DNA of 64,000 bases. Source: Escherichia phage Lindwurm. The translations under genes were made by a program, and so were the position numbers. The stretch is taken from sequence record NC_134264.1; one strand, given 5' to 3'. How positions within the stretch are numbered: the first letter of the stretch is position 1; each line of letters begins with the position of its first letter. Shown in pieces: positions 1 through 64,000 of the stretch. The notes below the pieces were generated by a model. The model did no database searches. It was not told where the DNA came from and worked only from the letters and a program-made list of their open reading frames with translations.

Positions 1-187
1 CATCTAGTAAATCCAGACGCGTAATAGGAATCCACTTAATCTCTTTGGCAACAACACCACTATTCTTATACATAATAGGGTATTTACTAGTCATTGTCTC
101 TATGTGATAAGTGGTTTGCTTACTACAATAATCCCAAAGTTCATCATCGGGCTTGAAATAGGCTTTATTAGATATAACAACCTTCAT
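1..187 (-). CDS. hypothetical protein, partial (runs off window start)
   Basis: ATG at 187-185 on minus overlaps the TGA stop of the upstream gene (ATGA); open frame to position 1. Confidence 0.4.
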   Translation of the reverse strand, partial: MKVVISNKAYFKPDDELWDYCSKQTTYHIETMTSKYPIMYKNSGVVAKEIKWIPITRLDLLD

Positions 188-681
188 AATTTTATTCTAA
201 GTCTAGGAATTTCAGGCTCCTCTTGATGGACTTGGTAAATAACAGGGCTATTATTTACCAGAATATAGCTTATATAAGCTGGAACATAGGATAATACAAA
301 TGGATATGGAACTTTAGCTACATAGCATTGGTATTTTCCGTTATAAATTCTAGCTGAATGCAAAACTTTAGAGGTGACAACATCATAGAACGTAGTTTTC
401 TTCCAGTTAATAAGATTTCCATCAGAATCTATAAATTGGCTACGTTTTGACCCAACTAGTTGAGACAACATTGATATTCTACCTCTAATAGGATAGAGCT
501 TGTATGGTAATTCTTTCCGTTTCTCAAATAGAATAAGTCTACGTTGAGAAAATGTGCCAGGCAACTTCCTGTTATCTAGCACATATTTATTATATCTTGT
601 TGTAATTACGGAATAATCACCTTCTTGCTCAATTGATACAAACGCCCGTAAAGCATATATGGGCAATTTGAAATCAAGCAC
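184..681 (-). CDS. hypothetical protein
   Basis: 165-aa ORF in track; GTG start; abuts end of polymerase gene. Confidence 0.45.
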   Translation of the reverse strand: MLDFKLPIYALRAFVSIEQEGDYSVITTRYNKYVLDNRKLPGTFSQRRLILFEKRKELPYKLYPIRGRISMLSQLVGSKRSQFIDSDGNLINWKKTTFYDVVTSKVLHSARIYNGKYQCYVAKVPYPFVLSYVPAYISYILVNNSPVIYQVHQEEPEIPRLRIKL

Positions 682-3241
682 CGAGAATCCTTCTCACGTT
701 ATCCAAATCTTTACATACAGCAATAAACTTATCATCCTTGTATTTGCTATGATCTGGATGCTCTTTATCCATTGCAGCTAGTTTCTTATACTCGAACTCT
801 GCATCAAGTAATACACCCTTGACATAACGAGTATATTCATCATCATCAATACAAGCGATTGATGGGTGCTGTTTCTTCATCTTACCACAAGAATAGTCAC
901 GAGAACCTCCAGCTTCAGAATCTGAATCAATACCAATCGGGCAACCAGGAATACTGATACCACGGTCTTTCTGAATATTACGAATCAGGATTTCATTGTA
1001 TTGGTCGATCAAATCCTCACGAACAATAGCAACTACGGAGTCGTGAACCAGCATAACAATCTTCATCTCTTGTTCTAGGCCAAGAGAAATGATCTCATTA
1101 TCTGCATCTACAGCACCTAAAAGGAGACTATCAGAAGAAGCAGACTGAATGATTGCGTTAAATCCAGAGCGGATTTCTTCACCCTGAACACCACGGTCTT
1201 CGGAATGGATATTATGCAGACGACGTTTACGCCCAAAGTGGCTATAGATAAATCCATGATTCTTGATCTGGTCGTGACACTTATCAATCCAACGCTTAAG
1301 CTGCGGGAACTGACCGAAGTAAGTTTCAATGTACTCTTTAGCATCTGCAACAGTACACTCTACAAACGGTTCACCTGTCTTAGCAGCTTGTTCCAGAAGA
1401 GCTTCGTTAACAGAATGAGCTACTTTAGCTGGGCCAGAACCATACAAAATACCGAAGGTAATTGCCTTAGCAGCCTGGCGCAGGGCTGGGAATAATTTTT
1501 TAACATCACGAGGTTCGCATTGTAGCTTAAATACCATATGTGCGATGTTAGAGTGGAAGTCAGGGTATTTATCAGGTTCATTTCTCATGTTGATAAATAC
1601 CTGTTGCATATTTCTATCACCAGATAGAACAGCAGCATAATAAACTTCCGCAGTTGTTAAGTCCCATGCGATTACACGATACCCGGGAGGGGCTACTACA
1701 CAACCCTTGATAATAGATTCATCACGAGGTAACTGTTGCAGGTTCAGTTTACCAGAAGAACTCAGACGACCAGAAGTAGTCATATGTTCATGGAAGCCAG
1801 TACGAATGCAACCATCAGCATCAATGCTCAGAAGAATCTTCTCAACGTAAGTAGAGATCAGCTTAGTCAGCTTACGAATCTCTAGTAGGGTCTTAGCAAT
1901 TGGATGCTGCGTAGACAATTCGTTCAGAGCTTCTGCATCTGTAGAGTCTGCTCCAGTATCCGTCAATTTACCTGTTGGAGTTAAGCCAACATAATCAAAC
2001 AGAAGAACACGGAGTTGTTTAACAGAGTTTGGGTTAAACGCTTCGTTCTGATCTTTCTCTAGCTGAACGACTTCTGGGTAAGTATACAGCTTCTCACGGG
2101 CTTTATTCAGATTATGAGTTAACTGATACTGAGCTTCTTTCAAGCGATCAATAGAAATTGGTACACCACGATCCTCAACACGCTGGAGAAATACACAACC
2201 AGGCATTAGAACATCATAATACAGACTGCAAAGTTTTTCATTCTTCTCAATTTTTGGTAAGAAGAAGTTGTGCAAACGTATGGTTGCATCGGTATCTTTC
2301 GCAGCGTAAGGCCACATAATATCAAACGGAATTAAATCATAGGTGAAATCTTCTTTCTTGATTTTATGTGCTTTGCAGTAATCCTCTTTGAACTTATCTA
2401 GTTCGAAGTCATAGTCACCCATATCGGTATACTTCATTGCTAGAGATTTCAAGCCATGAGTACCACGACGTTCATCTAGAACATAATGCTGCAACATAGT
2501 ATCATGGAGCCTGCGTTCTTTATGTGCTTTATCAAAAGTAAGTCCCAGATGGTACTTATAAAAGTGCATATCAAACTTCAAGTTGTGAAAAACAATAGTG
2601 TGGTTTTCACTATCCAGAATTTTCTGGAGATAATATACTGCAACCTCTGTGAGACAATCAGAATCGATATATACACCCTGATACTCTTGGTGAGACATAG
2701 AAACACCAAGCAGATAACCATCTCGACAGTATAGTGCTGAGGTTTCGGAGTCGAATGCGACAGGTCCGATAACCATATTATACACCATCTTGATATATTC
2801 TTCTGCCTCCTCAGGGTCAGTAATAGGACGATAATCACCAGCTTTTGCAACCTTCTCACGACCATTGATAATATCGTGGATATTTTCTACTGTTGCATCG
2901 AAAACTGGTTTCATTTCAGGTTTAAAGTGTAACTGGGCTGGGCTGATACTCGCAATCCAGTTAGCATATCCATTATACTCTACACGTTTACCAGTATAGT
3001 CACCAATGCCTTTCTTACCTGCGAAATACAGGAAAGGTTCAGCACCTACTAGTATAACAAAATCATAATCATTCGGATCAAATGGGTTTTCTGGTGTTCC
3101 AATAGTAATGTGCTTTTTAAGCAAACGACCAGATAACTTCTCGTTACACATATGGAATACATCAACTTCCTCGCCGTATAGCTGGAAATGTTTATCGTAA
3201 CGAGTGTTGTTTAGGGCTTTATCAACTACTGCGATTTTCAA
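674..3241 (-). CDS. DNA polymerase, family A, with 3'-5' exonuclease domain
   Basis: 855-aa ORF; Pol A motif B RQAAKAITFGILYGSG, motif C VHDSVV, DTGADSTD motif, N-terminal exo region; length matches my recollection of T5 polymerase. Confidence 0.9.
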   Translation of the reverse strand: MKIAVVDKALNNTRYDKHFQLYGEEVDVFHMCNEKLSGRLLKKHITIGTPENPFDPNDYDFVILVGAEPFLYFAGKKGIGDYTGKRVEYNGYANWIASISPAQLHFKPEMKPVFDATVENIHDIINGREKVAKAGDYRPITDPEEAEEYIKMVYNMVIGPVAFDSETSALYCRDGYLLGVSMSHQEYQGVYIDSDCLTEVAVYYLQKILDSENHTIVFHNLKFDMHFYKYHLGLTFDKAHKERRLHDTMLQHYVLDERRGTHGLKSLAMKYTDMGDYDFELDKFKEDYCKAHKIKKEDFTYDLIPFDIMWPYAAKDTDATIRLHNFFLPKIEKNEKLCSLYYDVLMPGCVFLQRVEDRGVPISIDRLKEAQYQLTHNLNKAREKLYTYPEVVQLEKDQNEAFNPNSVKQLRVLLFDYVGLTPTGKLTDTGADSTDAEALNELSTQHPIAKTLLEIRKLTKLISTYVEKILLSIDADGCIRTGFHEHMTTSGRLSSSGKLNLQQLPRDESIIKGCVVAPPGYRVIAWDLTTAEVYYAAVLSGDRNMQQVFINMRNEPDKYPDFHSNIAHMVFKLQCEPRDVKKLFPALRQAAKAITFGILYGSGPAKVAHSVNEALLEQAAKTGEPFVECTVADAKEYIETYFGQFPQLKRWIDKCHDQIKNHGFIYSHFGRKRRLHNIHSEDRGVQGEEIRSGFNAIIQSASSDSLLLGAVDADNEIISLGLEQEMKIVMLVHDSVVAIVREDLIDQYNEILIRNIQKDRGISIPGCPIGIDSDSEAGGSRDYSCGKMKKQHPSIACIDDDEYTRYVKGVLLDAEFEYKKLAAMDKEHPDHSKYKDDKFIAVCKDLDNVRRILGA

Positions 3242-3334
3242 ATTTAATCTCCTCTTGGTAAGTAAGTATAACTTCAGTGTTTCTTCTCTAACTTACCAAT
3301 ATATTATATCAAAATATTGGGATAATAGCAAATA

Positions 3335-3664
3335 CTATTTATAGGTGTGAAGTAATTTACGCATTTCATTGCGATGCTTTTCTAGTACCCGAAATTCTTC
3401 ATCTATACGCAGAAAAGCATCTAGCGCTTTCATAGATTGCTCAGTATTTTCTACAACAGCCCAATCATATGTTAGGTATACCTCTTGACCTGTATCTTTT
3501 ACTTTAAAGTAAATATAAGATGCAGGTAATTTAGGATCACCAAATAAATGGAAATTCTTTCGTTTATTAAGGGACTCCAGTGTTGTAAACCGCTCTAGTT
3601 TAACCTCTTTGTGTGTTACACTATCATACACTGGAACATCCGCATAAATATATACATATTCCAT
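3335..3664 (-). CDS. hypothetical protein
   Basis: 109-aa ORF in operon context. Confidence 0.45.
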   Translation of the reverse strand: MEYVYIYADVPVYDSVTHKEVKLERFTTLESLNKRKNFHLFGDPKLPASYIYFKVKDTGQEVYLTYDWAVVENTEQSMKALDAFLRIDEEFRVLEKHRNEMRKLLHTYK

Positions 3665-3690
3665 AGTAGCTCCTCAGTTATTTAGGACTA

Positions 3691-4581
3691 TTATACCAAA
3701 TCTTTAAGCGATTCAGCAACTAAAATTTCAATACGTTTTGCTAACATATCAATTTCATCTTTGTTTAAATCACCCGGATCTTTGCCTTCGGGCAGAAGAA
3801 AGTTAGCAACTACAGGTGTTAAACGCGTTTTTGTACGAATTAACTTGGCCAATGCTTGTGCAGCTTTATTACCAGAAGCATCATTATCTAGTAAGATAAC
3901 AACAACTTTTACACCAGCAATAATATAAGGACTGAACTTATCTGCAATGTTATCCGAAGTAAACTGATGTGTACCAAAGCAGCAAGAAGCATAGTCTATA
4001 CCATTATCCTCTAGGTTCAGCATATCAAAGATACCTTCAACTAGAATAAGAACTGGAGTATTATATCGTACAGGGAAAATCGGTGGTGAAACTTGTTTTG
4101 GTTTTACTAAGTATTTAGGAGGGGCAGAACTGTTTATAGAACGACCCAAAAATAGGATATTGCGTCCAACAGCATCTGTGATTGGAAATACAATTCTGCC
4201 TTCCCAGTCTGCTTGGTGTTGGAAAGCAAAATATTTCTTCAAGGTCTTAGAACTTATACCTCGGAAATCACCTTCGAAAAGGTAAGCAGATTCAGGAATT
4301 GCAAGATTCGTTGATCCATTCCTAATCTCTGAAATCTTTTTGCGTACTTGCGATAGCCTTGGGGACTGTAGGTACTGAGTCTCATTAAAATAATGGTAAA
4401 TGCTCGGTATACCTTTACCGAAGCCACAACTCAAGCAGTGCATAATACCTGTTTCAGGATCAATACGCAAACTTGGGTGTTTATCGTCATGATCTGGATT
4501 GAGACAACAGATGAGGATGTCCCCACCTGTGTCTTTATATTCAATGCCTTTCAGATCAAGTAGTTCTGTTATTCTACTCAT
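3691..4581 (-). CDS. DNA primase (zinc-binding plus Toprim-like)
   Basis: N-terminal CxxH..HCxSCG zinc motif (CLNPDHDDKHP...HCLSCGFGKG); acidic Toprim-like LVEGIFD / LLDNDASG. Confidence 0.75.
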   Translation of the reverse strand: MSRITELLDLKGIEYKDTGGDILICCLNPDHDDKHPSLRIDPETGIMHCLSCGFGKGIPSIYHYFNETQYLQSPRLSQVRKKISEIRNGSTNLAIPESAYLFEGDFRGISSKTLKKYFAFQHQADWEGRIVFPITDAVGRNILFLGRSINSSAPPKYLVKPKQVSPPIFPVRYNTPVLILVEGIFDMLNLEDNGIDYASCCFGTHQFTSDNIADKFSPYIIAGVKVVVILLDNDASGNKAAQALAKLIRTKTRLTPVVANFLLPEGKDPGDLNKDEIDMLAKRIEILVAESLKDLV

Positions 4582-6101
4582 ATATCGCTGGCCTGTTCAC
4601 CTGTTGAATTTTCAGCTTTGTCTTTCTTAGCACGTTTAGGTTGAGCCGGCTTATCCTTCTCAATAGGGATAACGAACTCAGCTTCCATTTGAGATATATC
4701 TTCCATTGCTAGGTTGGTAGTGTTATCCATTCGCAGAGTTTCCCAGTTCATTTTAGGCATAAACTTCACGCTATCAGAAGAACGAGTCTTAACGAAGTCA
4801 AACATAATAGCACCTTGACCATTATCAGCTTTTGCAGCGTTAAGATTAGCAGCCATGTCTGCGGAATCAAGAATCCCCTTTGACATACGTGTTCTACCAT
4901 CTTGATCGATCTGGTAAGGAGCTACACCAGCCACGTTATGTTTCTGGCAGATAGATTTGAAAGACGAGCTAACAACCATCTGTTCTTTCCAGTCATACAT
5001 ATCAATGGTTTTAGAGTCTGGAAGTCTGGTTTGGTTAATATAGTCCAGTAAAGCTACTGTAACTTTATCTCCATATCTAGCAACTAATTTATTTAATTCT
5101 ACGTCAACTGTTGTAATAGACAGCTCAGGGTCATAAACAATAATCATAGGAGTATGTAGCTCATACCCTTCTATTAGCTTACTTTCCATATCGTAGAAAT
5201 CACTCATCTTAGCCATTGTGTACTGTTTAACGAAGTTATCGAAAAGCTCTTCACCACCATTAAACATTCTAGCTCTAGTTCTGGCTAATCTCAACAGAGC
5301 TGCACCTTCTAGAGTATTATTACGCATTGCTAGTGCTGATACACCAGCTAACATGGCTAGATTACGCCTAAATACTTCATGTTCTTTCATCTCAATTGAG
5401 AAGTATGGAGCAATATCTCCATTCAAATATTGCTGAACCTGTATGTTTGAACAGATAATGGATTTACCAGTACCACGCCAACCACCAAGCAGTAACGTTT
5501 CTGTGCGAGCTAAACCAATTTGAGCGTCGAACTCATTACAAATACCAAGAGCGATTAAGTTCAGTTTGGTATCTTCTTCTCTCTGGAAAATACGCATGTT
5601 ATCTGCGTTGAATACTTTTCCAGTATTCGTTACTTTCTCTTCTAATTTTAAGTGAAGGGAGGCAACTCGGTTGAGAATTTCTCCCTGATCCAGCATTGTT
5701 AAATCTTGAAGCACGTCTGTTTCTAGAAGCTTCAGGAACAAATCCTGCGTATATTCGGCCTCTAGGACTTCAAGTGCCTGTTCCATGCTCACTTCTGGAA
5801 TTTGAGTGTTAGCTAAGACGACTAGAGCTTGAGAAAGGCGGGCGTTCCTATTAGCTTCAAGCATAAGTGCGTCAATGGACGGCATTGTGTTATATTTTTT
5901 ATAATAATTCTGGACGGCTTGGTAAATTGAGGAGAAAGCGTCATTAAAATGATCTTTATGCAGTTTTGAGAATGTTTCCAATGCTATTTGCTTCTGTTCG
6001 GAAGCTAGAAGCATCTTCAACACTACAGCTTGCACGTTAAACAAGGTCATTCTCCTTTGCACGCTTTCGTGCCTTCTAAATGCAAAAAGGGGAAGGAGCA
6101 T
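4578..6101 (-). CDS. replicative DNA helicase, DnaB/RecA-fold
   Basis: Walker A GGWRGTGKS; 507 aa; ATG at 6101 preceded by GGGGAGG RBS; overlaps primase stop. Confidence 0.7.
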   Translation of the reverse strand: MLLPLFAFRRHESVQRRMTLFNVQAVVLKMLLASEQKQIALETFSKLHKDHFNDAFSSIYQAVQNYYKKYNTMPSIDALMLEANRNARLSQALVVLANTQIPEVSMEQALEVLEAEYTQDLFLKLLETDVLQDLTMLDQGEILNRVASLHLKLEEKVTNTGKVFNADNMRIFQREEDTKLNLIALGICNEFDAQIGLARTETLLLGGWRGTGKSIICSNIQVQQYLNGDIAPYFSIEMKEHEVFRRNLAMLAGVSALAMRNNTLEGAALLRLARTRARMFNGGEELFDNFVKQYTMAKMSDFYDMESKLIEGYELHTPMIIVYDPELSITTVDVELNKLVARYGDKVTVALLDYINQTRLPDSKTIDMYDWKEQMVVSSSFKSICQKHNVAGVAPYQIDQDGRTRMSKGILDSADMAANLNAAKADNGQGAIMFDFVKTRSSDSVKFMPKMNWETLRMDNTTNLAMEDISQMEAEFVIPIEKDKPAQPKRAKKDKAENSTGEQASDI

Positions 6102-6132
6102 AGCCCCCTCCCCTTAGGTTTAATTTACCAGA

Positions 6133-6900
6133 TTATTCAGCAGCCGCAGCTTTTGCATCCAGTTTAGCACGCTTAGCGGCACCATCATAGTCCTTAGCAA
6201 CCAGACCACGACGAGACAGCATAGATTTAACACCCCGCTCAGACTTACCAGTTTTCTCAGCAATCTCAGCAACAGTCATGTTAACCAGATCCAGACCTTC
6301 TAACAGATCTTCACGAGTTTTAGCACTTGAAGTTTCCTGTACCGGCATAGCAGCAATACGACCTTCACGAAGCAGACTCAGAGCTTTACCACGGATCTGC
6401 TTAATATTGCGACCGAAGTGAGCAGCGATAGCTTCAATAGTAGCACCAGCAACAACCTGATTAACAAAATCAGTTTCTTCATCCGGAGTGAAGGAACGAA
6501 CAGCAGCAGCTTTTTCAGTTGGCTTAACAGAAGCAGTCATTTCCAGACTCAGAATCTTACCTTGTACCTGCTTAGCACCGAACTGACCACCAGCTACAGC
6601 AGCAGCGATTTCAGCATAGGTATACTGACCAGCATGAGCGTTCAGGAAATCAACCAGTTCAGCTTCCTGCTCAGGAGTCCACGGAGATTTCTGCACTTCG
6701 TTAGCTTTTTGTACTTCAAAACCTTCTTTACGCAGTTTAGAGCCAACAGAGCGAGCAGTAACATCTTTGCCGGTTTCCGCAGCCAGTTCAGCAGCGATAG
6801 CAGCTACTTGTTCTTGAGAGATTACAGCAACACCCAGAGCAGTGGCTTTTGCTTTCAGAGACTCGGTTACACCTTCTACGTTCCAGTTCAGTTTAGACAT
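6133..6900 (-). CDS. hypothetical Ala-rich protein with three internal helix-rich repeats
   Basis: 255-aa ORF; repeats of type TGKxxxxRSVGSKLRKEG; resembles 9626..10036 product. Confidence 0.5.
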   Translation of the reverse strand: MSKLNWNVEGVTESLKAKATALGVAVISQEQVAAIAAELAAETGKDVTARSVGSKLRKEGFEVQKANEVQKSPWTPEQEAELVDFLNAHAGQYTYAEIAAAVAGGQFGAKQVQGKILSLEMTASVKPTEKAAAVRSFTPDEETDFVNQVVAGATIEAIAAHFGRNIKQIRGKALSLLREGRIAAMPVQETSSAKTREDLLEGLDLVNMTVAEIAEKTGKSERGVKSMLSRRGLVAKDYDGAAKRAKLDAKAAAAE

Positions 6901-7675
6901 TATTATTTTTCTCCAATAGTTCTTTAATCGACAGGATTTCTATCCCATTCGTTTCGGCTTTCTTATAAGATGAGGAAGAACGCTTCGATTCATCCTCACA
7001 GATTAGGTATTTGACGTCTTTAGTAACGGATTTCTTAACCGTATATCCTAGACCTTCTAAATAGTTTGTTGCATCCGTTCGATTTGCAAAATCTTGCAAA
7101 GATCCGGTAATACATACCGCGATTCCATTTGGCTGGGCAATTAATTCATCTGTAATGATGACGTCAGCTTTAGTGCCCTTAATACCGGTTGAAAATTTCC
7201 ACGGTAGTTCGATAACATCCTTGCCTTGTGGGGAATTTAGCCAGGCTTTATAATTTTCTCCAGCCTTGCCGTCAGCCTTCACATCGTGGAAGCTAGTGCA
7301 ATTTTGGGATAATTTCTTTGCTGCAACCTCTCCAATTAGAGAGATTCCTAAAGAACCGAGAACTGAACCAAAGTCAATGTCTCCGCGAACTTTAGTATTT
7401 AATTCGCTAATTAGCTTAGCGGCAACCTTGCTACCCACGGCTCTAACCAAATCTTCTTCGGTTAGGTAAAATAGTTCTGAAATCTTCGTCAGCTCCAGCT
7501 TCTCAATAGTTTTTGGGCCAAAGCCCTTTAACTTCATTTTTGTACAGAAGTTCTCAATTAACTTACTTGATTGCGCTGGACAGTTGGACTTATTCCGACA
7601 GAATAATTGTCCGTTGACAAGATCTAGCTTAGAACCACAAGAGGGACATTGTGTTGGAATTTCGATTTTCATCAA
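6893..7675 (-). CDS. NAD-dependent DNA ligase, C-terminal half (Zn finger, HhH, BRCT-like)
   Basis: CPSCGSKLDLVNGQLFCRNKSNC zinc finger at N-terminus; follows ligase adenylation/OB ORF. Confidence 0.7.
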   Translation of the reverse strand: MMKIEIPTQCPSCGSKLDLVNGQLFCRNKSNCPAQSSKLIENFCTKMKLKGFGPKTIEKLELTKISELFYLTEEDLVRAVGSKVAAKLISELNTKVRGDIDFGSVLGSLGISLIGEVAAKKLSQNCTSFHDVKADGKAGENYKAWLNSPQGKDVIELPWKFSTGIKGTKADVIITDELIAQPNGIAVCITGSLQDFANRTDATNYLEGLGYTVKKSVTKDVKYLICEDESKRSSSSYKKAETNGIEILSIKELLEKNNNV

Positions 7676-7702
7676 ATTTCTTCCTTATCAATTTATATAA
7701 AT

Positions 7703-7731
7703 ATTATAGCAAGTATTTAAGCATTTAGCAA
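7703..7731 (-). promoter_or_regulatory. early-type sigma70 promoter (TTGCTA-17-TATAAT) inside the ligase split
   Basis: minus-strand TTGCTA and TATAAT with 17-nt spacer, followed by ATAAATTGATAAGGAAG box. Confidence 0.5.
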
Positions 7732-7874
7732 CTACAATTTTAACTAACTTTGCTTACCCTCGCCATAACTTTCTATCCCTCAACTGAATGATAATAGTAT
7801 ATACCTAAGCGGCGAAAATGTCAATAACCACTTTATAATTCCGATATGGTAGATGGGTAGCAAAGGGTTATGTA

Positions 7875-8846
7875 TTAATCGTATACTCGCTCTACTATGC
7901 ACGGGATTACACCACCAGCACGAATTACTCGAATCTGGCAACCGATCTCTAGATCGAGAGAGTTAATATAATCAACGTTATTAAGGGTCGCTTTAACAAT
8001 TGTAGCATCATCAATAATTACCGGCTCGAAATAACCAACTGGAGTTACTTTACCAGAAGCCCCTACCTGCCACTCAACTTTAGTAAGAGTTGTAATCTCG
8101 CCTTCTTCATCCTCTTTAATAGCGAATGCTCCACGAGGGAATTTATTAGTCCAGCCTTCACGGAAGAATTTGTTGTTGTCATTAATACGAACAACTTTAC
8201 CGTCCGTCGGAATCCATTTAAAGAAGGAACGCACATTAACAACTGTTAAGAAGTCCTCATTCTCTAGCCAAAGCATATCTTTTAAATATGCTTCTGTAAT
8301 ACCTACAGATTCAGCAGAACACTGGATACCGTATGCAACGAAGATTAGACCACCTTCTCCGATACGTTGTACGAAATCATCACTATCTTTGAGGTTAATA
8401 GCACCAGAGGCAAAGTTACGTTTATTTTCTACTTCTTTTGTAATTAGAACTTCACCAGTGATTTGAGTAGGTACTTTTTGGGAAATCTTTTTAGGAATAT
8501 TCAGCAATCTTACGTTGCTTGTGACATCATTCCCTAGAATACCATTACCACGAGTTAGTGCTTGAACAAATTCTCCATTAATATATAACAGAGAAATCGC
8601 ACAACCATCTAACTTATCAGTTTCTACTTGACCTAATGGGTTAAACGGAGGTTTATCCCCACGATTATAATAAACTTTCTGTAAAGAATACATACGATAC
8701 AGATGTGGGATATCTCCTTTAGGCCCAATCTCTTCCTCTATTGGGAATCTTTTAATAAGACGATCATATTCTTCATCAGAGATTAAAGACATTCCCTGGT
8801 AATACGCTTCTTGACAACGTTTAATAAAGTCTTTTACATTAGTCAT
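7875..8846 (-). CDS. NAD-dependent DNA ligase, N-terminal half (adenylation domain plus OB fold)
   Basis: KxDG adenylation motif in KLDGCAISLLY; C-terminus VIRAGGVIPCIVERV resembles OB-fold end of LigA. Confidence 0.75.
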   Translation of the reverse strand: MTNVKDFIKRCQEAYYQGMSLISDEEYDRLIKRFPIEEEIGPKGDIPHLYRMYSLQKVYYNRGDKPPFNPLGQVETDKLDGCAISLLYINGEFVQALTRGNGILGNDVTSNVRLLNIPKKISQKVPTQITGEVLITKEVENKRNFASGAINLKDSDDFVQRIGEGGLIFVAYGIQCSAESVGITEAYLKDMLWLENEDFLTVVNVRSFFKWIPTDGKVVRINDNNKFFREGWTNKFPRGAFAIKEDEEGEITTLTKVEWQVGASGKVTPVGYFEPVIIDDATIVKATLNNVDYINSLDLEIGCQIRVIRAGGVIPCIVERVYD

Positions 8847-8877
8847 TTATTTATATCTCTCATCAATTTATATAAAT

Positions 8878-8906
8878 ATTATATAACAAAACTGAGTTGA
8901 AAGCAA
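8878..8906 (-). promoter_or_regulatory. early-type promoter
   Basis: minus-strand TTGCTT-17-TATAAT followed by ATTTATATAAATTGATGAGAG. Confidence 0.5.
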
Positions 8907-8933
8907 ATACATTTATAAAGAAAAAGCCAAGAA

Positions 8934-9242
8934 CTAGGCATTCTTGGCTTTGAGTTCTTCAGCTCGTTTCTGTACTTCATGTAAAACCTCAGATTCGCTA
9001 AGAATCTGTGTAAACGCATAGAAAAGCTGTGATGTTGTTTCTAGGGTGTAAGGAAAAGAGAAGCCAGATTTCGTTGGAAACCACTCATCATTAATATCAA
9101 GAAGCCAGTAACGAATACCCATGTATAGATTCCCACGAAATTCAGATACTGTTAATCTTACTTGTTCTCCCTCCTTCTCCCAAAGTATGATGGACTGGTC
9201 ATCAACGTGTCCTTCATAGTTTTGATTTACCTGTTCGCTCAT
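8934..9242 (-). CDS. hypothetical protein
   Basis: 102-aa ORF. Confidence 0.5.
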   Translation of the reverse strand: MSEQVNQNYEGHVDDQSIILWEKEGEQVRLTVSEFRGNLYMGIRYWLLDINDEWFPTKSGFSFPYTLETTSQLFYAFTQILSESEVLHEVQKRAEELKAKNA

Positions 9243-9260
9243 TTACATATCCCAAATACA

Positions 9261-9282
9261 CAAAAAGCCCCATATAGGGGCT
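9261..9282 (-). terminator. hairpin terminator
   Basis: GCCCC-ATATA-GGGGC stem followed by U-run on minus strand. Confidence 0.45.
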
Positions 9283-9292
9283 AATTGGTTTC

Positions 9293-9589
9293 TTATCGGC
9301 CTACTGGAGAAGCACGATCTAACTCTGATTGGAGGCTAGTCACACGACGGACTTTCTCGACAGGAATAAAACGGAAGCTATCATTAGTACGAGAGAAGAC
9401 AAGGATTTCATCATCTTTCGCTTTACGAATACGTTCACGTTTAATACGCTCAGCCAGATATTTATCTTGGGCTGGATCAAATTCCATCGTACCCTGAAGG
9501 TACGTGGTTCCTTTCTGACGAAGTTTCTCGTAATGAAGATAAAACTCACCAAATTTTTCACATTGTGCGATAATTTCAGCTTTGGTCAT
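9293..9589 (-). CDS. hypothetical protein
   Basis: 98-aa ORF. Confidence 0.5.
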   Translation of the reverse strand: MTKAEIIAQCEKFGEFYLHYEKLRQKGTTYLQGTMEFDPAQDKYLAERIKRERIRKAKDDEILVFSRTNDSFRFIPVEKVRRVTSLQSELDRASPVGR

Positions 9590-9625
9590 AACTGTGTTCC
9601 TTTTGTTGGTGGATTTATCTAAAAA

Positions 9626-10036
9626 TTACTTAGTGATAGCTCGGATTGCTTCTGCCAGATGAGCGGCTGCTTTACCGGTCAGTTTGTCGATAATTGCATC
9701 ATCCAGAAAATCTGGTGCTAGGCCAGCATCAGAGAATGCTGAACGAAGATCGGCGTGGGCTTGGGCTTTGGAAGTACGAGAACCACCAGAAGCTTTTTCT
9801 CCAGTAGATGCGCTAGATTTAGAAGCGGAGCCCGCAGCTTTCTTGATATACAAACCTGCTTTAGTCAGCTTCATACGAAAACCGTTCGGAGTTACACCAT
9901 TTTCCTGGGCAATTTCGCTAACAATTTCCATGCTAACGCCTGGACGTTCATCCTCTGGAAATTGCTCCATACGAGCAACGTATTCGGAAGACATTTTTTC
10001 GAACAGTTCATCAGTCCACTGAGTTGGAGTAGTCAT
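9626..10036 (-). CDS. hypothetical protein
   Basis: 136-aa ORF; motif VTPNGFRMKLTKAGL similar to repeats in 6133..6900. Confidence 0.5.
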   Translation of the reverse strand: MTTPTQWTDELFEKMSSEYVARMEQFPEDERPGVSMEIVSEIAQENGVTPNGFRMKLTKAGLYIKKAAGSASKSSASTGEKASGGSRTSKAQAHADLRSAFSDAGLAPDFLDDAIIDKLTGKAAAHLAEAIRAITK

Positions 10037-10092
10037 ATTTTATATTTCCTTAATTAAGAATTAAACAGAATAGTTCTTTCAAACTATGAGAA

Positions 10093-10121
10093 TATTATAT
10101 CAAGAATTATAGGATTAAGCA
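10093..10121 (-). promoter_or_regulatory. early-type promoter
   Basis: minus-strand TTGCTT-17-TATAAT. Confidence 0.5.
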
Positions 10122-10139
10122 ACTGAAATTTTTAAGTAG

Positions 10140-10415
10140 TTACTCCACTAGGCCAACAGCGAGCATATCATCGATGCTGGCAACCTCCCAATCGTCCGCA
10201 ATAGCTTCGCATACTGTTAATGCGACAACCTCGCTATACGGATAGTTACCAGCTACCCAAGTATGCTGAGTAACTACATCTGAGTCAGCATCTAGAGTTA
10301 GTAATACTAAGCCATTATTATCATTATCCCAGCTTCTACGATACAGAGTTTTTACTTCCCCATCTTTAAGCAAATCTGTTAGCTTACTCACGGCGTTTTC
10401 CTTTTTCTTTATCAA
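10140..10415 (-). CDS. hypothetical protein
   Basis: 91-aa ORF. Confidence 0.45.
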   Translation of the reverse strand: MIKKKENAVSKLTDLLKDGEVKTLYRRSWDNDNNGLVLLTLDADSDVVTQHTWVAGNYPYSEVVALTVCEAIADDWEVASIDDMLAVGLVE

Positions 10416-11088
10416 GTTTCAGGGCAGCCTTAACAGCTTCGTTAATCAACGTAATAATTTCTTCACGAGTCCACTTATATCCTAGAGATTTTACGTCAAC
10501 CCCTAGCTTTTCCAGATGTTTAACAGAAGCCAGCTCGTAATTCATATAATGAACGTTCTGTTGTTTGCCTTCTGATAGAAGCCATACACGGTAACAACCA
10601 ACAGGATTATCCATTGCTTTTTTGATTTCACCGATACACTGGTATCCAGGAACCCAAACAAGCTCACCAACTGCAAATTCTTCTGCTACAGCATCATCAG
10701 GAATAATTGGAGGATTCAATGGATCTACAATATCGTTCAAACGAAGCAGAGCACCGTATCGTTCCAGAACAGATTTAACCATTGCTACAGAGCGATAATT
10801 ACGATCGGCAATTTCTTCGAAAGAATCACCAGATAAATACTGCTCAATAACGTTAGCTAACTCAATGCCTTCAATAAGTGTGCCGCGTTTCTTTTTCTTC
10901 ATTTCGGCAACTTGAATCTGACGGTCTTGCCATTCTTCAATCATCCTTTCCATAGTTGGATTGGATGATACGCCGAGCATTTCACATGCTGCTTTCTTAG
11001 TACCACCGTTCTCCAGATGCTCTATAACCTTTTTAAAGACTTCATCGGGGATTTCATGGATATGTTTCTTTCTACGAGAACCAGCCAT
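10384..11088 (-). CDS. hypothetical protein (possible DNA-binding N-terminus)
   Basis: 234-aa ORF; basic N-terminus; downstream of promoter. Confidence 0.5.
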   Translation of the reverse strand: MAGSRRKKHIHEIPDEVFKKVIEHLENGGTKKAACEMLGVSSNPTMERMIEEWQDRQIQVAEMKKKKRGTLIEGIELANVIEQYLSGDSFEEIADRNYRSVAMVKSVLERYGALLRLNDIVDPLNPPIIPDDAVAEEFAVGELVWVPGYQCIGEIKKAMDNPVGCYRVWLLSEGKQQNVHYMNYELASVKHLEKLGVDVKSLGYKWTREEIITLINEAVKAALKLDKEKGKRRE

Positions 11089-11119
11089 ATTTAAACTCCT
11101 CTCTCAAATTTATGAATCT

Positions 11120-11148
11120 ATTATACAGAAATTTTTTCCTGAAAGCAA
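11120..11148 (-). promoter_or_regulatory. early-type promoter
   Basis: minus-strand TTGCTT-17-TATAAT then ATAAATTTGAGAGAGGAG. Confidence 0.5.
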
Positions 11149-11156
11149 ATAAATTT

Positions 11157-11615
11157 TTAATTTGGATAGAGTTCGGACTTAAAATTAGCCCTAACTTTTT
11201 TAGCCTCTTCTATAGTATTGCACTGCTGGTACTTACGAATAGATCCTTTCTGCATTAGCACACAATATTTATCGCCCCTCATGTAAATATTAGGCTCGCC
11301 CAACTTATTGTCTTTACGTACATTAATATTGTGCATTTGCTTAGATCTATTGGAGTCTTCTAGATTCTCTATAAAGTTGCAATCTTTAATCCTGTTTTTG
11401 TGATCTATCTCTTCTGGTATATATCCCTTATGGTATAAGAATACCAACTGATGCTCTCCCCAGTGCCTACGCTTAAACCCTATTCTTATATACCCTTTAT
11501 GTTTACCACCGGCAAACTTACCTACTAGACCCTTCTGTCTTGTTTTCTTCCATTTAAGGTGGCCTGTTTCAGGATCATACTCAAAAGCCTCTCTAACCTC
11601 TTCCTGTGTTATCAT
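11157..11615 (-). CDS. HNH homing endonuclease
   Basis: IDHKNRIKDCNFIENLEDSNRSKQMHN HNH motif. Confidence 0.7.
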   Translation of the reverse strand: MITQEEVREAFEYDPETGHLKWKKTRQKGLVGKFAGGKHKGYIRIGFKRRHWGEHQLVFLYHKGYIPEEIDHKNRIKDCNFIENLEDSNRSKQMHNINVRKDNKLGEPNIYMRGDKYCVLMQKGSIRKYQQCNTIEEAKKVRANFKSELYPN

Positions 11616-11853
11616 TTTCTTTAATCAATTCTCCCAATTCTCTATAGATTTGATCTAACTCAAAAGATATACGTAGTGATACACTTTGCTTTCTCTGCTT
11701 TAGCAACCATGCGCCTATGCCATTTATGGATGCTAGTCTAGCAGGAACCACCCTACATAGCTTCTCCGTAGTATCATAAACAGGAACTTTACGTTCTTTT
11801 ACTGGGAACTTCCTTGTTTCCCATTTTTTATTCTTCACTGTCATTTCTAGCAC
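11593..11853 (-). CDS. hypothetical protein
   Basis: 86-aa ORF overlapping neighbours. Confidence 0.35.
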   Translation of the reverse strand: MLEMTVKNKKWETRKFPVKERKVPVYDTTEKLCRVVPARLASINGIGAWLLKQRKQSVSLRISFELDQIYRELGELIKENDNTGRG

Positions 11854-14695
11854 CTAGCTCTGCCATTGCTTCATCATGCATATGTTTTTCCTCATCAGTC
11901 ATAAACTTATACGGGATTGGCATACACTCGATTTTACAATAGGTTCTGTACCAGTCTACAATATTCTCCGTGTTCATATCCTTACCAATACCCATCATAC
12001 CAAGATACATTCTTGCATATTTTGGGTTAGCACTCTGACCTGTTTTAAGGAAGAAATCTTTCTTCTTACCTTTCAGGGCTTCTATGAATGGTTTGATAGT
12101 GACATTTGAACACTTCTTAATATCTTCCCAGAACATCTCGTGCATTTTATGGAAGAATGCCGCTCGATCATTCGGTTTATCCTTGATATATTGTTCGACA
12201 TGCTCAACTGTTACATCTTTAATAGACTCAAGATGATAGTAGCGAACAAGAAGTAGTTTAGCTTCATACGCATCTGCATGGCGTGGAGCACAATAATCAG
12301 GAGTTGAATACAAAATAGCTTTGATTCGCTCTTCCGTATATTCCTTACCAGCACCTTCGATAGTTCCCCAGCTTTCACTGAAAATATCAATAGTTGCACC
12401 CTGATCAAGCAAGTAATAACGTAAAGTACTAGTATAGTTTCTAGATTCCAGCTCTCTACGACGTGCGTATAATTGCTGTGCTAACTCTAGCCAACCTTCA
12501 TCAATGTTATATTGCTCAGAACCTGCGGAGAATCCACTCGTAGATTTATCAATAAAATAATAAATGTTCTGAGCGCCGCGGTCGCGCCTGATTGCTTGAA
12601 AACGCATGTTTGGCGCTTGGTTGCTGGTTCTAGTAATAACGAATACGTTATCAAAGTAGTTGAAGTCAACGCCACTCGTTACGGATGGACTACATAATAA
12701 GCAATCAATTTGTTGGTCAATCAGCTCATTAGTTGTGTAATCCAGAATACGTCGAATATCTACATCGGATGTAGAATTTGAGTGGATTTCCTTAACTAAC
12801 GCACCCGTATTACGACGCAATGCCATGCCCTTCTCATTCAGTTCATCCGGTCCACAGTCAGATACTAGGATAGATTTCTCACCCATCTCTAGAGAGGTCT
12901 GAAGTGCAACCCAAATACTAGATTCATCAGGGAACTCATAAGCATGGGCTTTTGACAGCATTTTACGGTGATGATTATAAAATGCAACCGGTTTATCAAA
13001 CTCAATCAAAGAACCATATGCTTCAATTGTTTCTGCACTAATATCCCCATCAGATAATATAATGATTTTTGCAGTTGCAAGAATATCCCGAAGAACCTGA
13101 ATACATTCACGACGTTGTTTAACAACCGGGGCGAATAATAGGTCATTCATTACAGCATCACATTCATCGATAAAGATTGCATCAATTTGACCAATAAAAC
13201 TCTTGAACTTATGCAAAGAGTGAATAGTTGTGGACATACGGTCAATAGCACCACGCTTAAAATTAAGCATATCTACAGACTTATCATATTGCCCTGCACT
13301 AAATTTCTTAGCATTTGAAGATACCAGTGCTCGAGTATTGGTAATTGCTAAGAAATTACCTTTAATAACTCCTGAATCTAACCAACGCACAACCGCCGTA
13401 GTTTTACCTGTACCTAGACTTGCTTTTACAAAAGTCATATAACCTTCTGGTGGTACAGTATTTAATTTCAAGAAGTTATCAGTTTCTAGAGAATTAGTTT
13501 CTAGCTTTTTAAGTGGAATACCTTTTAAAACATCAGGTATATCGCGTTTAGAATTATTAACAAACGCTTTCAGAGCCTGTTTACGACCGTTATTAAAGTA
13601 ATCTTGAATATTACGACTATTATCTTTAGTTGCAATATATTCTGATAAGGCTGGACGGATTTCTTTTTCTAGCCATGCAAAATCAACACCATCCTCTAAA
13701 GCTCTGTGATAGAGTTTAGGAATAATACGTAGATACACTCCATCCTCAGCTTCTTCTAGTTCGCTGATAGTTTCCTCTACTTTATCAGAGGCAGCTTTTT
13801 TACCTTTAATTTGGTCGAGTAAAGAGTAAAACTCCTCCTTAAACTCACCTCTAGTTGTTTCATAGTCAACCAGATTATTGGGTAAATTTACTTTAGAACC
13901 CTTAACAAATACCAGACGTGAAGCACCCTCCGCTTTAAACGGATCTACTATACCATCGGTAAATAACGGATCTGCAAAATAATGGAGCTGTACGGAAGAG
14001 TAATAAGCTAAGTCGGCAATATCAAAGCCATACTTTTGTCTACTACTTTCGTTGATAGATGTAAATAAGAATTTGATTTGACCCTGAGTTACTTTAACAT
14101 TAGATTCTAGTATTAAGTGCATTCGGATACCTGGTTTTAGCCCAGCCGAAGACGATGCATGAGCGATAAACCCTGCATCAAGGGGAAACATGTCCTCACT
14201 AATACTATTTAACATTCTAATAATATGTCGAGCCATGCCAACAAGATCAAACTTGTTACAACCACCTGTATCTACAATACCATCCACATCCATTGCAATT
14301 ATATGACTTGGGTTAGATACATTAAAGTTGCCCTTCTTACGTCGCACATTATTTTTAGGTGCAAGACATCGACCTCGTACCGCAACGATATGAGGGTCAG
14401 ACGTTAAACGTCTCATAAGAGGAAGCATTTCTACTAGGGTTTGAGGATCAACTTCATCAATTACATCAAACTTGAAGGGCATTGAAGCTGGTTTACCTTC
14501 AGGATGCTTTGAAGAAAATCTTTTAGCAAAAAGATAGTCTTCTGCTTTAACTTCTCGCCAATTGCCTGTGGCTAAATCGCGATGAAATCCTGCATGACCT
14601 TGTAGGATTGAGAACACAACAATACTCCTGTGTTGGAAATGAAATAAGTTTTCTTTAGGACTATTCAGAAAGAATAGAACAACTGTTACTGTCAA
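11828..14695 (-). CDS. P-loop NTPase / helicase-like replication protein; true start uncertain
   Basis: Walker A SLGTGKTT and Walker B-like FIDECDA; N-terminal 70 aa look non-coding, so start may be an internal Met. Confidence 0.6.
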   Translation of the reverse strand: MTVTVVLFFLNSPKENLFHFQHRSIVVFSILQGHAGFHRDLATGNWREVKAEDYLFAKRFSSKHPEGKPASMPFKFDVIDEVDPQTLVEMLPLMRRLTSDPHIVAVRGRCLAPKNNVRRKKGNFNVSNPSHIIAMDVDGIVDTGGCNKFDLVGMARHIIRMLNSISEDMFPLDAGFIAHASSSAGLKPGIRMHLILESNVKVTQGQIKFLFTSINESSRQKYGFDIADLAYYSSVQLHYFADPLFTDGIVDPFKAEGASRLVFVKGSKVNLPNNLVDYETTRGEFKEEFYSLLDQIKGKKAASDKVEETISELEEAEDGVYLRIIPKLYHRALEDGVDFAWLEKEIRPALSEYIATKDNSRNIQDYFNNGRKQALKAFVNNSKRDIPDVLKGIPLKKLETNSLETDNFLKLNTVPPEGYMTFVKASLGTGKTTAVVRWLDSGVIKGNFLAITNTRALVSSNAKKFSAGQYDKSVDMLNFKRGAIDRMSTTIHSLHKFKSFIGQIDAIFIDECDAVMNDLLFAPVVKQRRECIQVLRDILATAKIIILSDGDISAETIEAYGSLIEFDKPVAFYNHHRKMLSKAHAYEFPDESSIWVALQTSLEMGEKSILVSDCGPDELNEKGMALRRNTGALVKEIHSNSTSDVDIRRILDYTTNELIDQQIDCLLCSPSVTSGVDFNYFDNVFVITRTSNQAPNMRFQAIRRDRGAQNIYYFIDKSTSGFSAGSEQYNIDEGWLELAQQLYARRRELESRNYTSTLRYYLLDQGATIDIFSESWGTIEGAGKEYTEERIKAILYSTPDYCAPRHADAYEAKLLLVRYYHLESIKDVTVEHVEQYIKDKPNDRAAFFHKMHEMFWEDIKKCSNVTIKPFIEALKGKKKDFFLKTGQSANPKYARMYLGMMGIGKDMNTENIVDWYRTYCKIECMPIPYKFMTDEEKHMHDEAMAELGARNDSEE

Positions 14696-15116
14696 TTTCT
14701 CAACAAATTAATTGCAAATACTGAAGTGGGGTGGCAACTTCCACTTTCACGCTGCGCTGCTGCTTTGCTATACCGCACAAATCCTTGAGGATGGCCGCTA
14801 AGCCAGATTTGCTCACCTAATGCTTCATATACTAGCTCATACTAGATGCAATATAACTTACAGAATCACGTCTCGGAGTTTTTCACTCCTCCCGTCTCAC
14901 TTCACAACCACCTCTATCTAGGTTGCTTCGAGGCCTTACCAGGGTTCCTACGGGACGCAGATCGCTAAGTATTCTATTAACTATTTGTTTAAAAACTAAC
15001 ACGTAACAGTTAAAACAACCCTTAATGGGGCAGCCTAACTGTTCCGTATCGCGGATTGTAAACAAGAAAAATTAGCAAAATCAATTTTTACTAATGTCTC
15101 TCAATTCAATATAAAT

Positions 15117-15145
15117 ATTATATCAAGATTTTGGGCATCCTGCAA
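15117..15145 (-). promoter_or_regulatory. promoter-like element
   Basis: minus-strand TTGCAG-17-TATAAT followed by ATTTATATTGAATTGAGAGAC. Confidence 0.4.
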
Positions 15146-15236
15146 GTAAAATTTTCCGGATGGTGCTATCATTGGTCTTGAGTACGGATAAAACCGAGCC
15201 AAAATGACTCGGTAATCAGAGTTCAGCTAATAAAAA

Positions 15237-15629
15237 TCATTCATCATTTAATCCCGGAACATAGATCCCAACACGGTTTAATTGTTCTTTAGCTTCTTTG
15301 AGAATATCTGGAGTGTACTCCCAAATATCATCTTCCACCTGTAAAAGATGGGGCGAACAACCATCATCCGGCACACGACATATGGCCAAACCACGTGGAT
15401 GGAACAAAGAGAAGTTTAGGGCAACAATCAAGCCCATAGCAGACAATTCATTCCAATCCAATTCCCATTCCCCCGCGTAGCCGGATAGGAAAACACCAAC
15501 ACAGGGATCATCTGTTTGCTGCTCAGGAAAAGTGAAGGAGGCTTGTCTTACCCCCAACCAACGTTGTAGCAGCTTCTCCGCACGTTTCACCAAACTAGGG
15601 TCAATCTGACGCCAATATACTTGTTCCAT
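15237..15629 (-). CDS. hypothetical protein, paralog A
   Basis: 130 aa; shares W.ELDxMGL.xALN..LF.P and C-terminal G.Y.PGL with the adjacent ORF. Confidence 0.5.
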   Translation of the reverse strand: MEQVYWRQIDPSLVKRAEKLLQRWLGVRQASFTFPEQQTDDPCVGVFLSGYAGEWELDWNELSAMGLIVALNFSLFHPRGLAICRVPDDGCSPHLLQVEDDIWEYTPDILKEAKEQLNRVGIYVPGLNDE

Positions 15630-15638
15630 TATGCCTCC

Positions 15639-16067
15639 TTAGGCAGTTAAACCTGGGATCATATACCCGAAACGTCGAAGTTTCTGAATCCCCTCATTTA
15701 CTTCTTCCGGTGAGTAAGACCAACCATAACGTTCATTAATCTGAAAACCAGGAGATTCACTAGTTTTATAGTTAACAACTAGGCGATGCTTAGCAGGCAT
15801 AAACAGCTTATAGTTTAACGCAAAAACTAAGCCCATTTCGTCTAACTCTTTCCAGCCCACAATCTCTTCAAGATCCTCCTCTACCTGAACAATTAAACCA
15901 ATACAGGGAGCCTCATCAATATCATCTTTAAAAGCAAAGGAGATTTCGTTATTCTCACACCATATTTTCAAAGAGTTAATAGCCTCATTATACAGGCTAG
16001 CCGGGAGAGTACGCCAAAAGTTAACTAAAATTGGGTTAGCTTCTTTAGAGAATACATTATTGAACAT
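15639..16067 (-). CDS. hypothetical protein, paralog B
   Basis: 142 aa; tandem paralog of 15237..15629. Confidence 0.5.
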   Translation of the reverse strand: MFNNVFSKEANPILVNFWRTLPASLYNEAINSLKIWCENNEISFAFKDDIDEAPCIGLIVQVEEDLEEIVGWKELDEMGLVFALNYKLFMPAKHRLVVNYKTSESPGFQINERYGWSYSPEEVNEGIQKLRRFGYMIPGLTA

Positions 16068-16069
16068 AT

Positions 16070-16582
16070 TTACACCTTAAATTGTTGCAAGGATTTACAC
16101 ATTTCAAGATTTGGGCTAAATTCTAGCATATAGCTAACAGCTTTTAAATCTTGAAGATTTATCCCAGTCCTACCGTTGACTATAACCGTTGGATACTGAT
16201 ACATCATAGCACCCGCATCATCAAGCACACACCAATGTTTGAGCTTATGCTTTTCAACGAAGCGAAGAACAGAATTACCCCTAGATAATCCACCCCCAGT
16301 AAAATCCGTTGTACCAAGAAAACGATCGATAAGACCTAATCCGGTCATAATCTGAATGTTCTCCATCTCATTTCTGACAGAGAACCAAGATGATACTCCA
16401 ACAATCATTATTGGAGAAGGACGAATAAAGTCCTGAAAAGCCTTGAGAAGCGGTTTGAAAACCCAATCACTTCCAAAGAAAATCTTTTCATCATCAGGCG
16501 CATGATATTGGGAGATGCTCGAATTGAGCACCCCATCAATGTCTAGAAAAATAATTGGAGTATTACTTATTTCCTGACACAT
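16070..16582 (-). CDS. HAD-like hydrolase/phosphatase
   Basis: N-terminal IFLDIDGVLN (HAD motif I DxDG). Confidence 0.5.
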   Translation of the reverse strand: MCQEISNTPIIFLDIDGVLNSSISQYHAPDDEKIFFGSDWVFKPLLKAFQDFIRPSPIMIVGVSSWFSVRNEMENIQIMTGLGLIDRFLGTTDFTGGGLSRGNSVLRFVEKHKLKHWCVLDDAGAMMYQYPTVIVNGRTGINLQDLKAVSYMLEFSPNLEMCKSLQQFKV

Positions 16583-17378
16583 AAGGTCTACCCTCTAAAT
16601 GAGCTTCTACACGAGCAATAAAATCAGGATCACTGAAAGCATCTACCGCACCTTTACTCCAGTAAGGGATACCGCGTTCTTCCAGCTGGTACATCTCACT
16701 ACGAGTCATACCTTGATAGCTCGGTTCCGCCGCTAGGGCACTATCATAGTAGTTAACAACCATTAGCTTGGCAGCAGTCAAATTAAGAACAGGAAATAAT
16801 TCCCAGTAGAAGTTAATTACTTGGTTAGAGCAACCAACCACAACGATCATATCTTGACTGGTAATACCATCAAAAACATTGTACATTTCTGCGTACGCTG
16901 GAGCATGCTCCCCAAAAAAGATTACATTAGGTTTAACCCATTTATAATCGTCTGGATCAATAGAATTGTACCCTACATCAATAATCCGTTTATTGCTACT
17001 ATTGTAGCTATCAGCTACAACAACCTCTTTTAAATATCCGTGAATGTGCAGAATGTCACTATGTGGAACGCCAGCACGCTCAATAAGGTCATCAACGTTG
17101 GTAGTCAAGTTTACTACTTGGCCTGGATATTGTTTATACCATTCACCAATACGCAAATGCGCAAGATTGGGTTCAACAGTTTTTAGCTCTTCACGACGCT
17201 TGTTGTAAAACATATGGGTTTTATGATAAAAATTACCACGAAAGGCATGAATATTACATACCTCTTCTAGATCATAATCATCCCACAATGCTTTACCGCT
17301 AGCAGTATCAGTACGAAAAGCTCGTACACCACTTTCAACACTCAAACCTGCACCACTAATAATAATTAATCTACGCAT
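16563..17378 (-). CDS. Sir2-family (sirtuin-like) NAD-dependent protein
   Basis: GAGLSVESGVRAFR Rossmann/NAD motif, TTNVDDL, HIHG. Confidence 0.65.
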   Translation of the reverse strand: MRRLIIISGAGLSVESGVRAFRTDTASGKALWDDYDLEEVCNIHAFRGNFYHKTHMFYNKRREELKTVEPNLAHLRIGEWYKQYPGQVVNLTTNVDDLIERAGVPHSDILHIHGYLKEVVVADSYNSSNKRIIDVGYNSIDPDDYKWVKPNVIFFGEHAPAYAEMYNVFDGITSQDMIVVVGCSNQVINFYWELFPVLNLTAAKLMVVNYYDSALAAEPSYQGMTRSEMYQLEERGIPYWSKGAVDAFSDPDFIARVEAHLEGRPYVSGNK

Positions 17379-17592
17379 TTTTCACCTGTTCTCTGAAGTT
17401 TTGCCCAATACTGTCTAATAGCTCAGCTAATTCTTTATTGCCTTTCTCCATTAAGGTATTAGCAATAACTTCTAGCATAGTAGCACAGGATTCAACACCA
17501 TCCTTATAGCCAGTTTCCCACTGCTGCATTAATGCGTTTTCCAAAGCGTCGTTTAAACCCTTATCTGGTAGCATCGGCTTCGAGAATGCCAT
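17371..17592 (-). CDS. hypothetical protein
   Basis: 73-aa ORF. Confidence 0.4.
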   Translation of the reverse strand: MAFSKPMLPDKGLNDALENALMQQWETGYKDGVESCATMLEVIANTLMEKGNKELAELLDSIGQNFREQVKNA

Positions 17593-17785
17593 AAAGTTTC
17601 TCCTCTAGTTCCATAACACGATTTTCATAAGAGGCACGCAACTTTTCAATTGCCAGCGCACGCACTGTAACCTCATTAGAATTAATAGCTAATTGGGCCA
17701 GATCTTCTGTTTCCATACGTCCGTTGTAAATTAAGCGATATTTAAGGTGTTTCACATTCTTAGTCATTATTAAACTCCACTGCAA
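17561..17785 (-). CDS. hypothetical protein
   Basis: 74-aa ORF; start may be internal. Confidence 0.35.
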   Translation of the reverse strand: MQWSLIMTKNVKHLKYRLIYNGRMETEDLAQLAINSNEVTVRALAIEKLRASYENRVMELEEKLYGILEADATR

Positions 17786-18140
17786 CTGTTTCTAGGTCTT
17801 CATCAGAAAAATTAGAGTATACATCTTTAAGGTATTGTTTAATGTCTTCAGTAATATCTTCGTATCCCTCAGGAATACGTTGGTATACTTTTAGTACTCT
17901 ATTATAAACAAATTCAATATCATACTTTATTTCACCCTCATCCTCGTCAAACAAGCAATCTGAGTTATACGGTGATACATCTAGATTTGTTTCTACCCAA
18001 TCACCAATAATTGATGGATATCCAATACCCTCTAGATGGGAATAATCTCCAGTAGATGCAAAAATAGCTTCTCTAAGATCGTCTACGCCAAGATGGAAAC
18101 CACCACATGTAGACTCAACTATATAGGGCTTTAATTCCAT
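17760..18140 (-). CDS. hypothetical acidic protein
   Basis: 126-aa ORF downstream of promoter. Confidence 0.5.
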   Translation of the reverse strand: MELKPYIVESTCGGFHLGVDDLREAIFASTGDYSHLEGIGYPSIIGDWVETNLDVSPYNSDCLFDEDEGEIKYDIEFVYNRVLKVYQRIPEGYEDITEDIKQYLKDVYSNFSDEDLETVAVEFNND

Positions 18141-18169
18141 ACCTTTCTCCTCTCAAATTTATAAATCTA

Positions 18170-18197
18170 TTATATATAAATTTTTGGCTGAAAGCAA
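18170..18197 (-). promoter_or_regulatory. early-type promoter
   Basis: minus-strand TTGCTT-16-TATAAT then ATTTATAAATTTGAGAGGAG. Confidence 0.45.
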
Positions 18198-18199
18198 AT

Positions 18200-18236
18200 A
18201 AAATAAAAGCCAGGTCGACTAGCAACCCGGCTGATT
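18200..18236 (-). terminator. hairpin terminator after nrdD
   Basis: AGCCGGG...CCTGGCT stem followed by TTTTATTTT on minus strand. Confidence 0.45.
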
Positions 18237-18239
18237 AGC

Positions 18240-20114
18240 TTATTTAGCTCGAATATCCTGATGTTTCACTCTGCCCATCACCTCGTGCTGTTTACCGGGG
18301 TTAAATGGACGAGCACCCGGATTTCCAAGATACCCACAAACTCGACGAGTTACTTCAAGAGTTTCGGGGTCATGATTACCACAGATAGGGCACTTAAATC
18401 CATCTTCGGATGCTATTGTTTCACCTAAGAATCCACATTTACCACAAGAATCCACCGGAGTATTAATACCGAAGTAATGAACCTTACTAGCAGCATAATT
18501 AATAACCCATTCCAATGCATCTGGGAATCGTTTCATATCCGGTAATTCTACATAGGAAATACACCCACCAGAAGCAATCGGAGTAAAGTTAGATTCATAA
18601 TCAAATTTGACGTTAGGAGCAACTTTACGTTCCACATCAAGGTGGTGAGAGTTAGTGTAGTATCCTTTGGACAGAATATCTTCATGCTCCGGGAAATATT
18701 CACGGTCTAGACGACAAAAACGGTCACATAGGGATTCTGATGGTGTAGCATACAGGCTATAACCTAACTTAGTCTCTTCCTTCTTTTGATCGACCCTATC
18801 TCGCATGTACTGCAATACACGCTGAACAAACTTGATGCAGGTCTCGGACATTGTATCTACATCTTTGCCAAACATGAACTGTAGCATTTCATGGCAACCA
18901 ATATACCCTAGAGATACAGAAGCACGGTTATAGAAATGATCGAATACATATTCATCAGGCCCCAAGCGTAACCCAAAGGCTCCTGACATATAGAGGATGG
19001 GTGCAGCTTTAGCTTGAATGTATTTTAAGCGATCAACTCTCCACTCCAACGCTTTTAATGCTGTATCCACACGTAGCTCAAGCAAATCAAAGAATAGGTC
19101 AATATTTCCCTCAGCTTCGATAGCAATTCTAGGCAAGTTTACAGAAACAACACCTAAGTTATTACGACCGGCAGTTTCACCATCTTCTGTAGCAGCTAGG
19201 AATGAACGACAGCCCATAGAAACTTTATAGTCTCCAGTAACTTCTACAACCTTGTCATAACTGATATAATCTGGATACATACGTTCAGCAGTACATTTCA
19301 TAGCTAATTTCTTGATGTCATAATTAACATCTCCTGGTTTCATATTTACGCCATCACGAAGTACAAATACCAGTTTCGGGAAGATAGCTGTACGTTTATT
19401 GATACCTAAACCATCCATGCGTACTTTCAGTATTGCCCTCTGTACTAGACGTGCTTCCCAAGAAGTTCCTAGACCAAAACCAAAGGTAATAAATGGACTC
19501 TGACCATTAGAGTTGAACATGGTATTGATTTCATATTCTAAACCCTGACAAGCGTCATAGACTTCTTTTTCAGTCATCTCCGTAGCCATTACGGATGCTT
19601 TGGCTTCATCCTTAGTCCAACGTTTTGCAAACGCATGATTTTTATCATAGGATTTACGAACATAAGGGGCTAATACTTCATCAAGGCGATCTACAGAAGT
19701 ACCACCATACTGATGGGAGCTAACCTGAGTGATAATCTGAGCAGTAATAGCCGCCGCAGTAGTAATAGAGTTTGGAGTGCTAATTTCAGCATTACCAACC
19801 TTCATACCATTCTTCAACATATCTTCCAGAGCTACCAGACAACAGTTAGTCATGCCTAATGCAGCATAATCAGCATCATGGAAATGAATATCCCCAATCA
19901 TATGAGCATTTCGAATCTGAATTGGCATTTCTTCTAGAATCAGATACTTACTCAATTCACCTGCAAGCATATCCCTTTGTGTAGGGAAACGTTCTGAGGG
20001 TTTATTGGCATTATTAAATAGCAGCTCTTCATCTGCTGACCCTTCGATAATCTCTTTGCAGTTTCTAATTAACGCCTGCATTTCTTTATATTTTAGTTCT
20101 TCGTTACGATTCAT
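18240..20114 (-). CDS. nrdD: anaerobic ribonucleoside-triphosphate reductase (class III)
   Basis: 624 aa; C-terminal glycyl radical motif RVCGYLG; Zn ribbon CGKCGF...CPICG; GAAGGAGG RBS. Confidence 0.9.
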   Translation of the reverse strand: MNRNEELKYKEMQALIRNCKEIIEGSADEELLFNNANKPSERFPTQRDMLAGELSKYLILEEMPIQIRNAHMIGDIHFHDADYAALGMTNCCLVALEDMLKNGMKVGNAEISTPNSITTAAAITAQIITQVSSHQYGGTSVDRLDEVLAPYVRKSYDKNHAFAKRWTKDEAKASVMATEMTEKEVYDACQGLEYEINTMFNSNGQSPFITFGFGLGTSWEARLVQRAILKVRMDGLGINKRTAIFPKLVFVLRDGVNMKPGDVNYDIKKLAMKCTAERMYPDYISYDKVVEVTGDYKVSMGCRSFLAATEDGETAGRNNLGVVSVNLPRIAIEAEGNIDLFFDLLELRVDTALKALEWRVDRLKYIQAKAAPILYMSGAFGLRLGPDEYVFDHFYNRASVSLGYIGCHEMLQFMFGKDVDTMSETCIKFVQRVLQYMRDRVDQKKEETKLGYSLYATPSESLCDRFCRLDREYFPEHEDILSKGYYTNSHHLDVERKVAPNVKFDYESNFTPIASGGCISYVELPDMKRFPDALEWVINYAASKVHYFGINTPVDSCGKCGFLGETIASEDGFKCPICGNHDPETLEVTRRVCGYLGNPGARPFNPGKQHEVMGRVKHQDIRAK

Positions 20115-20143
20115 TACACCCTCCTTCTCTAACTAAGACTACT

Positions 20144-20172
20144 ATTATAACTCATTCGAGGGCGGATGTCAA
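20144..20172 (-). promoter_or_regulatory. consensus sigma70 promoter for nrdD
   Basis: minus-strand TTGACA-17-TATAAT. Confidence 0.6.
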
Positions 20173-20223
20173 CAATATTTTACTATAAAGTTCTGTAACA
20201 TGATCTGAGTCAAAAAATTTTAT

Positions 20224-20252
20224 TTGCCAACCTCTATTAAAAATTGTATAAT
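20224..20252 (+). promoter_or_regulatory. early-type promoter
   Basis: TTGCCA-17-TATAAT with TG extended -10 and A/T-rich upstream. Confidence 0.55.
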
Positions 20253-20364
20253 CACGCACTCGTGTATGCGATATAAAATGATTATCTAGTATCACACATC
20301 TCCCGTTAAAAGCAAGCAAATTTTTTATTTAAATGCAATATCATAGGCTTATTTAAAATTGTAG

Positions 20365-20393
20365 TTGCTTTTTACTGTATATATTGGTATAAT
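20365..20393 (+). promoter_or_regulatory. early-type promoter
   Basis: TTGCTT-17-TATAAT. Confidence 0.6.
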
Positions 20394-20466
20394 ATATTTG
20401 TAAGTTGATAAACAAGATCTTTTTGTTGATCCTCTGTTAGCGAAGTACACTATAGGAGTGTTATTT

Positions 20467-21219
20467 ATGGGAAAAGCACGTCAAAAAAGAGAGAACCGCA
20501 ATGGTTCAAGAAAGTGTGGCAACAAATATGAGAATAACGTAATTCAGGCTGATTTTTCTAATGATTACGCTAACCCAGTTGCTAAATCCCTAGTAGGTAA
20601 AAACCGCGAGCAAAAATCATATATCAATATGATCAAGAACAACACAGTGACTGTGGGTATCGGTGAGCCAGGTACTGGTAAAACCTTTATTCCGTCCGTT
20701 CTTGCAGCTCAGGAACTCGTAGACATTCACTCAGATATTGAGCAAGTGATCCTCGTACGTCCTAATGAACCTCTAGGTAAGTCTCTTGGTATGCTTCCTG
20801 GTGATCTAGCGGAAAAGCTAGAGCCTTGGTTGGAGCCAATAGCTGATGGTATGAAATGGGCCATCGGCGATCATGCATATAAGGGATATGTCGAACGTCA
20901 GAAAATTAAATTTTTGGCTATCGAACATGCTCGTGGCAGAACTTTCAACAACTCCTATGTAATTGTCGATGAAGCTCAGAATATTTCCGTTGAGGCAATG
21001 ATTTGTCTCCTAACTCGTGTAGGACAAGACTGCCGTTTAATTATCTGCGGAGATATAGCTCAGAAAGACATTAAAGGTGACTCAGGTCTAGCACTCCTTA
21101 TGGAAGTCTATGAGAAATACGAAAATGCCCCATTCTCAATGATCGAATTGATTGATAACGTTCGTTCTGTTGAGTCTAAAGCATTCTATGATATTTTTAA
21201 AGACATGGGGAAGGTGTAA
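20467..21219 (+). CDS. phoH: PhoH-like ATPase
   Basis: Walker A GEPGTGKTF; VIVDEAQN; ATG 20467 with AGGAG RBS (track ORF begins upstream at GTG). Confidence 0.85.
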   Translation: MGKARQKRENRNGSRKCGNKYENNVIQADFSNDYANPVAKSLVGKNREQKSYINMIKNNTVTVGIGEPGTGKTFIPSVLAAQELVDIHSDIEQVILVRPNEPLGKSLGMLPGDLAEKLEPWLEPIADGMKWAIGDHAYKGYVERQKIKFLAIEHARGRTFNNSYVIVDEAQNISVEAMICLLTRVGQDCRLIICGDIAQKDIKGDSGLALLMEVYEKYENAPFSMIELIDNVRSVESKAFYDIFKDMGKV

Positions 21220-21220
21220 T

Positions 21221-21442
21221 ATGGGAAACGTCGTTCATCTGAGCCGTAAAACTAAAATACATCGTACTTCACTGAGTGCTGCTAATATGATTACACGTAA
21301 GGAAGGGGAAGAAAGTCCTAAGACAACCCTAGCGTGGAAAATTGTAACCTCAAATCCAAATAAACCATTCAATTATAACGAGCTGAGCACCTCCATAGAT
21401 ATTCTATTAAAAGAAGTAGCTAGAGCTAAAGTAATTGAATAA
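21221..21442 (+). CDS. hypothetical protein
   Basis: 73 aa from ATG 21221 overlapping phoH stop. Confidence 0.45.
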   Translation: MGNVVHLSRKTKIHRTSLSAANMITRKEGEESPKTTLAWKIVTSNPNKPFNYNELSTSIDILLKEVARAKVIE

Positions 21443-21470
21443 GCTAAAAAGCTAGACTGGTAGTATACAG

Positions 21471-21500
21471 GGCCTGAGTATGAAAATACTCGGGCCTTTT
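21471..21500 (+). terminator. rho-independent terminator
   Basis: 11-bp stem GGCCTGAGTAT/ATACTCGGGCC, GAAA tetraloop, TTTT. Confidence 0.65.
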
Positions 21501-21517
21501 CTATCAGAAAATTTTAT

Positions 21518-21546
21518 TTGCCTAATGACCGATAATAAAGTAGAAT
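21518..21546 (+). promoter_or_regulatory. promoter upstream of nrdA
   Basis: TTGCCT-17-TAGAAT. Confidence 0.5.
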
Positions 21547-21585
21547 ATTCCTTAAATCCTGATAACTATAAAAAGGAAAGCCAAA

Positions 21586-23915
21586 TGAGCCATCGCATTG
21601 AAAAAGTAATTAAACGTGACGGTACTGTAGAAGACTTTGCTCCTGAAAAACTCAATGGTTGGGCAGAGTATGGTTGCAAAACAGTTGATGTAAGTTGGTC
21701 AGCCATTACTATGGCTGCTCAAAAAACTCTGCCTAAAGGGGTTGTAGATTCCGACACTCTGATGGATGCATTAATTAAAGCTGCTGAAAGTCTTATCAAA
21801 GATAACCCAGCATACGATGTACCAGCAAAGGAATTACGTCTTGCGCAAATGCGTAAACGCCTTTATGACTCTTTCGAACCACCTTCTCTACGCTTCTTCC
21901 ATGACCATATGGTTAGCGTAGGTGCATGGGAAGACATGAGTGCATGGATTACAGATGAGCAATTTGAAGCTCTGAATCAGGTTATCGACCATGATCGTGA
22001 CCGTCTTTTTACTAGTGGTGGACTGAAGCAGTTCTTTGATAAGTATTCCCGTCGTAACATAGCCACTGGTGAAATTTACGAAACTCCGCAGTTTGCCTAC
22101 ATGGGTATGGCAATGGCGATGCTATCTCAACCTAACTGGACAATTCTAGATGCAATCGATCTCTACAACGCAATGTCACTCCACAAAATCAACGTTCCTA
22201 CGCCGCCACTGGTTGGTCTGCGCTCTAGTGACCGTGGATTTGCTAGTTGCTGCCTCGTGGATTCCACTGACACGTTGGATTCAATCGACACCGCCGAGCA
22301 CATCGTCTTCAAAATGGTCGCAGCCAGAGCGGGAATCGGGTATCATCTTGAAAGCCGATCAATTGCTGATCCGGTGCGAAATGGGGCATTCCCGCATTCC
22401 GGAAAACTGCCATATTATCGACACATTGACCGCTCAGTAAAGGCCAATACTCAGCAAACTCGTGGTGGTTCTGCTACAGTGTCTTATCCATACTTCGACC
22501 CTGAAATCATTCAATTGATGCAGGTTAAGCAACAACGTGCTACAGATGAGAATAAAATCGATAAGATGGATTATTCTCTGAGCTTTAACAATCTTTTGTT
22601 AAAACGTTATCTTAAAAACGAAGATATTACGCTAATGTCATACTTCTATGCTCCAGAAGTTCATGAAGCGTTTTATAGTGATGACGAGGCTAAATTTGAA
22701 GAAATCTACGTGGCAGCGGAGAAACGTGTGGCATCTCTTACAAAGATCGACCACGAAGGAAGAACAGTTCCTGCAGCTCCTAAAGTCTCTGCAAAAGAAA
22801 TCCTAGATACTTGGCTACGTATCCGAATGGAAACAGGACGTATGTATGCTCATCACATCGGGGAATCTAACCGTCACGGTAACTTCCTTGATCCGATCCG
22901 TATGACAAACCTTTGTGTTGAAATTACTCAGCCTACACGCCCGTTCCATCATATCACGGAACTGTATAAGACAAAAGAGCAGCTTGATCAAATGAAGCCG
23001 GAGGATATCGGTGAAGTATCTCTGTGTAACTTAGGTGGTGTTGTACTTGGACGCATGGAATCTCTGGCTGAGTGGGAAAAAACTTGCTACATCCTTCTGA
23101 AATTCGTTGATACAATTATTGAAATTCAGGATTATCCATTCCCAACTATGGAGTATACGGCTAAGAAACGTCGTAATGTTGGTATTGGCCTGATGAACGC
23201 AGCAGGTGCAATGGCAGCAGAAGGTCTGGCTTACGAAGGTATTGAAGCTCGTAACTGGATCCACCGTGAGGCTGAAAAACTGTCTTACTTCCTGCATAAA
23301 GCCTCTGTACGCCTAGCTAAAGAACAGGGCGCATGTGAGTGGTTTGATCGTACTAAACCGTCTAAAGGAATTCTGGTAATCGACACGTACAAGAAAACTG
23401 TTGATGAACTGGTATCCGTAGGTCTAGAAATGGATTGGGAGTCTCTGCGTGCAGATATTCTGAAATATGGTATGCGTAACTCTGTTCTGACTGCTCAGAT
23501 GCCAGGAGAAAGTTCTTCTGTTCTGTTAGGTGTTACTAACTCTATCGAACCACCTCGTAAGATTGTATCTATCAAGGGTAGTGCAGTAAATAAAGTAATT
23601 GCAATTGCTCCGGGTGCAACCGATTGGGAAACGTTAATGAGCTATAAACTGGCTTATGATGTAGATCGTATCGAGTGGATCAAGTGGGTAGCAACTATGC
23701 AGAAATTCTTCAGTCAGTCTATCAGTACGAATATGTATTATGACTACACCAAGTTTGAGAATGAAATCATTCCTGGCCCAGTAGTAGTTCGTGATTTCAT
23801 GACTGCTGTTAAGTATGGGTGGAAAACTTGGTATTATGCTAACTTCAATACCGCAAATGGTGGAGGTGCTGGAGAAGAAGCAGCCGGTTGTGCATCCGGT
23901 GGTTGTACTATTTAA
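21586..23915 (+). CDS. nrdA: ribonucleotide reductase class Ia large subunit
   Basis: ATP-cone VIKRDGTVEDF, active-site NLCVEI, C-terminal Cys pair; start ATG 21586 with AAAGGAAAG RBS (track ORF is an upstream extension). Confidence 0.9.
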
Positions 23916-23923
23916 TAAAAACA

Positions 23924-23950
23924 AGGAGATCTTCGGGTCTCCTTTTTCTT
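23924..23950 (+). terminator. rho-independent terminator
   Basis: AGGAGATC-TTCG-GGTCTCCT hairpin followed by TTTTTCTTT. Confidence 0.65.
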
Positions 23951-24021
23951 TGAAATTTTACTTGCTAATCGCTACCAGATTTGCTATAATATTCCTGAAA
24001 TAGTGAGAAAGAGGAAAATCA

Positions 24022-25167
24022 ATGACTACTTTACTAAACCTGAATTGGGATCATACTAACGCTGACCTTTTCCTGGGAGATTCTCTCGGTATCGCAGATT
24101 ATGTACGTGTAGCACATCCAGAACTAGAGCGTCTGGCACTTCTGCAACGCTCTCAATTTTGGACTGAAACTGAAATCAGTCTGGAAGCAGATAAGAAACA
24201 ATGGCCTAATCTCCCACGGGAAATTCAGGAAATTACACTCCTGAACTTAGCCTGGCAGACTCAAACAGATTCCTTTATCAGTCGTGCTCCTGAAGCAGCT
24301 ATTATGCCGCTTGTAAGTCGTCCAGAATTGGAAGGTATGCTCAAGCAGTGGAGCTACTTCGAAGATCTGCATAGTCGTGCTTATAGCAATATTATTCGTA
24401 ATGTGCTAACTGATCCAGCAGAATTTATTGATTCTGTAACCAAAAACCAAGAAGCATTCGCACGCATCGCTGATTCTGTTGAACTATTCGATGAACTGTA
24501 CCAGTTAGGTCAGTATTTCATCGCAGTACGCGATCATCGTGGCGACAATACATATCCAGAAACTGAGTTCCCTGAAGTTAAACGTGAAACTCAGGCTAAG
24601 CTATTAGATGCTTACTTTGCGATCTACGGTCTGGAAGCAATGCAGTTTTACGCATCCTTTGCATGTACCTTTGCACTAGCAGAGAACGATATTCTGCAAG
24701 GTATTGCTAAAAATCTGCAATTAATCGCTAAAGATGAAGCTCTGCACACTCAGATGTCCAAAGCAATCATCCAGATTATGTTCCAGCAGTTTGACAAAGA
24801 TCTGGTGGATGAAGCAGTGGCTAAAGCACCAGCACAGCTCCTGAAAACTCTGAAAACTGAAATTGAATGGGGTCATTTCATTTTCAAAGGTCGTAGTCTG
24901 ATTGGCTTGAATGCAGAACTTCTAGAAGAATATCTGTACTTTGTGGGGCGTAATGCGTTTATGCACATTGGTGTAGAATGGCCTAGTCATTTACCAGTAA
25001 TCACCAAAAACCCTATTCCGTGGATCATGAACTGGTTGGATACCACTTCTTTACAGCCTGCTCCACAAGAAATCCAGATTGGTGCAGCCTACCGTGTAGG
25101 TCAGGTAACTGAGACCTCTACGGATACTCTAAAAGATCTGGGCAATGAATTTGGAGATTTCTTATGA
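24022..25167 (+). CDS. nrdB: ribonucleotide reductase small subunit
   Basis: 381 aa; di-iron ligand region EALHT; follows nrdA. Confidence 0.85.
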   Translation: MTTLLNLNWDHTNADLFLGDSLGIADYVRVAHPELERLALLQRSQFWTETEISLEADKKQWPNLPREIQEITLLNLAWQTQTDSFISRAPEAAIMPLVSRPELEGMLKQWSYFEDLHSRAYSNIIRNVLTDPAEFIDSVTKNQEAFARIADSVELFDELYQLGQYFIAVRDHRGDNTYPETEFPEVKRETQAKLLDAYFAIYGLEAMQFYASFACTFALAENDILQGIAKNLQLIAKDEALHTQMSKAIIQIMFQQFDKDLVDEAVAKAPAQLLKTLKTEIEWGHFIFKGRSLIGLNAELLEEYLYFVGRNAFMHIGVEWPSHLPVITKNPIPWIMNWLDTTSLQPAPQEIQIGAAYRVGQVTETSTDTLKDLGNEFGDFL

Positions 25168-25697
25168 TAACGGCATTATATGCAGTTGGGCCGAATGGGG
25201 AGTTCGGCCTCCGAGGTAAACTCCCCTGGGGTTCCTTCAGAGAAGAACTAGATGCTTTCTACTCTCAACTGGACGTGTTGAACCCAGATAACATCATCAT
25301 TGGTGCGGGTACTTATTTAGCACTTCCAGAAGTTGTTCGGCAACGTATGATTGGAGAATCTGACCTCTTTATTCGTGCGGATCGTCCTCTGCCTGATGAT
25401 ATTAAACATGGTATCTATACCCCAATTTCAAAGATTGGGGATACATTACCTACGTTCTTAAAAGATCAGCAGACAGTGGTTTTAGGTGGTGCAACATTAC
25501 TGTACGAAATGTATATTCATGGACATATTGAAAGTGCTTTTGTATCCACAATCTTTAGTACTCAAAAACTAGAGGCAGATGTATATCTGGATAATACGAT
25601 TCTAGATTACAACTATGAATCTACTCGTTTAGTTTACGCAACTGGCGCAAACAGTGATAACAGCCTGCGATTTGTACAGGAATTGGTTACTTATTAA
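25164..25697 (+). CDS. dihydrofolate reductase
   Basis: N-terminal ITALYAVGPNGEFGLRGKLPW, DHFR-like; sits between nrdB and thyA. Confidence 0.7.
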   Translation: MITALYAVGPNGEFGLRGKLPWGSFREELDAFYSQLDVLNPDNIIIGAGTYLALPEVVRQRMIGESDLFIRADRPLPDDIKHGIYTPISKIGDTLPTFLKDQQTVVLGGATLLYEMYIHGHIESAFVSTIFSTQKLEADVYLDNTILDYNYESTRLVYATGANSDNSLRFVQELVTY

Positions 25698-26536
25698 TGC
25701 AACAATATTTAAAAATTCTAACAGATGTAATTTTACTGGGTGAACCACGTAACGATCGTACAGGGACAGGCACGGTTTCAATTTTTGATTCCTATGCTAA
25801 GTTCGACCTACGTGAAGGATTTCCCGCCGTAACCACTAAACGTCTAGCTTGGAAATCAGTAGTTGGAGAACTCCTATGGTTTTTATCTGGATCTACAAAT
25901 CTCCATGATCTGCGAGTATTCACATTTGGGCGTGACGAAGGACAGTGGACTATCTGGACTCCAAATTATGAAGACCAAGCTATAAGTATGGGCTATGACA
26001 ACGGTAATCTAGGACCAGTATATGGTAAACAGTGGCGTAACTTTGGCGGACGAGATCAGATTCTAGAACTCATTGAGGGTCTCAAGAATAATCCACATGG
26101 TCGTAGACACCTAGTATCTGCATGGAACGTAGCTGAACTGGATAAGATGGCATTACCACCATGTCACTATGGTTTCCAATGTTACGTAAGTAATGATGGA
26201 TACTTAGACCTTAAATGGACACAACGTTCTGTAGACTGTTTTCTAGGCCTACCTTTCAATATTGCTAGTTATGCTTTATTAACACATATCCTAGCAAAAT
26301 TGACTGGATTAAAACCTCGTTATCTCATCTTTAGTGGTGGAGATACACATATCTACAGTGATCATATAGAGCAAGTAGAGGAGCAAATGAAACGTAAACC
26401 ACGTCCTTTGCCAACTCTAGTAATGCCAGAGTTTGTAGATCTCTATGATTTATTAGAGAATAATACTGCGGCTTGGTCTTTCAAGCTGGAAGGGTATGAT
26501 CCGCATCCAGCTCTTAAAGCTAAAATGTCCTCTTAA
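25697..26536 (+). CDS. thyA: thymidylate synthase
   Basis: RNDRTGTGT, active-site LPPCH. Confidence 0.9.
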   Translation: MQQYLKILTDVILLGEPRNDRTGTGTVSIFDSYAKFDLREGFPAVTTKRLAWKSVVGELLWFLSGSTNLHDLRVFTFGRDEGQWTIWTPNYEDQAISMGYDNGNLGPVYGKQWRNFGGRDQILELIEGLKNNPHGRRHLVSAWNVAELDKMALPPCHYGFQCYVSNDGYLDLKWTQRSVDCFLGLPFNIASYALLTHILAKLTGLKPRYLIFSGGDTHIYSDHIEQVEEQMKRKPRPLPTLVMPEFVDLYDLLENNTAAWSFKLEGYDPHPALKAKMSS

Positions 26537-26542
26537 CTTAAG

Positions 26543-26566
26543 TAGCCCTTCGGGGCTATTATATTT
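26543..26566 (+). terminator. rho-independent terminator
   Basis: TAGCCC-TTCG-GGGCTA hairpin followed by U-rich tract. Confidence 0.6.
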
Positions 26567-26687
26567 GAAATTGTACTTGCTTATTAAGTACAATTTCAAA
26601 TATAATATACTCAATAAGTACAAAAGGATAATAAAATGAGTAGAGAAATTGAATTAGAACAAGCCCTTCTGAATTTACTCCAATTAC

Positions 26688-27020
26688 TTGCAGGGTGATA
26701 AAGAAACTATTACTAAGGAACAGGTATTATTAATACTAGACTCTATCACTTCTAAATTCAGGACTTTAGAAGACTACTACTCTGTAGGCAATGGAGATGA
26801 GAAGGTAGAGTTATGTCTAAATCTCCTAGAAGATATGGGTTGGGATGAGGAAGATCAAGTAGGATATTTAGGTATATCTACAGAAATTCTAGAAAATACA
26901 GAGCATGAAAATATACTTGAAGTAAAGAGCAGAAGTGCTATTCGGTATAATACTTATGGTACAGGTATTACAGGAATAAAAGCATTACTTAGTATAGATA
27001 TAGGATGGTTAGATGAATAA
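26688..27020 (+). CDS. hypothetical protein; start unresolved (possible frameshift from the 26636 ATG)
   Basis: track ORF starts at TTG; a 20-codon ORF with good RBS at 26636 ends in TGA at 26696-26698 in the -1 frame. Confidence 0.4.
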   Translation: MQGDKETITKEQVLLILDSITSKFRTLEDYYSVGNGDEKVELCLNLLEDMGWDEEDQVGYLGISTEILENTEHENILEVKSRSAIRYNTYGTGITGIKALLSIDIGWLDE

Positions 27021-27561
27021 AAAGTTACCTAGCCAAGAAAGATTAAAAGAATTATTAATCTATGATCCAGATACCGGTATATTTACTAATAAGGTAAGTC
27101 GTGGTAGGGGAGGAAAAGCAGGTTCACCCGCTGGATACCTAAGAAAAGATGGCTATATAACTATTAAGATAGATAAAATAGATTATTTAGCACATAGACT
27201 AGCCTTTCTATACATGACAGGATCAATACCAGATTTAATAGACCACAAAAATAGGATTAGGTCAGATAATAGGTGGATAAACCTAAGAGAAGCTACAAGC
27301 CAGTCTAATAATAGAAACTGTACCGCATCGAGTAAATCTGGATATCTAGGTGTACACTGGAACAAACAATTACAGAAATGGCAAGTACAGGTGATTGATA
27401 ATAAAGGTAAAAATATTTATGGGGGTGTTTTTGACTACTTAGACCTAGAAAGTGCGGTCATAAAGGCTAATGAACTGAGAAAAACACTTCATGGTAGCGA
27501 AGCAGTTATAGAAGATTTCTATACTAACTATTACCCACCAGTAGAGGAACTTAATAAGTGA
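27013..27561 (+). CDS. HNH homing endonuclease
   Basis: IDHKNRIRSDNRWINLREATSQSNNRN. Confidence 0.75.
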   Translation: MNKKLPSQERLKELLIYDPDTGIFTNKVSRGRGGKAGSPAGYLRKDGYITIKIDKIDYLAHRLAFLYMTGSIPDLIDHKNRIRSDNRWINLREATSQSNNRNCTASSKSGYLGVHWNKQLQKWQVQVIDNKGKNIYGGVFDYLDLESAVIKANELRKTLHGSEAVIEDFYTNYYPPVEELNK

Positions 27562-28034
27562 GCGTTTTCCACATTTACACAGATGGTGCTTGTAAGTCTA
27601 ACCCAGGTCCAGGTGCTTGGGGTTTTATTGTCTATGATGATAACGACGATCGTTTAGGTTCTAAATCTGGTTATAATCCTAAAACTACAAATAATGAGAT
27701 GGAACTCACAGCTATTGTAGAAGCTCTACGTTGGTCTGTTAAAAAAGATAATAGACCAATTGCTATCTATACTGACTCTGCTTATTGCAAAAACGGCATG
27801 GAAAGTTGGATGTTTTCTTGGCAAAGGAAAGGCTGGAAGAAAGCAGATGGTGAAGTTCCTCTTAATCTAGAACTTTGGCAGGAAGCATTTAAATTAACAC
27901 AGCAGTATATCAACTTTCATAATACTAATCCTACCTTTATTAAGGTTAAAGGACATTCTGGTATTAGTGGTAATGAAGCTGTAGATGCATTGTGTAATAC
28001 TGTTATTACTGAGCAAGAACTTGCCGAGATGTGA
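27558..28034 (+). CDS. rnhA: ribonuclease H
   Basis: IYTDGACKSNPGPGAWG ... ELTAI ... YTDSAY RNase H1 motifs. Confidence 0.85.
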   Translation: MSVFHIYTDGACKSNPGPGAWGFIVYDDNDDRLGSKSGYNPKTTNNEMELTAIVEALRWSVKKDNRPIAIYTDSAYCKNGMESWMFSWQRKGWKKADGEVPLNLELWQEAFKLTQQYINFHNTNPTFIKVKGHSGISGNEAVDALCNTVITEQELAEM

Positions 28035-28110
28035 TAAATAAATTAAAAATTTTCTTGCTTAAAGCCCTCTAATTTAGTATAATATTCGTATTGAAAGTGA
28101 GGAGGGCTTT

Positions 28111-28395
28111 ATGCGGATTTATAACTCAAATTCATTAGGATTTAAACCATTGAGAAAACGTGCACAATCACCTCGTCAAATAAGAAAGGCTAATATTGGT
28201 GAGCCAGAGACACGACTTCCACCTCCTCCAGAACAACGTTTAGTTTATCTGGACGAAGAATTAGCGGAACGCGAAAGAAAAGCTCAAGAAGAGATTGAGC
28301 GTAAGAAAATGTGTACTGCTCCAGCCTACTCCAAAGGGGCTTATCAGTATATCTATACAGCCGAGGAGGCTAAAGATGCGGGGCGTAAAAAATGA
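28111..28395 (+). CDS. hypothetical protein
   Basis: 94-aa ORF. Confidence 0.5.
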   Translation: MRIYNSNSLGFKPLRKRAQSPRQIRKANIGEPETRLPPPPEQRLVYLDEELAERERKAQEEIERKKMCTAPAYSKGAYQYIYTAEEAKDAGRKK

Positions 28396-28841
28396 AGATT
28401 ACCGAATTTAAAGGTACTTATAGTTTCTTATCTAACTTTTATTTATCACCAATCACTTTCGAATACCTAAACGAGATATGGCATGCTGATACTGTAGAAC
28501 ATGCTTTTCAGGCTATGAAATCCGACCAAAAAGATGATGTAGCTCATGTACTGCGCTCCCTAAATGCAGGAGTTGCCAAACGTAGAGGACGTAAATTAAC
28601 TCTACGCTCTGACTGGGATAAGGTAAAAGATGATGTAATGCTAGAGCTTTTACGGTTAAAGTTTGCAATACCTGATTTGAGAGACAAACTGTTAGCAACA
28701 AAAAATGCAACTTTGATCGAAGGAAATACCTGGGGAGATACATATTGGGGTGTTTGTCGAGGCATCGGGGATAATACTCTAGGTGTTCTTTTGATGCAGG
28801 TAAGGTCTGAAATTAAAAGAAGCTTACAGTTAATAAATTAA
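28392..28841 (+). CDS. NADAR (YbiA-like) domain protein
   Basis: YSFLSNFYLSPITFE...WHADTVEHAFQAMK...TWGDTYWG typical of NADAR/DUF1768. Confidence 0.65.
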   Translation: MKITEFKGTYSFLSNFYLSPITFEYLNEIWHADTVEHAFQAMKSDQKDDVAHVLRSLNAGVAKRRGRKLTLRSDWDKVKDDVMLELLRLKFAIPDLRDKLLATKNATLIEGNTWGDTYWGVCRGIGDNTLGVLLMQVRSEIKRSLQLIN

Positions 28842-28849
28842 AAATTCAT

Positions 28850-28878
28850 TTGCTAAACGCTTCAAATTCTCGTATAAT
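28850..28878 (+). promoter_or_regulatory. early-type promoter
   Basis: TTGCTA-17-TATAAT then CATAAATTGATAAACAAAAAGGAAAA. Confidence 0.6.
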
Positions 28879-28916
28879 ATACTTCATAAATTGATAAACA
28901 AAAAGGAAAACAAATA

Positions 28917-29432
28917 ATGGCTAAGCAGAAAAACGCAAAAACTCAAGCAGCTCCGGCAGTTAAAACTTTCCCGCAGACCGAGGCTAATCGCAAAGCTCGC
29001 CTGGAACGTCACCTGCGTAAGCATCCTACCGATACCCAGGCTGCGCAAGCACTGAATAATCCGGCTCCGATTCGTAAGAAGCCTAAAGCTAAAAATGCCG
29101 CCCGTAAATCCTACAAAATGGTTATGTATGTAGAAAATTACGGACACAAATCTGTCCCAGTTTCCCTGAGCTTCAACGCTGGGGCTGAATTGTTCTCTCG
29201 TAATGGTATGTCTATGAAAGACTATGAGAAGGCAGTTAACCAGAAGCGTAAACCAACAGCAGATGTATTGCGTGATACTCGTGGACAGTTTGGTTCTGTT
29301 AAGCCAAATATCCTTGGCGTAGAGTATAGTAAAGATAATGTTCGTGCTCTGTGTTACGGTGTAGGCATTAAATTCACTGGTGATTCTGCTCGTAAATCTG
29401 CTAAACCAGCTCGCAAGCGTAAAGCGAAGTAA
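28917..29432 (+). CDS. hypothetical basic protein
   Basis: 171 aa, Lys/Arg-rich ends. Confidence 0.55.
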   Translation: MAKQKNAKTQAAPAVKTFPQTEANRKARLERHLRKHPTDTQAAQALNNPAPIRKKPKAKNAARKSYKMVMYVENYGHKSVPVSLSFNAGAELFSRNGMSMKDYEKAVNQKRKPTADVLRDTRGQFGSVKPNILGVEYSKDNVRALCYGVGIKFTGDSARKSAKPARKRKAK

Positions 29433-29495
29433 CAGGTAAATAGGGGCGAAAGCCCCTACAATCGACTAATTCTCTAACTAATCAAGGATATTTTT

Positions 29496-29711
29496 ATGTT
29501 CTCTAAGAAACCACGTTCTGTTACTGAAATCGTTGCTTCCTTTACCACTATCACTGATGAGCTTCAAGCTCGTATTGAGGCTGATCAAAAAATCGCTGCT
29601 GATATTCAGAAACAGCAGGAAGAACTCGCTTTAAAGTTGGCTGAAACCAACAAGAGTGAAAAATCTGCCCAAACTATTAAGGAAAATATCCTTAAACTGC
29701 TGGGCAAGTGA
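29496..29711 (+). CDS. hypothetical protein
   Basis: 71 aa, coiled-coil-like. Confidence 0.5.
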   Translation: MFSKKPRSVTEIVASFTTITDELQARIEADQKIAADIQKQQEELALKLAETNKSEKSAQTIKENILKLLGK

Positions 29712-29752
29712 TTTAGATCAGGGGGCGAAAGCCTCTCTTATTTGGAGAAACT

Positions 29753-29974
29753 ATGCGTAATTTTGTAGCAAAGAATGATTTTAACCGTGCTAGCACCCAT
29801 AAGTCAGCTAGGGATTATACACGACTTTCTAGTCATGAGGTAATGGATCTAGCAGTGGATGAGTTAGACTTAGATGACCTCTATATGGAAGAAAACTGGG
29901 ATGTCAGTGAGGATATGCTTCCTGGTTTTAAAGACCCCAAGAAGTGGGAGTCTATTAAAGAGACAGCTCTTTAA
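29753..29974 (+). CDS. hypothetical protein
   Basis: 73 aa. Confidence 0.5.
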   Translation: MRNFVAKNDFNRASTHKSARDYTRLSSHEVMDLAVDELDLDDLYMEENWDVSEDMLPGFKDPKKWESIKETAL

Positions 29975-30002
29975 TAGTTTTCTACACAATAAAGGATAAG
30001 TT

Positions 30003-30704
30003 ATGAAAGTAAAACCATTTGGTATGCTAGATATTGAATCTCTAGGAACTCCAGGAGATTGTGGTACTACTCATATCGCAATGCCTTCTTTCGCTTTTGT
30101 GGCTATGCATGGAATTGATAAAGACCCTGACTTAGTATTTGTTACTTTGGATGTGCAGGATCAGCTTAATTCTGGTGCCAAAGTTACAGCATCTACTCTA
30201 GCATTCTGGATGGATCAGGCTAAACATAGCCCGTCTGCTATCCACATTATGGAAGCTATGAATGAGCGTAATCCAAAACTGATTGCCTTCCAAAATGGTA
30301 AACATCATTGCACTAATAAACTTGGCTCTAACCATGCTGCCTTCTCTATGGCTCAAAATATTATGGAGTTGGCTCTAGGCGAAAATGCTTTGTATTATGG
30401 CAATGGCCCAGAGTTTGATATGACTATCTACTCTGCAAACACTTTCCATGCTGGAACCAATGAAGAAATAGTTCCGTGGAAATTCTGGAACTTGGGTAAT
30501 GTTAGATCTCTTCGTAATCTCTGGATGCAAACTGGCTATAGTTATAAAGCTCTAGAAACCGAAGGTATTAGCTGGGCAATAGCTAAAATGGAGAAGATGG
30601 ACACCATTCGTTATGGGATCTATCCGGTTAAGCACGATCCAGCATTCGATGCCCTAGTTGAGAGCTATTGTGTTGCAGCTATGATCGAAAAAGTGAAAAT
30701 TTGA
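30003..30704 (+). CDS. putative DEDD-type 3'-5' exonuclease
   Basis: LDIESLG (Exo I D-x-E), YGNGPEFD, HDPAFD (H-x4-D). Confidence 0.55.
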   Translation: MKVKPFGMLDIESLGTPGDCGTTHIAMPSFAFVAMHGIDKDPDLVFVTLDVQDQLNSGAKVTASTLAFWMDQAKHSPSAIHIMEAMNERNPKLIAFQNGKHHCTNKLGSNHAAFSMAQNIMELALGENALYYGNGPEFDMTIYSANTFHAGTNEEIVPWKFWNLGNVRSLRNLWMQTGYSYKALETEGISWAIAKMEKMDTIRYGIYPVKHDPAFDALVESYCVAAMIEKVKI

Positions 30705-30733
30705 TTTGCTTCCGGCTCCAAAATTCTGTATAA
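30705..30733 (+). promoter_or_regulatory. early-type promoter
   Basis: TTGCTT-17-TATAAT. Confidence 0.6.
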
Positions 30734-30774
30734 TATATTCATAAATTTGAGAAAACAATAAAAGGAAAACAAAT

Positions 30775-30957
30775 ATGCCAGTATCTAAAAATGTTCGTAA
30801 AAATGGTAAGAAAGCTACTCGTAATCTGGGTATCCGTCGTATGGCTGAACGTCAATCAGGTATCCAGAAAATCTTTGATCTGCTAAATCGTGCTAATCCT
30901 AAAATTGATAACAGTAACGATACTGTTCTGCGCACTCTGCTGGCAATTGGTCTGTAA
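30775..30957 (+). CDS. hypothetical protein
   Basis: 60 aa, basic. Confidence 0.5.
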   Translation: MPVSKNVRKNGKKATRNLGIRRMAERQSGIQKIFDLLNRANPKIDNSNDTVLRTLLAIGL

Positions 30958-31010
30958 TAGACCAAATTTAAACAAATTCAAATCTCAAACTTCATATAAG
31001 GAAGCAAATA

Positions 31011-31649
31011 ATGACTACTCGTATCTCTAAAACTCGCGCTCTGGCAACTATCAAATCTCTGGAAGCTAAAATCCGTAAAGCTACTGAACAGCAGCTTCTG
31101 ATTGCTGTTGGTGAAGGTAAGGATAAAAACCAGGTTGTAGTTGGCGCTGCAATCGAAGTAGCTGATCTGTCTACCCGTATTAAGACTGATTTCCAATCTC
31201 TACTGGATATGATGTCTCAGCGTGATCGTATCAAATCTGCTCTGATTAAGAGCAATGCAGAAACAATCGTTAAGATTGGTTCTCGTAAAATGACTGTTGC
31301 GGAAGCAATTGAAGCTAAGCGTTCTATGGAGCTTAAAGCTCAACTGCTGGCTAACATGCGTAAGCAGTTCCATGCCGCTACGGTTAAATTTAATACGCAG
31401 AAAGCACAGTTTGATGCTAAATATGAGCGTTTACAGGATAGCATGGCTACCCGCGATAAGAAAACTTCCGAAGATGAAGTTAAAATGCAGCTCAACCTGC
31501 TGGAACTCAAGAATACTCCATTCTTGATTGATCCGCTGGAACTGGAGAAGCTGATTAAGCAGCATGACGAGGAATACCAGGACTTTGCAACAAATGTTGA
31601 CTTTGTTCTGTCCGAGTCTAACGCTTCTACCTTCATTGAAGTAGAGTAA
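31011..31649 (+). CDS. hypothetical protein
   Basis: 212 aa. Confidence 0.55.
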   Translation: MTTRISKTRALATIKSLEAKIRKATEQQLLIAVGEGKDKNQVVVGAAIEVADLSTRIKTDFQSLLDMMSQRDRIKSALIKSNAETIVKIGSRKMTVAEAIEAKRSMELKAQLLANMRKQFHAATVKFNTQKAQFDAKYERLQDSMATRDKKTSEDEVKMQLNLLELKNTPFLIDPLELEKLIKQHDEEYQDFATNVDFVLSESNASTFIEVE

Positions 31650-32032
31650 TAATTTAAAAGCTAGTAAATCGGTAGACGAAAGCCCAAGCATCTTACCTCG
31701 CACCAGTGGTTGAAATACGAGGTTAAATAAGACCGCTGACCATACTATAAAGTATAATCTATTGGAGATTATGTTTATTACACCAGCCTTTTAAGCTGAC
31801 ACGTAAAAACAAAGCGTCGTTGATATTACCGACACAACTTCAAAGATCAACATTTAAGTATGAAAGCTGAAAAGTTTAAAGAACTCAAACTTCTAAACTT
31901 CTAAAGCTAAAAGATGCAAAGTATTCGTTGATGATTCAAACCCTAGATCAAAGGTACATGGCTCATAAGATATGGCCTGTGGCGCCTCTAGGCTGTTTAT
32001 CGGTTTACTAGTTTCACAATTTAAAAATGTAT

Positions 32033-32061
32033 TTGCTAATCTACTAAATTATATGTATAAT
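32033..32061 (+). promoter_or_regulatory. early-type promoter
   Basis: TTGCTA-17-TATAAT. Confidence 0.6.
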
Positions 32062-32091
32062 ATATTTTTAAATTGATGAAACGAGGCTATT

Positions 32092-32409
32092 ATGACTTTT
32101 CATATTTTGATTGATGATGTGCGTAATCTTCATGGAATGGACATTATCATTCGAACCCCAGAAGCCGCTGTAGAGTTTCTGAATAAAACTGATACCACAG
32201 GCCATTTCGTTTATATGGATAATGACTTGGCTGTAGATGGTATGGAAGGTTATCAAATTCTTCGTTTACTCTTAGAATTTGGGCAGAGACCAAAGAAAGT
32301 GGTACTAGTAACCTCGAACCCAGTAGCTAAGCAAAATATGCGTAATGATTTGCTTGACTTAGGGTATAAAGAAAATCCCAATCGTGTTGAATATGATTGG
32401 CAGGAGTAA
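32092..32409 (+). CDS. hypothetical protein
   Basis: 105 aa. Confidence 0.5.
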   Translation: MTFHILIDDVRNLHGMDIIIRTPEAAVEFLNKTDTTGHFVYMDNDLAVDGMEGYQILRLLLEFGQRPKKVVLVTSNPVAKQNMRNDLLDLGYKENPNRVEYDWQE

Positions 32410-32414
32410 AAAGA

Positions 32415-32864
32415 ATGAAGGCAGCTTTGCTTTTAGTAGCTGCCCTTACCTTCAGCTTTAGTAGTCAGGCATCGCACGATGCAAAAGAAATAGATTGCAT
32501 TGCTAAAAATATCTATTTCGAGAGTCGTGGTGAGGGCATAAAGGGAATGACGGCGATTGCACATGTTACTAAAAACCGTGTAAACTCCGGTAAATTCCCA
32601 GATTCCTACTGTAAAGTAGTATATCAGTCTAACCAGTTCTCTTGGGTATCTAAGAGACCAAAAGTTGATAAAACTGATGAGGCTTGGCAAACCGCTAAGA
32701 ATTTAGCTAGAGTGATATACTACGTTGATTTACCACAAGATCCTACATATGGAGCACTATACTTCCATAGTGGTAAAGATAAACCTTACTGGACAAAGAA
32801 GTTTAAGAAAACAACTAAGATTAAGGGACATACGTTTTATAAACCTGTTGTCACTAAAACTTAA
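32415..32864 (+). CDS. secreted SleB/CwlJ-like cell wall hydrolase
   Basis: signal peptide MKAALLLVAALTFSFSSQA; NIYFESRGEG...AHVTKNRV hydrolase_2-like motif; ATG 32415 with GGAG RBS. Confidence 0.65.
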   Translation: MKAALLLVAALTFSFSSQASHDAKEIDCIAKNIYFESRGEGIKGMTAIAHVTKNRVNSGKFPDSYCKVVYQSNQFSWVSKRPKVDKTDEAWQTAKNLARVIYYVDLPQDPTYGALYFHSGKDKPYWTKKFKKTTKIKGHTFYKPVVTKT

Positions 32865-32872
32865 AAATTTAC

Positions 32873-32901
32873 TTGCTTAAATACTTAAATTTCCGTATAA
32901 T
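32873..32901 (+). promoter_or_regulatory. early-type promoter
   Basis: TTGCTT-17-TATAAT. Confidence 0.6.
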
Positions 32902-33102
32902 ACTTCCATAAATTAATGAGAGGAAGCGAAATATGAAATCAGTTGTAATTATTGGTGTTAACACTCGCGGTATTCGTACTACGAAAACTGTTAAAACTTC
33001 TAACGTTGCTGAAATCACTACGAACCCTAAAAAGTTTGATTTCGCCAAAGTCTCAGCAGTTATGACAGAACAATCTTTTAACCAAGCGTTAGGAATGAAA
33101 TA

Positions 33103-33657
33103 ATGGAAGAGAATATTTTAGATGTTTTGCGTAGAGCTTTGCAGGATTCTAAGTTTAATGGTTCTGATAAAGAAGTCGCTAAAAGCTATCAGACCATAGT
33201 TGGGGATCTTCAGCGTATTGATAAAGACTTCATCACTTCAGAACAATTTGTGTCTTATCTCAAAGCTCAACTAAAAAGCATTAACCAGATGAAAGCTAAA
33301 CTTCATGGTCAAGATCTTGATAGTTATAGCTTGCAGTCTGCTCAGTATGAATACATTCTAAATAAGTGGTTGCAGGAGTATCTGCCCCCTCAGTTGTCTG
33401 ATACTGAGATTCGTAAATACTTTGCAGAATTAGTTAAGCTAAACCCCGGAATTACAAAGGGTATGCTGATGAAAGCGATTAAGGAAGAATTTCCTGGGCG
33501 TTATGATGGTGGTACTGCTGCTCAGATTGCTGGCGAATTTAACCAAGCAGATAGTTTAGTAAACTTAATAAAAGTTGCTAAACAGGATATTTCAGAAGGT
33601 AAATCATATACGCAAGAAGAAGCACTTGCTAAATTAAAGTCCGATAGATTAAACTAA
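33103..33657 (+). CDS. GatB/YqeY-domain protein
   Basis: EYLPPQLSDTEIRKYFAELV...MLMKAIKEEFPGRYDGGTAAQIAGEF closely resembles YqeY C-terminal domain (from memory). Confidence 0.6.
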   Translation: MEENILDVLRRALQDSKFNGSDKEVAKSYQTIVGDLQRIDKDFITSEQFVSYLKAQLKSINQMKAKLHGQDLDSYSLQSAQYEYILNKWLQEYLPPQLSDTEIRKYFAELVKLNPGITKGMLMKAIKEEFPGRYDGGTAAQIAGEFNQADSLVNLIKVAKQDISEGKSYTQEEALAKLKSDRLN

Positions 33658-33665
33658 AAATTTAT

Positions 33666-33694
33666 TTGCTAAATGCCTTTAAATTCTGTATAAT
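33666..33694 (+). promoter_or_regulatory. early-type promoter
   Basis: TTGCTA-17-TATAAT. Confidence 0.6.
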
Positions 33695-33719
33695 ATATTC
33701 ATAAATTAGAGAACAGCGA

Positions 33720-34490
33720 GCCGATTACGCTGAGTGCAGAATCCCAACCGGAGCGCATTGAATAGAGTCGGTGGGTTAGTTGTAAAACTAGTACACAGGG
33801 GGCGGCAATCCCGGTTAGTGGCTAGAACGTGTAAAATGAGGCGTCTGAAACCTCTCCCCTAAACTCTTCTCTAATTTATAAATAGTGGGGTGTGGAAATC
33901 ACTTATGTAGTAACACTGCCGTACTAGTATAATTGGTATTATCAAGCCGTAACTGGTGGAAGATGTAGGTTCGAATCCTACGGTCGGTAAGAACTGGATA
34001 ACTGGTGCTTTTAATGTAAAAGCTTCCGAGGTTAGTTGCGCACTGCCTAAACCACGCGGTAGTTGGTTCCAGACTAACCAACCAGTCTGCTGAATAGTTT
34101 TATTACGATTTAACTATGTCCAGGCTAAAGAAGAACTTTAGAAGGTATTCTAGGATAGTGAAGTTCTTTCTCCATATCGGAGTAGTTTTTCAAGCTATCC
34201 CCAAAGTGGGAAATGCTGACATGAGAGATGTCACTAATGGTGCACAATAGCACAGGTAATTCGCGATAACTCCTGTTGAGTAGCAGCAAAAGGCGGGAAG
34301 TCATGACCCCAAGCCTAACCGAGTCCTCAATATACCGCAGGACATAACCACTAAGTCACCCTGACTTAAACTGGAAAATAATAGACGTTACCGTATTTTG
34401 TCTTGAAATACTTAATGAGTGAGACTTATGACTCTCCCGGTATCGTCTGTATTTTTAAGAGTTTTTACAAGAGTTCTTAAAAATACTTAA
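33720..34490 (+). ncRNA. structured non-coding leader/RNA region of unknown function
   Basis: about 770 nt without credible ORF, downstream of a promoter; orphan T-arm GTAGG-TTCGAAT-CCTAC at 33965-33981; mutually exclusive hairpins at 34050-34090. Confidence 0.35.
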
Positions 34491-34491
34491 A

Positions 34492-34566
34492 CGGGGTGTA
34501 GTCTAAGGGAGAGGCAGGAGTCTTCTAAATTCCTTTATGCAGGTTCGAATCCTGTCACCTCGGCCA
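34492..34566 (+). tRNA. tRNA-Arg (anticodon UCU)
   Basis: acceptor CGGGGTG/CACCTCG, D-stem GTCT/AGGC, anticodon loop CTTCTAA, T-arm GCAGG-TTCGAAT-CCTGT, encoded CCA. Confidence 0.7.
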
Positions 34567-34600
34567 ATTTTATTAACTGTAACTAAAACAAAGGAAACAT

Positions 34601-35548
34601 ATGTTTAATACTAAAAATATGAAAGAACTGACTTCTGAGCAGAAAGTAATTCGTACTATTAAACGTTGGGGTATTGGTGCTGTAGTTGGTTTAGCAGGCT
34701 TGATTCTAGCTTTTAATTCGTATACCATTGTTTCTGATGGTACGGTTAAAACCCAGACTTTCCTGGGTAAAGTAGACCCTAATCCAGTATTACCTGGTTT
34801 CCATCTTGTAAACCCGTTTGCATCTTTCGATACTTTTAGTACAAAAGATATTGCTGTAAAATTAGATAAACTTCAGGTTCCTAGTCAGGATAAGTTTAAA
34901 TCCACTGTTGACCTGACTGTTATGTTGCAGTTTGATGGTTCTAAGGCACCGATTAACCGTATTAACGCAGGTACTCAGGATCAGGCACTAGACAAGTATG
35001 TAACTGAAAAATTACTGTCTACTATTCGTGAGTTTGGTAAGTCTGTACCTAAAGCACAAGATTTGTTTGATGCTAAAATTCAGGCTCAATTGCAAACTGC
35101 AATTCAACAAGAAGTTGAAGAGTATGCACGCCCATATGGTTATACAGTTAAGCAGGTATTCCTTCAGGATATTACTTTGCCACCGGTAATCATGGAACAG
35201 GTACAGAATACCAAAGTTCGTGAAGAGCAAGTTAATGCTGCGAAAGCTGAACTGGCTCGTGTTGAACAAGAAGCACAGCAGAAGGTTAAACAAGCAGAAG
35301 CAGATCGTGAAGCTCGCAACAACCAAGCTATTGCTAATGAACGTGACGCAGATGCTAAACTGTACGCAGCTAAGAAAGAAGCTGAAGCTAACGCCGCATT
35401 GCAACGTACCATTACTCCTGAGATGATTCGTTGGAAACAACTGGAAGTTGAGATGATTCGTGCTCAGAAATATCAAGGTGGTGTACCTCAGACTGTGGTA
35501 GGTACTGGCTACGATGGTCAAATGATCATGGATATGCGTAACAAATAA
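34601..35548 (+). CDS. SPFH/band-7 (prohibitin-like) membrane protein
   Basis: N-terminal TM GIGAVVGLAGLILAF; SPFH-like core; Ala/Gln/Glu-rich coiled-coil C-terminus. Confidence 0.6.
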   Translation: MFNTKNMKELTSEQKVIRTIKRWGIGAVVGLAGLILAFNSYTIVSDGTVKTQTFLGKVDPNPVLPGFHLVNPFASFDTFSTKDIAVKLDKLQVPSQDKFKSTVDLTVMLQFDGSKAPINRINAGTQDQALDKYVTEKLLSTIREFGKSVPKAQDLFDAKIQAQLQTAIQQEVEEYARPYGYTVKQVFLQDITLPPVIMEQVQNTKVREEQVNAAKAELARVEQEAQQKVKQAEADREARNNQAIANERDADAKLYAAKKEAEANAALQRTITPEMIRWKQLEVEMIRAQKYQGGVPQTVVGTGYDGQMIMDMRNK

Positions 35549-35571
35549 TAGTTACACGTAATCTTCGAACC

Positions 35572-35610
35572 AAGCCCGCGTTTCCTCCGAGAGCGCAGGC
35601 TTTTCTGTAT
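35572..35610 (+). terminator. hairpin terminator
   Basis: AAGCCCGCG...GCGCAGGCTT stem followed by TTTTCTGTATTT. Confidence 0.5.
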
Positions 35611-35620
35611 TTAAGGCAAA

Positions 35621-35660
35621 ATAAAAAGCCCCTAAGTCTTTCGACTAGGGGCTTTATTGT
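35621..35660. terminator. bidirectional terminator between convergent genes
   Basis: AGCCCCTA...TAGGGGCT stem flanked by A-run upstream and T-run downstream. Confidence 0.6.
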
Positions 35661-35872
35661 TTGGTTCCTTAGAACCATATACTCTTGTTACAGCAACCAC
35701 CCATACGGGAGGCCAATCTTGACTGAAAATCTACTCTAGGGGGCAGGATAAGAGTAGGCTTAAAGGCAAACGGATTGAACGCCGGTATTTGCGTAAACAT
35801 TGCTGGAGAGCAACAACGTGCTACAGGCATTGGGCAGCACGAAACAGGTTTTCTGCAACACATAATTTCTCC

Positions 35873-36289
35873 TTAGGAGTTATTACCACCATTTTGAGCT
35901 TTTGCAATTTGGCTTTGGCAGAAGCTATTAAACTTACCCATAAGTGATACAAGCTGTTTCCCATCCTCTGTCTTTGCGAAGTCTTCGAAAAGGGCTAGTA
36001 CTGCCTGTCCTTCCGCGGAAACCTGTGGTTGTTGGGTTTGTTGCTGAACTTGCTGCTGAGGCACCTGTTGCTGCATTTGTTGGGGCATTTGCGACTGCCC
36101 GCTCATTTGCTGCATCATTTGCATAGGACTCACACTTCCAGGGTTTTGCTGGAGTTGTTGCTGCATCTGTTGCGCTTCTGCTAAACGCTGTTGCAATTGT
36201 TGTAAGTAGGGGTTATCCAGACCCGGAATGGGCTGCTGGGAGCCCATACTTTGATTAAGTCCGTTATTTACAAAACCATATTTACTCAT
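35873..36289 (-). CDS. Gln-rich hypothetical protein
   Basis: 138 aa; low-complexity Q/P-rich core. Confidence 0.5.
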   Translation of the reverse strand: MSKYGFVNNGLNQSMGSQQPIPGLDNPYLQQLQQRLAEAQQMQQQLQQNPGSVSPMQMMQQMSGQSQMPQQMQQQVPQQQVQQQTQQPQVSAEGQAVLALFEDFAKTEDGKQLVSLMGKFNSFCQSQIAKAQNGGNNS

Positions 36290-36310
36290 AATGGGCTCCT
36301 CCCCTTAATA

Positions 36311-37297
36311 TTAAGCCGGCAGTTTAGCCTGCAGACCAGCCAGAGTCTGAGTGATAGTACCAAGACTTAAAGCGATTTGATTAATTACCTGACCGTTAGC
36401 ACCGCTACCCGCAGCGATTGCTTCACGTAGGCGACACGCATCTAACTCATCCTGGATACGCGCAGTAGTTACACCGGCGATCGCAGTCTGAAGTTCACAG
36501 CAACATTCAGCAATCTGACGTTCCAGAGAGTTCTGGTTAGCACACATCTGAGCCTGAACAGCGGCAAACTGGTTATTAGTTTGTAAAGTCTGCTGGAAAG
36601 CGATCTGTGCAGAATCAAACTTATCTTGTGCACGAGCTATCTGATTAGCTGCGAAAGATTGATCAATCTGGCGAGAAAGATCGAACTGGCCCTGAATAAC
36701 GTTGCGAGTTTCCTGGCAGATCTGATTAGACAGATTAGCACCTGTACCATAGATCGTAGTTAGTACAGACTGAGTATCACGGCTCTGGTTTTGGGATGTC
36801 TGGCTAAAACCATTGTTAACTGCGCTTAAAACAGCTCCAGTGCCCTGGTTAGCTTCTGTACGAGTAGTGTTAATAGCTGCTAGAATACTAGCGGTATCTT
36901 GGTTCTGAAGTACTGCATCAACTGCGGTACCTTCACCAACTACACCACGCCCACCGAATCCACCGAAACCACCGAATCCGCCTGTTAATAGAGCACCGAT
37001 TAGGATAGCTCCGAATAGTCCCATACCTTCACCACCGAAAGCACCTGCGTTTGCTGGGTAACCACCCAGTAGGCCAGGAAAGCCACTAGTGAATACGTTT
37101 ACTGGTTCTTGCATTTTATGTTTTCCATATTTATGACAATGTTCATCATCGTCATCTTCTTCATCGTCGTGTTCGCGATGTTTCTCTTCGTAGGCTCTGA
37201 CCTTCTCCCACTTTTTCTTATCTGATTCCTCGTGACGGTGCAGTTCTGCTGCAACGCTAGCGACGGTCTCAGGACTCTTAGCTACTTCTTCTGTCAT
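36311..37297 (-). CDS. glycine-zipper membrane-like protein with acidic N-terminus and Q/N/A-rich C-terminus
   Basis: AGGAGG RBS 9 nt before ATG at 37297; GGFGGFGGFGG repeats; CCC cluster. Confidence 0.5.
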   Translation of the reverse strand: MTEEVAKSPETVASVAAELHRHEESDKKKWEKVRAYEEKHREHDDEEDDDDEHCHKYGKHKMQEPVNVFTSGFPGLLGGYPANAGAFGGEGMGLFGAILIGALLTGGFGGFGGFGGRGVVGEGTAVDAVLQNQDTASILAAINTTRTEANQGTGAVLSAVNNGFSQTSQNQSRDTQSVLTTIYGTGANLSNQICQETRNVIQGQFDLSRQIDQSFAANQIARAQDKFDSAQIAFQQTLQTNNQFAAVQAQMCANQNSLERQIAECCCELQTAIAGVTTARIQDELDACRLREAIAAGSGANGQVINQIALSLGTITQTLAGLQAKLPA

Positions 37298-37503
37298 TTT
37301 TTGACACCTCCTAGTATATAGAAAATGTGTGTCTCTTTGATCACTCATCCATAACATATACTTTACACTACCCCAGCGAAAATGTCAAGGGGTCTTTAAA
37401 AATTGCCCCCGGATTTTTAGTGGGGTCACAAATTTTGGTCCTCACTACTTATCTGCTACCCTTAAATGCCCTATGATTTTCCTCTAAAAAGTTAAAAAAT
37501 TTA

Positions 37504-37532
37504 ATTGCTTGAATGCTATATTCTCTGTATAA
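37504..37532 (+). promoter_or_regulatory. early-type promoter
   Basis: TTGCTT-17-TATAAT then CTATAAATTTGAGAGAGG. Confidence 0.6.
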
Positions 37533-37562
37533 TATATCTATAAATTTGAGAGAGGAACCAAA

Positions 37563-38082
37563 TATGAATGTTGATGAGCTAACACAGCACCTCTTATCTA
37601 GAGGATTTGATACAGATAAATATCATTGCTGGTTAAGTACGGAAGGATGGCTAACAGTCCCGTTGTATGACTTCTCTGGGATGTTGAGGGGCTATCAAAC
37701 TTATAATCCTTCTGCTCCAAAAGGTCATGGTAAGTGCCCCTTTGAAGCTAAATACTTTACTTATTCTACTACCCAGTGTGTATGGGGACTAGAAACTCTC
37801 AATGGAGATGAAAAAGTAGTATTGATTGCTGAATCTGTATTTAAGGCAGTTGCGTTACATAACGCTGGTTATCCAGCCCTAGCAATGTTGGGTTCTTCTC
37901 CAGGAAAAGCGTTATTAAAGCAACTGAAATTACTACCTTTTAAATTGATAGCTGTCGGGGACAATGATCCTGCGGGTGAAAAATTTGCTAGAAAATTAAA
38001 CGGCTTTGTTTCTCCTGTAGATGTAGATGAGATGTCTACCGAAAACTTGAAAAATTTTCTTGCTATGAAGCTAAATTTCTAA
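37563..38082 (+). CDS. Toprim-domain protein
   Basis: VVLIAESVFKA ... KLIAVGDNDPAGEKFARKL (conserved Glu plus DxD); ATG 37563. Confidence 0.55.
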
Positions 38083-38088
38083 TATAAT
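38060..38088 (+). promoter_or_regulatory. early-type promoter embedded in 3' end of preceding CDS
   Basis: TTGCTA-17-TATAAT immediately upstream of tRNA-Ser. Confidence 0.5.
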
Positions 38089-38103
38089 ATATCTTATAAA
38101 TTC

Positions 38104-38192
38104 GGAAGAATAGCATAACGGTATTGCAGCAGATTGCTAATCTGTCGGTTTGAAATATAGCCTTGTGGGTTCGATTCCCACTTCTTCCGCCA
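38104..38192 (+). tRNA. tRNA-Ser (anticodon GCU), class II
   Basis: acceptor GGAAGAA/TTCTTCC, anticodon loop TTGCTAA, long variable arm, T-arm GTGGG-TTCGATT-CCCAC, CCA. Confidence 0.75.
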
Positions 38193-38198
38193 GATTTT

Positions 38199-38276
38199 GG
38201 TTCTCAAGCTCATATGGTATGAGCACCCAGCTCATAACTGGAAGGTACGTAGGTTCGAATCCTCGGGGAGCCACCA
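38199..38276 (+). tRNA. tRNA with CAU anticodon (Met/fMet/Ile2)
   Basis: acceptor GGTTCTC/GGGAGCC with G-U pairs, D-arm GCTC-ATATGGTAT-GAGC, anticodon loop CTCATAA; T-stem poorly paired. Confidence 0.55.
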
Positions 38277-38294
38277 ATTAAATAGAGGTCACAA

Positions 38295-38483
38295 ATGGAT
38301 CTATATATAGTTTATGTTGTGTTTATTCAAGATAGAGAATACCCGGATGAATATAAAAAAGGATATAGGTTAGCCAGAGCTACCTCTGAAGCCCAAGCTA
38401 TGGATAAAGTGGCAGATTATATGATTACGGTAGAAAACGTACACTATATCGACTACCTTGAAGCCTCAAAAGTAATTGACTAA
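38295..38483 (+). CDS. hypothetical protein
   Basis: 62 aa. Confidence 0.45.
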   Translation: MDLYIVYVVFIQDREYPDEYKKGYRLARATSEAQAMDKVADYMITVENVHYIDYLEASKVID

Positions 38484-38492
38484 GGAGACTAT

Positions 38493-38678
38493 ATGTCCAA
38501 GTTTCAAGAACTCAAGCAAGAGCTAGAAGAGTGTGCCTGCCCTGAGTGTAGGGGAATTGGTGAAAGTTCTGATGCAGAAGCAGGAGATACTTTTTGCAAT
38601 ATCTGGGTTTGCCCAAATTGCAATGGTACAGGTATTAATCCTAACTGTGGTATTTCCCTAGATATTGAACGAGGATAA
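38493..38678 (+). CDS. hypothetical Cys-rich zinc-ribbon protein
   Basis: CACPECRG...CNIWVCPNCNGTG. Confidence 0.5.
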   Translation: MSKFQELKQELEECACPECRGIGESSDAEAGDTFCNIWVCPNCNGTGINPNCGISLDIERG

Positions 38679-38779
38679 TACCTGTGAAACTAAAAGATTA
38701 CTATATTGGTTGGTTTGTGGGACTAGTAGTAGGATTTTCACTAGGCTATAATATGTATCAACTAATAAACTGATTACAT

Positions 38780-38856
38780 GGGGGTGTAATCGAATTGGCA
38801 TAGGTACTGGACTTAAAATTCAGGTTTTGTGGGTTCGAATCCCACCACCCCTACCA
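38780..38856 (+). tRNA. class I tRNA with UAA anticodon (Leu-decoding by anticodon)
   Basis: acceptor GGGGGTG/CACCCCT, D-stem ATC/GGT, anticodon stem CTGGA/TTCAG loop CTTAAAA, 5-nt variable loop, T-arm GTGGG-TTCGAAT-CCCAC, A73, CCA. Confidence 0.6.
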
Positions 38857-39031
38857 AATTAAGGAAATAAGATGTATAGACATCCACCTCCGCCAACACG
38901 TCGTTCTAGAGAAGTTATTCTCATGGAGTTGACTAAAAACTTCAAGGCAACTCTTGAAGATAGAGATCTAGGCACGGATGAAGACATTGATTTTATTTGT
39001 AGACTATTAAAGATGAAACTGGAGAAACAAC

Positions 39032-39238
39032 ATGGCTAATCCTGAAATTACCGCACAACGTTTCATGCTTAAAGGTATGATTGCTGAGGCGGGTTTAACT
39101 CAAGAGGTTGCAGATTTTCATAAGCAATTTCTTGATATTATAACTCTAGCTAAAGAAACTGGAGAAAAAGAACATGGAGCGGCAATTATGGCTATATCTC
39201 TTATTAGTCTAGACTTGGCTGAAGAATCTGGAGTTTAG
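39032..39238 (+). CDS. hypothetical protein
   Basis: 68 aa. Confidence 0.45.
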   Translation: MANPEITAQRFMLKGMIAEAGLTQEVADFHKQFLDIITLAKETGEKEHGAAIMAISLISLDLAEESGV

Positions 39239-39268
39239 ATCCTCCAAACAGAATTTTTAAAAATGTAC

Positions 39269-39298
39269 TTGCCTTTTGCTTTAAATTTCTGGTATAAT
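39269..39298 (+). promoter_or_regulatory. early-type promoter
   Basis: TTGCCT-18-TATAAT. Confidence 0.5.
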
Positions 39299-39328
39299 AG
39301 TTATATAAATTGATGAAGGAGTTAACGA

Positions 39329-39604
39329 ATGCAAAATCGTGTTATAGCAGCTGGTATTGAAAGTGCAATCTGTAAATCCTGGGAAGGCTGGGAAGGTGAG
39401 ATTGAATGGCTTTATTTCTACGATGTAGAGCTTCTGCCGGAAATTAAAGCTAAATGTGTTGAAGCTGGCATGTCTCCAGATGCAAGAGCTGATATTGATA
39501 TTTCAATGTCTGAACTTAAAGGTCGTGTAATCACTGTTAGTGATGAGGGCGAAGAAGTTTTTGAACTTCCGTTCTCCTTAACTGTCACTCCTAAGTTCGA
39601 CTAA
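39329..39604 (+). CDS. hypothetical protein
   Basis: 91 aa. Confidence 0.5.
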   Translation: MQNRVIAAGIESAICKSWEGWEGEIEWLYFYDVELLPEIKAKCVEAGMSPDARADIDISMSELKGRVITVSDEGEEVFELPFSLTVTPKFD

Positions 39605-39640
39605 CTAATACAGCATTGGGCAAGTTCTTTAAAATTTGAC

Positions 39641-39669
39641 TTGCCCAATACTATAAAACTTGGTATAAT
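39641..39669 (+). promoter_or_regulatory. early-type promoter
   Basis: TTGCCC-17-TATAAT. Confidence 0.55.
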
Positions 39670-39802
39670 ATTTATCTAATTTGGAAAGTTCTTTTTAAGG
39701 TAGTTCTTACTTTAGCAGAGTAAATTTTTGGCAGATGGCCCCCACCATTTTACCGATAACTCCTAGTCAGTGCGGTAACACTGGCTACCTTAAAGAGAAT
39801 TT

Positions 39803-39890
39803 GGGCGTTTATTCCGTAAGTGGTAGCGGAGGGGACTGTAAATCCCTGGTCATTGCGACTCGAGTGGTTCGACTCCATTAACGCCCACCA
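39803..39890 (+). tRNA. tRNA-Tyr (anticodon GUA), class II
   Basis: acceptor GGGCGTT/AACGCCC, anticodon loop CTGTAAA, long variable arm, T-loop TTCGACT, CCA. Confidence 0.7.
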
Positions 39891-39897
39891 ATTTAAT

Positions 39898-39972
39898 GCA
39901 CCTATCGTCTAGCGGTTAGGACACCACTCTTTCACAGTGGGAACACGAGTTCGATCCTCGTTGGGTGTGCCA
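39898..39972 (+). tRNA. tRNA-Glu (anticodon UUC)
   Basis: acceptor GCACCTA/TGGGTGT, anticodon stem CCACT/AGTGG loop CTTTCAC, T-arm ACGAG-TTCGATC-CTCGT, CCA. Confidence 0.7.
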
Positions 39973-39981
39973 ATTAATAAT

Positions 39982-40052
39982 TGGGGTACGCATAGGTTGC
40001 AAATGGGCCTCCAAAACCCATGAAAAGGTTTCGAATACCTTTACCCCTGCCA
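39982..40052 (+). tRNA. tRNA-Trp (anticodon CCA), tentative
   Basis: T-arm AAGGT-TTCGAAT-ACCTT, acceptor 3' TACCCCT + G + CCA, anticodon loop CTCCAAA; 1-72 mismatch and weak D-stem. Confidence 0.5.
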
Positions 40053-40058
40053 AAATTT

Positions 40059-40133
40059 GCACCTTTAGCTGAGATGGATTAGCGCTTGCCTGAAGAGCTT
40101 GAGAGGTTCGTTCGATTCGAACAGGGTGCACCA
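40059..40133 (+). tRNA. tRNA-Phe (anticodon GAA)
   Basis: acceptor GCACCTT/AGGGTGC, D-arm GCTG...TAGC, anticodon loop CTGAAGA, T-arm GTTCG-TTCGATT-CGAAC, CCA; anticodon stem has two U-U mismatches. Confidence 0.6.
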
Positions 40134-40150
40134 ATTTGAGGGAGCTGCTG

Positions 40151-40423
40151 ATGCATCCTGAAAACTTCTTTATTTACTGCGCTGATAAGTCGCTGAAACG
40201 TAGAATTAACAAAGTCTATCATTATCGTGCTAGTCAACAGCCTTATGTATATGCTTTTGATGATGATCACATTCCACTAGAACAATTATCTTGTGATTAC
40301 ATGATATTGAAGAACTTTGACGAGACAAAGATCTCAAGCGTTCATAATCGACAGAATCCATTAACGTGGAAATATAAGAAGAAAAAGAAAGGCATCAAAT
40401 TTTTAAAAAATGTAGTTGCTTAG
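40151..40423 (+). CDS. hypothetical protein
   Basis: ATG 40151 with GAGGGAG RBS (track ORF begins inside tRNA-Phe). Confidence 0.45.
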   Translation: MHPENFFIYCADKSLKRRINKVYHYRASQQPYVYAFDDDHIPLEQLSCDYMILKNFDETKISSVHNRQNPLTWKYKKKKKGIKFLKNVVA

Positions 40424-40444
40424 TTTCCAAAAGTTCTGTATAAT
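40416..40444 (+). promoter_or_regulatory. early-type promoter
   Basis: TTGCTT-17-TATAAT. Confidence 0.6.
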
Positions 40445-40492
40445 AATTACATAAATTGAACTGGAGAAGCAACATGATAGAATAAGATAAAT

Positions 40493-40568
40493 CGACCGTT
40501 GGCTGAATGGCTTAGGCGAAGGATTGCAAATCCTTTTTATGTGAGTTCAAATCTCATGCGGTCGTCCA
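40493..40568 (+). tRNA. tRNA-Cys (anticodon GCA)
   Basis: acceptor CGACCGT/GCGGTCG, anticodon stem AAGGA/TCCTT loop TTGCAAA, T-arm GTGAG-TTCAAAT-CTCAT, CCA. Confidence 0.7.
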
Positions 40569-40576
40569 AATTTTTA

Positions 40577-40659
40577 GGGTCGTTAGCCAAGTGGTTTGGC
40601 GGCGGATTGTTAATCCGTGTCGAAAGACAACGTAGGTTCGAATCCTACACGGCCCGCCA
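40577..40659 (+). tRNA. tRNA-Asn (anticodon GUU) with 13-nt extra arm
   Basis: acceptor GGGTCGT/ACGGCCC, D-arm GCCA-AGTGGTT-TGGC, anticodon stem GCGGA/TCCGT loop TTGTTAA, variable region GTCGAAAGACAAC, T-arm GTAGG-TTCGAAT-CCTAC, CCA. Confidence 0.65.
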
Positions 40660-40761
40660 AATTCTGTGTAGAGTTAAGTAAACCGGTAGCCAACCAGCTA
40701 TCATTGCTGATATCGAATTCAGCCACAGATACCGTTTTCATTAATAACTGAGGAAACAAGC

Positions 40762-40947
40762 ATGTCCAAGAATGTAATTGCGCAGCTAGAAGTTCATCGT
40801 GATAGCACTATCAACAATATTGAAGTTGAGAAGAAATACATCGAAGAACTTAAACATGATATACTGGTAAGTCTCAACCGTCTTAACGTACGAAAAGAGT
40901 TTCTTAAGGAACTTAATGCAGCTATTGAAAAACTCAAAGCTGAGTAA
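40762..40947 (+). CDS. hypothetical protein
   Basis: 61 aa. Confidence 0.45.
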   Translation: MSKNVIAQLEVHRDSTINNIEVEKKYIEELKHDILVSLNRLNVRKEFLKELNAAIEKLKAE

Positions 40948-40956
40948 ATGAATTAT

Positions 40957-41033
40957 GCGACCGGGGCTGGCTTGGTAATGGTACTCCCCTGTCACGGGAG
41001 GGAATGTGGGTTCAAATCCCATCGGTCGCGCCA
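40957..41033 (+). tRNA. tRNA-Asp (anticodon GUC)
   Basis: acceptor GCGACCG/CGGTCGC, anticodon stem CTCCC/GGGAG loop CTGTCAC, T-arm GTGGG-TTCAAAT-CCCAT, CCA. Confidence 0.75.
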
Positions 41034-41059
41034 AACTAAACTAGCACGAGAAATATGCT

Positions 41060-41407
41060 ATGATTAATGCTAAAGAAGAATTGTTACTTGCCCTAAAGAA
41101 TACTAATTCTGAAGTTAAGTGTATTAAGATAGAATTCGGTTATTATGGTGACAAAGAAGTTTGGGTATTGCCCGTAGGTTATACAGAAAAAGATATTGAA
41201 GATTTTCTAAATAATCTAGACTTTAAATATGATTCTGGTTATGGTGGGCAATTGCTTTATGGTAACGTGTGGTTTACTGATGGAACTTGGTTAGAACGTG
41301 GTGAATACGACGGTTCTGAGTGGTGGGAATATAAGGCTACGCCAGCAATCCCAGAAGAATGCCGAACAATTAATGGTGAAGTAGATCGTACTTTACTATT
41401 AAATTAA
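41060..41407 (+). CDS. hypothetical protein
   Basis: 115 aa. Confidence 0.5.
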   Translation: MINAKEELLLALKNTNSEVKCIKIEFGYYGDKEVWVLPVGYTEKDIEDFLNNLDFKYDSGYGGQLLYGNVWFTDGTWLERGEYDGSEWWEYKATPAIPEECRTINGEVDRTLLLN

Positions 41408-41527
41408 CAAAATTTCAGTGCAGAACACGGAGCTAGCAATTCGGAAGTGCTGACTCATGATAAGCTGCCTATGTACTTGCGAAGCGGTCGTGTCCAAGAC
41501 TCGGACTCTTGCACTGAAAACAATCAA

Positions 41528-41650
41528 ACATTCTAGCGTGGTTGATGGGGAAACCAGCTTGGCGAGGGCAGAAGCTCGTTCGATTCGAGTGAAAGAATGG
41601 TTCTCGTAAGTCCGCACAAGTGATAACAGGTTCGAGTCCTGTCTAGAATG
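41528..41650 (+). ncRNA. tRNA-like element with large internal insertion (non-canonical)
   Basis: 7-bp acceptor ATTCTAG(41529-35)/CTAGAAT(41642-48), D-arm GGTT-GATGGGGA-AACC, two T-arm-like hairpins (GCTCG-TTCGATT-CGAGT and ACAGG-TTCGAGT-CCTGT), about 121 nt, no CCA. Confidence 0.4.
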
Positions 41651-41798
41651 ACACTATAAAGTTTACTTATTATGTAGGTTCCGGTAGACCGGCGGGTCTA
41701 TTCTGGCATTTAAGAGAGGTCTCGCAAGCCTCTTTGTCAGCAGTGGGGTTGGTAGCCTCCAGGTGGCCTACACAATAAGTAAATTTATTAAAAATTCA

Positions 41799-41827
41799 TT
41801 TGCTATTCTGCTTAATTCTCTGTATAA
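41799..41827 (+). promoter_or_regulatory. early-type promoter
   Basis: TTGCTA-17-TATAAT. Confidence 0.6.
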
Positions 41828-41860
41828 TATATCTTATAAAGTGAAGAGAAGGAAAGCTAA

Positions 41861-42058
41861 ATGAAGAAAGTTTTATTACTATCCGTATTCCTACTTACTG
41901 GTTGTTTTAAATTTGACTCAACCATTAATAAAGAGTATGAATTTGCTAAAAATTTCTGTGGCGGAGAGAGTAATATAAAGAATTTCTACATATATAGTAC
42001 GATTCCTAGTACCGTTTATTGTGTAGACGGACGAATTATTAATATTCCTCCACAATAA
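41861..42058 (+). CDS. putative small lipoprotein
   Basis: signal peptide with lipobox LLTGC. Confidence 0.5.
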   Translation: MKKVLLLSVFLLTGCFKFDSTINKEYEFAKNFCGGESNIKNFYIYSTIPSTVYCVDGRIINIPPQ

Positions 42059-42067
42059 AAGAATTAA

Positions 42068-42143
42068 CAGTGCGTAGCGCAGTTGGTAGCGTGGGAGCCT
42101 TGGATGCTTCGGGTCGCAGGTTCGAGTCCTGCCGCACTGACCA
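42068..42143 (+). tRNA. tRNA-Pro (anticodon UGG)
   Basis: acceptor CAGTGCG/CGCACTG, D-arm GCGC-AGTTGGTA-GCGT, anticodon loop CTTGGAT, T-arm GCAGG-TTCGAGT-CCTGC, CCA. Confidence 0.75.
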
Positions 42144-42149
42144 AACAAT

Positions 42150-42227
42150 TGCGGGTTAGATCTCTGGTAGAGATCACTAGTCTCATAAGCTAGAAAGAGG
42201 TAGGTTCGATTCCTGCACCCGCTTCCA
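42150..42227 (+). tRNA. tRNA with CAU anticodon (1-72 mismatch, initiator-like?)
   Basis: acceptor TGCGGGT/ACCCGCT with T1-T72 mismatch, D-arm GATC...GATC, anticodon stem CTAGT/GCTAG loop CTCATAA, T-loop TTCGATT, CCA. Confidence 0.6.
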
Positions 42228-42247
42228 TTTTAATAGAGGATTTCGAA

Positions 42248-42415
42248 ATGAAAGTATTTCGATTAGTAGTAAGTGACAAACGTTCAGGTAAGAATACATC
42301 AAAATCCTTACTTGCTCATTACGGTAAAAATTGGGATGAAGTAATGGTAGAGTTTAGTACTAATCACCCTTACTTAAAAGTCCACTCTATTAAAGAAGTG
42401 TATAATGGTTACTAA
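42248..42415 (+). CDS. hypothetical small protein (55 aa)
   Basis: ATG 42248 with AGAGGA RBS; fits exactly between two tRNAs; below 60-aa track cutoff. Confidence 0.45.
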   Translation: MKVFRLVVSDKRSGKNTSKSLLAHYGKNWDEVMVEFSTNHPYLKVHSIKEVYNGY

Positions 42416-42416
42416 T

Positions 42417-42495
42417 AGATCGCTAGCTCAATAGGTTTAGTAGCATCCGACTTTTAATCGGAAGGTTCTGGGTTCGAGTCCCAGGCGATCTACCA
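42417..42495 (+). tRNA. tRNA-Lys (anticodon UUU)
   Basis: acceptor AGATCGC/GCGATCT, anticodon stem TCCGA/TCGGA loop CTTTTAA, T-arm CTGGG-TTCGAGT-CCCAG, CCA. Confidence 0.7.
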
Positions 42496-42513
42496 ATTTC
42501 AAGAAAAATGCAG

Positions 42514-42542
42514 TTGCTTAATGCTTAATTTCTTGTTATAAT
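42514..42542 (+). promoter_or_regulatory. early-type promoter
   Basis: TTGCTT-17-TATAAT. Confidence 0.6.
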
Positions 42543-42559
42543 ATTTATATAAATTGATG

Positions 42560-42870
42560 CGAAAATAGCTGCCTAGATATCAGGTGTATGACGTCTACAC
42601 TAGCAGAGCTACCGAAAAAGAGATCCTCAGGATAAACGTCGTAGCAAAATTAGTCTGATATCCATCAATTTAGTTCACTAAGGTATTAGCTTGACCTAGG
42701 ACTGGCTGCCAAAAAGCACGATCCCTACGATTCGGGAGAAGTTCTAGATTAGTCCACTAGATTCAGCGGCAACTGAATAGTGTATCGGGTTTGCGAGATG
42801 ACGCGGTTCCTTCCGCTCGAAGCGAAGGTGCTGTAGTTACGCCGAGCTAATAGCCTTAGTAAACTAAAGA
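42560..42870 (+). ncRNA. structured non-coding region of unknown function
   Basis: about 310 nt, promoter-proximal, no credible ORF; hairpins e.g. CCTTCCGCT-CGA-AGCGAAGG at 42808-42830. Confidence 0.3.
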
Positions 42871-42874
42871 ATTT

Positions 42875-42948
42875 GGGGATATAGTTTAATGGTAGAACAT
42901 CTGCTTTGCACGCAGAAGACGAGGGTTCAACTCCCTCTTTCTCCACCA
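42875..42948 (+). tRNA. tRNA-Ala (anticodon UGC)
   Basis: acceptor GGGGATA/TTTCTCC, D-arm GTTT-AATGGTA-GAAC, anticodon stem TCTGC/GCAGA loop TTTGCAC, T-arm GAGGG-TTCAACT-CCCTC, CCA. Confidence 0.7.
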
Positions 42949-42953
42949 AATTT

Positions 42954-43038
42954 GGGGCTATGCTGGAACTGGTAGACAATACGGCCTTAGATTCCGTAGC
43001 TTAAATGCGTGGGAGTTCGAGTCTCCCTAGCCCCACCA
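42954..43038 (+). tRNA. tRNA-Leu (anticodon UAG), class II
   Basis: acceptor GGGGCTA/TAGCCCC, anticodon loop CTTAGAT, 13-nt variable arm, T-arm GGGAG-TTCGAGT-CTCCC, A73, CCA. Confidence 0.7.
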
Positions 43039-43054
43039 ACTTATAGGGTAATGT

Positions 43055-43639
43055 ATGCAGTTTGTACCAATAAAAGATGCACCAGGGTATTTAGTAAATG
43101 AAACAGGGGATGTGTTATCTACATTTACTAATAAAATTTTATCAAGATATATAGTTGATGGATACCCTGCTGTAAAATTACAGATAAATGGTAAGCAAAC
43201 TTCGGTACTTATACACCGAATTATTTCTCATGTATTTGGGGACTTATATAATCTATTTGACCCTGAATTAGAAGTAGATCACAAGGATAGAGATAGGCTG
43301 AATCTATCTAAAGATAATCTTCAAGTTTTGTCAAAAATAGAACATCAGAAGAAAACTAATAAAGATAATGGATGGTCTGATAGTAGAGTACCTTGCCCCT
43401 TATGTGGAAATCTAATGCTTCAGAGATCAGTAACATGTACAAATTGTAAGCCAAAACCTACAGGAAAGTTAATAAAACCAGAATTGTCCTTAGAAGACAT
43501 AACTGAAAAGGTTTTATTAATGGGGTGGGTTAAGGCAGCTAAAGATCTAGAAGTATCAGAGTCCACTTTACGTAGACGATATACTAAACTAACCGGATTA
43601 AGCCCAAAAGTATTAACAGAACAACGGAAAAGCAAATAG
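43055..43639 (+). CDS. HNH homing endonuclease
   Basis: EVDHKDRDRLNLSKDNLQVLSKIEHQKK HNH motif; C-terminal Cys cluster and HTH-like tail; sits inside tRNA island. Confidence 0.75.
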   Translation: MQFVPIKDAPGYLVNETGDVLSTFTNKILSRYIVDGYPAVKLQINGKQTSVLIHRIISHVFGDLYNLFDPELEVDHKDRDRLNLSKDNLQVLSKIEHQKKTNKDNGWSDSRVPCPLCGNLMLQRSVTCTNCKPKPTGKLIKPELSLEDITEKVLLMGWVKAAKDLEVSESTLRRRYTKLTGLSPKVLTEQRKSK

Positions 43640-43719
43640 ACTGGTGACTAAACCCGATTGGAAATCGGTTGAGTGGTAGCAATACCGCCTTATGGGTTCA
43701 ACTCCCATCTTTTCCGCCA
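43626..43719 (+). tRNA. tRNA-Ser (anticodon GGA), class II
   Basis: acceptor GGAAAAG/CTTTTCC, anticodon stem CCGA/TCGG loop TTGGAAA, long variable arm, T-arm ATGGG-TTCAACT-CCCAT, CCA; 5' end overlaps HNH stop by about 14 nt. Confidence 0.55.
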
Positions 43720-43731
43720 AACAATTTATAC

Positions 43732-43826
43732 GGTAGGTCAATCCAACGGCTGGCGCTGGACTCCGACTTGAAATCGGTTGATCGTAGTGATACGGTGTAA
43801 GGGTTCGATCCCCTTACCTACCTCCA
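43732..43826 (+). tRNA. tRNA-Ser (anticodon UGA), class II
   Basis: acceptor GGTAGGT/ACCTACC, anticodon stem CCGA/TCGG loop CTTGAAA, long variable arm, T-arm AAGGG-TTCGATC-CCCTT, CCA. Confidence 0.6.
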
Positions 43827-44192
43827 AATCTTGAAGTATGCCGGAATCGGTAGACGGGGCTGCCTAAAAGGTTTATAGAGAACATCCACTCTCTACAACA
43901 TACCTCATAAAGCGGCTGAGATAAATGGTCTATCTCGTGAAGGTTCAAGTCCTTCTGCTTCTTGATACACCTATGGCTCAAAGTGTAACGGTGCTATTTG
44001 ATACTCTTAGTAAGACTTTCCCGACATGCGTTCGGGAGTAAGCTGCTAAGGCTAGAGTAGAAGAGTTTCGGAGAGCCGCCACAATTGAAAATTCGTACTC
44101 GTCTTGAGCTGCGTGCAATAGGAGATAACTTGATTAGTATTCTAGAACATGCTAATTGAGGAAGGTTTCGCTAACCCTGCGAGTTTTCAATT
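43827..44192 (+). ncRNA. structured non-coding region with orphan T-arm and 14-bp inverted repeat
   Basis: T-arm-like GAAGG-TTCAAGT-CCTTC at 43939-43955 with no matching acceptor; stem-loop CCCGA-CATGCGT-TCGGG; IR GCCACAATTGAAAA (44078-44091) / TTTTCAATTGTGGC (44184-44197). Confidence 0.35.
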
Positions 44193-44269
44193 GTGGCTAT
44201 ATCATAATTGGTTAATGATCCTGATTGTGAATCAGGCCTATGTGGATTCGAATTCCACTAGCCACCCCA
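44193..44269 (+). tRNA. tRNA-His (anticodon GUG)
   Basis: acceptor GTGGCTA/TAGCCAC, D-arm TCAT...ATGA, anticodon stem CCTGA/TCAGG loop TTGTGAA, T-arm GTGGA-TTCGAAT-TCCAC, C73, CCA. Confidence 0.75.
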
Positions 44270-44484
44270 AATTAACTTAAATAGGGAATAAAATATAGCT
44301 GATTTCTGCAAACAATGCTCCGTTGATATGTGGGGTAGAGATACTGGTGATCTTTCTGGTTTGATTACAGAAGCTGAGGTCAAAGAAGGTTATGGTGCAG
44401 TTGTGATTTGCGAAGGATGCGGAGTTATTCGAGTAGATCATGAAGGCAAACGTTTAGAAGAACAGGAAAACTTAGGAGAAACAA

Positions 44485-44721
44485 ATGAGTAATGCTTTAA
44501 TTAGTGAAATTATGTTAACACGTCTTGCAGAACTGCAAACTCTTCGAGATGAATCTCAGAATAACTTAGCGTACCATAAACAAATGGTAGATACTCTTAC
44601 TACTCGTATTGATACTTACGAGCGTGATATTGCAGCATTACAAGCTCTATTCTCTGTACCAGCACCAGATACGTTAGAACAGCCTGCTGTTTCTCAGCCA
44701 GTAGAAACAGCATCTAGTTAA
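44485..44721 (+). CDS. hypothetical protein
   Basis: 78 aa with GGAG RBS. Confidence 0.5.
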   Translation: MSNALISEIMLTRLAELQTLRDESQNNLAYHKQMVDTLTTRIDTYERDIAALQALFSVPAPDTLEQPAVSQPVETASS

Positions 44722-44730
44722 TAGCATTCT

Positions 44731-44806
44731 TGGGATGTAGATCAATTGGCAGATCGTCGGCCTCTGACTCCGAAGGTTCCACGTTCGATCCGTGGCATCC
44801 CAGCCA
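44731..44806 (+). tRNA. tRNA-Gln (anticodon CUG)
   Basis: acceptor TGGGATG/CATCCCA, D-arm GATC-AATTGGCA-GATC, anticodon loop CTCTGAC, T-arm CCACG-TTCGATC-CGTGG, CCA. Confidence 0.7.
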
Positions 44807-44812
44807 AACAAT

Positions 44813-44888
44813 TGGAGAGTAGTGTAACGGTTAGCACAACGGCCTTTGACTCCGTTAATGGTAGGTTCGATTCCTCCTTCTCCAGCCA
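44813..44888 (+). tRNA. tRNA-Gln (anticodon UUG)
   Basis: acceptor TGGAGAG/TTCTCCA, D-arm GTGT-AACGGTTA-GCAC, anticodon loop CTTTGAC, T-loop TTCGATT, CCA. Confidence 0.7.
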
Positions 44889-44896
44889 AGTAATAA

Positions 44897-44972
44897 GCGG
44901 TTAAGCACACGGGTTGTGTCGCAGGCCTTCCAAGCCTAGCTGAGTAGGGTTCGATTCCCTCTAGCCGCTCCA
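44897..44972 (+). tRNA. tRNA-Gly (anticodon UCC)
   Basis: acceptor GCGGTTA/TAGCCGC, anticodon stem AGGC/GCCT loop CTTCCAA, T-loop TTCGATT, CCA. Confidence 0.65.
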
Positions 44973-44988
44973 ACTTTAAGGAAACATT

Positions 44989-45240
44989 ATGCACGTTTTT
45001 GAGTTTCGTAATAAAAGTACCGATAAACGAGTTATTGTTATTGGAGAAACATACCGAGCATACGAACAAACTGACGGATCTGTTATACTGAATGATGAGA
45101 AAGGGGGTTTTAGCTTTTATCCAGAAGAACCTTATGAAGAGTTTCGAAAACAATTTAACCTAGACTGGAGAAAGCATTTAAACACTGTTGCTTCATCTGT
45201 AGTATTGCCAACTACCAGTACTGTGCTCTCTAATGGCTGA
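44989..45240 (+). CDS. hypothetical protein
   Basis: 83 aa. Confidence 0.5.
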   Translation: MHVFEFRNKSTDKRVIVIGETYRAYEQTDGSVILNDEKGGFSFYPEEPYEEFRKQFNLDWRKHLNTVASSVVLPTTSTVLSNG

Positions 45241-45397
45241 TAACCTAAAAGTCAAGATCGATAAACAAAAGAAACGTGTAGAAGTAGAGATTGGTGAAGA
45301 ACGTGTAGCCTTCACCTTTGAATTTCTACAACAAATGGCAATGACAGTTATGACTGATAAGTCTCCTGTTATTGAAAAAGAAATCCCGTTGAAATAA
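45233..45397 (+). CDS. hypothetical small protein (54 aa)
   Basis: ATG 45233 overlaps upstream stop (ATGGCTGA); lysine-rich; below track cutoff. Confidence 0.4.
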   Translation: MADNLKVKIDKQKKRVEVEIGEERVAFTFEFLQQMAMTVMTDKSPVIEKEIPLK

Positions 45398-45405
45398 CGG
45401 GTTCT

Positions 45406-45492
45406 GCTGGGTTGGCAGAATGGTTGAATGCACCTGATTTGTAATCAGGAGGAGTAATCCCACTGCAGGTTCGAATCCTGTGCCCAGCACCA
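45406..45492 (+). tRNA. tRNA-Thr (anticodon UGU) with 15-nt extra arm
   Basis: acceptor GCTGGGT/GCCCAGC, D-stem GCA/TGC, anticodon stem CCTGA/TCAGG loop TTTGTAA, variable region AGGAGTAATCCCACT (GGA-GTAA-TCC hairpin), T-arm GCAGG-TTCGAAT-CCTGT, CCA. Confidence 0.65.
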
Positions 45493-45674
45493 ATTTAAGG
45501 ACTAGTATGTTTAAACTACTAGTAGTTATCTGGTATAGTCAATCAAACAGAGCTAATACCTCCCACGTTATAGACTTTAATACTAAAAACGAAGCTGAAA
45601 AAGCATACGCTAATTTAATAGAACGTAATAAAGAATCTCGTAGTATAGTTTATGAAGTGACTAAACTCTATTAA
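45480..45674 (+). CDS. hypothetical protein
   Basis: 64 aa; 5' end overlaps tRNA-Thr 3' end. Confidence 0.4.
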   Translation: MPSTNLRTSMFKLLVVIWYSQSNRANTSHVIDFNTKNEAEKAYANLIERNKESRSIVYEVTKLY

Positions 45675-45682
45675 AAATTCAT

Positions 45683-45711
45683 TTGCTTTCTCTCTTATTT
45701 CTTGTTATAAT
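45683..45711 (+). promoter_or_regulatory. early-type promoter
   Basis: TTGCTT-17-TATAAT. Confidence 0.6.
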
Positions 45712-45741
45712 ATTTATATAAATTAATGAGAGGGAAACCAA

Positions 45742-46035
45742 ATGAAACGTTATCTTTCTGTTGTGTTCCAAACTGGTGGTCAACGCTATACCTATGAATT
45801 TCCTAGCTCTTGGAAGATCAAAGAAGGTGATCAAGTAGTAGTGTTAACACCGCGTGAGGGTTTCAAGGTAGTAACGGTTAAGCAAGTATTTCCAAAAGAG
45901 CATGAACCAGCTAAAGGCATTCGCTATAAGATGATTCATGGTGTAGTTCGTCAAGTACCACGAGCGGAAGTCGAAATCAAAGTAGATAAAGATGGTAAAC
46001 TTAAATATACCTCTTGCTTAGACGAGTTGCTATAA
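45742..46035 (+). CDS. hypothetical protein
   Basis: 97 aa. Confidence 0.55.
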   Translation: MKRYLSVVFQTGGQRYTYEFPSSWKIKEGDQVVVLTPREGFKVVTVKQVFPKEHEPAKGIRYKMIHGVVRQVPRAEVEIKVDKDGKLKYTSCLDELL

Positions 46036-46241
46036 TGAGGATTACTTTCACAGAAAAGATCATGAGTAATGGTGTTATGATCATTACCGCATGGGATGGT
46101 AGTCAGTGGTGTAGTGTTTCAGGTATTAAGCCTGAAAAACAAACACTAGAAAATATCTCAAAGATTAAGCGAATAATGGCAGAACGTGCACGACTTCCAG
46201 GTGCGCCTAGAAATGGCAAACGTTCTGCTGTAAAATGTTAA
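46014..46241 (+). CDS. hypothetical protein
   Basis: 75 aa. Confidence 0.45.
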   Translation: MLRRVAIMRITFTEKIMSNGVMIITAWDGSQWCSVSGIKPEKQTLENISKIKRIMAERARLPGAPRNGKRSAVKC

Positions 46242-46242
46242 T

Positions 46243-46319
46243 ACTTCGGTAGCTTAGCGATCTAAAGCACTCGGCTGATAACCGAGAGATCGGGGGTTTA
46301 AATCCCTCCCGGAGTACCA
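46243..46319 (+). tRNA. tRNA-Ile (anticodon GAU)
   Basis: acceptor ACTTCGG/CCGGAGT, D-arm GCTT-AGCGATCT-AAGC, anticodon stem CTCGG/CCGAG loop CTGATAA, T-arm GGGGG-TTTAAAT-CCCTC, CCA. Confidence 0.7.
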
Positions 46320-46415
46320 AATTTAGGAATTAAGACTATGCGTCCAGGAAAGTTTAAAAAAGCTAATTGGACTAAAGAGTATAAAGAATACTTACTTAGT
46401 CTAGTAAAACATAAT

Positions 46416-46491
46416 AGTTAGTTGGCAGAGCGGTTATGCACCTCCTTCATACGGAGCGATTACAGTGGTTCAAATCCACTACTAACTACCA
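46416..46491 (+). tRNA. tRNA with CAU anticodon (third copy)
   Basis: acceptor AGTTAGT/ACTAACT, anticodon stem CCTCC/GGAGC loop TTCATAC, T-arm AGTGG-TTCAAAT-CCACT, CCA. Confidence 0.65.
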
Positions 46492-46528
46492 TTAAAATAG
46501 CTAGAGATAGCTAAATTTAGGAGCAGCT

Positions 46529-46723
46529 ATGTTAACAATTAAAATAATGTCAGCCAAGAATGGGGAACAGATTCATACAGGCAAAAGTGTAAGCTTTAAT
46601 CCTAGAAATAAAAGATTGGCTATAGTTGGAGTAGACCAAGCCATCTTTTTAAAAGAAGATGAAGTAGCATATGTCATGAACCAAACTGGTAAGACAGTTT
46701 CCGTATACTATGGAAAAGTATAA
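46529..46723 (+). CDS. hypothetical protein
   Basis: 64 aa with AGGAG RBS. Confidence 0.5.
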   Translation: MLTIKIMSAKNGEQIHTGKSVSFNPRNKRLAIVGVDQAIFLKEDEVAYVMNQTGKTVSVYYGKV

Positions 46724-46765
46724 AGAATAAAAAGCTGAGCCAAATTCTAACATCGGGGAGATCTA

Positions 46766-47134
46766 ATGAAAGCATATCAAAATCTTAAATCTGGCGTAAT
46801 TAACCTTGTTCATGAAAATCAGATTATTCAGCTATACTCCGACAACGGTGAACTTAAACAGAAAGTTCTAGTTGAAGATCTAGAAGGTATCACACCGCAA
46901 TTCGATCCTGAATCCTTCCGTGAAGTTAAGGTGGAAGTCGTCCCTCAAATCGAAGGTGGTCAGCACCTAAATGTCAATGTGTTAAGCCGTGATCAGCTTT
47001 TGGATGCGCAGAAACATCCTGAAAAATATCCTCAGTTGACCATCCGTGTCTCTGGCTACGCTGTTCGATTTAATGCACTGACTCGTGAACAACAGAACGA
47101 CGTTATTAGTCGTACATTTACTCAGGCAATGTAA
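46766..47134 (+). CDS. grcA: autonomous glycyl radical cofactor (GrcA/YfiD-like)
   Basis: C-terminal half [56 protein letters not shown] nearly matches E. coli GrcA (from memory), including glycyl radical motif RVSGY. Confidence 0.8.
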
Positions 47135-47215
47135 TGGGGTTTGGATACGATTTCTCCCAGCTACGCAAGGTAGTCGAGCAAACTCCGTTTATCTCCCAAG
47201 TTTTAGGAGAAATGT

Positions 47216-47521
47216 GTGGATCGAGCATTAAGACGCCATCACCGGCAACGTGTGAAGAACAACCGTAAGAAGTATTGGACAGTCTTTCCACATGAAGAAA
47301 GCCCTAAGCGGTTAGGTATTATCACTACTACTCCTTGCATCTGTTCTTGTTGGATGTGTGGGAACCCTCGCAAATATTATAAGAATAGTAAAGCAGGTAT
47401 GAAAACCTCGGAGATCAGGAAAATGGAAGCGATGATTGCGGACATCACCTATACTGGTGGTATTTCAAATGATGAATTTGATGGCTTCGTAGCGTTCGAA
47501 GATGAACGCCCCGATCTGTAA
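47216..47521 (+). CDS. hypothetical protein
   Basis: 101 aa; GTG start with AGGAG RBS; Cys cluster CICSCWMC. Confidence 0.45.
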   Translation: MDRALRRHHRQRVKNNRKKYWTVFPHEESPKRLGIITTTPCICSCWMCGNPRKYYKNSKAGMKTSEIRKMEAMIADITYTGGISNDEFDGFVAFEDERPDL

Positions 47522-47529
47522 TTAATAAC

Positions 47530-47566
47530 AAACCCCAGCTATTGAATAAGTAGTCTGGGGTTTTTC
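47530..47566 (+). terminator. rho-independent terminator
   Basis: ACCCCAG...CTGGGGT stem followed by TTTTT. Confidence 0.65.
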
Positions 47567-47642
47567 TGTATAAAGGTACATAATATATGTATAATAAAAT
47601 TCATCCACATTAGGTTAATTTAAAAGACTTAATGGAGGTAAT

Positions 47643-47990
47643 ATGAGCCGTACTTATCGTAAACAATCTGGTGATCAGTGGTGGAAGTCTAAAGAACAAT
47701 TCTCTCAAGAATATTCTTTCCTCAAAGAAAATGGCTACTGGATTCGTGTTATTTATGCCAAATCCTGGGACGACATCAAAAAAGAAATGAAGGAAGCAAC
47801 CATTCGTAATGAGAAAAAGGATGGTTATAACTGGAATTCTATTAGTAAGAATGTTAAGTGGCATTCTAATAAAATGGTTCGTCAAGGGAATCGTCAAGAA
47901 CTCCACCGCGTGATGAAAGATCCAGAAAATTATGATTATAATCGCGATCATGACATGCGTAAACGTGGGTTATGGTGGTGCTATGACTAA
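47643..47990 (+). CDS. hypothetical protein
   Basis: 115 aa, Trp-rich. Confidence 0.5.
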   Translation: MSRTYRKQSGDQWWKSKEQFSQEYSFLKENGYWIRVIYAKSWDDIKKEMKEATIRNEKKDGYNWNSISKNVKWHSNKMVRQGNRQELHRVMKDPENYDYNRDHDMRKRGLWWCYD

Positions 47991-48007
47991 ATTCTGAAAT
48001 AATTCAT

Positions 48008-48036
48008 TTGCTAAACCTCTCTTTTCTTGCTATAAT
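48008..48036 (+). promoter_or_regulatory. early-type promoter
   Basis: TTGCTA-17-TATAAT. Confidence 0.6.
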
Positions 48037-48066
48037 ATGTTTATAAATTGATGAGAGAGGTTTGAA

Positions 48067-48348
48067 ATGAAAACTCGTCTAGACTGTGCTGTTCATGTTC
48101 TTGAACATGATGTTGCGGGAACCTGTATGTCTTACCACGAAGCAGGTCGTTTAATTAAAGAACGTGTGGCAGATGTGTGCGGATTGAAGATTACTGCTGA
48201 GGAAGCTGATGATCTTTTAGGTCAAGCACTGGAGAAAACCGAAATGTTTCTCTGTGATTCTTGTTCTTGGTGGTGTGAAGCCCACGAACGTTCTTTCAAC
48301 GATTATGATGTATGTCGTGATTGTAGTGGGGAGGATGAAGATGAATAA
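48067..48348 (+). CDS. hypothetical Cys-rich acidic protein
   Basis: 93 aa; CDSCSWWC...CRDCSGEDEDE. Confidence 0.5.
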   Translation: MKTRLDCAVHVLEHDVAGTCMSYHEAGRLIKERVADVCGLKITAEEADDLLGQALEKTEMFLCDSCSWWCEAHERSFNDYDVCRDCSGEDEDE

Positions 48349-48640
48349 GTTTATTATTGCACTGATGATATCCGCAGTTAGTTTCGGTTCTCTGGCGTCT
48401 ACCAAAGTTTCTATGAAAAATGGTAATGTTAAAGTCCAACAGAACGGCATTATTACCGAGTATGGTAAAGTTCGTGATGTTAAGGAACGTAATGGTAAAG
48501 TAGAAATATATACTAATAAAAACTTCTCTACTCCAGCCGTTACTATTAGCAAACGCGGTGAAATAACCACTCAACGTACTAATAGTTCTGATTCTTTTAC
48601 TTGTCGTTATGATTGCGACTTTGAAGGTGAAGATGAATAA
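48341..48640 (+). CDS. hypothetical secreted protein
   Basis: ATG 48341 overlaps upstream stop; signal peptide MNKFIIALMISAVSFGSLAS; ends CRYDCDFEGEDE. Confidence 0.5.
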   Translation: MNKFIIALMISAVSFGSLASTKVSMKNGNVKVQQNGIITEYGKVRDVKERNGKVEIYTNKNFSTPAVTISKRGEITTQRTNSSDSFTCRYDCDFEGEDE

Positions 48641-49052
48641 TTTAGACCCTAGAATTAAATTTGCAATTACAGAAATCCAAGATCAAATTGATGAGGACTT
48701 CACTGTTTGGTCAAGGTCTGGTAATGGAGAATATTGCCAGCTTTATAGCATGAAAATGGGTATTTCAATTGAGCTTAACATCAACTCTGAAGGTAGAGTA
48801 GAAGCCCAACCCATGTTCAGTATTCCAGGCTTCTCAGGATTTGTTGCAGGTATAAAATTGTGTCTACCAAATAACCATCTTCATCGAGTTATTTGTCAGT
48901 TAGAGACTATTAAGCATTTCTTGCCAGAAGGTAACATTAATGACTACTACCATGAAGTTGTAGCAGCTCATATGATGAAAGAAAGTAAACGTCGGAGAGA
49001 AGAACGTGAAAAGACTAAACATCAACAGCACAGTGCAGATCCCAGCAACTAA
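48633..49052 (+). CDS. hypothetical protein
   Basis: ATG 48633 overlaps upstream stop (GATGAATAA), same junction as previous gene. Confidence 0.5.
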   Translation: MNNLDPRIKFAITEIQDQIDEDFTVWSRSGNGEYCQLYSMKMGISIELNINSEGRVEAQPMFSIPGFSGFVAGIKLCLPNNHLHRVICQLETIKHFLPEGNINDYYHEVVAAHMMKESKRRREEREKTKHQQHSADPSN

Positions 49053-49398
49053 GGATGTTTTAACATTCCTACGTAGTGAGAATACTCAGTTTTGGCATGA
49101 CTATATTCAGGAAAATAAAAATAACCCAGATGTAGTTGCCTTTGCCAAAAAACGTATTGGTGAATATAAAGATCCAGAGATTAAAGATGGGATGATTACC
49201 ATGCAGTTATGGGTAGCTATGAAAACCTTTGGACCCACTATGAGTCTAGGATTTACTCCACTGTTTACTAATATTCTAATTAATGAAAAGGATCTGAAAT
49301 TATTATCTCTCCATTTGCTCTTTGGTTCGTCATTGGATCTGTGGTTGCTATTTACAGCTTGGTTGATGATCTGTATATTTCTAAGAATAAAGATGTAA
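49006..49398 (+). CDS. hypothetical protein
   Basis: 130 aa. Confidence 0.45.
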   Translation: MKRLNINSTVQIPATKDVLTFLRSENTQFWHDYIQENKNNPDVVAFAKKRIGEYKDPEIKDGMITMQLWVAMKTFGPTMSLGFTPLFTNILINEKDLKLLSLHLLFGSSLDLWLLFTAWLMICIFLRIKM

Positions 49399-49693
49399 TA
49401 TTATACGTTATACATAAAACTCGACCGTTAGATCTGCCCCCTCTTGATGATAAAACATTACTCAGATGTGCTAGATCTATGATATTTATTGTGGATATTC
49501 TTCTAGGCCCAACATCTGTGTTTTTCTTTTATAGAAAGACTCGTAATATGAAAAAATTTAAAGCTGAAATGCAGAATACCTAAAGAACTCGCGTAGGACC
49601 GAGTTGCGTCACCTGCAACTGTTACGGATAAGGGAGTCGTGCCCCTTAGTGCGGTAAGTGGTGAGTTGGTCGCTGACCTTAACTGGAGATTAT

Positions 49694-50038
49694 ATGACTA
49701 TAGTACTAATTCTTGTTACCACCTGGTTTTTAATCGGCGCTGTGTATGCAGTAGCTATACTTAGACACTTAGATGAATATTCTGCTGAATGGTTCATTAA
49801 ACACCTTCGTATAGACAACAAAGAGCACGAGTTTGAAAACGAAAAACAAAGAAAAGCAGTTGAAGAAATGACAGGCGAAGAATGTTTATTCTACATGCGT
49901 GCAATAGGATTCTTAGGATTATTTGGTGCTGGCCCACTAGGTTTTACCATAGCCCCTTATAAAGAAACAGTAGACGATATTAAGTTATGGAGAAATGCAG
50001 GGGTACTACGCAAAGCTAGAGAAACCAATATTACATAA
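49694..50038 (+). CDS. hypothetical membrane protein
   Basis: ATG 49694 with GGAG RBS; N-terminal TM IVLILVTTWFLIGAVYAVAIL. Confidence 0.5.
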   Translation: MTIVLILVTTWFLIGAVYAVAILRHLDEYSAEWFIKHLRIDNKEHEFENEKQRKAVEEMTGEECLFYMRAIGFLGLFGAGPLGFTIAPYKETVDDIKLWRNAGVLRKARETNIT

Positions 50039-50082
50039 GATTGATACTAAATCAACTTACTAGCAAAAGCAAATAATGACAA

Positions 50083-50118
50083 AGCCCAGCCTGCACTTTT
50101 GCGACTGGGCTATTTTTA
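50083..50118 (+). terminator. rho-independent terminator
   Basis: AGCCCAG...CTGGGCT stem followed by ATTTTTAT. Confidence 0.65.
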
Positions 50119-50132
50119 TAATAAAATTTTAG

Positions 50133-50161
50133 TTGCTTAGATGCCCAAACTTTTGTATAAT
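50133..50161 (+). promoter_or_regulatory. early-type promoter
   Basis: TTGCTT-17-TATAAT. Confidence 0.6.
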
Positions 50162-50192
50162 ATGTTTATAGATTGAGGCAAGAGGATTAAAT

Positions 50193-50891
50193 ATGAGGAT
50201 TATTTCTAAGTTCGCCGATGTGTATGATTTGCAGAACAGTTTGTTCGACCCAGATCGTGTGTGGGAACGTAAAACTGAGGAGTTACTGGTTAAAGTAACT
50301 GATGATGCAGAAAAGAACATTGTGCATACTCGCCAGGTATTTCGTGATGGTTCGCTATCTTTTCGTGGTGATTTCGAATATTTTGTAAACCCACTATTTG
50401 TTGCAGGTGAAGTTTACTGGTTACACGAGCTGTACTGCTGGCATCCAGCGTTTAGCTTCAAAACGTTCAACCTCGACACTATGTTCGATAAAATGGAAGA
50501 GATGGGATTGCATGCTCGCTCTTACTTAATGGATAAGAGTCGTGGAGATGTTCGTGAAACAATGCGTGATTTGCTCGCTGAAGCAAAACCTAAAGCAGAA
50601 CGTATCTTATCCGAACTGCGTGTACCGATTGCATATGTGAAAGGTATTAAAAAGAACGATAACGATGATGTTCGTAACTTCGTGATTCAGACTAACATTC
50701 GTTTCCATCAGTCAGGTATTCCGTGGCAGGAAATTGAAAGTAACTTATACCGTTTACACCAAGTTCTCGAACAGTATATCTTCGGTGTACTAGGAACTGG
50801 TGAGCCTGATATGATTAAAGTATCAGATAAAGACAGGTTAGCAGCGCATGGATTTGATACAAAAACTTCTTTCAGGAATATGGCACGGTAA
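50193..50891 (+). CDS. hypothetical protein
   Basis: 232 aa. Confidence 0.55.
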   Translation: MRIISKFADVYDLQNSLFDPDRVWERKTEELLVKVTDDAEKNIVHTRQVFRDGSLSFRGDFEYFVNPLFVAGEVYWLHELYCWHPAFSFKTFNLDTMFDKMEEMGLHARSYLMDKSRGDVRETMRDLLAEAKPKAERILSELRVPIAYVKGIKKNDNDDVRNFVIQTNIRFHQSGIPWQEIESNLYRLHQVLEQYIFGVLGTGEPDMIKVSDKDRLAAHGFDTKTSFRNMAR

Positions 50892-51297
50892 GTGGTATAT
50901 CCTGGGAGCAGGTCTAGCGATAGGCATCGGGTTCGGTGCTTATCACTTAGTAGATAAAGTGGAGACTTTAGCGGGAGATCTTGCAGTAGCTACTAAAAAG
51001 ATTTCTTCTCTAGAGACTTCCCTTAATAATGTGAAAGCTGAAAGCGAACTTCGTGAGACTAGAATGAATCAGTATTTCACGATGAATAATATTTCTCAAG
51101 CAGACTTAGATAAGAAAATTGGTCAGCTTGATAAAGCACTTAACCGCCAAGATATTATAGCTGCAAAGCCTGGATTGGTAACATTAATTGCTAAAAAGCA
51201 GAGTAAGGAGTTCGAGGAAAGATTAGCATGTTTAACTGGAAACTTGGAATACTGCTCGCAGCCGCAATCACAATCACAGGCTGTGCACAAGAAATAG
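50848..51297 (+). CDS. putative inner-membrane spanin-like protein (TM plus coiled coil)
   Basis: N-terminal TM YILGAGLAIGIGFGAY then coiled-coil; overlaps upstream gene. Confidence 0.4.
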   Translation: MDLIQKLLSGIWHGKWYILGAGLAIGIGFGAYHLVDKVETLAGDLAVATKKISSLETSLNNVKAESELRETRMNQYFTMNNISQADLDKKIGQLDKALNRQDIIAAKPGLVTLIAKKQSKEFEERLACLTGNLEYCSQPQSQSQAVHKK

Positions 51298-51581
51298 AGC
51301 CAGAACCCACACACGAGTTACCAACAGCTCATGTAGATTGGCCTAAAGGACTTCAACCTTGTAGCTTTGACTTTAAGTTTGAAAAGAAATTAGCTACAAA
51401 TGGAGAAGATGGCGTAGTAGTTGTTGTACCATATAAAGATTGGAATATGTTGGCAAAATGCCGTGAGGCAGAATATTCATATATTTCACGACTGACAAGT
51501 ATGGTTTGCTTCTATCGTCAAGATTTGCAAGAAAAACGTTGTTTAGTATATTATCCACCAATTAACAATAGGAAAGATTAA
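51228..51581 (+). CDS. putative lipoprotein (outer-membrane spanin-like?)
   Basis: lipobox AITITGC; start embedded in 3' end of preceding gene. Confidence 0.4.
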   Translation: MFNWKLGILLAAAITITGCAQEIEPEPTHELPTAHVDWPKGLQPCSFDFKFEKKLATNGEDGVVVVVPYKDWNMLAKCREAEYSYISRLTSMVCFYRQDLQEKRCLVYYPPINNRKD

Positions 51582-52333
51582 TGTCAGTATTAGTCGGTTT
51601 ACATGGTGAAGCTGGTTCGGGAAAAGATACAGTTGCAAAATTAATTATCGATTGGTGTAATGACACGTATCCAACGTGTTTATCCCGTCGTTATAGTTTT
51701 GCTAAGCCCGTTTATGAACTTGCATCCGTAATCCTCGGTGTAACTCCAGAGTTTCTAGGAGAGCGCAGAGGAAAAGAGATTGACCAATGGTTTACGGTCA
51801 CACAATCTCAATTGGAGCGAGCCAGAGATGTGTGGTTTAAGTACGGTATCGATAAGTTTGAAGACTTCTCGTACGTTTGGCCTATTTTTGAGGAAAAATA
51901 TCTTAATCCTCAACAACTTATCTCAGAGAGTAAAGAAGATGGACTTTATAGTTTATTTATTTCTCCGAGAAAAATGTTACAGCTCGTAGGAACAGAGCTA
52001 GGAAGGCAGCTGGTGCATGAACGCATTTGGCTCATAATTCTGGAGCAATCCATCGCTAAAGACGACCCAGACGTCGCCGTAATAACAGATGTTAGATTCC
52101 CCAATGAAGGAGAGTTACTCAGAGAAACAAACCATTTAGATATGGATTCTTTGATAGTAAATGTAGTACCCGCTGAGCAGAAGTTCACTATTAAATCAGA
52201 TCATCCATCTGAAAGTGGTATTCCTGCAAAATATATTACTCACGAATTAGTTAATAAATTCGATGGTATCAATAACCTTAAACTAGAAGTTTATAACTTC
52301 TGTGACTTAGAGCTAGAACCACTAGTTGGATAA
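51581..52333 (+). CDS. deoxynucleoside monophosphate kinase-like P-loop kinase
   Basis: Walker A GLHGEAGSGKDTVAKLI. Confidence 0.6.
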   Translation: MSVLVGLHGEAGSGKDTVAKLIIDWCNDTYPTCLSRRYSFAKPVYELASVILGVTPEFLGERRGKEIDQWFTVTQSQLERARDVWFKYGIDKFEDFSYVWPIFEEKYLNPQQLISESKEDGLYSLFISPRKMLQLVGTELGRQLVHERIWLIILEQSIAKDDPDVAVITDVRFPNEGELLRETNHLDMDSLIVNVVPAEQKFTIKSDHPSESGIPAKYITHELVNKFDGINNLKLEVYNFCDLELEPLVG

Positions 52334-52345
52334 TCAAGGATCGCT

Positions 52346-52945
52346 ATGACTAATAAAAAAGAAGAAAAGACTAACCTGTTTCACTCCATTCGCCAATCTA
52401 ACGAGTATACCTTTTTCTTTGATGAAGAATTAGGCCCGCCGGATGAATACCGTGATTTATCAATGGTACTTATGCAGGCACATGAGGATGACGAAATTAA
52501 TCTGATGATTAATGGCCCGGGTGGTTATGTTGATACTGCTGCACAGTTATCTAACTTAATTGCTAATTGCCGTGGAACAGTTATAGGACATCTGGTTGGT
52601 CCTAGTGCTTCTGCTTACTGCACAATTTTCCTATCCTGCCATGGGTGGGTAGTACATCCACATGCTACGCTAATGGGACACACGTTCTCTGGCGGATTCT
52701 GTGAGAAGGGTCAAGAAATCAAGAAAGCCTATGAATCTTACAACAAGTTCGTAGAAGATATGATGCTAGATGTCTACTATCCGTTCTTCTCAATAGACGA
52801 AATCGACGAGATGGTAAAAGACAACAAAAATATCTATCTAGATAGCAAAGAAATTCATAAGCGTATTGAAATCTTGGCAAAATATCGATCTGAGCAATAT
52901 AATAAAGCCCAGTTACCTCAATCAGAAGAGCATAACGAAGAGTAA
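52346..52945 (+). CDS. ClpP-like serine peptidase (S14 family-like)
   Basis: MINGPGGYVDTAAQLSNLI ... GPSASAY ... H resembles ClpP catalytic core. Confidence 0.5.
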   Translation: MTNKKEEKTNLFHSIRQSNEYTFFFDEELGPPDEYRDLSMVLMQAHEDDEINLMINGPGGYVDTAAQLSNLIANCRGTVIGHLVGPSASAYCTIFLSCHGWVVHPHATLMGHTFSGGFCEKGQEIKKAYESYNKFVEDMMLDVYYPFFSIDEIDEMVKDNKNIYLDSKEIHKRIEILAKYRSEQYNKAQLPQSEEHNEE

Positions 52946-52953
52946 GTAATTTT

Positions 52954-52987
52954 AAGCCAGGGTTTAACGACCCTGGCTTTTCTTTTA
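52954..52987 (+). terminator. rho-independent terminator
   Basis: AAGCCAGGG...CCCTGGCTT stem followed by TTTTCTTTTAT. Confidence 0.7.
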
Positions 52988-53048
52988 TCTAAAATTCTTC
53001 TTGACAACGACAAAATTTTATGCTCCAGAAGTGATCTTTAAAAACACA

Positions 53049-53077
53049 TTGTAATTTTCCTCCAAAATTAGTATAAT
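53049..53077 (+). promoter_or_regulatory. sigma70 promoter
   Basis: TTGTAA-17-TATAAT; upstream TCTTCTTGACAAC box at 52996-53008. Confidence 0.5.
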
Positions 53078-53101
53078 GGTACTGGTTAGAGGAGGTTACA
53101 A

Positions 53102-53758
53102 TTGGAAAAGTTCTTACAATTATTAACGGTACTGCTCCAAGAAGCGAAAGATCCAGCATCGCTTCTTAAACGTCTGCTAACTATCTTAGTTGCTGTCATT
53201 ATTTTCTTATTTGTTAGTAATACTAGCGAGGTGATGTCATTCTTAAAGACTTTCTCCACGTCTGCGGTTCTACAGGATGTTCAAACTCAAAGGATAGATA
53301 ACTTTCCTAATGTAGCTAGAGAGAAGAGCATGGTACTCTTTTCTCAAACGGGTGCGGATGCTGTTTTTGTCGTCAAGTATAAACCCGATGCCATTAATGA
53401 TTATTCTAACATTATTGCATGGGAAAGCAATGCGCAATTAGATAGGGCTGACTTGGCCGATAAAGCGGTAAATAAAACGTCTGAGCTATATAGACGTCAC
53501 TTGGAAGGCTTTAACTACGCATCGGATTTAAGTGTAAAAGTAAATAAATACATGGGGTTAAATATACCTGCGTTTAAGAACGTTACTTTTAATTACATAT
53601 ACACTTGTCCGTATTTCAATCTAAACAATATCTATGCTGGATATATTGGTATTGCTTGGAAAGATAATCCTGTAGATGCAGCCGATTCTGAGAAATTTAA
53701 CGAGTATTTAACAAAGCTCTGTTCCCCACAACAGAGATCTTTAGGTAGATCAATATGA
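53102..53758 (+). CDS. holin-like membrane protein
   Basis: TTG start with GAGGAGG RBS; N-terminal TM LTILVAVIIFLFV; directly upstream of endolysin; 218 aa. Confidence 0.55.
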   Translation: MEKFLQLLTVLLQEAKDPASLLKRLLTILVAVIIFLFVSNTSEVMSFLKTFSTSAVLQDVQTQRIDNFPNVAREKSMVLFSQTGADAVFVVKYKPDAINDYSNIIAWESNAQLDRADLADKAVNKTSELYRRHLEGFNYASDLSVKVNKYMGLNIPAFKNVTFNYIYTCPYFNLNNIYAGYIGIAWKDNPVDAADSEKFNEYLTKLCSPQQRSLGRSI

Positions 53759-54168
53759 GTTTTAAATTTGGTAAAAATAGCGAAAAACAATTAGCTACTG
53801 TTAAGCCAGAGCTACAAAAAGTAGCTCGTAGAGCTTTAGAATTATCTCCATATGATTTCACGATCGTACAGGGTATTCGTACAGTAGCACAAAGTGCCCA
53901 GAATATTGCTAATGGTACTTCATTTTTAAAAGATCCTAGTAAAAGCAAGCATATTACTGGGGATGCCCTTGATTTTGCTCCATACATTAATGGCAAAATT
54001 GATTGGAATGATTTAGAAGCATTTTGGGCAGTTAAAAAGGCTTTTGAACAAGCTGGTAAAGAACTGGGCATTAAACTTCGCTTTGGTGCTGATTGGAATG
54101 CTTCGGGAGATTATCACGATGAAATAAAACGTGGTACCTATGATGGCGGTCATGTCGAACTAGTTTAA
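53755..54168 (+). CDS. endolysin, M15-family peptidoglycan peptidase (L-alanyl-D-glutamate peptidase-like)
   Basis: 137 aa; KHITGDALDF and DGGHVE zinc-ligand motifs. Confidence 0.7.
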   Translation: MSFKFGKNSEKQLATVKPELQKVARRALELSPYDFTIVQGIRTVAQSAQNIANGTSFLKDPSKSKHITGDALDFAPYINGKIDWNDLEAFWAVKKAFEQAGKELGIKLRFGADWNASGDYHDEIKRGTYDGGHVELV

Positions 54169-54179
54169 TTAATAACTGA

Positions 54180-54202
54180 GGCGGGAATATTCCCGCCTTT
54201 TT
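54180..54202 (+). terminator. rho-independent terminator
   Basis: GGCGGGAA-TA-TTCCCGCC followed by TTTTT. Confidence 0.7.
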
Positions 54203-54245
54203 AGGCAAAGGGGGCTTTAATAATTTTTGAAGATAGGAGAAAGCC

Positions 54246-54662
54246 ATGTTTGCAGAACTATTCACTATGATGCTGCTAGGTATCTGGAAAATAAGTCTAG
54301 TAGTATTCGTTTTAATGATAGTCTTTACTATCCTTGCATTAACTACCCGAAATAGCTTATTAATAAAGGTTATTCACGGACTAGAGTATATAATTATGGG
54401 TTCATTCGGCGTTTGTAAATGCAATTGCCATAGAGATACGAAATATTGTTGGTTATGGATGGAACTAGAGAATCCTATATCCATAGCTTTGGCTGTTTCA
54501 TTCGGTATGATTCTTATGGCCCTTACTCTAGCATTAATACCTTTGATGTTAGCTGGGGGAGTTACAGCGTATTTCACCCTTTTCTCCCCGATACTTATGT
54601 ACTCAATTTACCCAATAACTATGTATCTAGTTAGGAAAAGATTTATACATGTAGTAGATTAA
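54246..54662 (+). CDS. hypothetical multi-pass membrane protein
   Basis: 138 aa, several hydrophobic segments. Confidence 0.5.
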   Translation: MFAELFTMMLLGIWKISLVVFVLMIVFTILALTTRNSLLIKVIHGLEYIIMGSFGVCKCNCHRDTKYCWLWMELENPISIALAVSFGMILMALTLALIPLMLAGGVTAYFTLFSPILMYSIYPITMYLVRKRFIHVVD

Positions 54663-54675
54663 GATAAAAAAGTAG

Positions 54676-54704
54676 TTGACTTTTAGCCCTAGTTATTATA
54701 TAAT
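54676..54704 (+). promoter_or_regulatory. sigma70 promoter
   Basis: TTGACT-17-TATAAT. Confidence 0.55.
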
Positions 54705-54737
54705 ATATACATAAATTAGTTAAGAGAGGTATATATT

Positions 54738-55169
54738 ATGTCTGATCGCTTCTATACTCAAATGGCGGAACATTTTCGTATACCACATTACGAGCTAAAC
54801 ATTGCACTCCGTGATCATGACTCTCCTGAGTACAAAAAGCTCGAAAAGAAAGCGGAAAAATCTATTGATACAAAGGTAGGTGCATCTATGTCTAAGGGCA
54901 AAAAGTTAACTCGTCTTGATCTTAATAAAATTTTAACTGAACTTTTGGGTACTGATATTGAAGGTGCTAAATTACCACTTCTTGTACTAGAGACTATGAT
55001 TAAAAAGGTCAAAAATAAAGAATATAAGAAGGTAGAAGTCCCGGAAGGCAGATTAAAGGCTCCTTATCAGGAAGCATTAACCGAGTGTTTGGGTGTAAAT
55101 CTTGATCTGAGCACCGCAACCGTAAAAACTATGAAAAACTTCTTAGAGGCCATTAATAACTATGAGTAA
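54738..55169 (+). CDS. hypothetical protein
   Basis: 143 aa. Confidence 0.55.
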   Translation: MSDRFYTQMAEHFRIPHYELNIALRDHDSPEYKKLEKKAEKSIDTKVGASMSKGKKLTRLDLNKILTELLGTDIEGAKLPLLVLETMIKKVKNKEYKKVEVPEGRLKAPYQEALTECLGVNLDLSTATVKTMKNFLEAINNYE

Positions 55170-55452
55170 ATTAGTATATCTATTGAAAGGTTCCACTTGC
55201 AATCCTTGCAAAATGTTTGAGCCAGTATTTGATAAAGTAGTCAATGACTATAATTTGGAAATCCATAAAGAGACTGATAATACAGAATTAATGCAGAAAT
55301 TTGGTGTGCGCCAAGTTCCTGTAGTAGTTCTGGCGGATCGCTTACCTAATGGTCGAGTAGAAGCCAATCATATTCTGATTGGACGTCAGCTTCGTAAAGA
55401 AACTATGCACGAAGCTATTAAAAATTTCCTGGATGATAATCCAGAGGACTAA
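55162..55452 (+). CDS. thioredoxin/glutaredoxin-like protein
   Basis: CxxC redox motif CNPC near N-terminus. Confidence 0.5.
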   Translation: MSKLVYLLKGSTCNPCKMFEPVFDKVVNDYNLEIHKETDNTELMQKFGVRQVPVVVLADRLPNGRVEANHILIGRQLRKETMHEAIKNFLDDNPED

Positions 55453-55459
55453 TAAACAA

Positions 55460-55490
55460 AGCCTGATCTTAGCTGATCAGGCTTTTATTT
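55460..55490 (+). terminator. rho-independent terminator
   Basis: AGCCTGATC...GATCAGGCT followed by TTTATTTT. Confidence 0.7.
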
Positions 55491-55493
55491 TAC

Positions 55494-55522
55494 TTGCTTT
55501 TTGCTAAAAATTTTGGTATAAT
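55494..55522 (+). promoter_or_regulatory. early-type promoter
   Basis: TTGCTT-17-TATAAT. Confidence 0.6.
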
Positions 55523-55549
55523 ACTTATATAAATTGATCGGAGGATTAA

Positions 55550-55795
55550 ATGTTAGCGGAACAAGCAAAGCGTTTAGCCAGGATAAATAGAGCTGCACTT
55601 CTTAAGAGCAGAAAGAAACCATATAAGTATGTTAAAAAGAGAATAGTTTCTTCTGTGGAGATTGGAGGTTCTTTTGTACAGTTTAATCGTGATGAAATTA
55701 GTTATGAAGCTATAAAAGCCCTCTATAAGGAGGGTTATACTCTCCAACTATCTAATGATTATGGCACAACTATTTTAACTGTTATTTGGGAATAA
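55550..55795 (+). CDS. hypothetical protein
   Basis: 81 aa. Confidence 0.5.
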   Translation: MLAEQAKRLARINRAALLKSRKKPYKYVKKRIVSSVEIGGSFVQFNRDEISYEAIKALYKEGYTLQLSNDYGTTILTVIWE

Positions 55796-55797
55796 TT

Positions 55798-56661
55798 ATG
55801 AAAAAAGAATTTAATGTACATAAAACTCTAGTAGTGCCTGATGATGCCAACCTGTTTTTCGTTGGTGATATTCATGGATGCAATGATTTGCTAGAAGATG
55901 CGTTGAAATTAGCAGGGTATAATGGCAAAAAAGATTGCTTAGTATGTGTTGGTGACTTAATTGACCGAGGCACACAAAACCTACAAGTTTTAGCCAAATT
56001 CCTGTATAATCCACATTTTATCAGTGTCCGTGGTAATCATGACCAATTTATGATTGCAGGAGATTGGGCTAATTGGATGTATAATGGTGGTCTGTGGGCC
56101 ATGAATGAGCTGGATGCAGACACCATTAAAAATATTGCCGAAGATATGGCTGAAAAAATGCCAGTATTCCTAACTGTTAGACATCGTGGTAAGAAGTATG
56201 GTGTTGTTCACGGTGGCGTACCTTTTACGTACAAAGAATGTGGTAATGAAGTAGAAACCCCAGTATGGGATAATCTTATTGCACAAGTAGAAGCAGCTAA
56301 GGAAGACCCACATGACCACCCTGGATACCATGTTGAACCATATTTATGGGATCGAGATGTAATCCAAGAAATAGGCTTCCACTTGTCCAAAAATGGCGAG
56401 GAACACCCATATTTCCAGCGTTACGCAGGATTTAAAGAAAAATACACGGTAGAAGTACCAGAAGTTAAGGGGGTAGATTTCGTATTTCACGGACATACTG
56501 GAGTTCCTTACCCACTTCTTTATAAAAACCGTGTCTATCTTGATACCGGCGGTGTTTTCAACGGGCAGTTGACGGTTGCGCAAGTTAATGATGAAACGGG
56601 CAAAATCACCACATTTACTACACTCCGGGAAGATAGCTGTGGTGTACAGAGGATTCTATAA
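55798..56661 (+). CDS. Ser/Thr protein phosphatase (calcineurin-like metallophosphoesterase)
   Basis: GDIHGC, GDLIDRG, GNHD motifs; ATG 55798. Confidence 0.75.
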   Translation: MKKEFNVHKTLVVPDDANLFFVGDIHGCNDLLEDALKLAGYNGKKDCLVCVGDLIDRGTQNLQVLAKFLYNPHFISVRGNHDQFMIAGDWANWMYNGGLWAMNELDADTIKNIAEDMAEKMPVFLTVRHRGKKYGVVHGGVPFTYKECGNEVETPVWDNLIAQVEAAKEDPHDHPGYHVEPYLWDRDVIQEIGFHLSKNGEEHPYFQRYAGFKEKYTVEVPEVKGVDFVFHGHTGVPYPLLYKNRVYLDTGGVFNGQLTVAQVNDETGKITTFTTLREDSCGVQRIL

Positions 56662-56903
56662 TGGAACGTGAAGAACGTTATGTAGTTATAAAGCTGTCTG
56701 ATATTGAGAAAGCCATAGAATTAGGGCATATCACTCAAAGCAACTTTACCACTTTGGAACATATCCTATCTAAACTACAGTATAGTCGAGCGCAACGTGG
56801 TAAGGAGGATCTCAAAACCGTCGTGGTAGAGCATGATTGGCCAGAGTACGAAGAAGTCTGGAAGATGCTGGAGAATCGTGTTGAATTTGAACAAGCACGA
56901 TAG
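56661..56903 (+). CDS. hypothetical protein
   Basis: 80 aa. Confidence 0.5.
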   Translation: MEREERYVVIKLSDIEKAIELGHITQSNFTTLEHILSKLQYSRAQRGKEDLKTVVVEHDWPEYEEVWKMLENRVEFEQAR

Positions 56904-57136
56904 GAAGAGATTAACAAAGGCTACCAAGAAGCGAAAGAGCACTATGAGGTTTATGATGAAATATTCAAACTTCGTGGTATTAGTAGTTATTGTCAGGGTT
57001 GGAATAAATATGCGGAGGAAGTTCTGTAATGAGAAGGACACGCTAAGAAATTGATGCCGAAGTTCTTCATGGCATTGCAGTTTGTGTTGGGCTAGCTTTG
57101 TTGATGGCCTTACCGTTTATTTTATAAGGATTAAAT

Positions 57137-57727
57137 ATGAAAGTTAAATTCTGGTCAGACTTGCATCTAGACCACCCTGGAGCGTTACGTTTCCGTCCGT
57201 GGTTTAAGAACATGAAAGAGCACGATGAGTATATTCTAGACACTTTGTCCAAGCATATTGGTAAACGAACAAAACTTATTTTGCTAGGAGATATTGCAGT
57301 AGGCCGTGAGGGACTGGCTAAATTAAAGTCAGTTATCCACAATGTTCCTAATCAACTCATTATGGGTAATCATGATGCGGAACGTCAAGGACTGAGCATT
57401 AGGGACTTAGCAGAAGTTTATGATGATATTCAGGCTCTAGGTAAACAGACTGGAGGTGGCAAAAAGTTTTGGCTATCTCACTGCCCTTTGCATCCTAATG
57501 AACTTCGTGGCAAACTAAATATCCACGGACACGTACATACTACTTCTTTACGTGATCCACGTTATATCAATGTCTCATTTGAAATGAGTAAAACTCCAAT
57601 TCCACTAGAGGATATTGTGTCTGGTAAGTTTACTAGCTATGATAGAGTAGTTAATTGTACTACCGGCGAAGTATTACAAATAGGGGAAGATGTAGCTGCT
57701 GTATTACGTGGTGATATAAATGTCTGA
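57137..57727 (+). CDS. metallophosphoesterase
   Basis: GDIAVGRE, GNHD, GHVH motifs. Confidence 0.6.
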   Translation: MKVKFWSDLHLDHPGALRFRPWFKNMKEHDEYILDTLSKHIGKRTKLILLGDIAVGREGLAKLKSVIHNVPNQLIMGNHDAERQGLSIRDLAEVYDDIQALGKQTGGGKKFWLSHCPLHPNELRGKLNIHGHVHTTSLRDPRYINVSFEMSKTPIPLEDIVSGKFTSYDRVVNCTTGEVLQIGEDVAAVLRGDINV

Positions 57728-57835
57728 GTATATAGCTGAGGCTATTATTAAACGAATCATACAAGCGATAGCAATACTTATAATCATTTGTATTGCTGTT
57801 GGCGCAGGATTAGGCATTTTAATTAAAAGTTTTAT

Positions 57836-57864
57836 TTGCTAAAATGCTTAAGTTTCTGTATAAT
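57836..57864 (+). promoter_or_regulatory. early-type promoter
   Basis: TTGCTA-17-TATAAT. Confidence 0.6.
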
Positions 57865-57894
57865 TACTTTATAAATTGATGAGAAGGAATCAAA

Positions 57895-58326
57895 ATGAAC
57901 AAAGTTGATAAAGCTCTAGTTTTCGCAGCAGCAGATAAGTTTGAACAAGTTAAGGCAACTTTCCGAACCTTGTTCCAGTCTTACGTTCAGGATAAGTCTA
58001 ATCCTATCTCTGAACGTTTGATGGTCTGGGAATGTCATGCTTGCAATGCCCTATTAATTGCGGATTATCGTAGCGATATAGATAAAGATCTGTGCGAAAT
58101 CCTTATCGCTGAGGAGGCAGAACGTTATCAGTTAATATCTTTCCAAGATTTGGCGGACCATATCATTCCTGATGATCTTTGGGATAAATACTACGGTGAT
58201 CCTGAAGATGAAGGAATGACTCCAGAAGCCTGTATTGAGCTGATCTGCAAAGATCATCCTGAAATTGCAGAGAAATTTGAAAAAGTTTTTGCTTCTGAGT
58301 TCTCCGGCGTTGTTAACGATTGGTAA
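57895..58326 (+). CDS. hypothetical protein
   Basis: 143 aa. Confidence 0.55.
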   Translation: MNKVDKALVFAAADKFEQVKATFRTLFQSYVQDKSNPISERLMVWECHACNALLIADYRSDIDKDLCEILIAEEAERYQLISFQDLADHIIPDDLWDKYYGDPEDEGMTPEACIELICKDHPEIAEKFEKVFASEFSGVVNDW

Positions 58327-58343
58327 GTAATTAAAAAATTCAG

Positions 58344-58372
58344 TTGCTTTAAGCCTTAAAATTCTGTATAAT
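58344..58372 (+). promoter_or_regulatory. early-type promoter
   Basis: TTGCTT-17-TATAAT. Confidence 0.6.
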
Positions 58373-58404
58373 AAGTTTATAAATTAATGAGAGAGGAAAT
58401 TCTA

Positions 58405-58656
58405 ATGGAAAACATGACTAAAAATGAAATGGCTAACGTTCTGGCAATTCTCCTCGACATGCAGGGTTTTGAGGGTCAGCTCATGAAGATGTCTATTCCG
58501 GCAATGAAAAAGATGTATGATTCTCTGAATAAGAATGCTATGGCGTTCAACCTTGCAAAACAGGAAGCACGTTTTGCGAAAGAACATCAGGCAACTGCTG
58601 AACGTCGTGCAGCATCTTTTGAGCGTGAAGTTAAGCAACTGAAAGGTAAGAAATAA
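58405..58656 (+). CDS. hypothetical protein
   Basis: ATG 58405 (track start lies inside the promoter-associated box). Confidence 0.5.
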   Translation: MENMTKNEMANVLAILLDMQGFEGQLMKMSIPAMKKMYDSLNKNAMAFNLAKQEARFAKEHQATAERRAASFEREVKQLKGKK

Positions 58657-58817
58657 TGGAGAATAAACTAGCATTAGTAGCAATAATGGTAGTTTTTCAG
58701 GCGATATTTTTGGGACTTATTCACAATAAAGTTTCTAAACTAGAAAACTCAGCAAAAGAACTGAAAGTAGAAATGTGTAAATTAGTCCCGGATAACGAAA
58801 AATGTAGGGGTATTTAA
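58656..58817 (+). CDS. hypothetical small membrane protein (53 aa)
   Basis: ATG 58656 overlapping upstream stop; hydrophobic core; below track cutoff. Confidence 0.4.
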   Translation: MENKLALVAIMVVFQAIFLGLIHNKVSKLENSAKELKVEMCKLVPDNEKCRGI

Positions 58818-59098
58818 TGTTAACTGAAATTCTCATTGGACTACTAGTTCTTATGACACTAGTAGCGATTGGTGGGGTTATTGGTATTGTAAGCATACGA
58901 AAAAACATGGAGAGTATGCTTACTACTAATAGTGGACTTCACTGCCGCTTAATAGAACAAGAACAGGATATTGAACTAGCACAAAGACGCTCAGATATTC
59001 TAAAAGAAAAACTAAACAATATTGAAGCAATAGCTGGGAATACAAAATTACCTAATAAAGTAATGCGTGCACAGATAATTACGGAGATTAAAAAATGA
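58817..59098 (+). CDS. hypothetical membrane protein
   Basis: 93 aa, N-terminal TM. Confidence 0.5.
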   Translation: MLTEILIGLLVLMTLVAIGGVIGIVSIRKNMESMLTTNSGLHCRLIEQEQDIELAQRRSDILKEKLNNIEAIAGNTKLPNKVMRAQIITEIKK

Positions 59099-59340
59099 TG
59101 ATGTTTATTCTAGCGTTTTATCTAATTGTGGTTGGCGTACTGGTTACTAAATACCACACATGGACGCCAAAGAATGTTGTTAAGGTAGCTTTATTTGTTA
59201 TTCCAGTTCCACTTATTATCTTTTCTATGTTACTGGTGATGTTAGTTGGTAAAGTAACAAAAACCGATATTAAACGTATTGCCGATGAATTGCAACAGTC
59301 TTGTGACATGGTAGAGGACATTCTTAAAGATGAAGCTTAA
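59095..59340 (+). CDS. hypothetical membrane protein
   Basis: 81 aa, two hydrophobic segments. Confidence 0.5.
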   Translation: MMMFILAFYLIVVGVLVTKYHTWTPKNVVKVALFVIPVPLIIFSMLLVMLVGKVTKTDIKRIADELQQSCDMVEDILKDEA

Positions 59341-59656
59341 TTTTAATGAATTAAATACCTTACATGAGATATTACAGTTTGTGAATAATAATATTAGTAT
59401 TCCAGATGATACACTAGAAGTTCTCATGTTAATCGAGAAAAAGGTAGGGATTGAAATTGAGGACTCTTGGAAACCACTTTCTGTATTAACACCTCTTAAT
59501 ATGAAAGTGATAGTTAAAAATATTGATACTGGTGAAGAGTGTGAAATGATTCGTAAAGAACTAGCTGATAGCTATTCACCAAAGTCTGTAGTAATGTATC
59601 ATAATGACATACCTAAGATCCTACAGACAGCTAATTACGTATGGCGTCTCCCATGA
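59330..59656 (+). CDS. hypothetical protein
   Basis: 108 aa. Confidence 0.5.
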   Translation: MKLNFNELNTLHEILQFVNNNISIPDDTLEVLMLIEKKVGIEIEDSWKPLSVLTPLNMKVIVKNIDTGEECEMIRKELADSYSPKSVVMYHNDIPKILQTANYVWRLP

Positions 59657-59755
59657 TTGATTTAGTACCAATTACTGCAGGGCTAATAGCACTATTAGTG
59701 CTTGCAGTTTTTATTATTGTGGAGCAGGCCAAAGTAATAAGGAGACTTAAAAACA

Positions 59756-59956
59756 ATGATAAAACGTCTTGTTTATCAGGCACCAAAGATTGTAACTGAG
59801 TATTTTGTATTACTGCCTCAGATTGTATTTCTAACAGCATTATTTAATATACTTTTTCGACATCTAGGAATAACGGAAAATATCTTCTACACTTCTGAAC
59901 TACTTCCTTTTATGTACGAAGGCATTATCGTGGCAATTAACGGAGTTCGTAAATGA
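59756..59956 (+). CDS. hypothetical membrane protein
   Basis: 66 aa with AAGGAGA RBS. Confidence 0.45.
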   Translation: MIKRLVYQAPKIVTEYFVLLPQIVFLTALFNILFRHLGITENIFYTSELLPFMYEGIIVAINGVRK

Positions 59957-60414
59957 CAGCATTACAACAACTACAGAATTACTGGTTTGATAATCAATTT
60001 AACGATCTCTTCATCCAGTTGTTTGTCGAAACGAACGGACGCTTCAACTACCGATTCTTTAATAAGTTTCACGAAACAAAATTCTCGCATACAGAAATTA
60101 ATGCAGCAATCCAAGACCTAACTGGTTCTAAAGTAATTCAATATCGTGAAGTAGACTTCACACCAGATTGTTTTGGATTTGAATTGTTTAAGAAAGCATA
60201 TAAATTTGGTAAGTTTGAGGATGCTCGTCAATGGGTTCATGATTTCTGGTACAACACTGATATTGTTCCTAGTCGTGTACTGATTCTTAACTGGATTGCT
60301 AAACAACATCCACCTAAAGCTCAATCGTCCTTCTTACCAACTGACACAGGAAACCTCTACCATGACAGAAAAGAAAAATCCATTGCTGGAGCAGATGAAG
60401 GAATGGGAGAGTAA
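59953..60414 (+). CDS. hypothetical protein
   Basis: 153 aa. Confidence 0.5.
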   Translation: MTALQQLQNYWFDNQFNDLFIQLFVETNGRFNYRFFNKFHETKFSHTEINAAIQDLTGSKVIQYREVDFTPDCFGFELFKKAYKFGKFEDARQWVHDFWYNTDIVPSRVLILNWIAKQHPPKAQSSFLPTDTGNLYHDRKEKSIAGADEGMGE

Positions 60415-60733
60415 TATTGAATCTGGTCTAGTAGACGGTGAAGATATTGTTAACTCCATGTTAGAAGTAACAATAGATAATGTTAACCCTATTTTGGCTG
60501 GGGAAGCTTCTGATCTTATAGGACTTTCTAGTACTTTCGATTCTTTGGCTAGATTAGCTTTAGATGATGAAGAGATAACCAAAGAAGATCTCGCCTCAGC
60601 TATGAATATGGCTATTAACGCTTACATTGGCAAACGTACCGATGAACTCGACAAACAAATCAAAAAGCGTGATACAACATTAAATCTTATGGAAACGGCC
60701 ACTATTTTAAGAAGTGGTAAACAACTTCATTAA
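60362..60733 (+). CDS. hypothetical protein
   Basis: ATG 60362 (track ORF extended upstream into previous gene). Confidence 0.45.
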   Translation: MTEKKNPLLEQMKEWESNIESGLVDGEDIVNSMLEVTIDNVNPILAGEASDLIGLSSTFDSLARLALDDEEITKEDLASAMNMAINAYIGKRTDELDKQIKKRDTTLNLMETATILRSGKQLH

Positions 60734-60740
60734 TTCTAGG

Positions 60741-60768
60741 GGCCAGGACTTAATTGTTCTGGCCTTTT
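60741..60768 (+). terminator. rho-independent terminator
   Basis: GGCCAGGAC...GTTCTGGCC followed by TTTT. Confidence 0.65.
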
Positions 60769-60787
60769 GTGTATCAAGGAATATAAT

Positions 60788-60985
60788 ATGAAAGCACTAG
60801 ATAATTACTTAAAGGCTAAATATAGTCCTATAGAAGATCAATCTGCTGTAACTTGTGAAATAAGTCGAGATAATACAGTACGATTAGCTCAAAAAGGCGG
60901 AGGAACATCTGCCAGTATTATTTGGCTATCCGAAGAACAAGCAAAAGACTTGTACCATAAACTAGACAAGTTATTTAACAAGTAG
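60788..60985 (+). CDS. hypothetical protein
   Basis: ATG 60788 with AAGGA RBS. Confidence 0.5.
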   Translation: MKALDNYLKAKYSPIEDQSAVTCEISRDNTVRLAQKGGGTSASIIWLSEEQAKDLYHKLDKLFNK

Positions 60986-60986
60986 T

Positions 60987-61433
60987 ATGAGAGAAAAAGT
61001 AAATGAATTACTAATCGAGGAAGCTAACAACTTCCCAATAAATAGGTTCATCAAATCTGATGGATCTATTAATAGAACTAAGATTAAGCAGCTACATCCC
61101 GACTTTCAGCAAGAAGCACTAAACCTTATATTTATCAAGAAAGCTGTTGCAGTTCATGGAGCTTTCTTTGGGTATGAGCGTGTAAATTATAAAACAATGC
61201 AACAGCAAGTCGAGATCTACTGTCCAGATCATGAAGGGTATTATTGGCAAACTGCTAGATCTCATTTAGAAGGGCATGGTTGTAGACTGTGTGCACACAA
61301 GGTTGTGCAGCGTGTCACGGATTATGGAACTTATACCGTGCCAGCATGTTATCATAAATTTGTAATTGACGATAATCATATAGTTTGGTATAATAAGTTT
61401 TCAAAGTTAAGAATGGAGATAAATAGTGAGTAG
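60987..61433 (+). CDS. hypothetical protein
   Basis: 148 aa. Confidence 0.5.
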   Translation: MREKVNELLIEEANNFPINRFIKSDGSINRTKIKQLHPDFQQEALNLIFIKKAVAVHGAFFGYERVNYKTMQQQVEIYCPDHEGYYWQTARSHLEGHGCRLCAHKVVQRVTDYGTYTVPACYHKFVIDDNHIVWYNKFSKLRMEINSE

Positions 61434-61707
61434 CTATATTATATGGTCAAATCCATTGGCAGCACTTAGTAACAAACTATTTAAAACAACGTGGGGCTAT
61501 AATGAAATAGAATTAAGCAGTCGCCCAATACCAAATACATGCTCTCTAGTCCCAGATCTGTATAAAGTAGTAATAAATAACGTAGAATATTTGGTTGACG
61601 AATTTGATAGAAGGTATATACTAGAGAGTATTTATGATAACAATACATCAATGAATGAACTGATAGATCATGCCCAAATGTGTGATAAAAGCTGGATGTT
61701 AATATGA
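61426..61707 (+). CDS. hypothetical protein
   Basis: 93 aa. Confidence 0.5.
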   Translation: MSSYIIWSNPLAALSNKLFKTTWGYNEIELSSRPIPNTCSLVPDLYKVVINNVEYLVDEFDRRYILESIYDNNTSMNELIDHAQMCDKSWMLI

Positions 61708-61937
61708 AAATCATAGCAATTATTTTAGTAGTTATGTTATTCATCGTAGTACTTGTATCTTTTGCTATTATGCGTAGAGCTAGAGAACTAGCAGAAGATC
61801 TAATAAAATTACGTGGTGAGTTAGCTGCTCTTAAACTACAACGAGAGAGCTTAAAAGTATTCGTAGCTCAAGGTAGCGTAGAGCATACAGCGGAAGACTT
61901 CATCGTATATCTTAAACGTTACATTGGAATTAAATAA
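61704..61937 (+). CDS. hypothetical membrane protein
   Basis: 77 aa, N-terminal TM. Confidence 0.5.
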   Translation: MKIIAIILVVMLFIVVLVSFAIMRRARELAEDLIKLRGELAALKLQRESLKVFVAQGSVEHTAEDFIVYLKRYIGIK

Positions 61938-62122
61938 TGGAAACTCTTTTTCTTTTAATGCTCGTAGGTTCCTTGCTGGTTATACTAGCACTTCTACTAA
62001 TCTGCAATATCCTTAATAATAAGAATCTAGAGCTAAAGTGTGAGAACCAAATCCTTAATCGTGAACTTAAACAATATAATCTAGCAGCCCATAAACTGTT
62101 AGACAAACTGGAGAATATATAA
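61937..62122 (+). CDS. hypothetical membrane protein
   Basis: 61 aa, N-terminal TM. Confidence 0.45.
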   Translation: METLFLLMLVGSLLVILALLLICNILNNKNLELKCENQILNRELKQYNLAAHKLLDKLENI

Positions 62123-62736
62123 TGTTTACACAACAACCTATTCAAGTAGTACTAGACCATGAACTGAACACATGGGATTATAGCTTTAAAGATTTAACTG
62201 CTACTGTACAATTCAAATCTATGAAGCTAACATTTGCGCACACTGACCTTAGAGCCTGTAAAGATCTTGAGGATAAGCTCGAAGATGCTCGTAAGATTTT
62301 TGGTAAGGCTCGCATCCCAGCTGATAATCTAATTAACGCATTAATCGATGCAGGGTACAAACTTGTGAAGACTGAGGTGAACCGCCCTAGTACTCCAGTA
62401 ACTATTAGAGATCCGTGGCAGTCAGGGACAATCTCAATGCTGAATAACTCGGATAAAAGATTAATGTCGGATATGCACAATGTTCCCTGTGGGGGTGTGG
62501 TAAGTAGTACGCAGTCATATAAGTTTGTGGAAGATTACGGCCCTTCTGTGCAGTTGAAACATACTCAAGAAGCCTTTGAATCTGATATGCGGAGCGTAGC
62601 ACCTGTGGATGCTGGAGTTTCTAGAAGTTCTGTTTGTACTATTCATTTTAATAATCCTAGTAAACATGGAAGTCTAGAAGATGCTATTATGGAGGCGTTG
62701 GGAGCTGCTATTAATGAAGATAAGAGGGATAATTAA
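62122..62736 (+). CDS. hypothetical protein
   Basis: 204 aa. Confidence 0.55.
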   Translation: MFTQQPIQVVLDHELNTWDYSFKDLTATVQFKSMKLTFAHTDLRACKDLEDKLEDARKIFGKARIPADNLINALIDAGYKLVKTEVNRPSTPVTIRDPWQSGTISMLNNSDKRLMSDMHNVPCGGVVSSTQSYKFVEDYGPSVQLKHTQEAFESDMRSVAPVDAGVSRSSVCTIHFNNPSKHGSLEDAIMEALGAAINEDKRDN

Positions 62737-63467
62737 TGAAAGATTTGGCTGTAAAGTTTAAGAATATTCTAGCCCTCGCTAAGGGGGCTGATCATCGCTG
62801 TTTCTCTGATTTAACCACTGAAGAGAAACATGCAGTAATGTTTGTTTGCGAAATGTTCCCAGCTAGATGGGAGGGTGGTAAGATTAAGTATGATAACAAA
62901 GCAGCAAAAGCTGACCTTGCTTATTCTTACGTTGATATGAATAAACTCCTCAAGTCTTTAGACCCCACTGCTAAAGGTCACATGGGAAACTATATTCATG
63001 TTATCATTGATGAACCTCTCCCGGCTTATAGAGAAACATCCGCTAGAGAAGCATTAGAAGCATATCCAGAACAATTATACATCCCACCTAAGAAATGTAA
63101 GTTCGATTATCTTCCGGCGTTAGCATTTGAAACTAGTATCACGTTTGAAGATATTTATAGAACGATTGGAGCTGTAGTAGCACGGATTGCAGTGGCACAT
63201 CATCGTGGCATAGAACTTACTACAGCGGAAGATTATATCCTATACGCTATCCATGATGAAAAGGACTCCTTCAAACGTCTAATGGATGCTCTAGGATTAG
63301 GCAGTCTCACTGCGCTTGTGCTTAACCAGGCTCCTAGAACCAAGCGTTATGCAAAGGGATCTATTACTCTTGAAGAAACAGGATCTACATCTTCATTCCT
63401 TGCTACATATATTTATTTAGCATCTAAAGGAATCTATCTAAAGGCTAGAAAGAATGTCACTATATAA
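62736..63467 (+). CDS. hypothetical protein
   Basis: 243 aa. Confidence 0.55.
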   Translation: MKDLAVKFKNILALAKGADHRCFSDLTTEEKHAVMFVCEMFPARWEGGKIKYDNKAAKADLAYSYVDMNKLLKSLDPTAKGHMGNYIHVIIDEPLPAYRETSAREALEAYPEQLYIPPKKCKFDYLPALAFETSITFEDIYRTIGAVVARIAVAHHRGIELTTAEDYILYAIHDEKDSFKRLMDALGLGSLTALVLNQAPRTKRYAKGSITLEETGSTSSFLATYIYLASKGIYLKARKNVTI

Positions 63468-63810
63468 AGTATATATTCTTGCGAACAGGGATCTGACAAA
63501 GATCCCTAAGAGAACAAAGATCGGTATTAGCATGAATCCACATAATAGGATTCAAACTCTAAACTTAGATAAGATAGTCTATCGAGGTTTTGACGATTTA
63601 TACGTATATGGGATCTATGAAACCCATAACCCTAGAGATCTAGAAGCCGCTGCTCATATCTACTTTAAGAAATACCGCTGTAATTTAAAGGGATTCGAAG
63701 GATGTACAGAGTTCTTTGATATTCACCCACAACTTGCAGAACGATTCCTATTAAATACAGGAGCCAAAAAGATTTACGATCCCAATACCAATCTCGAAGG
63801 AGATGTATAA
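63454..63810 (+). CDS. hypothetical protein
   Basis: 118 aa. Confidence 0.5.
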   Translation: MSLYKVYILANRDLTKIPKRTKIGISMNPHNRIQTLNLDKIVYRGFDDLYVYGIYETHNPRDLEAAAHIYFKKYRCNLKGFEGCTEFFDIHPQLAERFLLNTGAKKIYDPNTNLEGDV

Positions 63811-63827
63811 ACATTAACAAAATCTTC

Positions 63828-63857
63828 TTGACAACTCATTGCGGCACATGTTATAAT
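63828..63857 (+). promoter_or_regulatory. consensus sigma70 promoter
   Basis: TTGACA-18-TATAAT inside TCTTCTTGACAAC box. Confidence 0.5.
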
Positions 63858-64000
63858 AATCTCATAGATTAAAAACAACTCTTGTTTTGAACTCTAGGGG
63901 CGATGATTATTACACTTAGTATTACGTCTATACGTTGCGACAGCATGAGTATAGATCTAATTACTAAGTCTTCAGTAATACTCACGCGCCCCACGAGTAA

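Follow-up and report, generated by a model that had tools for sequence, protein, structure and literature searches.

The 64,000-nt window analyzed here, a stretch of the genome of Escherichia phage Lindwurm (NC_134264.1), carries an adfN-type NADAR gene at positions 28392..28841 on the plus strand, which encodes a predicted DNA guanine-ADP-ribose glycohydrolase. This gene is AdfN^Bas32, which has already been published, and the protein tested in that work is identical or 98.7% identical to the window protein. Its product is very probably an orphan antitoxin-like NADAR of the AdfN^Bas32 type, which reverses DarT1 guanine-ADPr on phage DNA. The counter-DarTG1 function was already known from the 2025 description of AdfN^Bas32; new here are the accessory status of the gene as a 444-bp insert, its placement with respect to T5.090 and P-H 207, its promoter context, and a second NADAR site in Markadamsvirinae.

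The gene is an ATG-to-TAA ORF of 149 amino acids. A Pfam search with this ORF matched NADAR PF08719 (DUF1768) at 79 bits (gathering cutoff 35.1; E 6.3e-22), and the protein covered positions 9-163 of the 163 profile positions. It also matched phrog_1017 (E 8.4e-45), for which the PHROGs label is "unknown function." Among proteins of solved structure, HMMER detected Escherichia coli YbiA (2b3w; E 2.8e-15) and a NADAR from Phytophthora nicotianae (8bau, hereafter PnNADAR; E 6.8e-7) as relatives by sequence. The product of ORF 28392..28841 is a member of the NADAR superfamily, with a match far beyond chance. The original prediction had placed a NADAR-domain protein at 28392-28841 and proposed a NADAR (DUF1768) profile search; the ORF proved to be exact, the profile match lies above the gathering cutoff over the whole domain, and the structural model described below is YbiA-like. 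In most records of T5-like phages, the gene carries public labels such as "hypothetical protein," "swarming motility protein YbiA," "DUF1768," and even "GTP cyclohydrolase II."

The window NADAR was identical to bas33_0070 of phage Bas33 (HildyBeyeler) at 149/149 residues and to bas32_0066 of phage Bas32 (IrisVonRoten) at 147/149 residues (98.7%); the BASEL numbers of the two records were taken from their locus tags. Johannesman et al. (Nat Commun 2025, PMC11825919) called the NADARs of Bas32 and Bas33 identical and named them AdfN^Bas32; in the public records, the two proteins differ at two residues (T9A and K104E). In E. coli, AdfN^Bas32 neutralized the DarT1 toxin with no further phage factor required, and RB69, T5, and Bas25 returned to full titre on a DarTG1 host when AdfN^Bas32 was expressed ectopically (PMC11825919). 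T5 is sensitive to DarTG1 (PMC11825919) and has no NADAR gene at the locus (NC_005859). On a DarTG2 host, AdfN^Bas32 had no effect on T5 (PMC11825919). The discussion of the same paper states that both of the non-T4 NADARs tested have DNA ADP-ribosylglycohydrolase activity. The published support comes from ectopic expression: no knockout of the NADAR gene in a T5-like phage was found in the literature searched, and the HIDEN-SEQ preprint (10.1101/2025.11.20.689424), which covers T4, Bas37, and Bas54 only, contains no knockout or transposon result for a T5-like NADAR. The suggestion that the gene encodes a counter-defence enzyme against host ADP-ribosyltransferase (ART) toxins is thus borne out by the results for the Bas33 and Bas32 proteins, which are 100% and 98.7% identical to the window protein (PMC11825919). 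The relevance of DarTG-carrying hosts, also suggested at the outset, holds for DarT1, which forms guanine-ADPr, but not for DarTG2, which forms thymidine-ADPr and against which AdfN^Bas32 gave no protection (PMC11825919). The further alternative of a nucleotide-damage repair factor describes the same chemistry from another angle, namely, the removal of ADP-ribose adducts from DNA.

To model the structure, a clade alignment of 36 relatives from a deep protein search was used as the input for AlphaFold2. The resulting model of the window NADAR had a pLDDT of 97.7 and a pTM of 0.91, with helices and strands as expected, and it showed the YbiA-like fold, in which an alpha-helical core lies between two small beta-sheets. 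A Foldseek search against the PDB returned only two significant matches, 2b3w (TM 0.82) and 8bau (TM 0.75), both with a probability of 1.00. The DarG1-type NADAR from Geobacter (8bat) matched the model poorly (TM 0.45, E 1.3).

In the HMMER alignments to 2b3w and 8bau, PnNADAR residues E43, K50, K75, R79, E125, D130, and W133 align to E36, K43, K63, R67, E110, D116, and W119 of the window NADAR, respectively. E36, Q40, K43, E110, W114, D116, and W119 were invariant in the 36-sequence clade alignment, and K63 was nearly so. In the complex of PnNADAR with ADP-ribose, K75 and R79 shield the pyrophosphate, W133 and D130 touch the ligand (Schuller et al., Mol Cell 2023, PMC11543638), and the distal ribose is coordinated by E43 and E125 (PMC11543638); DarG1 from E. 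coli C7 requires E88, K95, and D171 (PMC11543638). By homology with PnNADAR, E36, K43, K63, R67, E110, D116, and W119 are the predicted catalytic and ligand-binding residues of the window protein: K63 and R67 would be positioned at the pyrophosphate, W119 and D116 at the ligand, and E36, K43, and E110 at the distal ribose.

The subfamily assignment combines the diagnostic residue with profile scores, fold matches, and the tree of Johannesman et al. The residue at the position of PnNADAR E125 sorts the subfamilies: it is Glu in YbiA-family proteins, Asp in the BC4488/DarG1 group, and His in the T4-type phage NADARs (PMC11543638). The window NADAR is of the Glu type (E110), has a bare core, and resembles YbiA most in both sequence and fold. 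With the YbiA family in the broad sense (de Souza and Aravind), it has in common the Glu-type active site and the bare core. In the tree of Johannesman et al., AdfN^Bas32 groups with two archaeal NADARs and not with YbiA (PMC11825919). Membership in the YbiA equivalog TIGR02464 (riboflavin biosynthesis intermediates N-glycosidase) was rejected since the score of 66.8 bits is below the curated cutoff of 73.7. This profile hit, the standing of E. coli YbiA as the best solved-structure match, and the public records that call the gene "swarming motility protein YbiA" or "GTP cyclohydrolase II" are what a metabolic reading can draw on, in which the protein would be a YbiA-type N-glycosidase that destroys reactive intermediates of the riboflavin pathway. 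We regard such a role as highly improbable. Apart from the insufficient TIGR02464 score, no riboflavin genes lie near the NADAR gene, the labels are transferred annotation rather than evidence, the identical protein neutralizes a DNA ADP-ribosyltransferase (PMC11825919), and the gene is dispensable, being absent from ~80% of T5-like phages.

Three other assignments were also rejected. The window protein does not belong to the T4 gp30.3-type family because it has Glu110 instead of His (criterion from PMC11125620) and because of the published clustering: AdfN^Bas32 was not retrieved by BLASTP or PSI-BLAST searches started from AdfN^T4 and did not cluster with it (PMC11825919). The DarG1/BC4488 type was rejected on the basis of Glu110, the lack of the N-terminal extension, the low TM of 8bat, the lack of an ART neighbor, and the lack of a DarG match in PADLOC. 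The PADLOC scan gave no DarG-type match and returned only a weak hit to PDC-M42C (candidate system protein, 27.8 bits) and noise; no ADP-ribosyltransferase was present among the flanking genes (the T5.090 homologue and the DUF7022, RNase H, and HNH genes). Finally, the match to the NF053876 DS32_2 NADAR family anti-phage protein reached 45 bits against a cutoff of 240.

The window belongs to the T5 group (Demerecviridae, Markadamsvirinae), and the best megablast matches were Salmonella phage Stp1 and Shigella phage SSP1 (96.5-96.6%). DNA polymerase and other replication genes among its early genes are on the minus strand, nrdAB, frd, thy, and rnh are on the plus strand, and the window also contains a block of 21 tRNA genes. 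The NADAR gene lies in the region for early replication and nucleotide metabolism (RNR, DHFR, ThyA, and RNase H), in agreement with the original assignment to an early gene block. Its neighbors are, upstream, an HNH endonuclease gene (27013..27561; PF13392, 51 bits), the RNase H gene (27558..28034; PF00075, 112 bits), and a 94-aa homologue of T5.090 (28111..28395, plus strand; phrog_4593, function unknown; no Pfam match), and, downstream of the NADAR gene, a DUF7022 gene that is the homologue of T5.089 (28917..29432). The thy-rnh interval is empty in T5, has no annotated gene in Bas32, and contains a different small ORF in Bas33. The HNH gene and the 110-aa ORF preceding it are a variable insertion, and the HNH gene is absent there from T5 and Bas32.

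An early promoter (TTGCTT-17 nt-TATAAT, 28055..28083, plus strand) is located between the RNase H gene and the T5.090 homologue. The consensus scan missed it because TTGCTT fits TTGACA at only three of six positions; it was found by cross-phage alignment and from the promoter annotation of the T5 record. Positions 28035..28109 of the window align with the annotated 75-nt T5 promoter (NC_005859 46337..46411) with a local alignment score of 73/75, and the promoter is invariant across Bas31, Bas32, and KS_S14. A promoter scan detected a second site (TTGCTA-17 nt-TATAAT, 28850..28878, plus strand), which is the homologue of P-H 207 and marks the right edge of the NADAR insert; window positions 28831..28905 align with "promoter P-H 207" of T5 (NC_005859 45985..46059). 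The orientation of the T5 record is opposite to that of the window. The P-H 207 homologue drives the DUF7022 gene, which comes next.

The TGA of the T5.090 homologue overlaps the ATG of the NADAR gene by 4 bp (ATGA), and the two ORFs are probably translated as a coupled pair. Since the T5.090 homologue occurs in T5-like phages both with and without the NADAR gene, it is not a NADAR-specific partner. The promoter at 28055..28083 is likely the start of a two-gene early unit: because this conserved promoter stands between the RNase H gene and the T5.090 homologue, the immediate unit consists of the T5.090 homologue and the NADAR gene. A scan of the plus strand from 27622 to 29168 detected no terminator-like site, and read-through from upstream into the two-gene unit is therefore possible; transcription also probably runs on into the DUF7022 gene. 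The initial proposal that the NADAR gene is co-transcribed with the RNase H and HNH genes is accordingly retained only in part. The neighbors are real and read-through may occur, but co-transcription is not supported as a functional link because a promoter intervenes and the HNH gene is variable; any such link would be at best incidental.

Comparison with related phages showed that the NADAR gene is part of an accessory segment (28350..28841, plus strand), which was delimited by cross-phage alignments and consists of the remodelled 3' end of the T5.090 homologue and the whole NADAR ORF. In the window, the T5.090 and T5.089 homologues start 806 bp apart, compared with 362 bp in T5 and Bas31, and the insert therefore amounts to a net 444 bp of extra sequence. 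In T5 (NC_005859), the order is rnh (T5.091), the annotated promoter, T5.090 (92 aa), promoter P-H 207, and T5.089, without a NADAR gene. Bas31 (DaisyDussoix) has the same NADAR-less arrangement, whereas KS_S14, Bas32, and Bas33 carry the gene; slur09 is likewise NADAR-positive, and DT57C is NADAR-negative. The left junction lies within the final ~14 codons of the T5.090 homologue, which ends with ...IYTAEEAKDAGRKK in the window and with ...VSDEEQAKMVGR in the NADAR-less phages. The right junction, which was placed by direct inspection and pairwise alignment with Bas31, is just ahead of P-H 207, and an A-rich microhomology (TAAAAA(A)T) is present at both junctions.

Approximately 93 of the 439 T5-like records that matched positions 28050..28920 covered at least 80% of that segment; the other records among the matches listed mostly covered ~31-44% of it, that is, the flanks only. 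The NADAR insert is thus an accessory element that is present in about one-fifth of T5-like phages and absent from ~80%. Its accessory nature, together with its location among other variable genes, including the HNH endonuclease gene, could mean that the NADAR gene is a passenger without a role for the phage, which recombination in this variable region has swept along. Several observations make this very unlikely: the ORF is intact, every catalytic residue is retained, the gene is tightly coupled to the upstream gene with a strong early promoter ahead, and the protein is active when expressed (PMC11825919). In addition, the cluster to which the window NADAR belongs comprises 235 member sequences with at least 97% conservation at the protein level, which also argues against a passenger. 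Beyond this cluster, the nearest relatives fall to ~60% identity.

We also found diverged NADARs in two other Markadamsvirinae, vB_SenS_UTK0009 and Eos, with 60% and 54% identity to the window protein, respectively. Both are encoded directly after RNase H, and in UTK0009 the gene is upstream of the T5.090 homologue. This site neighbors the window site but is different from it, which suggests at least two independent acquisitions in the variable region. The occurrence of diverged NADARs at a neighboring site is consistent with repeated selection for an anti-DarT function. Outside the T5-like phages, the two nearest relatives that we examined were both on phage-like contigs. One contig encodes a holin, an endolysin, and 7-deazaguanine synthesis, with a YAcAr/SLOG-domain gene adjoining the NADAR gene; on the other, the NADAR gene sits among RNA-repair genes (Rnl1 and a PNK-like pair), and Pyr_excise is also present.

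Based on these results, the reversal of DarT1 damage could proceed as follows. Early in infection, the T5 early promoter would transcribe the NADAR gene together with the T5.090 homologue. In a host bearing DarTG1, DarT1 would ADP-ribosylate guanine in the phage DNA and replication would be blocked. The NADAR enzyme would then bind the ADP-ribose moiety and cleave the N-glycosidic bond between ribose and guanine, so that unmodified DNA would be restored and replication could resume. Thymidine-ADPr produced by DarT2 would not be a substrate. For the phage in the window, we infer both the natural counter-DarTG1 role and the early timing of expression.

DarT1 damage may not be the sole or main natural substrate of a Glu-type protein such as the window NADAR; other natural substrates are possible because, in vitro, NADARs of this type also strip off cytidine-ADPr and work on RNA (PMC12945103). 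The window protein might accordingly be a broad-spectrum nucleic-acid de-ADP-ribosylase, for which DarT1 reversal is one activity among several and whose targets could be the lesions of YarT-like or pierisin/ScARP-like toxins, cytidine-ADPr, or guanine-ADPr on RNA. This reading overlaps with the DarT1-directed one, and we consider it possible though unlikely. Glu at the family-defining position of the last strand (E110) and the bare, YbiA-like core speak for it, as do the findings that C-ADPr on DNA and RNA was removed in vitro by those enzymes of the Glu-type NADAR and YbiA families that were tested but not by the DarG1-type and T4 NADARs (PMC12945103), and that a YbiA-type NADAR is the antitoxin of YarT, an ART unrelated to DarT (PMC11125620). 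The nearest relatives are likewise located among RNA-repair genes (Rnl1 and PNK-like) or beside a YAcAr/SLOG-domain gene. However, the available functional data concern DarT1/DarTG1 only, and there the rescue was complete (PMC11825919). More speculatively, and with a still lower likelihood, AdfN of the T5 group might be a broader eraser than the DarG1-type and T4-type enzymes, acting also on cytidine-ADPr, RNA-linked ADPr, and the products of undescribed ART defences, and the NADAR sites might form an anti-defence hotspot. If so, the diverged alleles at two neighboring sites of the thyA-RNase H-DUF7022 region in Markadamsvirinae would mark a hotspot under recurrent selection.

With the reversal of DarT1 guanine-ADPr as the preferred function, the practical value of the analysis lies in annotation, because most public T5-like records still carry the labels given above and phrog_1017 is listed as being of "unknown function." The 444-bp insert could also be used as a simple marker for phage therapy and host-range prediction; its presence or absence should predict the growth of T5-like phages on Escherichia or Salmonella strains that carry DarTG1.

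The window NADAR can be compared with several known systems. AdfN^T4 (T4 gp30.3) is also an orphan phage NADAR, which clears DNA of guanine-ADPr and is effective against DarTG1 but not against DarTG2. However, T4 gp30.3 falls in the His-type clade that is closest to DarG1, needs the phage context to work, and does not remove C-ADPr, whereas the window protein is of the Glu type. DarG1 (BC4488-type; Geobacter lovleyi 8bat and E. coli C7) shares the superfamily, the reaction, and the antitoxin logic with the window NADAR. It differs in its diagnostic residue, which is Asp (D171 in E. coli C7), in its length of ~230 aa, and in being encoded beside DarT1, as well as in its N-terminal beta-beta-alpha extension, a proposed ssDNA-binding element that is absent from the 149-aa window protein.

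E. coli YbiA (2b3w) is the best match by both sequence and fold (36% identity) and shares the bare core and the Glu of the last strand. Enzymes of the YbiA type, including the C. crocatus YbiA that serves as the antitoxin of YarT, hydrolyze guanine-ADPr in vitro (PMC11125620). By contrast with the phage gene, the gene for E. coli YbiA has a housekeeping role and lies in a LexA-controlled operon, and YbiA shows no antitoxin action against DarT1 in vivo (PMC11125620). PnNADAR, for which the structure with bound ADPr is available (8bau), has the fold and all of the ligand-binding and catalytic residues in common with the window NADAR, but it is eukaryotic, only 28% identical, and contains N-terminal and internal core extensions that the phage protein lacks. 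AdfN^Bas32 is the same protein at the same locus, with the T5.090 homologue before it and the DUF7022 gene after it, and in a phage of the same subfamily. The carrier phages differ, with ~97% nucleotide identity over the segment, and between thyA and the RNase H gene the window has the HNH endonuclease gene and a 110-aa ORF, both of which Bas32 lacks; none of these differences is material.

Two other members of the Markadamsvirinae carry diverged NADAR genes, one in Salmonella phage vB_SenS_UTK0009 (positions 2501..2950 of its locus, L006) and the other in Bacteriophage Eos (L005, 2986..3495), whose products are 60% and 54% identical to the window NADAR, respectively. Both genes lie immediately 3' of RNase H, and the UTK0009 gene precedes the homologue of T5.090, whereas the window NADAR gene comes after it. 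The low identities, together with the different site, suggest that NADAR genes were acquired independently at least twice within one variable region of the Markadamsvirinae. The T5.090 homologue itself (window 28111..28395, + strand; phrog_4593) is kept in T5-like phages both with and without a NADAR gene, and its final 14 codons or so were swapped along with the NADAR insertion. A Pfam search with this protein returned no match; its N-terminus is basic, and the sequence includes a PPPP motif as well as a helical stretch rich in charged residues.

A variable insertion also lies between thyA and RNase H (window 26688..27561, + strand), consisting of a 110-aa ORF (phrog_26840) followed by an HNH endonuclease gene (27013..27561; PF13392), both on the + strand. 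The corresponding interval is empty in T5, holds no annotated gene in Bas32, and contains another ORF, of 93 aa, in Bas33; Bas31 and KS_S14 have a pair resembling the 110-aa ORF and HNH gene at this position. The two genes are probably a homing-endonuclease cassette with no relation to the NADAR gene.

GenBank and RefSeq phage records label the window NADAR gene and its orthologues inconsistently and often misleadingly: the names include "hypothetical protein," "swarming motility protein YbiA," "DUF1768 domain-containing protein," and "GTP cyclohydrolase II," "NADAR family protein" is rare, and the family of the gene in PHROGs, phrog_1017, is listed as "unknown function." T5-type NADAR genes at 98 to 99% identity also occur in short records named after Listeria, Campylobacter, and other phages, such as Listeria phage LM 4-11-1 (2093 bp); such records probably reflect mislabelling or contaminant contigs, not a true breadth of host range. 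The Bas32 and Bas33 NADAR proteins have been described as identical (PMC11825919). As deposited in the public records, the Bas32 protein (L003, 1841..2290) departs from the Bas33 protein (L004, 1838..2287) by two substitutions, T9A and K104E; at both positions the window NADAR agrees with Bas33.

Besides NADAR, the window phage encodes several NAD- or RNA-repair-flavoured proteins, namely, a Sir2-family protein (window 16563..17378, − strand; PF02146, 87.6 bits), a protein with the HAD domain HAD_SAK_2 ("Swiss Army Knife RNA repair"), whose gene overlaps the former (16070..16582, − strand), and a protein with a cREC_REC cyclic-phosphate-processing receiver domain (32092..32409, + strand). All three have counterparts among the T5 genes (T5.102, T5.105, and T5.084). 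A cluster of 21 tRNA genes covering 18 amino-acid specificities spans window 34492..46491 on the + strand; such clusters are typical of T5-like phages. The early region also contains a 212-aa T5.085 homologue (31011..31649, + strand) assigned to phrog_1491, "tail fiber protein," a label that looks doubtful because a Pfam search gave no match and the gene is distant from the structural genes.

The nearest NADAR relatives outside T5-like phages are found in two phage-like contigs, L009 (6001..6826) and L010 (4561..9050), and in both of them the downstream gene overlaps the NADAR gene. The gene overlapping the NADAR gene in L009 encodes a YAcAr (SLOG-like) domain protein, and the same contig carries the 7-deazaguanine genes QueC, QueD, FolE, and radical-SAM. 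In L010, a T4-type RNA ligase 1 gene lies on one side of the NADAR gene and a Metallophos/AAA_33 (PNK-like) pair on the other, a neighbourhood that is RNA-repair-like.

What the first reader, a model, noticed from the sequence alone, without database searches (positions are those of the whole stretch)
33103..33657. GatB/YqeY-domain protein next to tRNA and structured RNA region
The C-terminal part (LPPQLSDTEIRKYFAELV...MLMKAIKEEFPGRYDGGTAAQIAGEF) closely resembles the YqeY/GatB C-terminal tRNA-binding domain. It lies immediately upstream of the non-coding region at 33720-34490 and tRNA-Arg. A phage YqeY-like protein could chaperone or protect phage tRNAs or influence aminoacylation.
Basis: partly seen in the sequence, partly recalled or inferred. 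Interest (0 to 1): 0.55.

Follow-up and report, generated by a model that had tools for sequence, protein, structure and literature searches.

The report
T5-type phage YqeY-like protein
This gene is the already-annotated T5.081-type YqeY-fold protein at the edge of the tRNA gene cluster of T5-like phages: a real, conserved, non-enzymatic helical protein whose function is unknown in phages and in bacteria.

Summary
Window 33103-33657 (+) is a real gene (dN/dS 0.03-0.15) in a T5-like phage that is 98% identical in DNA to Salmonella phage VSe12. It is the orthologue of T5.081 (PHROG 1460, E=2.8e-46). GenBank records call it "YqeY domain-containing", "tRNA amidotransferase" or, wrongly, "recombination-related exonuclease".

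- A rare 37-residue C-terminal tail, from a 111-bp in-frame insertion shared with one GenBank phage (WP85) and one metagenome protein.
- The ORF is a sharply bounded island of divergence between otherwise 97-100% identical genomes.
- The downstream "structured region" is T5's annotated stable RNA, RNAX.

A tRNA- or RNA-related adaptor role is plausible but unproven. Isolated YqeY domains do not bind tRNA, and T5 st0 is annotated as carrying only a non-functional remnant of the gene. This is a known family of modest interest.

The parts
33103..33657 (+). Complete ORF, 184 aa plus stop: the YqeY-like protein, orthologue of T5.081.
   Evidence: ORF list. PHROG 1460 E=2.8e-46. 98% nucleotide identity of the region to Salmonella phage VSe12, where the gene is annotated 'tRNA amidotransferase'. 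T5.081 sits in the same position. dN/dS 0.03-0.15.
33103..33378 (+). N-terminal helical subdomain (residues 1-92). This is the hyper-divergent part of the gene.
   Evidence: The AF2 model has helices 5-18, 23-39, 46-66, 70-74 and 77-93, with pLDDT mostly 85-95. It aligns colinearly with the N-terminal domain of 1NG6/8XJE. Nucleotide identity to SE11 and WP85 falls to 46-66% here, while the flanks are 97-100%.
33379..33543 (+). C-terminal YqeY/GatB-tail-like helical subdomain (residues 93-147). It carries the most conserved residues of the family: M123, K127, G132, Y134, D135, G136.
   Evidence: The Pfam YqeY match covers residues 90-141. The motif aligns with G..M...G[KR].DG of B. subtilis YqeY and of the GatE tail.
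33544..33654 (+). 111-bp in-frame insertion that adds a 37-residue helical C-terminal tail (QADSLVNLIKVAKQDISEGKSYTQEEALAKLKSDRLN).
   Evidence: Absent from VSe12 and BUCT632. Found in only one other GenBank phage, WP85, and in one metagenome protein, P0012. Its DNA is 100% identical to WP85, although the neighbouring C-terminal coding stretch is only about 90% identical and the downstream promoter differs at several bases. GC is 30.6% against 38.3% for the gene core. About 55% identical to the C-terminus of an Aeromonas phage avDM6 protein.
32933..33103 (+). Upstream 56-aa ORF (DUF7616, orthologue of T5.082). Its stop codon overlaps the YqeY start (TAATG), so the two are probably co-transcribed and translationally coupled.
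   Evidence: ORF list and sequence. Pfam PF24592 E=4.7e-33. PHROG 5077. Found only in the T5-type loci examined, not in My1-like, Novosibvirus or the other phage loci examined.
32873..32901 (+). Promoter-like TTGCTT-17-TATAAT preceded by an A-rich tract, at the position of T5 promoter P-D/E 33. It would drive the DUF7616-YqeY pair.
   Evidence: Read from the sequence. The T5 annotation places a promoter between T5.083 and T5.082. It was not flagged by the consensus scan, because the -35 hexamer matches only 3 of 6.
33666..33694 (+). Promoter TTGCTA-17-TATAAT immediately after the stop codon (T5 'P 16-17'). It drives RNAX and tRNA-Arg.
   Evidence: Consensus scan, 10 of 12 matches. T5 annotation. 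This promoter sequence recurs 4-5 times per T5-like genome.
33702..34491 (+). Non-coding region equal to T5 rnaX (stable RNA of unknown function), with an embedded tRNA-like element at 33918-33989. It is context, not part of the protein.
   Evidence: T5 misc_RNA rnaX lies in the same position. Rfam tRNA scores 29.9 bits at 33918-33989. ARAGORN calls a 'tRNA-Ser(ACT)' at the homologous place in T5. The content is mosaic: window 33713-33861 is absent in T5. The MFE z-score is only -1.85.
34492..34566 (+). tRNA-Arg(TCT), the first tRNA of the cluster.
   Evidence: ARAGORN. Rfam 49.3 bits.

Best explanation
The gene encodes a non-catalytic, all-helical, two-subdomain protein of the stand-alone YqeY family, the same fold as the helical and tail domains at the C-terminus of GatB/GatE. 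It is the T5.081 orthologue of a T5-like phage.

Expression (inferred): it is transcribed from a T5-type promoter together with the 56-aa DUF7616 ORF, just upstream of the promoter that drives RNAX and the tRNA cluster.

Most likely mode of action (inferred, not shown): it works as an adaptor, or affinity enhancer, rather than as an enzyme.
- The strongly conserved C-terminal helical hairpin (M123, K127, G132, Y134-D135-G136) keeps the motif shared with YqeY and with the GatE tail. In the amidotransferases that domain lies next to the tRNA D-loop/elbow. Here it would contact a tRNA-shaped RNA: phage tRNAs, their precursors, or the tRNA-like modules of RNAX.
- The hyper-variable N-terminal subdomain would dock onto a variable protein partner of the host or phage.

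E. coli has no yqeY of its own (PMC13374519), so the phage supplies this activity. The gene is an accessory one: the record of the T5 st0 deletion mutant annotates it as a non-functional remnant. The 37-residue C-terminal tail in this phage is a recently exchanged add-on of unknown role.
For: Identity (shown):
- PHROG 1460 E=2.8e-46.
- The T5-family profile finds 817 representative proteins at E<=1e-3 among 1.84 billion; almost all of the 150 listed are 130-155 aa and match over nearly their full length.
- Of the 54 proteins in alignment A5 (the window core plus 53 of these hits), 48 match Pfam YqeY (best E=4.9e-29) and all 54 match PHROG 1460.
- The extended profile hits solved YqeY structures over their full length: 1NG6 1.5e-18, 8XJG 4.6e-18, 8XJE 4.1e-13. 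It also hits the GatE tail, 1ZQ1, at 3.5e-3.

Not an enzyme (shown): there is no GatB_N or GatB_Yqey Pfam hit, and the family core of 147 aa is far too short for GatB.

Selection (shown): dN/dS is 0.03-0.15.

Conserved C-terminus, variable N-terminus (shown): see the invariant columns and the identity profile of 46-66% in 33100-33400 against 78-83% in 33400-33500, with flanks at 97-100%.

tRNA context (shown): the gene sits at the edge of, or inside, the tRNA cluster in Tequintavirus, My1-like, Novosibvirus, Thalassavirus and Pseudomonas phage Milchi.

Literature:
- The GatB/GatE tail is implicated in tRNA D-loop recognition, and the YqeY domain raises the affinity of D. radiodurans GlnRS for tRNA-Gln (PMC2811023, PMC1865053).
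- E. coli lacks yqeY (PMC13374519).
- Preliminary, unpublished evidence that YqeY binds OLE RNA is cited in PMC12054373.

Accessory gene: in the T5 st0 deletion-mutant record the gene is a 'nonfunctional' remnant, with the deletion junction directly after it.
Against: - No binding or phenotype data exist for any phage YqeY; a search for the T5 locus tags found no paper.
- The isolated YqeY domain of D. radiodurans GlnRS does not shift tRNA and does not work in trans (PMC1865053), so free YqeY may not bind tRNA by itself.
- In four or five other phage lineages the YqeY-like gene is not next to tRNA genes.
- Conserved gene order within one phage family is weak evidence of functional linkage. tRNA clusters of large phages are also general dumping grounds for accessory genes.
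- A YqeY-superfamily protein (NUQM in Pichia complex I) works purely as a protein-protein bridge (PMC12487887).
Confidence: 0.5

Rival explanations
1. Protein-protein adaptor with no RNA ligand, engaged in a phage-host or phage-phage conflict. The YqeY fold is used as a scaffold that binds, inhibits or redirects a host protein such as a defence component or part of the translation machinery. Alternatively the protein is itself sensed by a defence system, which would explain why its N-terminal domain is swapped between otherwise identical phages.
For: - The ORF is a sharply bounded divergence island: the neighbours DUF7616, cREC, SleB and SPFH are 97-100% identical in protein, against 55% for YqeY, in SE11-type phages.
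- The identity distribution shows discrete allele classes: 331 records at >=80% and 118 at <60%.
- The 111-bp tail was recently exchanged.
- The isolated YqeY domain does not bind tRNA (PMC1865053).
- The protein is acidic.
Against: - Mosaic islands are common in these genomes: 14 in 50 kb against SE11. The pattern is therefore not specific to conflict genes.
- The most conserved part is exactly the motif shared with the tRNA-proximal tail of GatE and with YqeY.
- The only anti-defence-like sequence hit (AcrIF14, E=0.1-0.6) is not significant and is not echoed in the fold searches.
- I did not search PADLOC or any other defence library.
Confidence: 0.25
2. Ribosome-linked or bS21-linked translation factor. 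As in bacteria, where yqeY is co-transcribed and co-regulated with rpsU (bS21), the phage protein acts on the 30S subunit or on translation initiation, giving E. coli or Salmonella ribosomes a factor the host lacks.
For: - yqeY lies in the rpsU operon and is co-regulated with bS21 in Francisella, and the gene is absent from E. coli (PMC13374519).
- The phage protein is a full-length YqeY, not just a GatB tail.
Against: - No direct evidence links YqeY to the ribosome in any organism.
- No bS21 gene or other ribosomal protein gene lies near the phage gene.
- The conserved phage context is tRNA genes, not ribosomal genes.
Confidence: 0.12
3. Dedicated protein partner of RNAX. The YqeY-like protein and the adjacent stable RNA of about 0.75 kb, which carries tRNA-like modules, form a phage ribonucleoprotein.
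For: - The arrangement of the gene, a 0.7-1.8 kb non-coding stretch and tRNA-Arg(TCT) is kept from Tequintavirus to Novosibvirus and the My1-like phages.
- RNAX contains a tRNA-like element.
- There is a parallel with the reported, unpublished YqeY-OLE RNA association (PMC12054373).
Against: - The non-coding stretches of the My1-like phages and of Novosibvirus share only about 30-135 nt of detectable similarity with RNAX.
- RNAX is itself mosaic, and its overall predicted stability is not exceptional (z=-1.85).
- YqeY-like genes occur in many phages that have no such neighbour.
Confidence: 0.08
4. The database labels are literally true: the protein is a subunit of a tRNA-dependent amidotransferase, or a recombination-related exonuclease.
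For: The only support is product names in GenBank, RefSeq and PHROGs.
Against: - The protein has no GatB catalytic cradle domain and no nuclease domain. The core is 147 aa and entirely helical.
- No GatA or GatC gene is annotated near the gene in VSe12 or T5.
- E. coli and Salmonella make Gln-tRNA and Asn-tRNA directly with GlnRS and AsnRS (established knowledge).
- The 'exonuclease' name has no domain support at all and looks like annotation carry-over. A real exonuclease gene (T5.087 type) lies about 3 kb upstream, at window 30003-30704.
Confidence: 0.01

Closest known systems
T5.081 of Escherichia phage T5 and its orthologues in Demerecviridae (PHROG 1460). Product names include 'tRNA amidotransferase', 'YqeY domain-containing protein' and 'GatB domain containing protein'.
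   Same: - Same gene in the same position: cREC-like ORF, SleB hydrolase, DUF7616, YqeY, promoter, RNAX, tRNA-Arg, SPFH lipoprotein.
- The core is 99% identical to a protein cluster with 143 member sequences.
   Different: - It is only 50% identical to T5's own allele.
- It carries a 37-residue C-terminal extension, seen in only one other GenBank phage (WP85) and one metagenome protein.
Bacterial stand-alone YqeY (Pfam PF09424; structures 1NG6 from B. subtilis, 8XJE from C. jejuni, 8XJG from V. parahaemolyticus). Its function is unknown, and the gene often shares an operon with rpsU.
   Same: - Colinear full-length profile match.
- Shared YLPxQL(S/T)xxE and G..M...G[KR].DG motifs.
   Different: - Sequence identity is only about 13-20%.
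- The single-sequence Pfam score is below the gathering cut-off.
- It is encoded by a lytic phage of hosts that lack yqeY, next to tRNA genes rather than rpsU.
- It has the extra C-terminal tail.
C-terminal helical and tail domains of GatB/GatE (Pfam PF02637), the tRNA D-loop-recognising part of tRNA-dependent amidotransferases.
   Same: Same superfamily. The extended profile reaches the GatE tail (1ZQ1, E=3.5e-3), with the G..M...G[KR].DG motif aligned.
   Different: - No catalytic cradle domain, and no PF02637 hit.
- It lacks the GatB-specific extra helix and the KxGKxK Lys-rich motif (one search read against PMC2811023).
- It is not fused to any enzyme.
YqeY domain appended to Deinococcus radiodurans GlnRS.
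   Same: A YqeY module used as a non-catalytic enhancer of tRNA affinity. This is the best experimental precedent for the proposed adaptor role (PMC1865053).
   Different: That domain works only in cis, and as an isolated domain it does not bind tRNA. The phage protein is free-standing, so it would need a partner.
Aim41 / NUQM, the mitochondrial YqeY-superfamily protein that bridges the two arms of Pichia pastoris complex I.
   Different: It acts as a protein-protein bridge with no RNA involved (PMC12487887), which shows that the fold does not dictate RNA binding.

Membership tests
Stand-alone YqeY family (Pfam PF09424) | Scores above Pfam's curated gathering threshold for PF09424 | tested here: not met
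   24.9 bits against a cut-off of 27 (E=2.4e-5), with only residues 90-141 matched. 18 of 28 close relatives match at E<=0.01.
Stand-alone YqeY family (Pfam PF09424) | Full-length, colinear homology to bona fide YqeY proteins at profile level | tested here: met
   The T5-family profile finds 817 representative proteins; almost all of the 150 listed are about 140 aa and match over nearly their full length. 48 of the 54 proteins in alignment A5 (the window core plus 53 of these hits) match PF09424, with a best E of 4.9e-29. The extended profile hits 1NG6 at 1.5e-18 (positions 1-141 against 1-147), 8XJG at 4.6e-18 and 8XJE at 4.1e-13.
Stand-alone YqeY family (Pfam PF09424) | Two-subdomain, all-helical YqeY fold | tested here: met
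   [not shown]
Stand-alone YqeY family (Pfam PF09424) | Free-standing protein of about 140-150 aa | tested here: met
   Relatives are 140-150 aa. Here a 147-aa core carries a 37-aa add-on.
Stand-alone YqeY family (Pfam PF09424) | Typical (not obligatory) genomic context: an operon with rpsU (bS21) | tested here: not met
   The phage context is DUF7616 upstream and RNAX with tRNA-Arg downstream. The rpsU-yqeY linkage is described in PMC13374519 and PMC12054373.
GatB/GatE subunit of tRNA-dependent amidotransferase | N-terminal catalytic cradle domain (Pfam GatB_N, PF02934) | tested here: not met
   No hit at E<=10. The protein is 184 aa and entirely helical.
GatB/GatE subunit of tRNA-dependent amidotransferase | GatB_Yqey domain (PF02637) match | tested here: not met
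   No PF02637 hit at E<=10. There is only a remote profile link to the GatE tail (E=3.5e-3).
GatB/GatE subunit of tRNA-dependent amidotransferase | GatB-specific extra helix with the Lys-rich KxGKxK motif in the tail domain (PMC2811023) | tested here: not met
   The corresponding loop reads LNPGITKG with no KxGKxK. The arrangement is that of YqeY-C (alignments).
GatB/GatE subunit of tRNA-dependent amidotransferase | Partner subunits GatA and GatC (or GatD) encoded by the phage or the host | not tested
   None is annotated near the gene in VSe12 or T5: 1.5 kb of flank shown for VSe12, and 2.6-3.4 kb on either side of T5.081. I did not scan the whole window. That E. coli and Salmonella use the direct GlnRS/AsnRS route is established knowledge, not tested here.
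PHROG 1460 / T5.081 orthologue group | Significant full-length match to the family profile, and conserved position between the SleB-type hydrolase and tRNA-Arg(TCT) | tested here: met
   E=2.8e-46, residues 3-146 against profile positions 1-139 of 140. Synteny is shown.
'Recombination-related exonuclease' (a label in many GenBank records) | Any nuclease domain or catalytic motif | tested here: not met
   No nuclease family appears in Pfam or NCBIfam. The fold is YqeY.

The most novel reading that the evidence does not exclude
The phage YqeY-like protein is a two-faced adaptor in the fight over tRNAs. Its conserved C-terminal hairpin grips the elbow of phage tRNAs or of the tRNA-like modules of RNAX, perhaps forming an RNAX ribonucleoprotein. 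Its cassette-like, rapidly exchanged N-terminal domain, and in this phage the extra tail, engages variable host factors such as tRNA-targeting defence nucleases or aminoacyl-tRNA synthetases. If so, this would give the first function for the widespread YqeY family, in a host (E. coli) that has no YqeY of its own.
Probability: 0.1. Interest if true: 0.7.

Novelty: already known. Interest (0 to 1): 0.3.

Why it matters
In itself the finding is an ordinary re-identification of an annotated accessory gene of T5-like phages. Its practical value is a correction: 'tRNA amidotransferase' and 'recombination-related exonuclease' are misnomers for a non-catalytic YqeY-fold protein.

It could still matter, for three reasons.
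- No function has been established for stand-alone YqeY, although a structure has been available since 2003 (1NG6) and the papers read here (2007-2026) still call the protein uncharacterised.
- E. coli has no yqeY, so a dispensable phage copy offers a clean genetic system for finding what the fold does.
- The gene sits in the T5 tRNA region, whose tRNAs were recently shown to neutralise tRNA-cleaving defences such as PARIS and retron effectors (PMC11464382, PMC11555353). Its N-terminal domain shows allele replacement between near-identical phages, a pattern also seen in conflict genes.

Tried and rejected
- **Single-sequence phmmer against PDB.** It found no YqeY or GatB chain. The best hits were sortase B (E=0.06) and a fatty-acid synthase ACP region, both taken as chance.
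- **NCBIfam.** No family matched the whole protein or the tail.
- **AcrIF14.** It appeared with the family profiles at E=0.1-0.6. I rejected it: the match is not significant, covers about 55-70 profile positions, and is absent from both fold searches.
- **Identity of the C-terminal tail.**
  - Pfam gave only DUF7337 at E=0.045.
  - tblastn against phages found only WP85 and one Aeromonas phage protein, which itself has no Pfam family.
  - A 46-column alignment query found no candidate.
  - An antitoxin-like motif that I recalled from memory was never tested, and I make no claim for it.
- **First representative search.** I repeated it with A4.
- **Literature.** A search for T5.081, T5.082, T5.080 and T5p079 returned nothing. 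The 2024 structural paper on the C. jejuni and V. parahaemolyticus YqeY proteins is not in the library.
- **DUF7616 as a universal partner.** Rejected: among the loci examined it occurs only in the T5-type ones.
- **Universal YqeY-tRNA adjacency.** Rejected: it is absent in four to five non-Demerecviridae lineages.
- **RNAX homology beyond the T5-type phages.** Only about 30-135 nt of similarity was found.
- **Isoelectric point as a hint of RNA binding.** Uninformative: phage and bacterial YqeY proteins are both mildly acidic.
Full report
**1. What is there**

Window 33103-33657 (+) is an ATG-initiated ORF of 184 codons. The quoted motif (LPPQLSDTEIRKYF...IAGEF) is at residues 94-146.

The window comes from a T5-like phage. 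A 4-kb stretch around the gene is 97-98% identical to many Tequintavirus genomes; the best match is Salmonella phage VSe12. The window carries at least 21 tRNA genes between 34.5 and 46.5 kb.

The ORF is the positional and sequence orthologue of T5.081 in phage T5. Gene order around it, on the + strand:
- promoter-like site at 32033-32061
- a 105-aa cREC_REC-domain ORF
- an SleB-type cell-wall hydrolase
- a promoter (TTGCTT-17-TATAAT, 32873-32901, read; T5 'P-D/E 33')
- a 56-aa DUF7616 ORF whose stop overlaps the start of our gene (TAATG)
- the YqeY-like gene
- a promoter (TTGCTA-17-TATAAT, 33666-33694; T5 'P 16-17')
- about 0.8 kb of non-coding DNA
- tRNA-Arg(TCT) at 34492-34566
- an SPFH-type lipoprotein

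This order is supported. In the T5 RefSeq record the non-coding stretch is annotated as rnaX, a 'stable RNA with unknown functions'.

**2. Is it a real gene?**

Yes.
- PHROG 1460 matches at E=2.8e-46 over the whole core.
- tblastn finds homologues in 453 phage records.
- Pairwise dN/dS among relatives of the same allele class is 0.03-0.15.

**3. Is it YqeY/GatB-like?**

- Pfam YqeY (PF09424) scores 24.9 bits, E=2.4e-5. That is below the curated 27-bit cut-off, and the match covers only residues 90-141.
- phmmer against PDB finds nothing relevant, and NCBIfam finds nothing.

Deeper evidence is decisive.
- (i) A profile of 28 T5-type relatives has 1NG6 (B. subtilis YqeY) as its best PDB hit, colinear over positions 6-138 against 4-141, although only at E=0.016.
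- (ii) A profile of 17 relatives, run exhaustively against 1.84 billion representative proteins, finds 817 proteins at E<=1e-3. Almost all of the 150 listed are 130-155 aa and match over nearly their full length.
- (iii) In alignment A5 (the window core plus 53 of these hits), 48 of the 54 proteins are Pfam YqeY, with a best E of 4.9e-29, and all 54 are PHROG 1460.
- (iv) The profile of that extended set hits the three solved YqeY proteins over their full length: 1NG6 1.5e-18, 8XJG 4.6e-18, 8XJE 4.1e-13. It also hits the C-terminal tail of GatE (1ZQ1, 3.5e-3).
- (v) An AlphaFold2 model (mean pLDDT 85, all helical) has YqeY structures as its six best Foldseek PDB hits.

So the whole 147-residue core, not only the C-terminal part, is a complete stand-alone YqeY. 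It shares the motifs YLPxQL(S/T)xxE and G..M...G[KR].DG.

It is not GatB.
- There is no catalytic cradle domain.
- It lacks the GatB-specific helix with the KxGKxK motif described in PMC2811023; the loop reads LNPGITKG.

The product names 'tRNA amidotransferase' and 'recombination-related exonuclease' seen in GenBank, RefSeq and PHROGs are therefore misnomers.

**4.

(a) *A rare C-terminal tail.* Relatives are 140-150 aa. The window protein is 184 aa because of a 111-bp in-frame insertion (33544-33654) just before the stop codon, flanked by TTTAAC/TTAAAC microhomology.
- The insertion occurs in only one other GenBank phage, Salmonella phage WP85, and in one metagenome protein, P0012.
- The cores of those two proteins belong to a different allele class, about 68% identical to the window protein.
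- The tail DNA is 100% identical between the window and WP85. Yet the neighbouring C-terminal coding stretch is only about 90% identical, the downstream promoter differs at several bases, and the N-terminal parts cannot be aligned as DNA. This points to recent lateral exchange.
- AF2 models the tail as a continuation of the last helix followed by a second short helix, at moderate confidence.
- Its only other detectable relative is the C-terminus of a hypothetical protein of Aeromonas phage avDM6, about 55% identical.
- Its function is unknown, and further searches were empty.

(b) *A divergence island.*
- Against SE11-type phages and WP85, nucleotide identity is 97-100% right up to the start codon.
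- It drops to 46-66% across 33100-33400 and recovers to 78-83% in the conserved C-terminal motif.
- In WP85 it is back at 93% or more from 33500 on, because WP85 shares the tail. In the SE11 type, which lacks the tail, it returns to 99% only downstream of the gene.
- The four neighbouring proteins are 97-100% identical, whereas YqeY is 55%.
- The identity distribution over all records has few intermediate values: 331 records at >=80%, 4 at 60-80% and 118 at <60%. The alleles therefore fall into discrete classes.
- Over 50 kb compared with SE11 there are 14 low-identity islands. Most are presence/absence differences, and YqeY is one of the few that are homologous but strongly diverged.
- Mosaicism is thus common in these phages. 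The pattern is suggestive of cassette exchange and possibly of diversifying selection on the N-terminal subdomain, but it is not proof.

(c) *The gene looks dispensable.* In the record of the T5 st0 deletion mutant the gene is annotated as a 'nonfunctional' 162-bp remnant. The st0 recombination site lies directly after that remnant. Deletions in the T5 tRNA region are described as non-essential in PMC11464382.

**5. Context in other phages**

The position next to tRNA genes is kept throughout Demerecviridae. The gene lies directly upstream of a non-coding stretch and tRNA-Arg(TCT) in:
- Tequintavirus and its divergent allele types
- My1-like phages (39% identity)
- Proteus Novosibvirus (32% identity)

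It lies inside the tRNA cluster in Vibrio Thalassavirus. The association recurs in the unclassified 175-kb Pseudomonas phage Milchi, where tRNAs lie on both sides and an RNA ligase gene is nearby.

The association is not universal. YqeY-like genes have no tRNA within 4 kb in Justusliebigvirus (where the neighbour is a gene labelled 'putative tRNA synthetase' that has no Pfam support), Aeromonas CC2, Sinorhizobium phiN3 and Pseudomonas Cassandra. Ralstonia RsoM2USA has one tRNA 3.5 kb away.

The family is widespread in large lytic phages.

**6. How it most likely works**

Shown: the fold, the absence of catalytic domains, purifying selection, the conserved C-terminal motif, the variable N-terminus and the tRNA-cluster context. 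Everything else in this section is inference.

Relevant literature:
- The GatB/GatE tail is implicated in tRNA D-loop recognition through a conserved pocket (PMC2811023).
- The YqeY domain fused to D. radiodurans GlnRS raises its affinity for tRNA-Gln. It does so only in cis, and the isolated domain does not bind tRNA (PMC1865053).
- Bacterial yqeY is co-transcribed with rpsU and is absent from E. coli (PMC13374519).
- Binding of YqeY to OLE RNA is mentioned as preliminary, unpublished evidence (PMC12054373).
- A YqeY-superfamily protein is a pure protein bridge in Pichia complex I (PMC12487887).

My best reading is a non-catalytic adaptor. The conserved C-terminal hairpin would contact a tRNA-shaped RNA: phage tRNAs, their precursors, or the tRNA-like parts of RNAX. 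The variable N-terminal subdomain would dock on a protein partner.

| Reading | Confidence |
|---|---|
| Identity as a YqeY-family protein | about 0.95 |
| RNA-adaptor mechanism | about 0.4 |
| Rival: protein-only adaptor in a host-phage conflict | 0.25 |
| Rival: ribosome/bS21-linked factor | 0.12 |
| Rival: dedicated RNAX partner | 0.08 |
| Rival: literal amidotransferase or exonuclease | about 0.01 |

**7. Novelty and verdict**

The gene family, its YqeY/GatB-like nature and its location are already recorded in public annotation. GenBank records name it 'Yqey domain-containing protein' and 'GatB domain containing protein', PHROG 1460 covers it, and T5.081 is its prototype.

Modest residual interest comes from four points: the unknown function of YqeY in general, the fact that the host lacks it, the sharply bounded allele replacement, and the rare exchanged tail. 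Interest is 0.3.

Noticed in passing
window 32092-32409 (+): A 105-aa ORF (T5.084 orthologue) matches Pfam PF20274 cREC_REC, the 'cyclic-phosphate processing receiver domain', at E=3.8e-15. It lies two genes upstream of the YqeY-like gene and near the tRNA cluster. The Pfam name points to RNA-end processing.
   Followed up: partly
window 32933-33103 (+): A 56-aa DUF7616 ORF (PF24592, E=4.7e-33) has a stop codon that overlaps the YqeY start (TAATG). Among the loci examined it occurs only in the T5-type ones and is absent from the My1-like, Novosibvirus and other phage loci.
   Followed up: partly
window 33702-34491 (+): This non-coding region equals T5 rnaX, a stable RNA of unknown function. 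It is mosaic: 33713-33861 is present here, in VSe12 and in SE11 but absent in T5. It contains a tRNA-like element at 33918-33989 (Rfam tRNA 29.9 bits) that ARAGORN calls 'tRNA-Ser(ACT)' in T5. The MFE z-score is only -1.85.
   Followed up: partly
window 33544-33654 (+): The 111-bp tail segment is 100% identical to Salmonella phage WP85, although the neighbouring coding stretch is only about 90% identical. Its GC is 30.6% against 38.3% for the gene core. It is flanked by TTTAAC/TTAAAC. The encoded peptide resembles the C-terminus of Aeromonas phage avDM6 UYD59463. Its origin and role are unknown.
   Followed up: yes
window 38199-38273, 43732-43822, 44896-44969 (+): Rfam reports tRNA or tRNA-Sec-like matches (38.2, 38.3 and 30.9 bits) that ARAGORN did not call. 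They may be extra or degenerate tRNA genes within the cluster.
   Followed up: no
window 33657-33712, and 4-5 places per T5-like genome: The promoter block AAAAATTTATTTGCTAAATGC...TATAATAT recurs several times per genome: 2027 places in 487 records. Near-identical copies lie at 32033-32061 and 33666-33694, and a variant at 32873-32901. These are the classic strong T5 promoters.
   Followed up: partly
window about 4900-54800 compared with Salmonella phage SE11 (L044): Median identity is 97.3%, with 14 low-identity islands. Examples are 25627-27577, 42877-43927 and 17377-18127, which look like presence/absence differences. Another island, 39577-40027, is diverged but still alignable and covers tRNA-Tyr.
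   Followed up: no
L037 3410-3982 (Escherichia phage PaulScherrer, Justusliebigvirus): The gene directly upstream of this phage's YqeY-like gene is annotated 'putative tRNA synthetase' (190 aa) but has no significant Pfam match.
   Followed up: partly
L026 4001-4438 (a T5-like phage contig from IMG/VR): A chimeric YqeY allele. Its N-terminal 115 or so residues are of the window type, and its last 30 or so residues are of the slur09/DT57C type (...KALLMKTIKAEFPGRYDGKTTALIASEFF). This shows recombination inside the gene.
   Followed up: no

What the first reader, a model, noticed from the sequence alone, without database searches (positions are those of the whole stretch)
33720..34490. Roughly 770-nt promoter-driven non-coding region with tRNA-like and switch-like hairpins
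No credible ORF lies downstream of the promoter at 33666-33694. The region contains an orphan perfect T-arm (GTAGG-TTCGAAT-CCTAC at 33965-33981) with no matching acceptor stem, mutually exclusive hairpins (TTGGTT...AACCAA versus CAGACT...AGTCTG at 34056-34090) and symmetric A/T hairpins near 34445-34490. It ends in a bona fide tRNA-Arg. It could be a processed precursor carrying decayed tRNAs, or a structured ncRNA.
Basis: seen in the sequence. Interest (0 to 1): 0.5.

Follow-up and report, generated by a model that had tools for sequence, protein, structure and literature searches.

The report
Large structured phage RNA (T5 RNAX)
This stretch is the counterpart of phage T5's "RNAX": a roughly 790-base non-coding RNA with an elaborate, evolutionarily conserved fold that carries a tRNA-shaped module. 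It is found across the T5 phage family, has no known function and is missing from RNA family databases.

Summary
The sequence features are real, and the region is non-coding. It is the ortholog of rnaX, annotated in the T5 reference genome as "RNAX, stable RNA with unknown functions". A sigma-70 promoter (33666-33694) drives it, and it abuts tRNA-Arg (34492). The "orphan" T-arm is wrong: it belongs to a complete tRNA-like cloverleaf (33918-33989; Rfam tRNA 29.9 bits against a threshold of 29) whose arms covary.

The RNA is conserved in Tequintavirus, Epseptimavirus, Klebsiella Sugarlandvirus, Erwinia phage KEY and Pectobacterium phage DU_PP_V. Invariant sequence islands are separated by helices with many compensatory changes:
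- 3' domain: 96% of cells paired, 17 of 37 pairs compensatory, against 6.1 in shuffles.
- A 12-bp arm carrying the tRNA-like module: 99.5% paired.

In some phages a plain hairpin replaces the tRNA-like module. In others it has a different "anticodon". It is therefore a structural decoration, not a decaying gene. An invariant palindromic loop (AGUCAUGA) and a near-invariant terminal hairpin stand out.

No Rfam family matches. The nearest analogues are the large phage RNAs GOLLD and ROOL, which also sit near tRNA islands. Function is unknown. My best guess is a trans-acting folded RNA particle, possibly self-associating or engaging tRNA-handling machinery.

The parts
33666..33694 (+). Sigma-70 promoter TTGCTA-N17-TATAAT. 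It is the counterpart of the promoter annotated 'P 16-17' in T5.
   Evidence: 10 of 12 matches. T5 annotation. The same promoter sequence precedes the RNA in KEY and DU_PP_V.
33701..34491 (+). Predicted RNAX transcript, about 790 nt. The 5' end is inferred from the -10 box; the T5 annotation maps to about 33708. The 3' end is inferred to be the RNase P cut at the 5' end of tRNA-Arg.
   Evidence: T5 and DT57C annotate misc_RNA rnaX running from the promoter to the first base of tRNA-Arg. Similarity to T5 is 92.6% over the shared 79%. The ends are inferred, not measured.
33701..33713 (+). 5' strand of terminal stem P0 (AUAAAUUAGAGAA). It pairs with 33867-33879.
   Evidence: RNAalifold on 16 sequences. 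In T5 the same two strands form a simple hairpin with a small loop.
33714..33866 (+). Module A, a structured insertion at the tip of P0. It is present in this clade, in Epseptimavirus and in shorter form in KEY, and absent from T5 and DT57C. It contains the conserved hairpin CAGCG-AGCCGAUUA-CGCUG (33714-33732) and the island CUGAAUAGAGUCGGUG.
33867..33879 (+). 3' strand of P0 (UUCUCUAAUUUAU).
33885..33893 (+). Domain 1 closing helix, 5' strand: GUGG (33885-88) plus GGUGU (33889-93).
   Evidence: RNAalifold. It pairs with CCAC 34052-55 and GCACU 34040-44. DU_PP_V has ACGG/CCGU, a double compensatory change seen by eye in one lineage.
33898..33917 (+). 5' strand of the long arm (AUCACUUAUGUAGU...CU) that carries the tRNA-like module.
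   Evidence: 12 pairs are 99.5% paired in 18 sequences, and 5 of those pairs show compensatory changes in 5-8 sequences each. Single-sequence MFE folding recovers the arm in this window, GSW6 and KEY.
33918..33989 (+). Embedded tRNA-like cloverleaf. The acceptor stem, D arm and a perfect T arm (GUAGG-UUCGAAU-CCUAC) are kept. The anticodon arm is abnormal: a 3-bp stem with a 6-nt loop GUAACU. There is no CCA.
   Evidence: Rfam tRNA 29.9 bits. ARAGORN does not call it here but does call it in T5, rutana, KEY and DU_PP_V with four different anticodons. Covariation: 11 of 20 pairs compensatory against 4.8 +/- 1.2 in shuffles.
33990..34006 (+). 3' strand of the long arm (AG...ACUGGAUAACUGGU), including the invariant GAUAACU (33997-34003).
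34007..34023 (+). Hairpin P3 (GCUUUU-AAUGU-AAAAGC).
   Evidence: 94% paired, with compensatory changes at two pairs.
34040..34055 (+). Domain 1 closing helix, 3' strand: GCACU...CCAC, inside the invariant island AAACCACG.
34056..34201 (+). Variable middle region with peripheral hairpins.
34206..34351 (+). Domain 2, a multi-helix junction. It is closed by invariant GUGG (34206-09) and CCAC (34348-51) and encloses four helices.
   Evidence: 96% paired; 17 of 37 pairs compensatory against 6.1 +/- 1.6 in shuffles (0 of 500 reach it); slid controls give 0-5. Covariance model R1 also finds this domain in Sugarlandvirus-type loci (E about 1e-3 to 1e-4). The closing helix itself never varies, so it is predicted only.
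34292..34315 (+). Hairpin presenting the palindromic loop. The palindrome GUCAUGAC lies at 34300-34307; the loop is AAGUCAUGA here and AGUCAUGA elsewhere.
   Evidence: The stem covaries. The motif (G/A)AGUCAUGACC is kept in every homolog examined, including KEY, Klebsiella phages, DU_PP_V, L053 and L054.
34353..34376 (+). Hairpin AAGUCA-CCC-UGACUU (34353-67) followed by the conserved single-stranded ACUGGAA (34370-76).
34383..34448 (+). Variable 3' three-way junction. A different structure takes its place in Epseptimavirus.
   Evidence: MFE z = -2.94. Alignment.
34449..34486 (+). Terminal 17-bp A/U-rich hairpin that marks the 3' end of RNAX.
   Evidence: z = -5.06. It is 90-100% identical to the DU_PP_V copy across the other groups, while the rest of the RNA is at most about 75% identical. 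In Klebsiella phages, rutana and KEY it is followed by ORFs rather than tRNA-Arg. KEY keeps the stem with changed sequence and an insertion in the loop.
34492..34566 (+). tRNA-Arg(UCU), co-transcribed downstream. Its 5' processing would create the 3' end of RNAX.

Best explanation
The region encodes the ortholog of phage T5 RNAX, a non-coding RNA of about 790 nt.

It is transcribed by host RNA polymerase from a strong sigma-70 promoter together with tRNA-Arg. It is most likely released when RNase P cuts at the 5' end of that tRNA (inferred).

The RNA folds into a multi-domain structure:
- a 5' stem whose tip carries an optional structured insertion;
- domain 1, closed by GUGG/CCAC, from which a 14-bp arm projects, capped by a tRNA-shaped cloverleaf;
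- a variable middle region;
- domain 2, again closed by GUGG/CCAC, which displays an invariant palindromic loop AGUCAUGA;
- a near-invariant terminal hairpin.

The fold is shown by covariation. The function is inferred. I think it acts in trans as a stable folded RNA particle, as the phage RNAs GOLLD and ROOL do. Its tRNA-shaped module and CAU-containing loop probably engage tRNA- or translation-related machinery. Its palindromic loop may let copies pair with one another.
For: Identity:
- It has the same position, promoter and tRNA-Arg junction as the annotated T5 and DT57C rnaX, and is 92-96% identical over the core.

Non-coding:
- No ORF exceeds 60 aa.
- Pfam finds no match for the five short ORFs. 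The only PHROG match, phrog_19105, is to an ORF whose frame is interrupted in most divergent homologs.

Conservation: the RNA is present in
- Tequintavirus and Epseptimavirus;
- Sugarlandvirus (L011-L015, L105);
- Erwinia phage KEY (L049);
- Mccorquodalevirinae phage DU_PP_V (L062).

Structure:
- Domain 2 is 96% paired, with 17 of 37 pairs compensatory against 6.1 +/- 1.6 in shuffles.
- The arm plus acceptor stem plus T arm plus P3 are 93.4% paired. The covariation score is 0.33 against 0.149, and slid controls give 0-2 compensatory pairs.
- In the cloverleaf, 11 of 20 pairs are compensatory.
- Abundant G.U pairs on the + strand would be A.C mismatches on the - strand, which points to a + strand RNA.
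- Variable modules sit at helix tips: module A in P0, and either a cloverleaf or a plain hairpin on the arm.

Analogy:
- GOLLD and ROOL are large phage or prophage RNAs near tRNA islands.
- GOLLD sometimes carries tRNAs in its linker.
- Both assemble through kissing loops (PMC12286853).

The AGUCAUGA ... AACCAC(G) pair of motifs also turns up inside tRNA islands of apparently unrelated phage contigs (L053, L054, L070, L159).
Against: - No expression data were available. 'Stable RNA' is the T5 depositors' wording, and I found no open-access paper that supports or describes it.
- Folding energies of the whole RNA and of most modules are not significantly better than shuffles.
- The two closing helices and the palindromic loop are invariant, so covariation cannot test them. 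The one exception is a single lineage, DU_PP_V, for domain 1.
- The structures were derived from the same alignments on which pairs were counted, and the sequences are phylogenetically related. Both inflate the controls.
- Nothing measured here bears directly on function, oligomerisation or processing.
- The matches outside Demerecviridae are weak (model R1 E = 0.006-0.06 for L054) or rest on a pattern that itself required the motifs.
Confidence: 0.6

Rival explanations
1. tRNA mimic or decoy. The RNA exists to present a tRNA-shaped module, and a CAU 'anticodon-like' loop, to host enzymes. The targets could be anticodon nucleases of defence systems, or tRNA-processing, modifying or charging enzymes. 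The RNA would titrate or misdirect them during infection.
For: - The cloverleaf keeps its acceptor, D and T arms by covariation, while the anticodon arm is free to vary.
- It reads as Ser-ACU in T5, 'SeC'-UCA in rutana, Pro-UGG in KEY and Leu-UAG in DU_PP_V.
- In the marine contig L070, the AGUCAUGA loop sits at the anticodon-arm position of a 76-nt cloverleaf that ends in GCCA.
- T5 tRNAs are known to counter tRNA-targeting defences (PMC11464382 and PMC10644984).
Against: - The tRNA-like module is replaced by a plain hairpin in GSW6, L020 and L037, with the rest of the RNA intact.
- The most conserved parts are not tRNA-like.
- The acceptor stem is extended by a 14-bp helix and lacks CCA, unlike a normal enzyme substrate.
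Confidence: 0.15
2. Cis-acting leader or processing platform. The structure serves the downstream genes (tRNA-Arg and the SPFH/Band-7 lipoprotein). It could direct RNase III or RNase P processing, transcript stability or read-through, and would have no role as a free RNA.
For: - It is always followed on the same strand by genes without an intervening terminator.
- The terminal 17-bp hairpin is the best-conserved element and lies immediately before the next gene or its ribosome-binding site.
- A terminator-like site follows the lipoprotein gene; T5 annotates an efficient terminator in the same place.
Against: - The downstream gene differs between lineages: tRNA-Arg here, a 169-aa ORF in rutana, small ORFs in Klebsiella phages and KEY.
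- 600-1000 nt of conserved multi-domain structure is far more than known leaders need.
- No riboswitch, T-box or leader family matches.
Confidence: 0.12
3. Passive spacer or precursor carrying a decayed tRNA gene. On this reading the conservation reflects recent common ancestry only.
For: - It lies at the edge of a tRNA gene region.
- It holds one marginal tRNA hit of 29.9 bits.
- Mosaic insertions and deletions between phages are frequent.
Against: - Conservation extends across subfamilies where flanking sequence is unalignable.
- Invariant islands and dozens of compensatory changes are present.
- There is only one tRNA-like element, and it is maintained rather than decaying.
Confidence: 0.05
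4. Overlooked small protein-coding genes, as some GenBank records annotate: 'hypothetical proteins' of 42-60 aa.
For: - ORF 33956-34093 matches phrog_19105 at E = 8e-38.
- Several records annotate ORFs in this stretch.
Against: - Read in that frame in 13 homologs, only 4 Tequintavirus sequences (window, T5, DT57C, R2) keep the start codon and stay free of in-frame stops. Seven others have internal stops, the start is lost in 5, and GSW6 lacks that stretch.
- The ORF overlaps the T arm of the cloverleaf.
- The other ORFs have no family match.
- Substitutions follow base-pairing rather than codon logic.
Confidence: 0.02

Closest known systems
Phage T5 rnaX ('RNAX, stable RNA with unknown functions'; NC_005859 feature T5s08; also annotated in DT57C and DT571/2)
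   Same: Same locus, promoter, strand and junction with tRNA-Arg. The core, from 33862 onward, is 92-96% identical.
   Different: This window's version carries a 150-nt structured insertion (module A, 33714-33866) that T5 lacks. It lacks an extra segment of about 65-80 nt that T5 has near the 3' end. The T5 annotation gives no structure, family or function, and I found no accessible paper on it.
GOLLD RNA
   Same: Both are large (over 600 nt), ornate, phage-encoded RNAs at tRNA islands. Both have a conserved 3' part and a more variable 5' part. Both can carry a tRNA in a variable position. Conserved loops could serve intermolecular kissing (PMC12286853).
   Different: The Rfam model gives no match even at E <= 10, and the sequence islands differ. 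GOLLD is known mainly from Lactobacillales or mycobacterial prophages and from marine samples, not from virulent enterobacterial siphophages. Oligomerisation is untested here.
ROOL RNA
   Same: It is a large phage or prophage RNA, often near tRNA islands. It has no known protein partner or function and is built from many helices and kissing loops.
   Different: No match to the Rfam model. ROOL has no embedded tRNA-like module. The host range is different.
Canonical tRNA, and tRNA-like modules embedded in larger RNAs
   Same: It has the cloverleaf with a GUUCGAAUC T loop and a D loop with GG. It has an acceptor stem, and its Rfam tRNA score is at threshold.
   Different: The anticodon arm is non-canonical. 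There is no CCA. The acceptor stem continues into a 14-bp helix, so the module is an internal branch of a bigger RNA. A hairpin replaces it in some phages.
Small 'stable RNAs of unknown function' in phage tRNA clusters. Examples are T5 RNAI, RNAIII, RNA1, RNA2, RNA3, RNAIV and RNA2H, and T4 species 1 and 2 RNAs (the T4 RNAs are from my own knowledge).
   Same: They share the same genomic neighbourhood, co-transcription with tRNAs and unknown function.
   Different: Those RNAs are 70-170 nt, and several are simply tRNA-like. RNAX is 5-10 times larger and multi-domain. Model R1 finds no second copy in the window or in the T5 tRNA region.

Membership tests
T5 rnaX (RNAX) locus | Lies between the YqeY-like gene and tRNA-Arg(UCU), downstream of the P16-17-type promoter, on the same strand | tested here: met
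   (YqeY domain upstream; Band_7 lipoprotein downstream).
T5 rnaX (RNAX) locus | Sequence homology to T5 RNAX along its length | tested here: met
   92.6% identity over 79% of the query to T5, and 95.3% to DT57C. The uncovered 21% is module A.
T5 rnaX (RNAX) locus | Accumulates as a stable transcript in infected cells | not testable with these tools
   Only the depositors' note says so. No paper was found.
tRNA (Rfam tRNA model / ARAGORN) | Score at or above the curated threshold | tested here: met
   29.9 bits against 29, which is marginal. Orthologs score 33-50 bits.
tRNA (Rfam tRNA model / ARAGORN) | Called as a tRNA gene with a defined anticodon | tested here: not met
   ARAGORN does not call it in the window. 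Orthologs receive four mutually inconsistent identities.
tRNA (Rfam tRNA model / ARAGORN) | 5-bp anticodon stem with a 7-nt loop | tested here: not met
   A 3-4 bp stem and a 6-nt loop GUAACU here. DU_PP_V appears to have a 5-nt loop (read by eye). Only KEY is canonical.
tRNA (Rfam tRNA model / ARAGORN) | Free acceptor end (single-stranded leader; discriminator plus CCA or an addable end) | tested here: not met
   The flanks pair with each other for 14 more base pairs, and no CCA is present.
GOLLD RNA | Match to the family covariance model | tested here: not met
   No hit at E <= 10 in the window region, and none at E <= 1 in 16 homologous loci.
GOLLD RNA | Large phage-encoded RNA adjacent to tRNA genes, sometimes with a tRNA inside | tested here: met
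   Family description from PMC12286853. This is a resemblance, not a criterion for membership.
GOLLD RNA | Homo-oligomeric nanocage | not testable with these tools
   Needs native gels, SEC-MALS or cryo-EM.
ROOL RNA | Match to the family covariance model | tested here: not met
Any other Rfam 15 family | Match to any of the 4227 covariance models | tested here: not met
   Only tRNA hits, plus noise far below the thresholds.

The most novel reading that the evidence does not exclude
RNAX could be a third, independent class of large self-organising phage RNA alongside GOLLD and ROOL. Its invariant palindromic loop (UCAUGA) would form intermolecular kissing contacts. Its core module, an AGUCAUGA hairpin plus AACCACG, would be a widespread functional element of phage tRNA islands well beyond the T5 family. 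T5 with E. coli would then be the first genetically tractable model for working out what such RNAs do.
Probability: 0.2. Interest if true: 0.8.

Novelty: new variant of a known kind. Interest (0 to 1): 0.6.

Why it matters
Large ornate bacterial and phage RNAs such as GOLLD, ROOL, OLE and raiA are among the least understood RNAs. GOLLD and ROOL now have striking structures but no function, and their hosts are awkward to work with.

RNAX shares their hallmarks: its size, a phage tRNA island, an embedded tRNA and conserved loops. It sits in phage T5 and hundreds of its relatives that infect E. coli, Salmonella and Klebsiella, where genetics, defence-system panels and biochemistry are routine. 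It has carried a name in the T5 annotation for about twenty years. Yet it is absent from Rfam, and most genome records leave it unannotated or mislabel it as small 'hypothetical proteins' or 'tRNA-OTHER/Sec/Ser'.

There is also a practical benefit. Recognising the family would remove spurious ORFs (phrog_19105) and pseudo-tRNA calls from more than 500 phage genomes.

Tried and rejected
- Rfam scans of the window region, 16 homologous loci and L054 found nothing but tRNA.
- Single-sequence folding: z-scores are mostly insignificant, so they are not used as evidence.
- An IMG/VR scan with the 5' island pattern returned only T5-like contigs of about 100-120 kb and added no diversity.
- A naive all-against-all search for complementary covarying columns was far too noisy and was discarded.
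- The metagenome scan with the three-motif pattern gave 0 hits. The two-motif pattern gave 120 loci, almost all chance matches. Only L075 and L105 (Demerecviridae) pass model R1, and only L070 and L159 lie inside tRNA islands.
- I could not recover the upstream part of the L053/L082 contig, because the stored stretch ends 24 nt from the motif.
- Proteins encoded next to RNAX in other lineages gave no functional clue. Pfam found nothing, and PHROGs gave only one family of unknown function (phrog_18988), apart from an HNH homing endonuclease.
- Literature searches for RNAX, T5 stable RNAs and T5 together with GOLLD or ROOL found no description.
- I considered group I/II introns, tmRNA, RNase P RNA, 6S, Y-RNA-like RNAs, T-box and riboswitch leaders. 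Rfam and ARAGORN detect none of them.
- I considered reading the loop as a Shine-Dalgarno plus AUG start mimic (GGAG-UC-AUG). I rejected it because the GG is part of the stem and this window has GAAG.
Full report
**What the window is.** The region lies in a T5-like phage genome that is 99% identical to Escherichia/Salmonella phages fp01, Th1 and YJin-2024a. The stretch 33695-34491 sits between two genes on the + strand. Upstream is a YqeY-domain gene (33103-33657), which some records call 'tRNA amidotransferase'. Downstream are tRNA-Arg(UCU) at 34492-34566 and an SPFH/Band-7 lipoprotein gene at 34601-35548. Twenty more tRNA genes follow from 38104 onward.

**Checking the observation.**
- The promoter TTGCTA-N17-TATAAT is at 33666-33694.
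- No ORF exceeds 60 aa.
- The T-arm, the two interleaved hairpins and the long A/U hairpin are all at the stated coordinates.
- One statement is wrong: the T-arm is not orphan. Rfam's tRNA model aligns a whole cloverleaf at 33918-33989, scoring 29.9 bits against a threshold of 29.
- This window carries a private C-to-A change at acceptor position 6 that weakens the stem. Close relatives have GCCGUCC, and T5 has a fully paired stem.
- This explains why some GenBank records call the element tRNA-OTHER, tRNA-Ser or tRNA-Sec while ARAGORN skips it here.

**It already has a name.** The T5 reference genome annotates the orthologous stretch as misc_RNA rnaX, 'RNAX, stable RNA with unknown functions'. 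That feature is 719 nt long. It runs from promoter 'P 16-17' to the base before tRNA-Arg. DT57C and DT571/2 carry the same annotation. T5 lists seven further 'stable RNAs' of 70-170 nt in its tRNA region. I found no open-access paper that describes RNAX, and none that links T5-like phages with GOLLD or ROOL.

**It is not coding.**
- Pfam finds no match for the five short ORFs, and PHROGs matches only one of them.
- That ORF, 33956-34093, matches phrog_19105. It overlaps the T arm.
- Read in the same frame in 13 homologs, only 4 Tequintavirus sequences keep both the start codon and an open frame. Seven have internal stops, the start is lost in 5, and GSW6 lacks that stretch.
- The PHROG therefore appears to be a family of mis-called ORFs.

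**Conservation.** BLAST finds the region in more than 500 phage records. Sequence islands persist far beyond the point where the rest stops aligning. They are present in:
- Epseptimavirus;
- Klebsiella Sugarlandvirus (L011-L015, and the metagenomic L105);
- Erwinia phage KEY (L049);
- the Mccorquodalevirinae phage DU_PP_V (L062).

The islands include ATAGTGGGGTG..GAA...ACTTATG....AACACTGCC, GATAACT (twice), AAACCACG, AGTGGGAAA, GGAGTCATGACC, ATAACCAC, ACTGGAA and the terminal hairpin. Between the islands lie helices that differ in sequence but keep their pairing. Whole modules are inserted or swapped at helix tips.

**Structure, 3' domain (34202-34378).** RNAalifold on 17 sequences predicts a junction closed by GUGG (34206-09) and CCAC (34348-51). 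The junction encloses four helices, and a further hairpin follows it. Counting pairs gives:
- 96% of cells paired;
- 17 of 37 pairs with compensatory double changes, against 6.1 +/- 1.6 in shuffles (0 of 500 reach the observed value);
- 0-5 compensatory pairs when the partners are slid by 1-3 columns.

A covariance model built from this alignment (R1) gave these results:

| Target | E-value |
|---|---|
| All Markadamsvirinae copies | 1e-50 to 1e-59 |
| Phage bux | about 1e-6 to 1e-7 |
| Sugarlandvirus-type copies | about 1e-3 to 1e-4 |
| Non-T5 metagenomic phage contig L054 | 0.006-0.06 |

**Structure, 5' domain (33885-34055).** The most conserved 5' island is one strand of a long helix. AUCACUUAUGUAGU (33898-33911) pairs with ACUGGAUAACUGGU (33993-34006), so the invariant GAUAACU is simply the partner of ACUUAUG.
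- In 18 sequences, including Klebsiella phages and KEY, these 12 pairs are 99.5% paired. Five of them show compensatory changes in 5-8 sequences each.
- The arm continues through CU/AG into the acceptor stem of the cloverleaf.
- Single-sequence folding recovers the same arm in this window, in GSW6 and in KEY.
- The domain is closed by GUGG/CCAC (33885-88 / 34052-55). DU_PP_V has ACGG/CCGU at the corresponding positions.
- Frequent G.U pairs on the + strand would be A.C mismatches on the other strand, so the transcript is the + strand.
- At the very 5' end, AUAAAUUAGAGAA (33701-13) pairs with UUCUCUAAUUUAU (33867-79). The 150 nt between them (module A) are an insertion at the tip of what is a simple hairpin in T5.

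**The tRNA-like module.** Its cloverleaf is supported by covariation: 11 of 20 pairs are compensatory against 4.8 +/- 1.2 in shuffles, and the T arm is 100% paired. Several features argue that it is a structural, tRNA-shaped branch of the larger RNA, not a decaying gene and probably not a released tRNA:
- The anticodon arm is abnormal: a 3-4 bp stem with a 6-nt loop.
- Its apparent identity changes from lineage to lineage:

| Lineage | Apparent identity |
|---|---|
| T5 | Ser-ACU |
| rutana and bux | 'SeC'-UCA |
| KEY | Pro-UGG, a good tRNA at 50 bits; KEY has another tRNA-Pro elsewhere |
| DU_PP_V | Leu-UAG |
| Kpn02 | a 14-nt longer anticodon/variable region |

- In GSW6, L020 and L037 a plain branched hairpin on the same closing helix replaces it.

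**Two elements stand out.**

1. The hairpin at 34292-34315 displays AGUCAUGA, containing the palindrome UCAUGA. Its stem covaries, but the loop is identical in every homolog, even the most distant. A self-complementary loop is what a kissing homodimer would freeze in place.
   - The same loop followed by AACCAC(G) also occurs at or in tRNA islands of other phage contigs.
   - L053 is a 112.7-kb contig in which the motif heads a run of 12 tRNAs; this is the same contig as L082.
   - L054 is a 25-kb contig with terminase and portal genes, and the motif lies next to tRNA-Pro.
   - L070 is a marine 91.7-kb contig and L159 has a 22-tRNA island.
   - In L070 the loop sits at the anticodon-arm position of a 76-nt cloverleaf that ends in GCCA. 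The loop could therefore equally be a CAU anticodon-arm derivative.
   - These matches were found with a pattern that required the motifs. Most of the other 120 metagenome hits are chance, so I treat this as a lead only.
2. The terminal 17-bp hairpin (34449-34486) is 90-100% identical to the DU_PP_V copy across the other groups, where the rest of the RNA is at most 75% identical.
   - It marks the 3' boundary of RNAX whatever gene follows.
   - KEY keeps the stem with a changed sequence and an insertion in the loop.

**How it probably works.**
- Shown: a promoter; a non-coding, + strand, multi-domain fold conserved across a phage family; an embedded tRNA-shaped branch.
- Inferred:
  - co-transcription with tRNA-Arg;
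  - release by RNase P at the tRNA's 5' end, matching the boundary that T5's annotators chose;
  - action in trans as a folded particle.
- Speculative: self-association through the palindromic loop, or engagement of tRNA- or translation-related factors.

A pure cis-leader role is less likely because the downstream gene differs between lineages. A decoy role centred on the cloverleaf is weakened by the phages that lack it.

**Comparison with known systems.** GOLLD and ROOL are large, phage or prophage-encoded RNAs that often lie near tRNA islands. GOLLD sometimes has tRNAs in its linker. Both are held together by kissing loops and A-minor contacts, and neither has a known function (PMC12286853). 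RNAX resembles them in kind but fails the membership test. No Rfam model matches at permissive thresholds in the window or in 16 homologs. I therefore file it as a distinct variant of that kind of RNA. Its existence as a feature was already annotated in T5.

**Caveats.**
- The structures were derived from the alignments on which they were scored.
- The sequences are related by descent.
- The closing helices and the key loop never vary, so covariation cannot test them.
- There are no expression or functional data.

Noticed in passing
window 33956-34093 (+): This 45-aa ORF matches phrog_19105 (E = 8e-38). It overlaps the T arm of the tRNA-like module, and its frame is broken in most divergent homologs. 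The PHROG looks like a family of mis-annotated ORFs. Many GenBank records also annotate 'hypothetical proteins' inside RNAX.
   Followed up: yes
window 38199-38273 (+): The Rfam tRNA model scores 38.2 bits here, directly after tRNA-Ser(GCU) at 38104-38192, but ARAGORN does not call it. By position it corresponds to T5's tRNA-Ile2(CAU).
   Followed up: no
window 33923: A C-to-A change private to this window breaks acceptor pair 6 of the tRNA-like module: GCCGUAC here against GCCGUCC in 99%-identical relatives. This explains the marginal Rfam score.
   Followed up: yes
L005 (JLBYU43) 1017-1499; L016 (bux) 1017-1499: An HNH homing-endonuclease gene is inserted immediately upstream of the RNAX core. 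It replaces the promoter-proximal stem P0 and module A. The 5' stem is therefore dispensable, and the transcript must start further upstream in these phages.
   Followed up: partly
L003 (T5), about 2011-2074, against window 34354-34376: T5's RNAX has extra sequence of about 65-80 nt near the 3' end that partly repeats the ACUGGAA... segment. T5's RNAX is 719 nt against 636 nt in DT57C.
   Followed up: no
L018 (T5 record 30284-33949): T5 annotates seven other 'stable RNAs with unknown functions' in its tRNA region: RNAIII, RNAI, RNA1, RNA2H, RNAIV, RNA2 and RNA3. None matches an Rfam family in this window's gathering scan. Model R1 finds no relative of RNAX domain 2 among them.
   Followed up: partly
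L070 1323-1410 (-), TARA marine contig of 91.7 kb: A 76-nt cloverleaf-like element lies between tRNA-Asp and tRNA-Arg. It has AGUCAUGA in the anticodon-arm position and a T arm GUGG-GGUAGAA-CCAC, and it ends in GCCA. Neither ARAGORN nor Rfam calls it a tRNA.
   Followed up: partly
L159 5517-5662 (-): A cow-rumen-3 RNA (Rfam RF03083, 109 bits) sits inside a 22-tRNA phage island. The same island also holds an AGUCAUGA-loop hairpin at 826-871. It is another example of structured RNAs populating phage tRNA islands.
   Followed up: no
window 34449-34486 and homologs: The terminal hairpin contains a direct repeat AAGAGUU (34457-63 and 34469-75). It is far better conserved than the rest of the RNA, 90-100% across the groups compared. 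This suggests a sequence-specific partner, not merely a stable stem.
   Followed up: partly
L006 (phage R2) 2101-2171: In this phage the tRNA-Arg after RNAX appears truncated or altered. Rfam matches only model positions 7-64 and ARAGORN makes no call. The lipoprotein gene is also replaced by other tRNA-region genes, which suggests a deletion or rearrangement directly downstream of RNAX.
   Followed up: no
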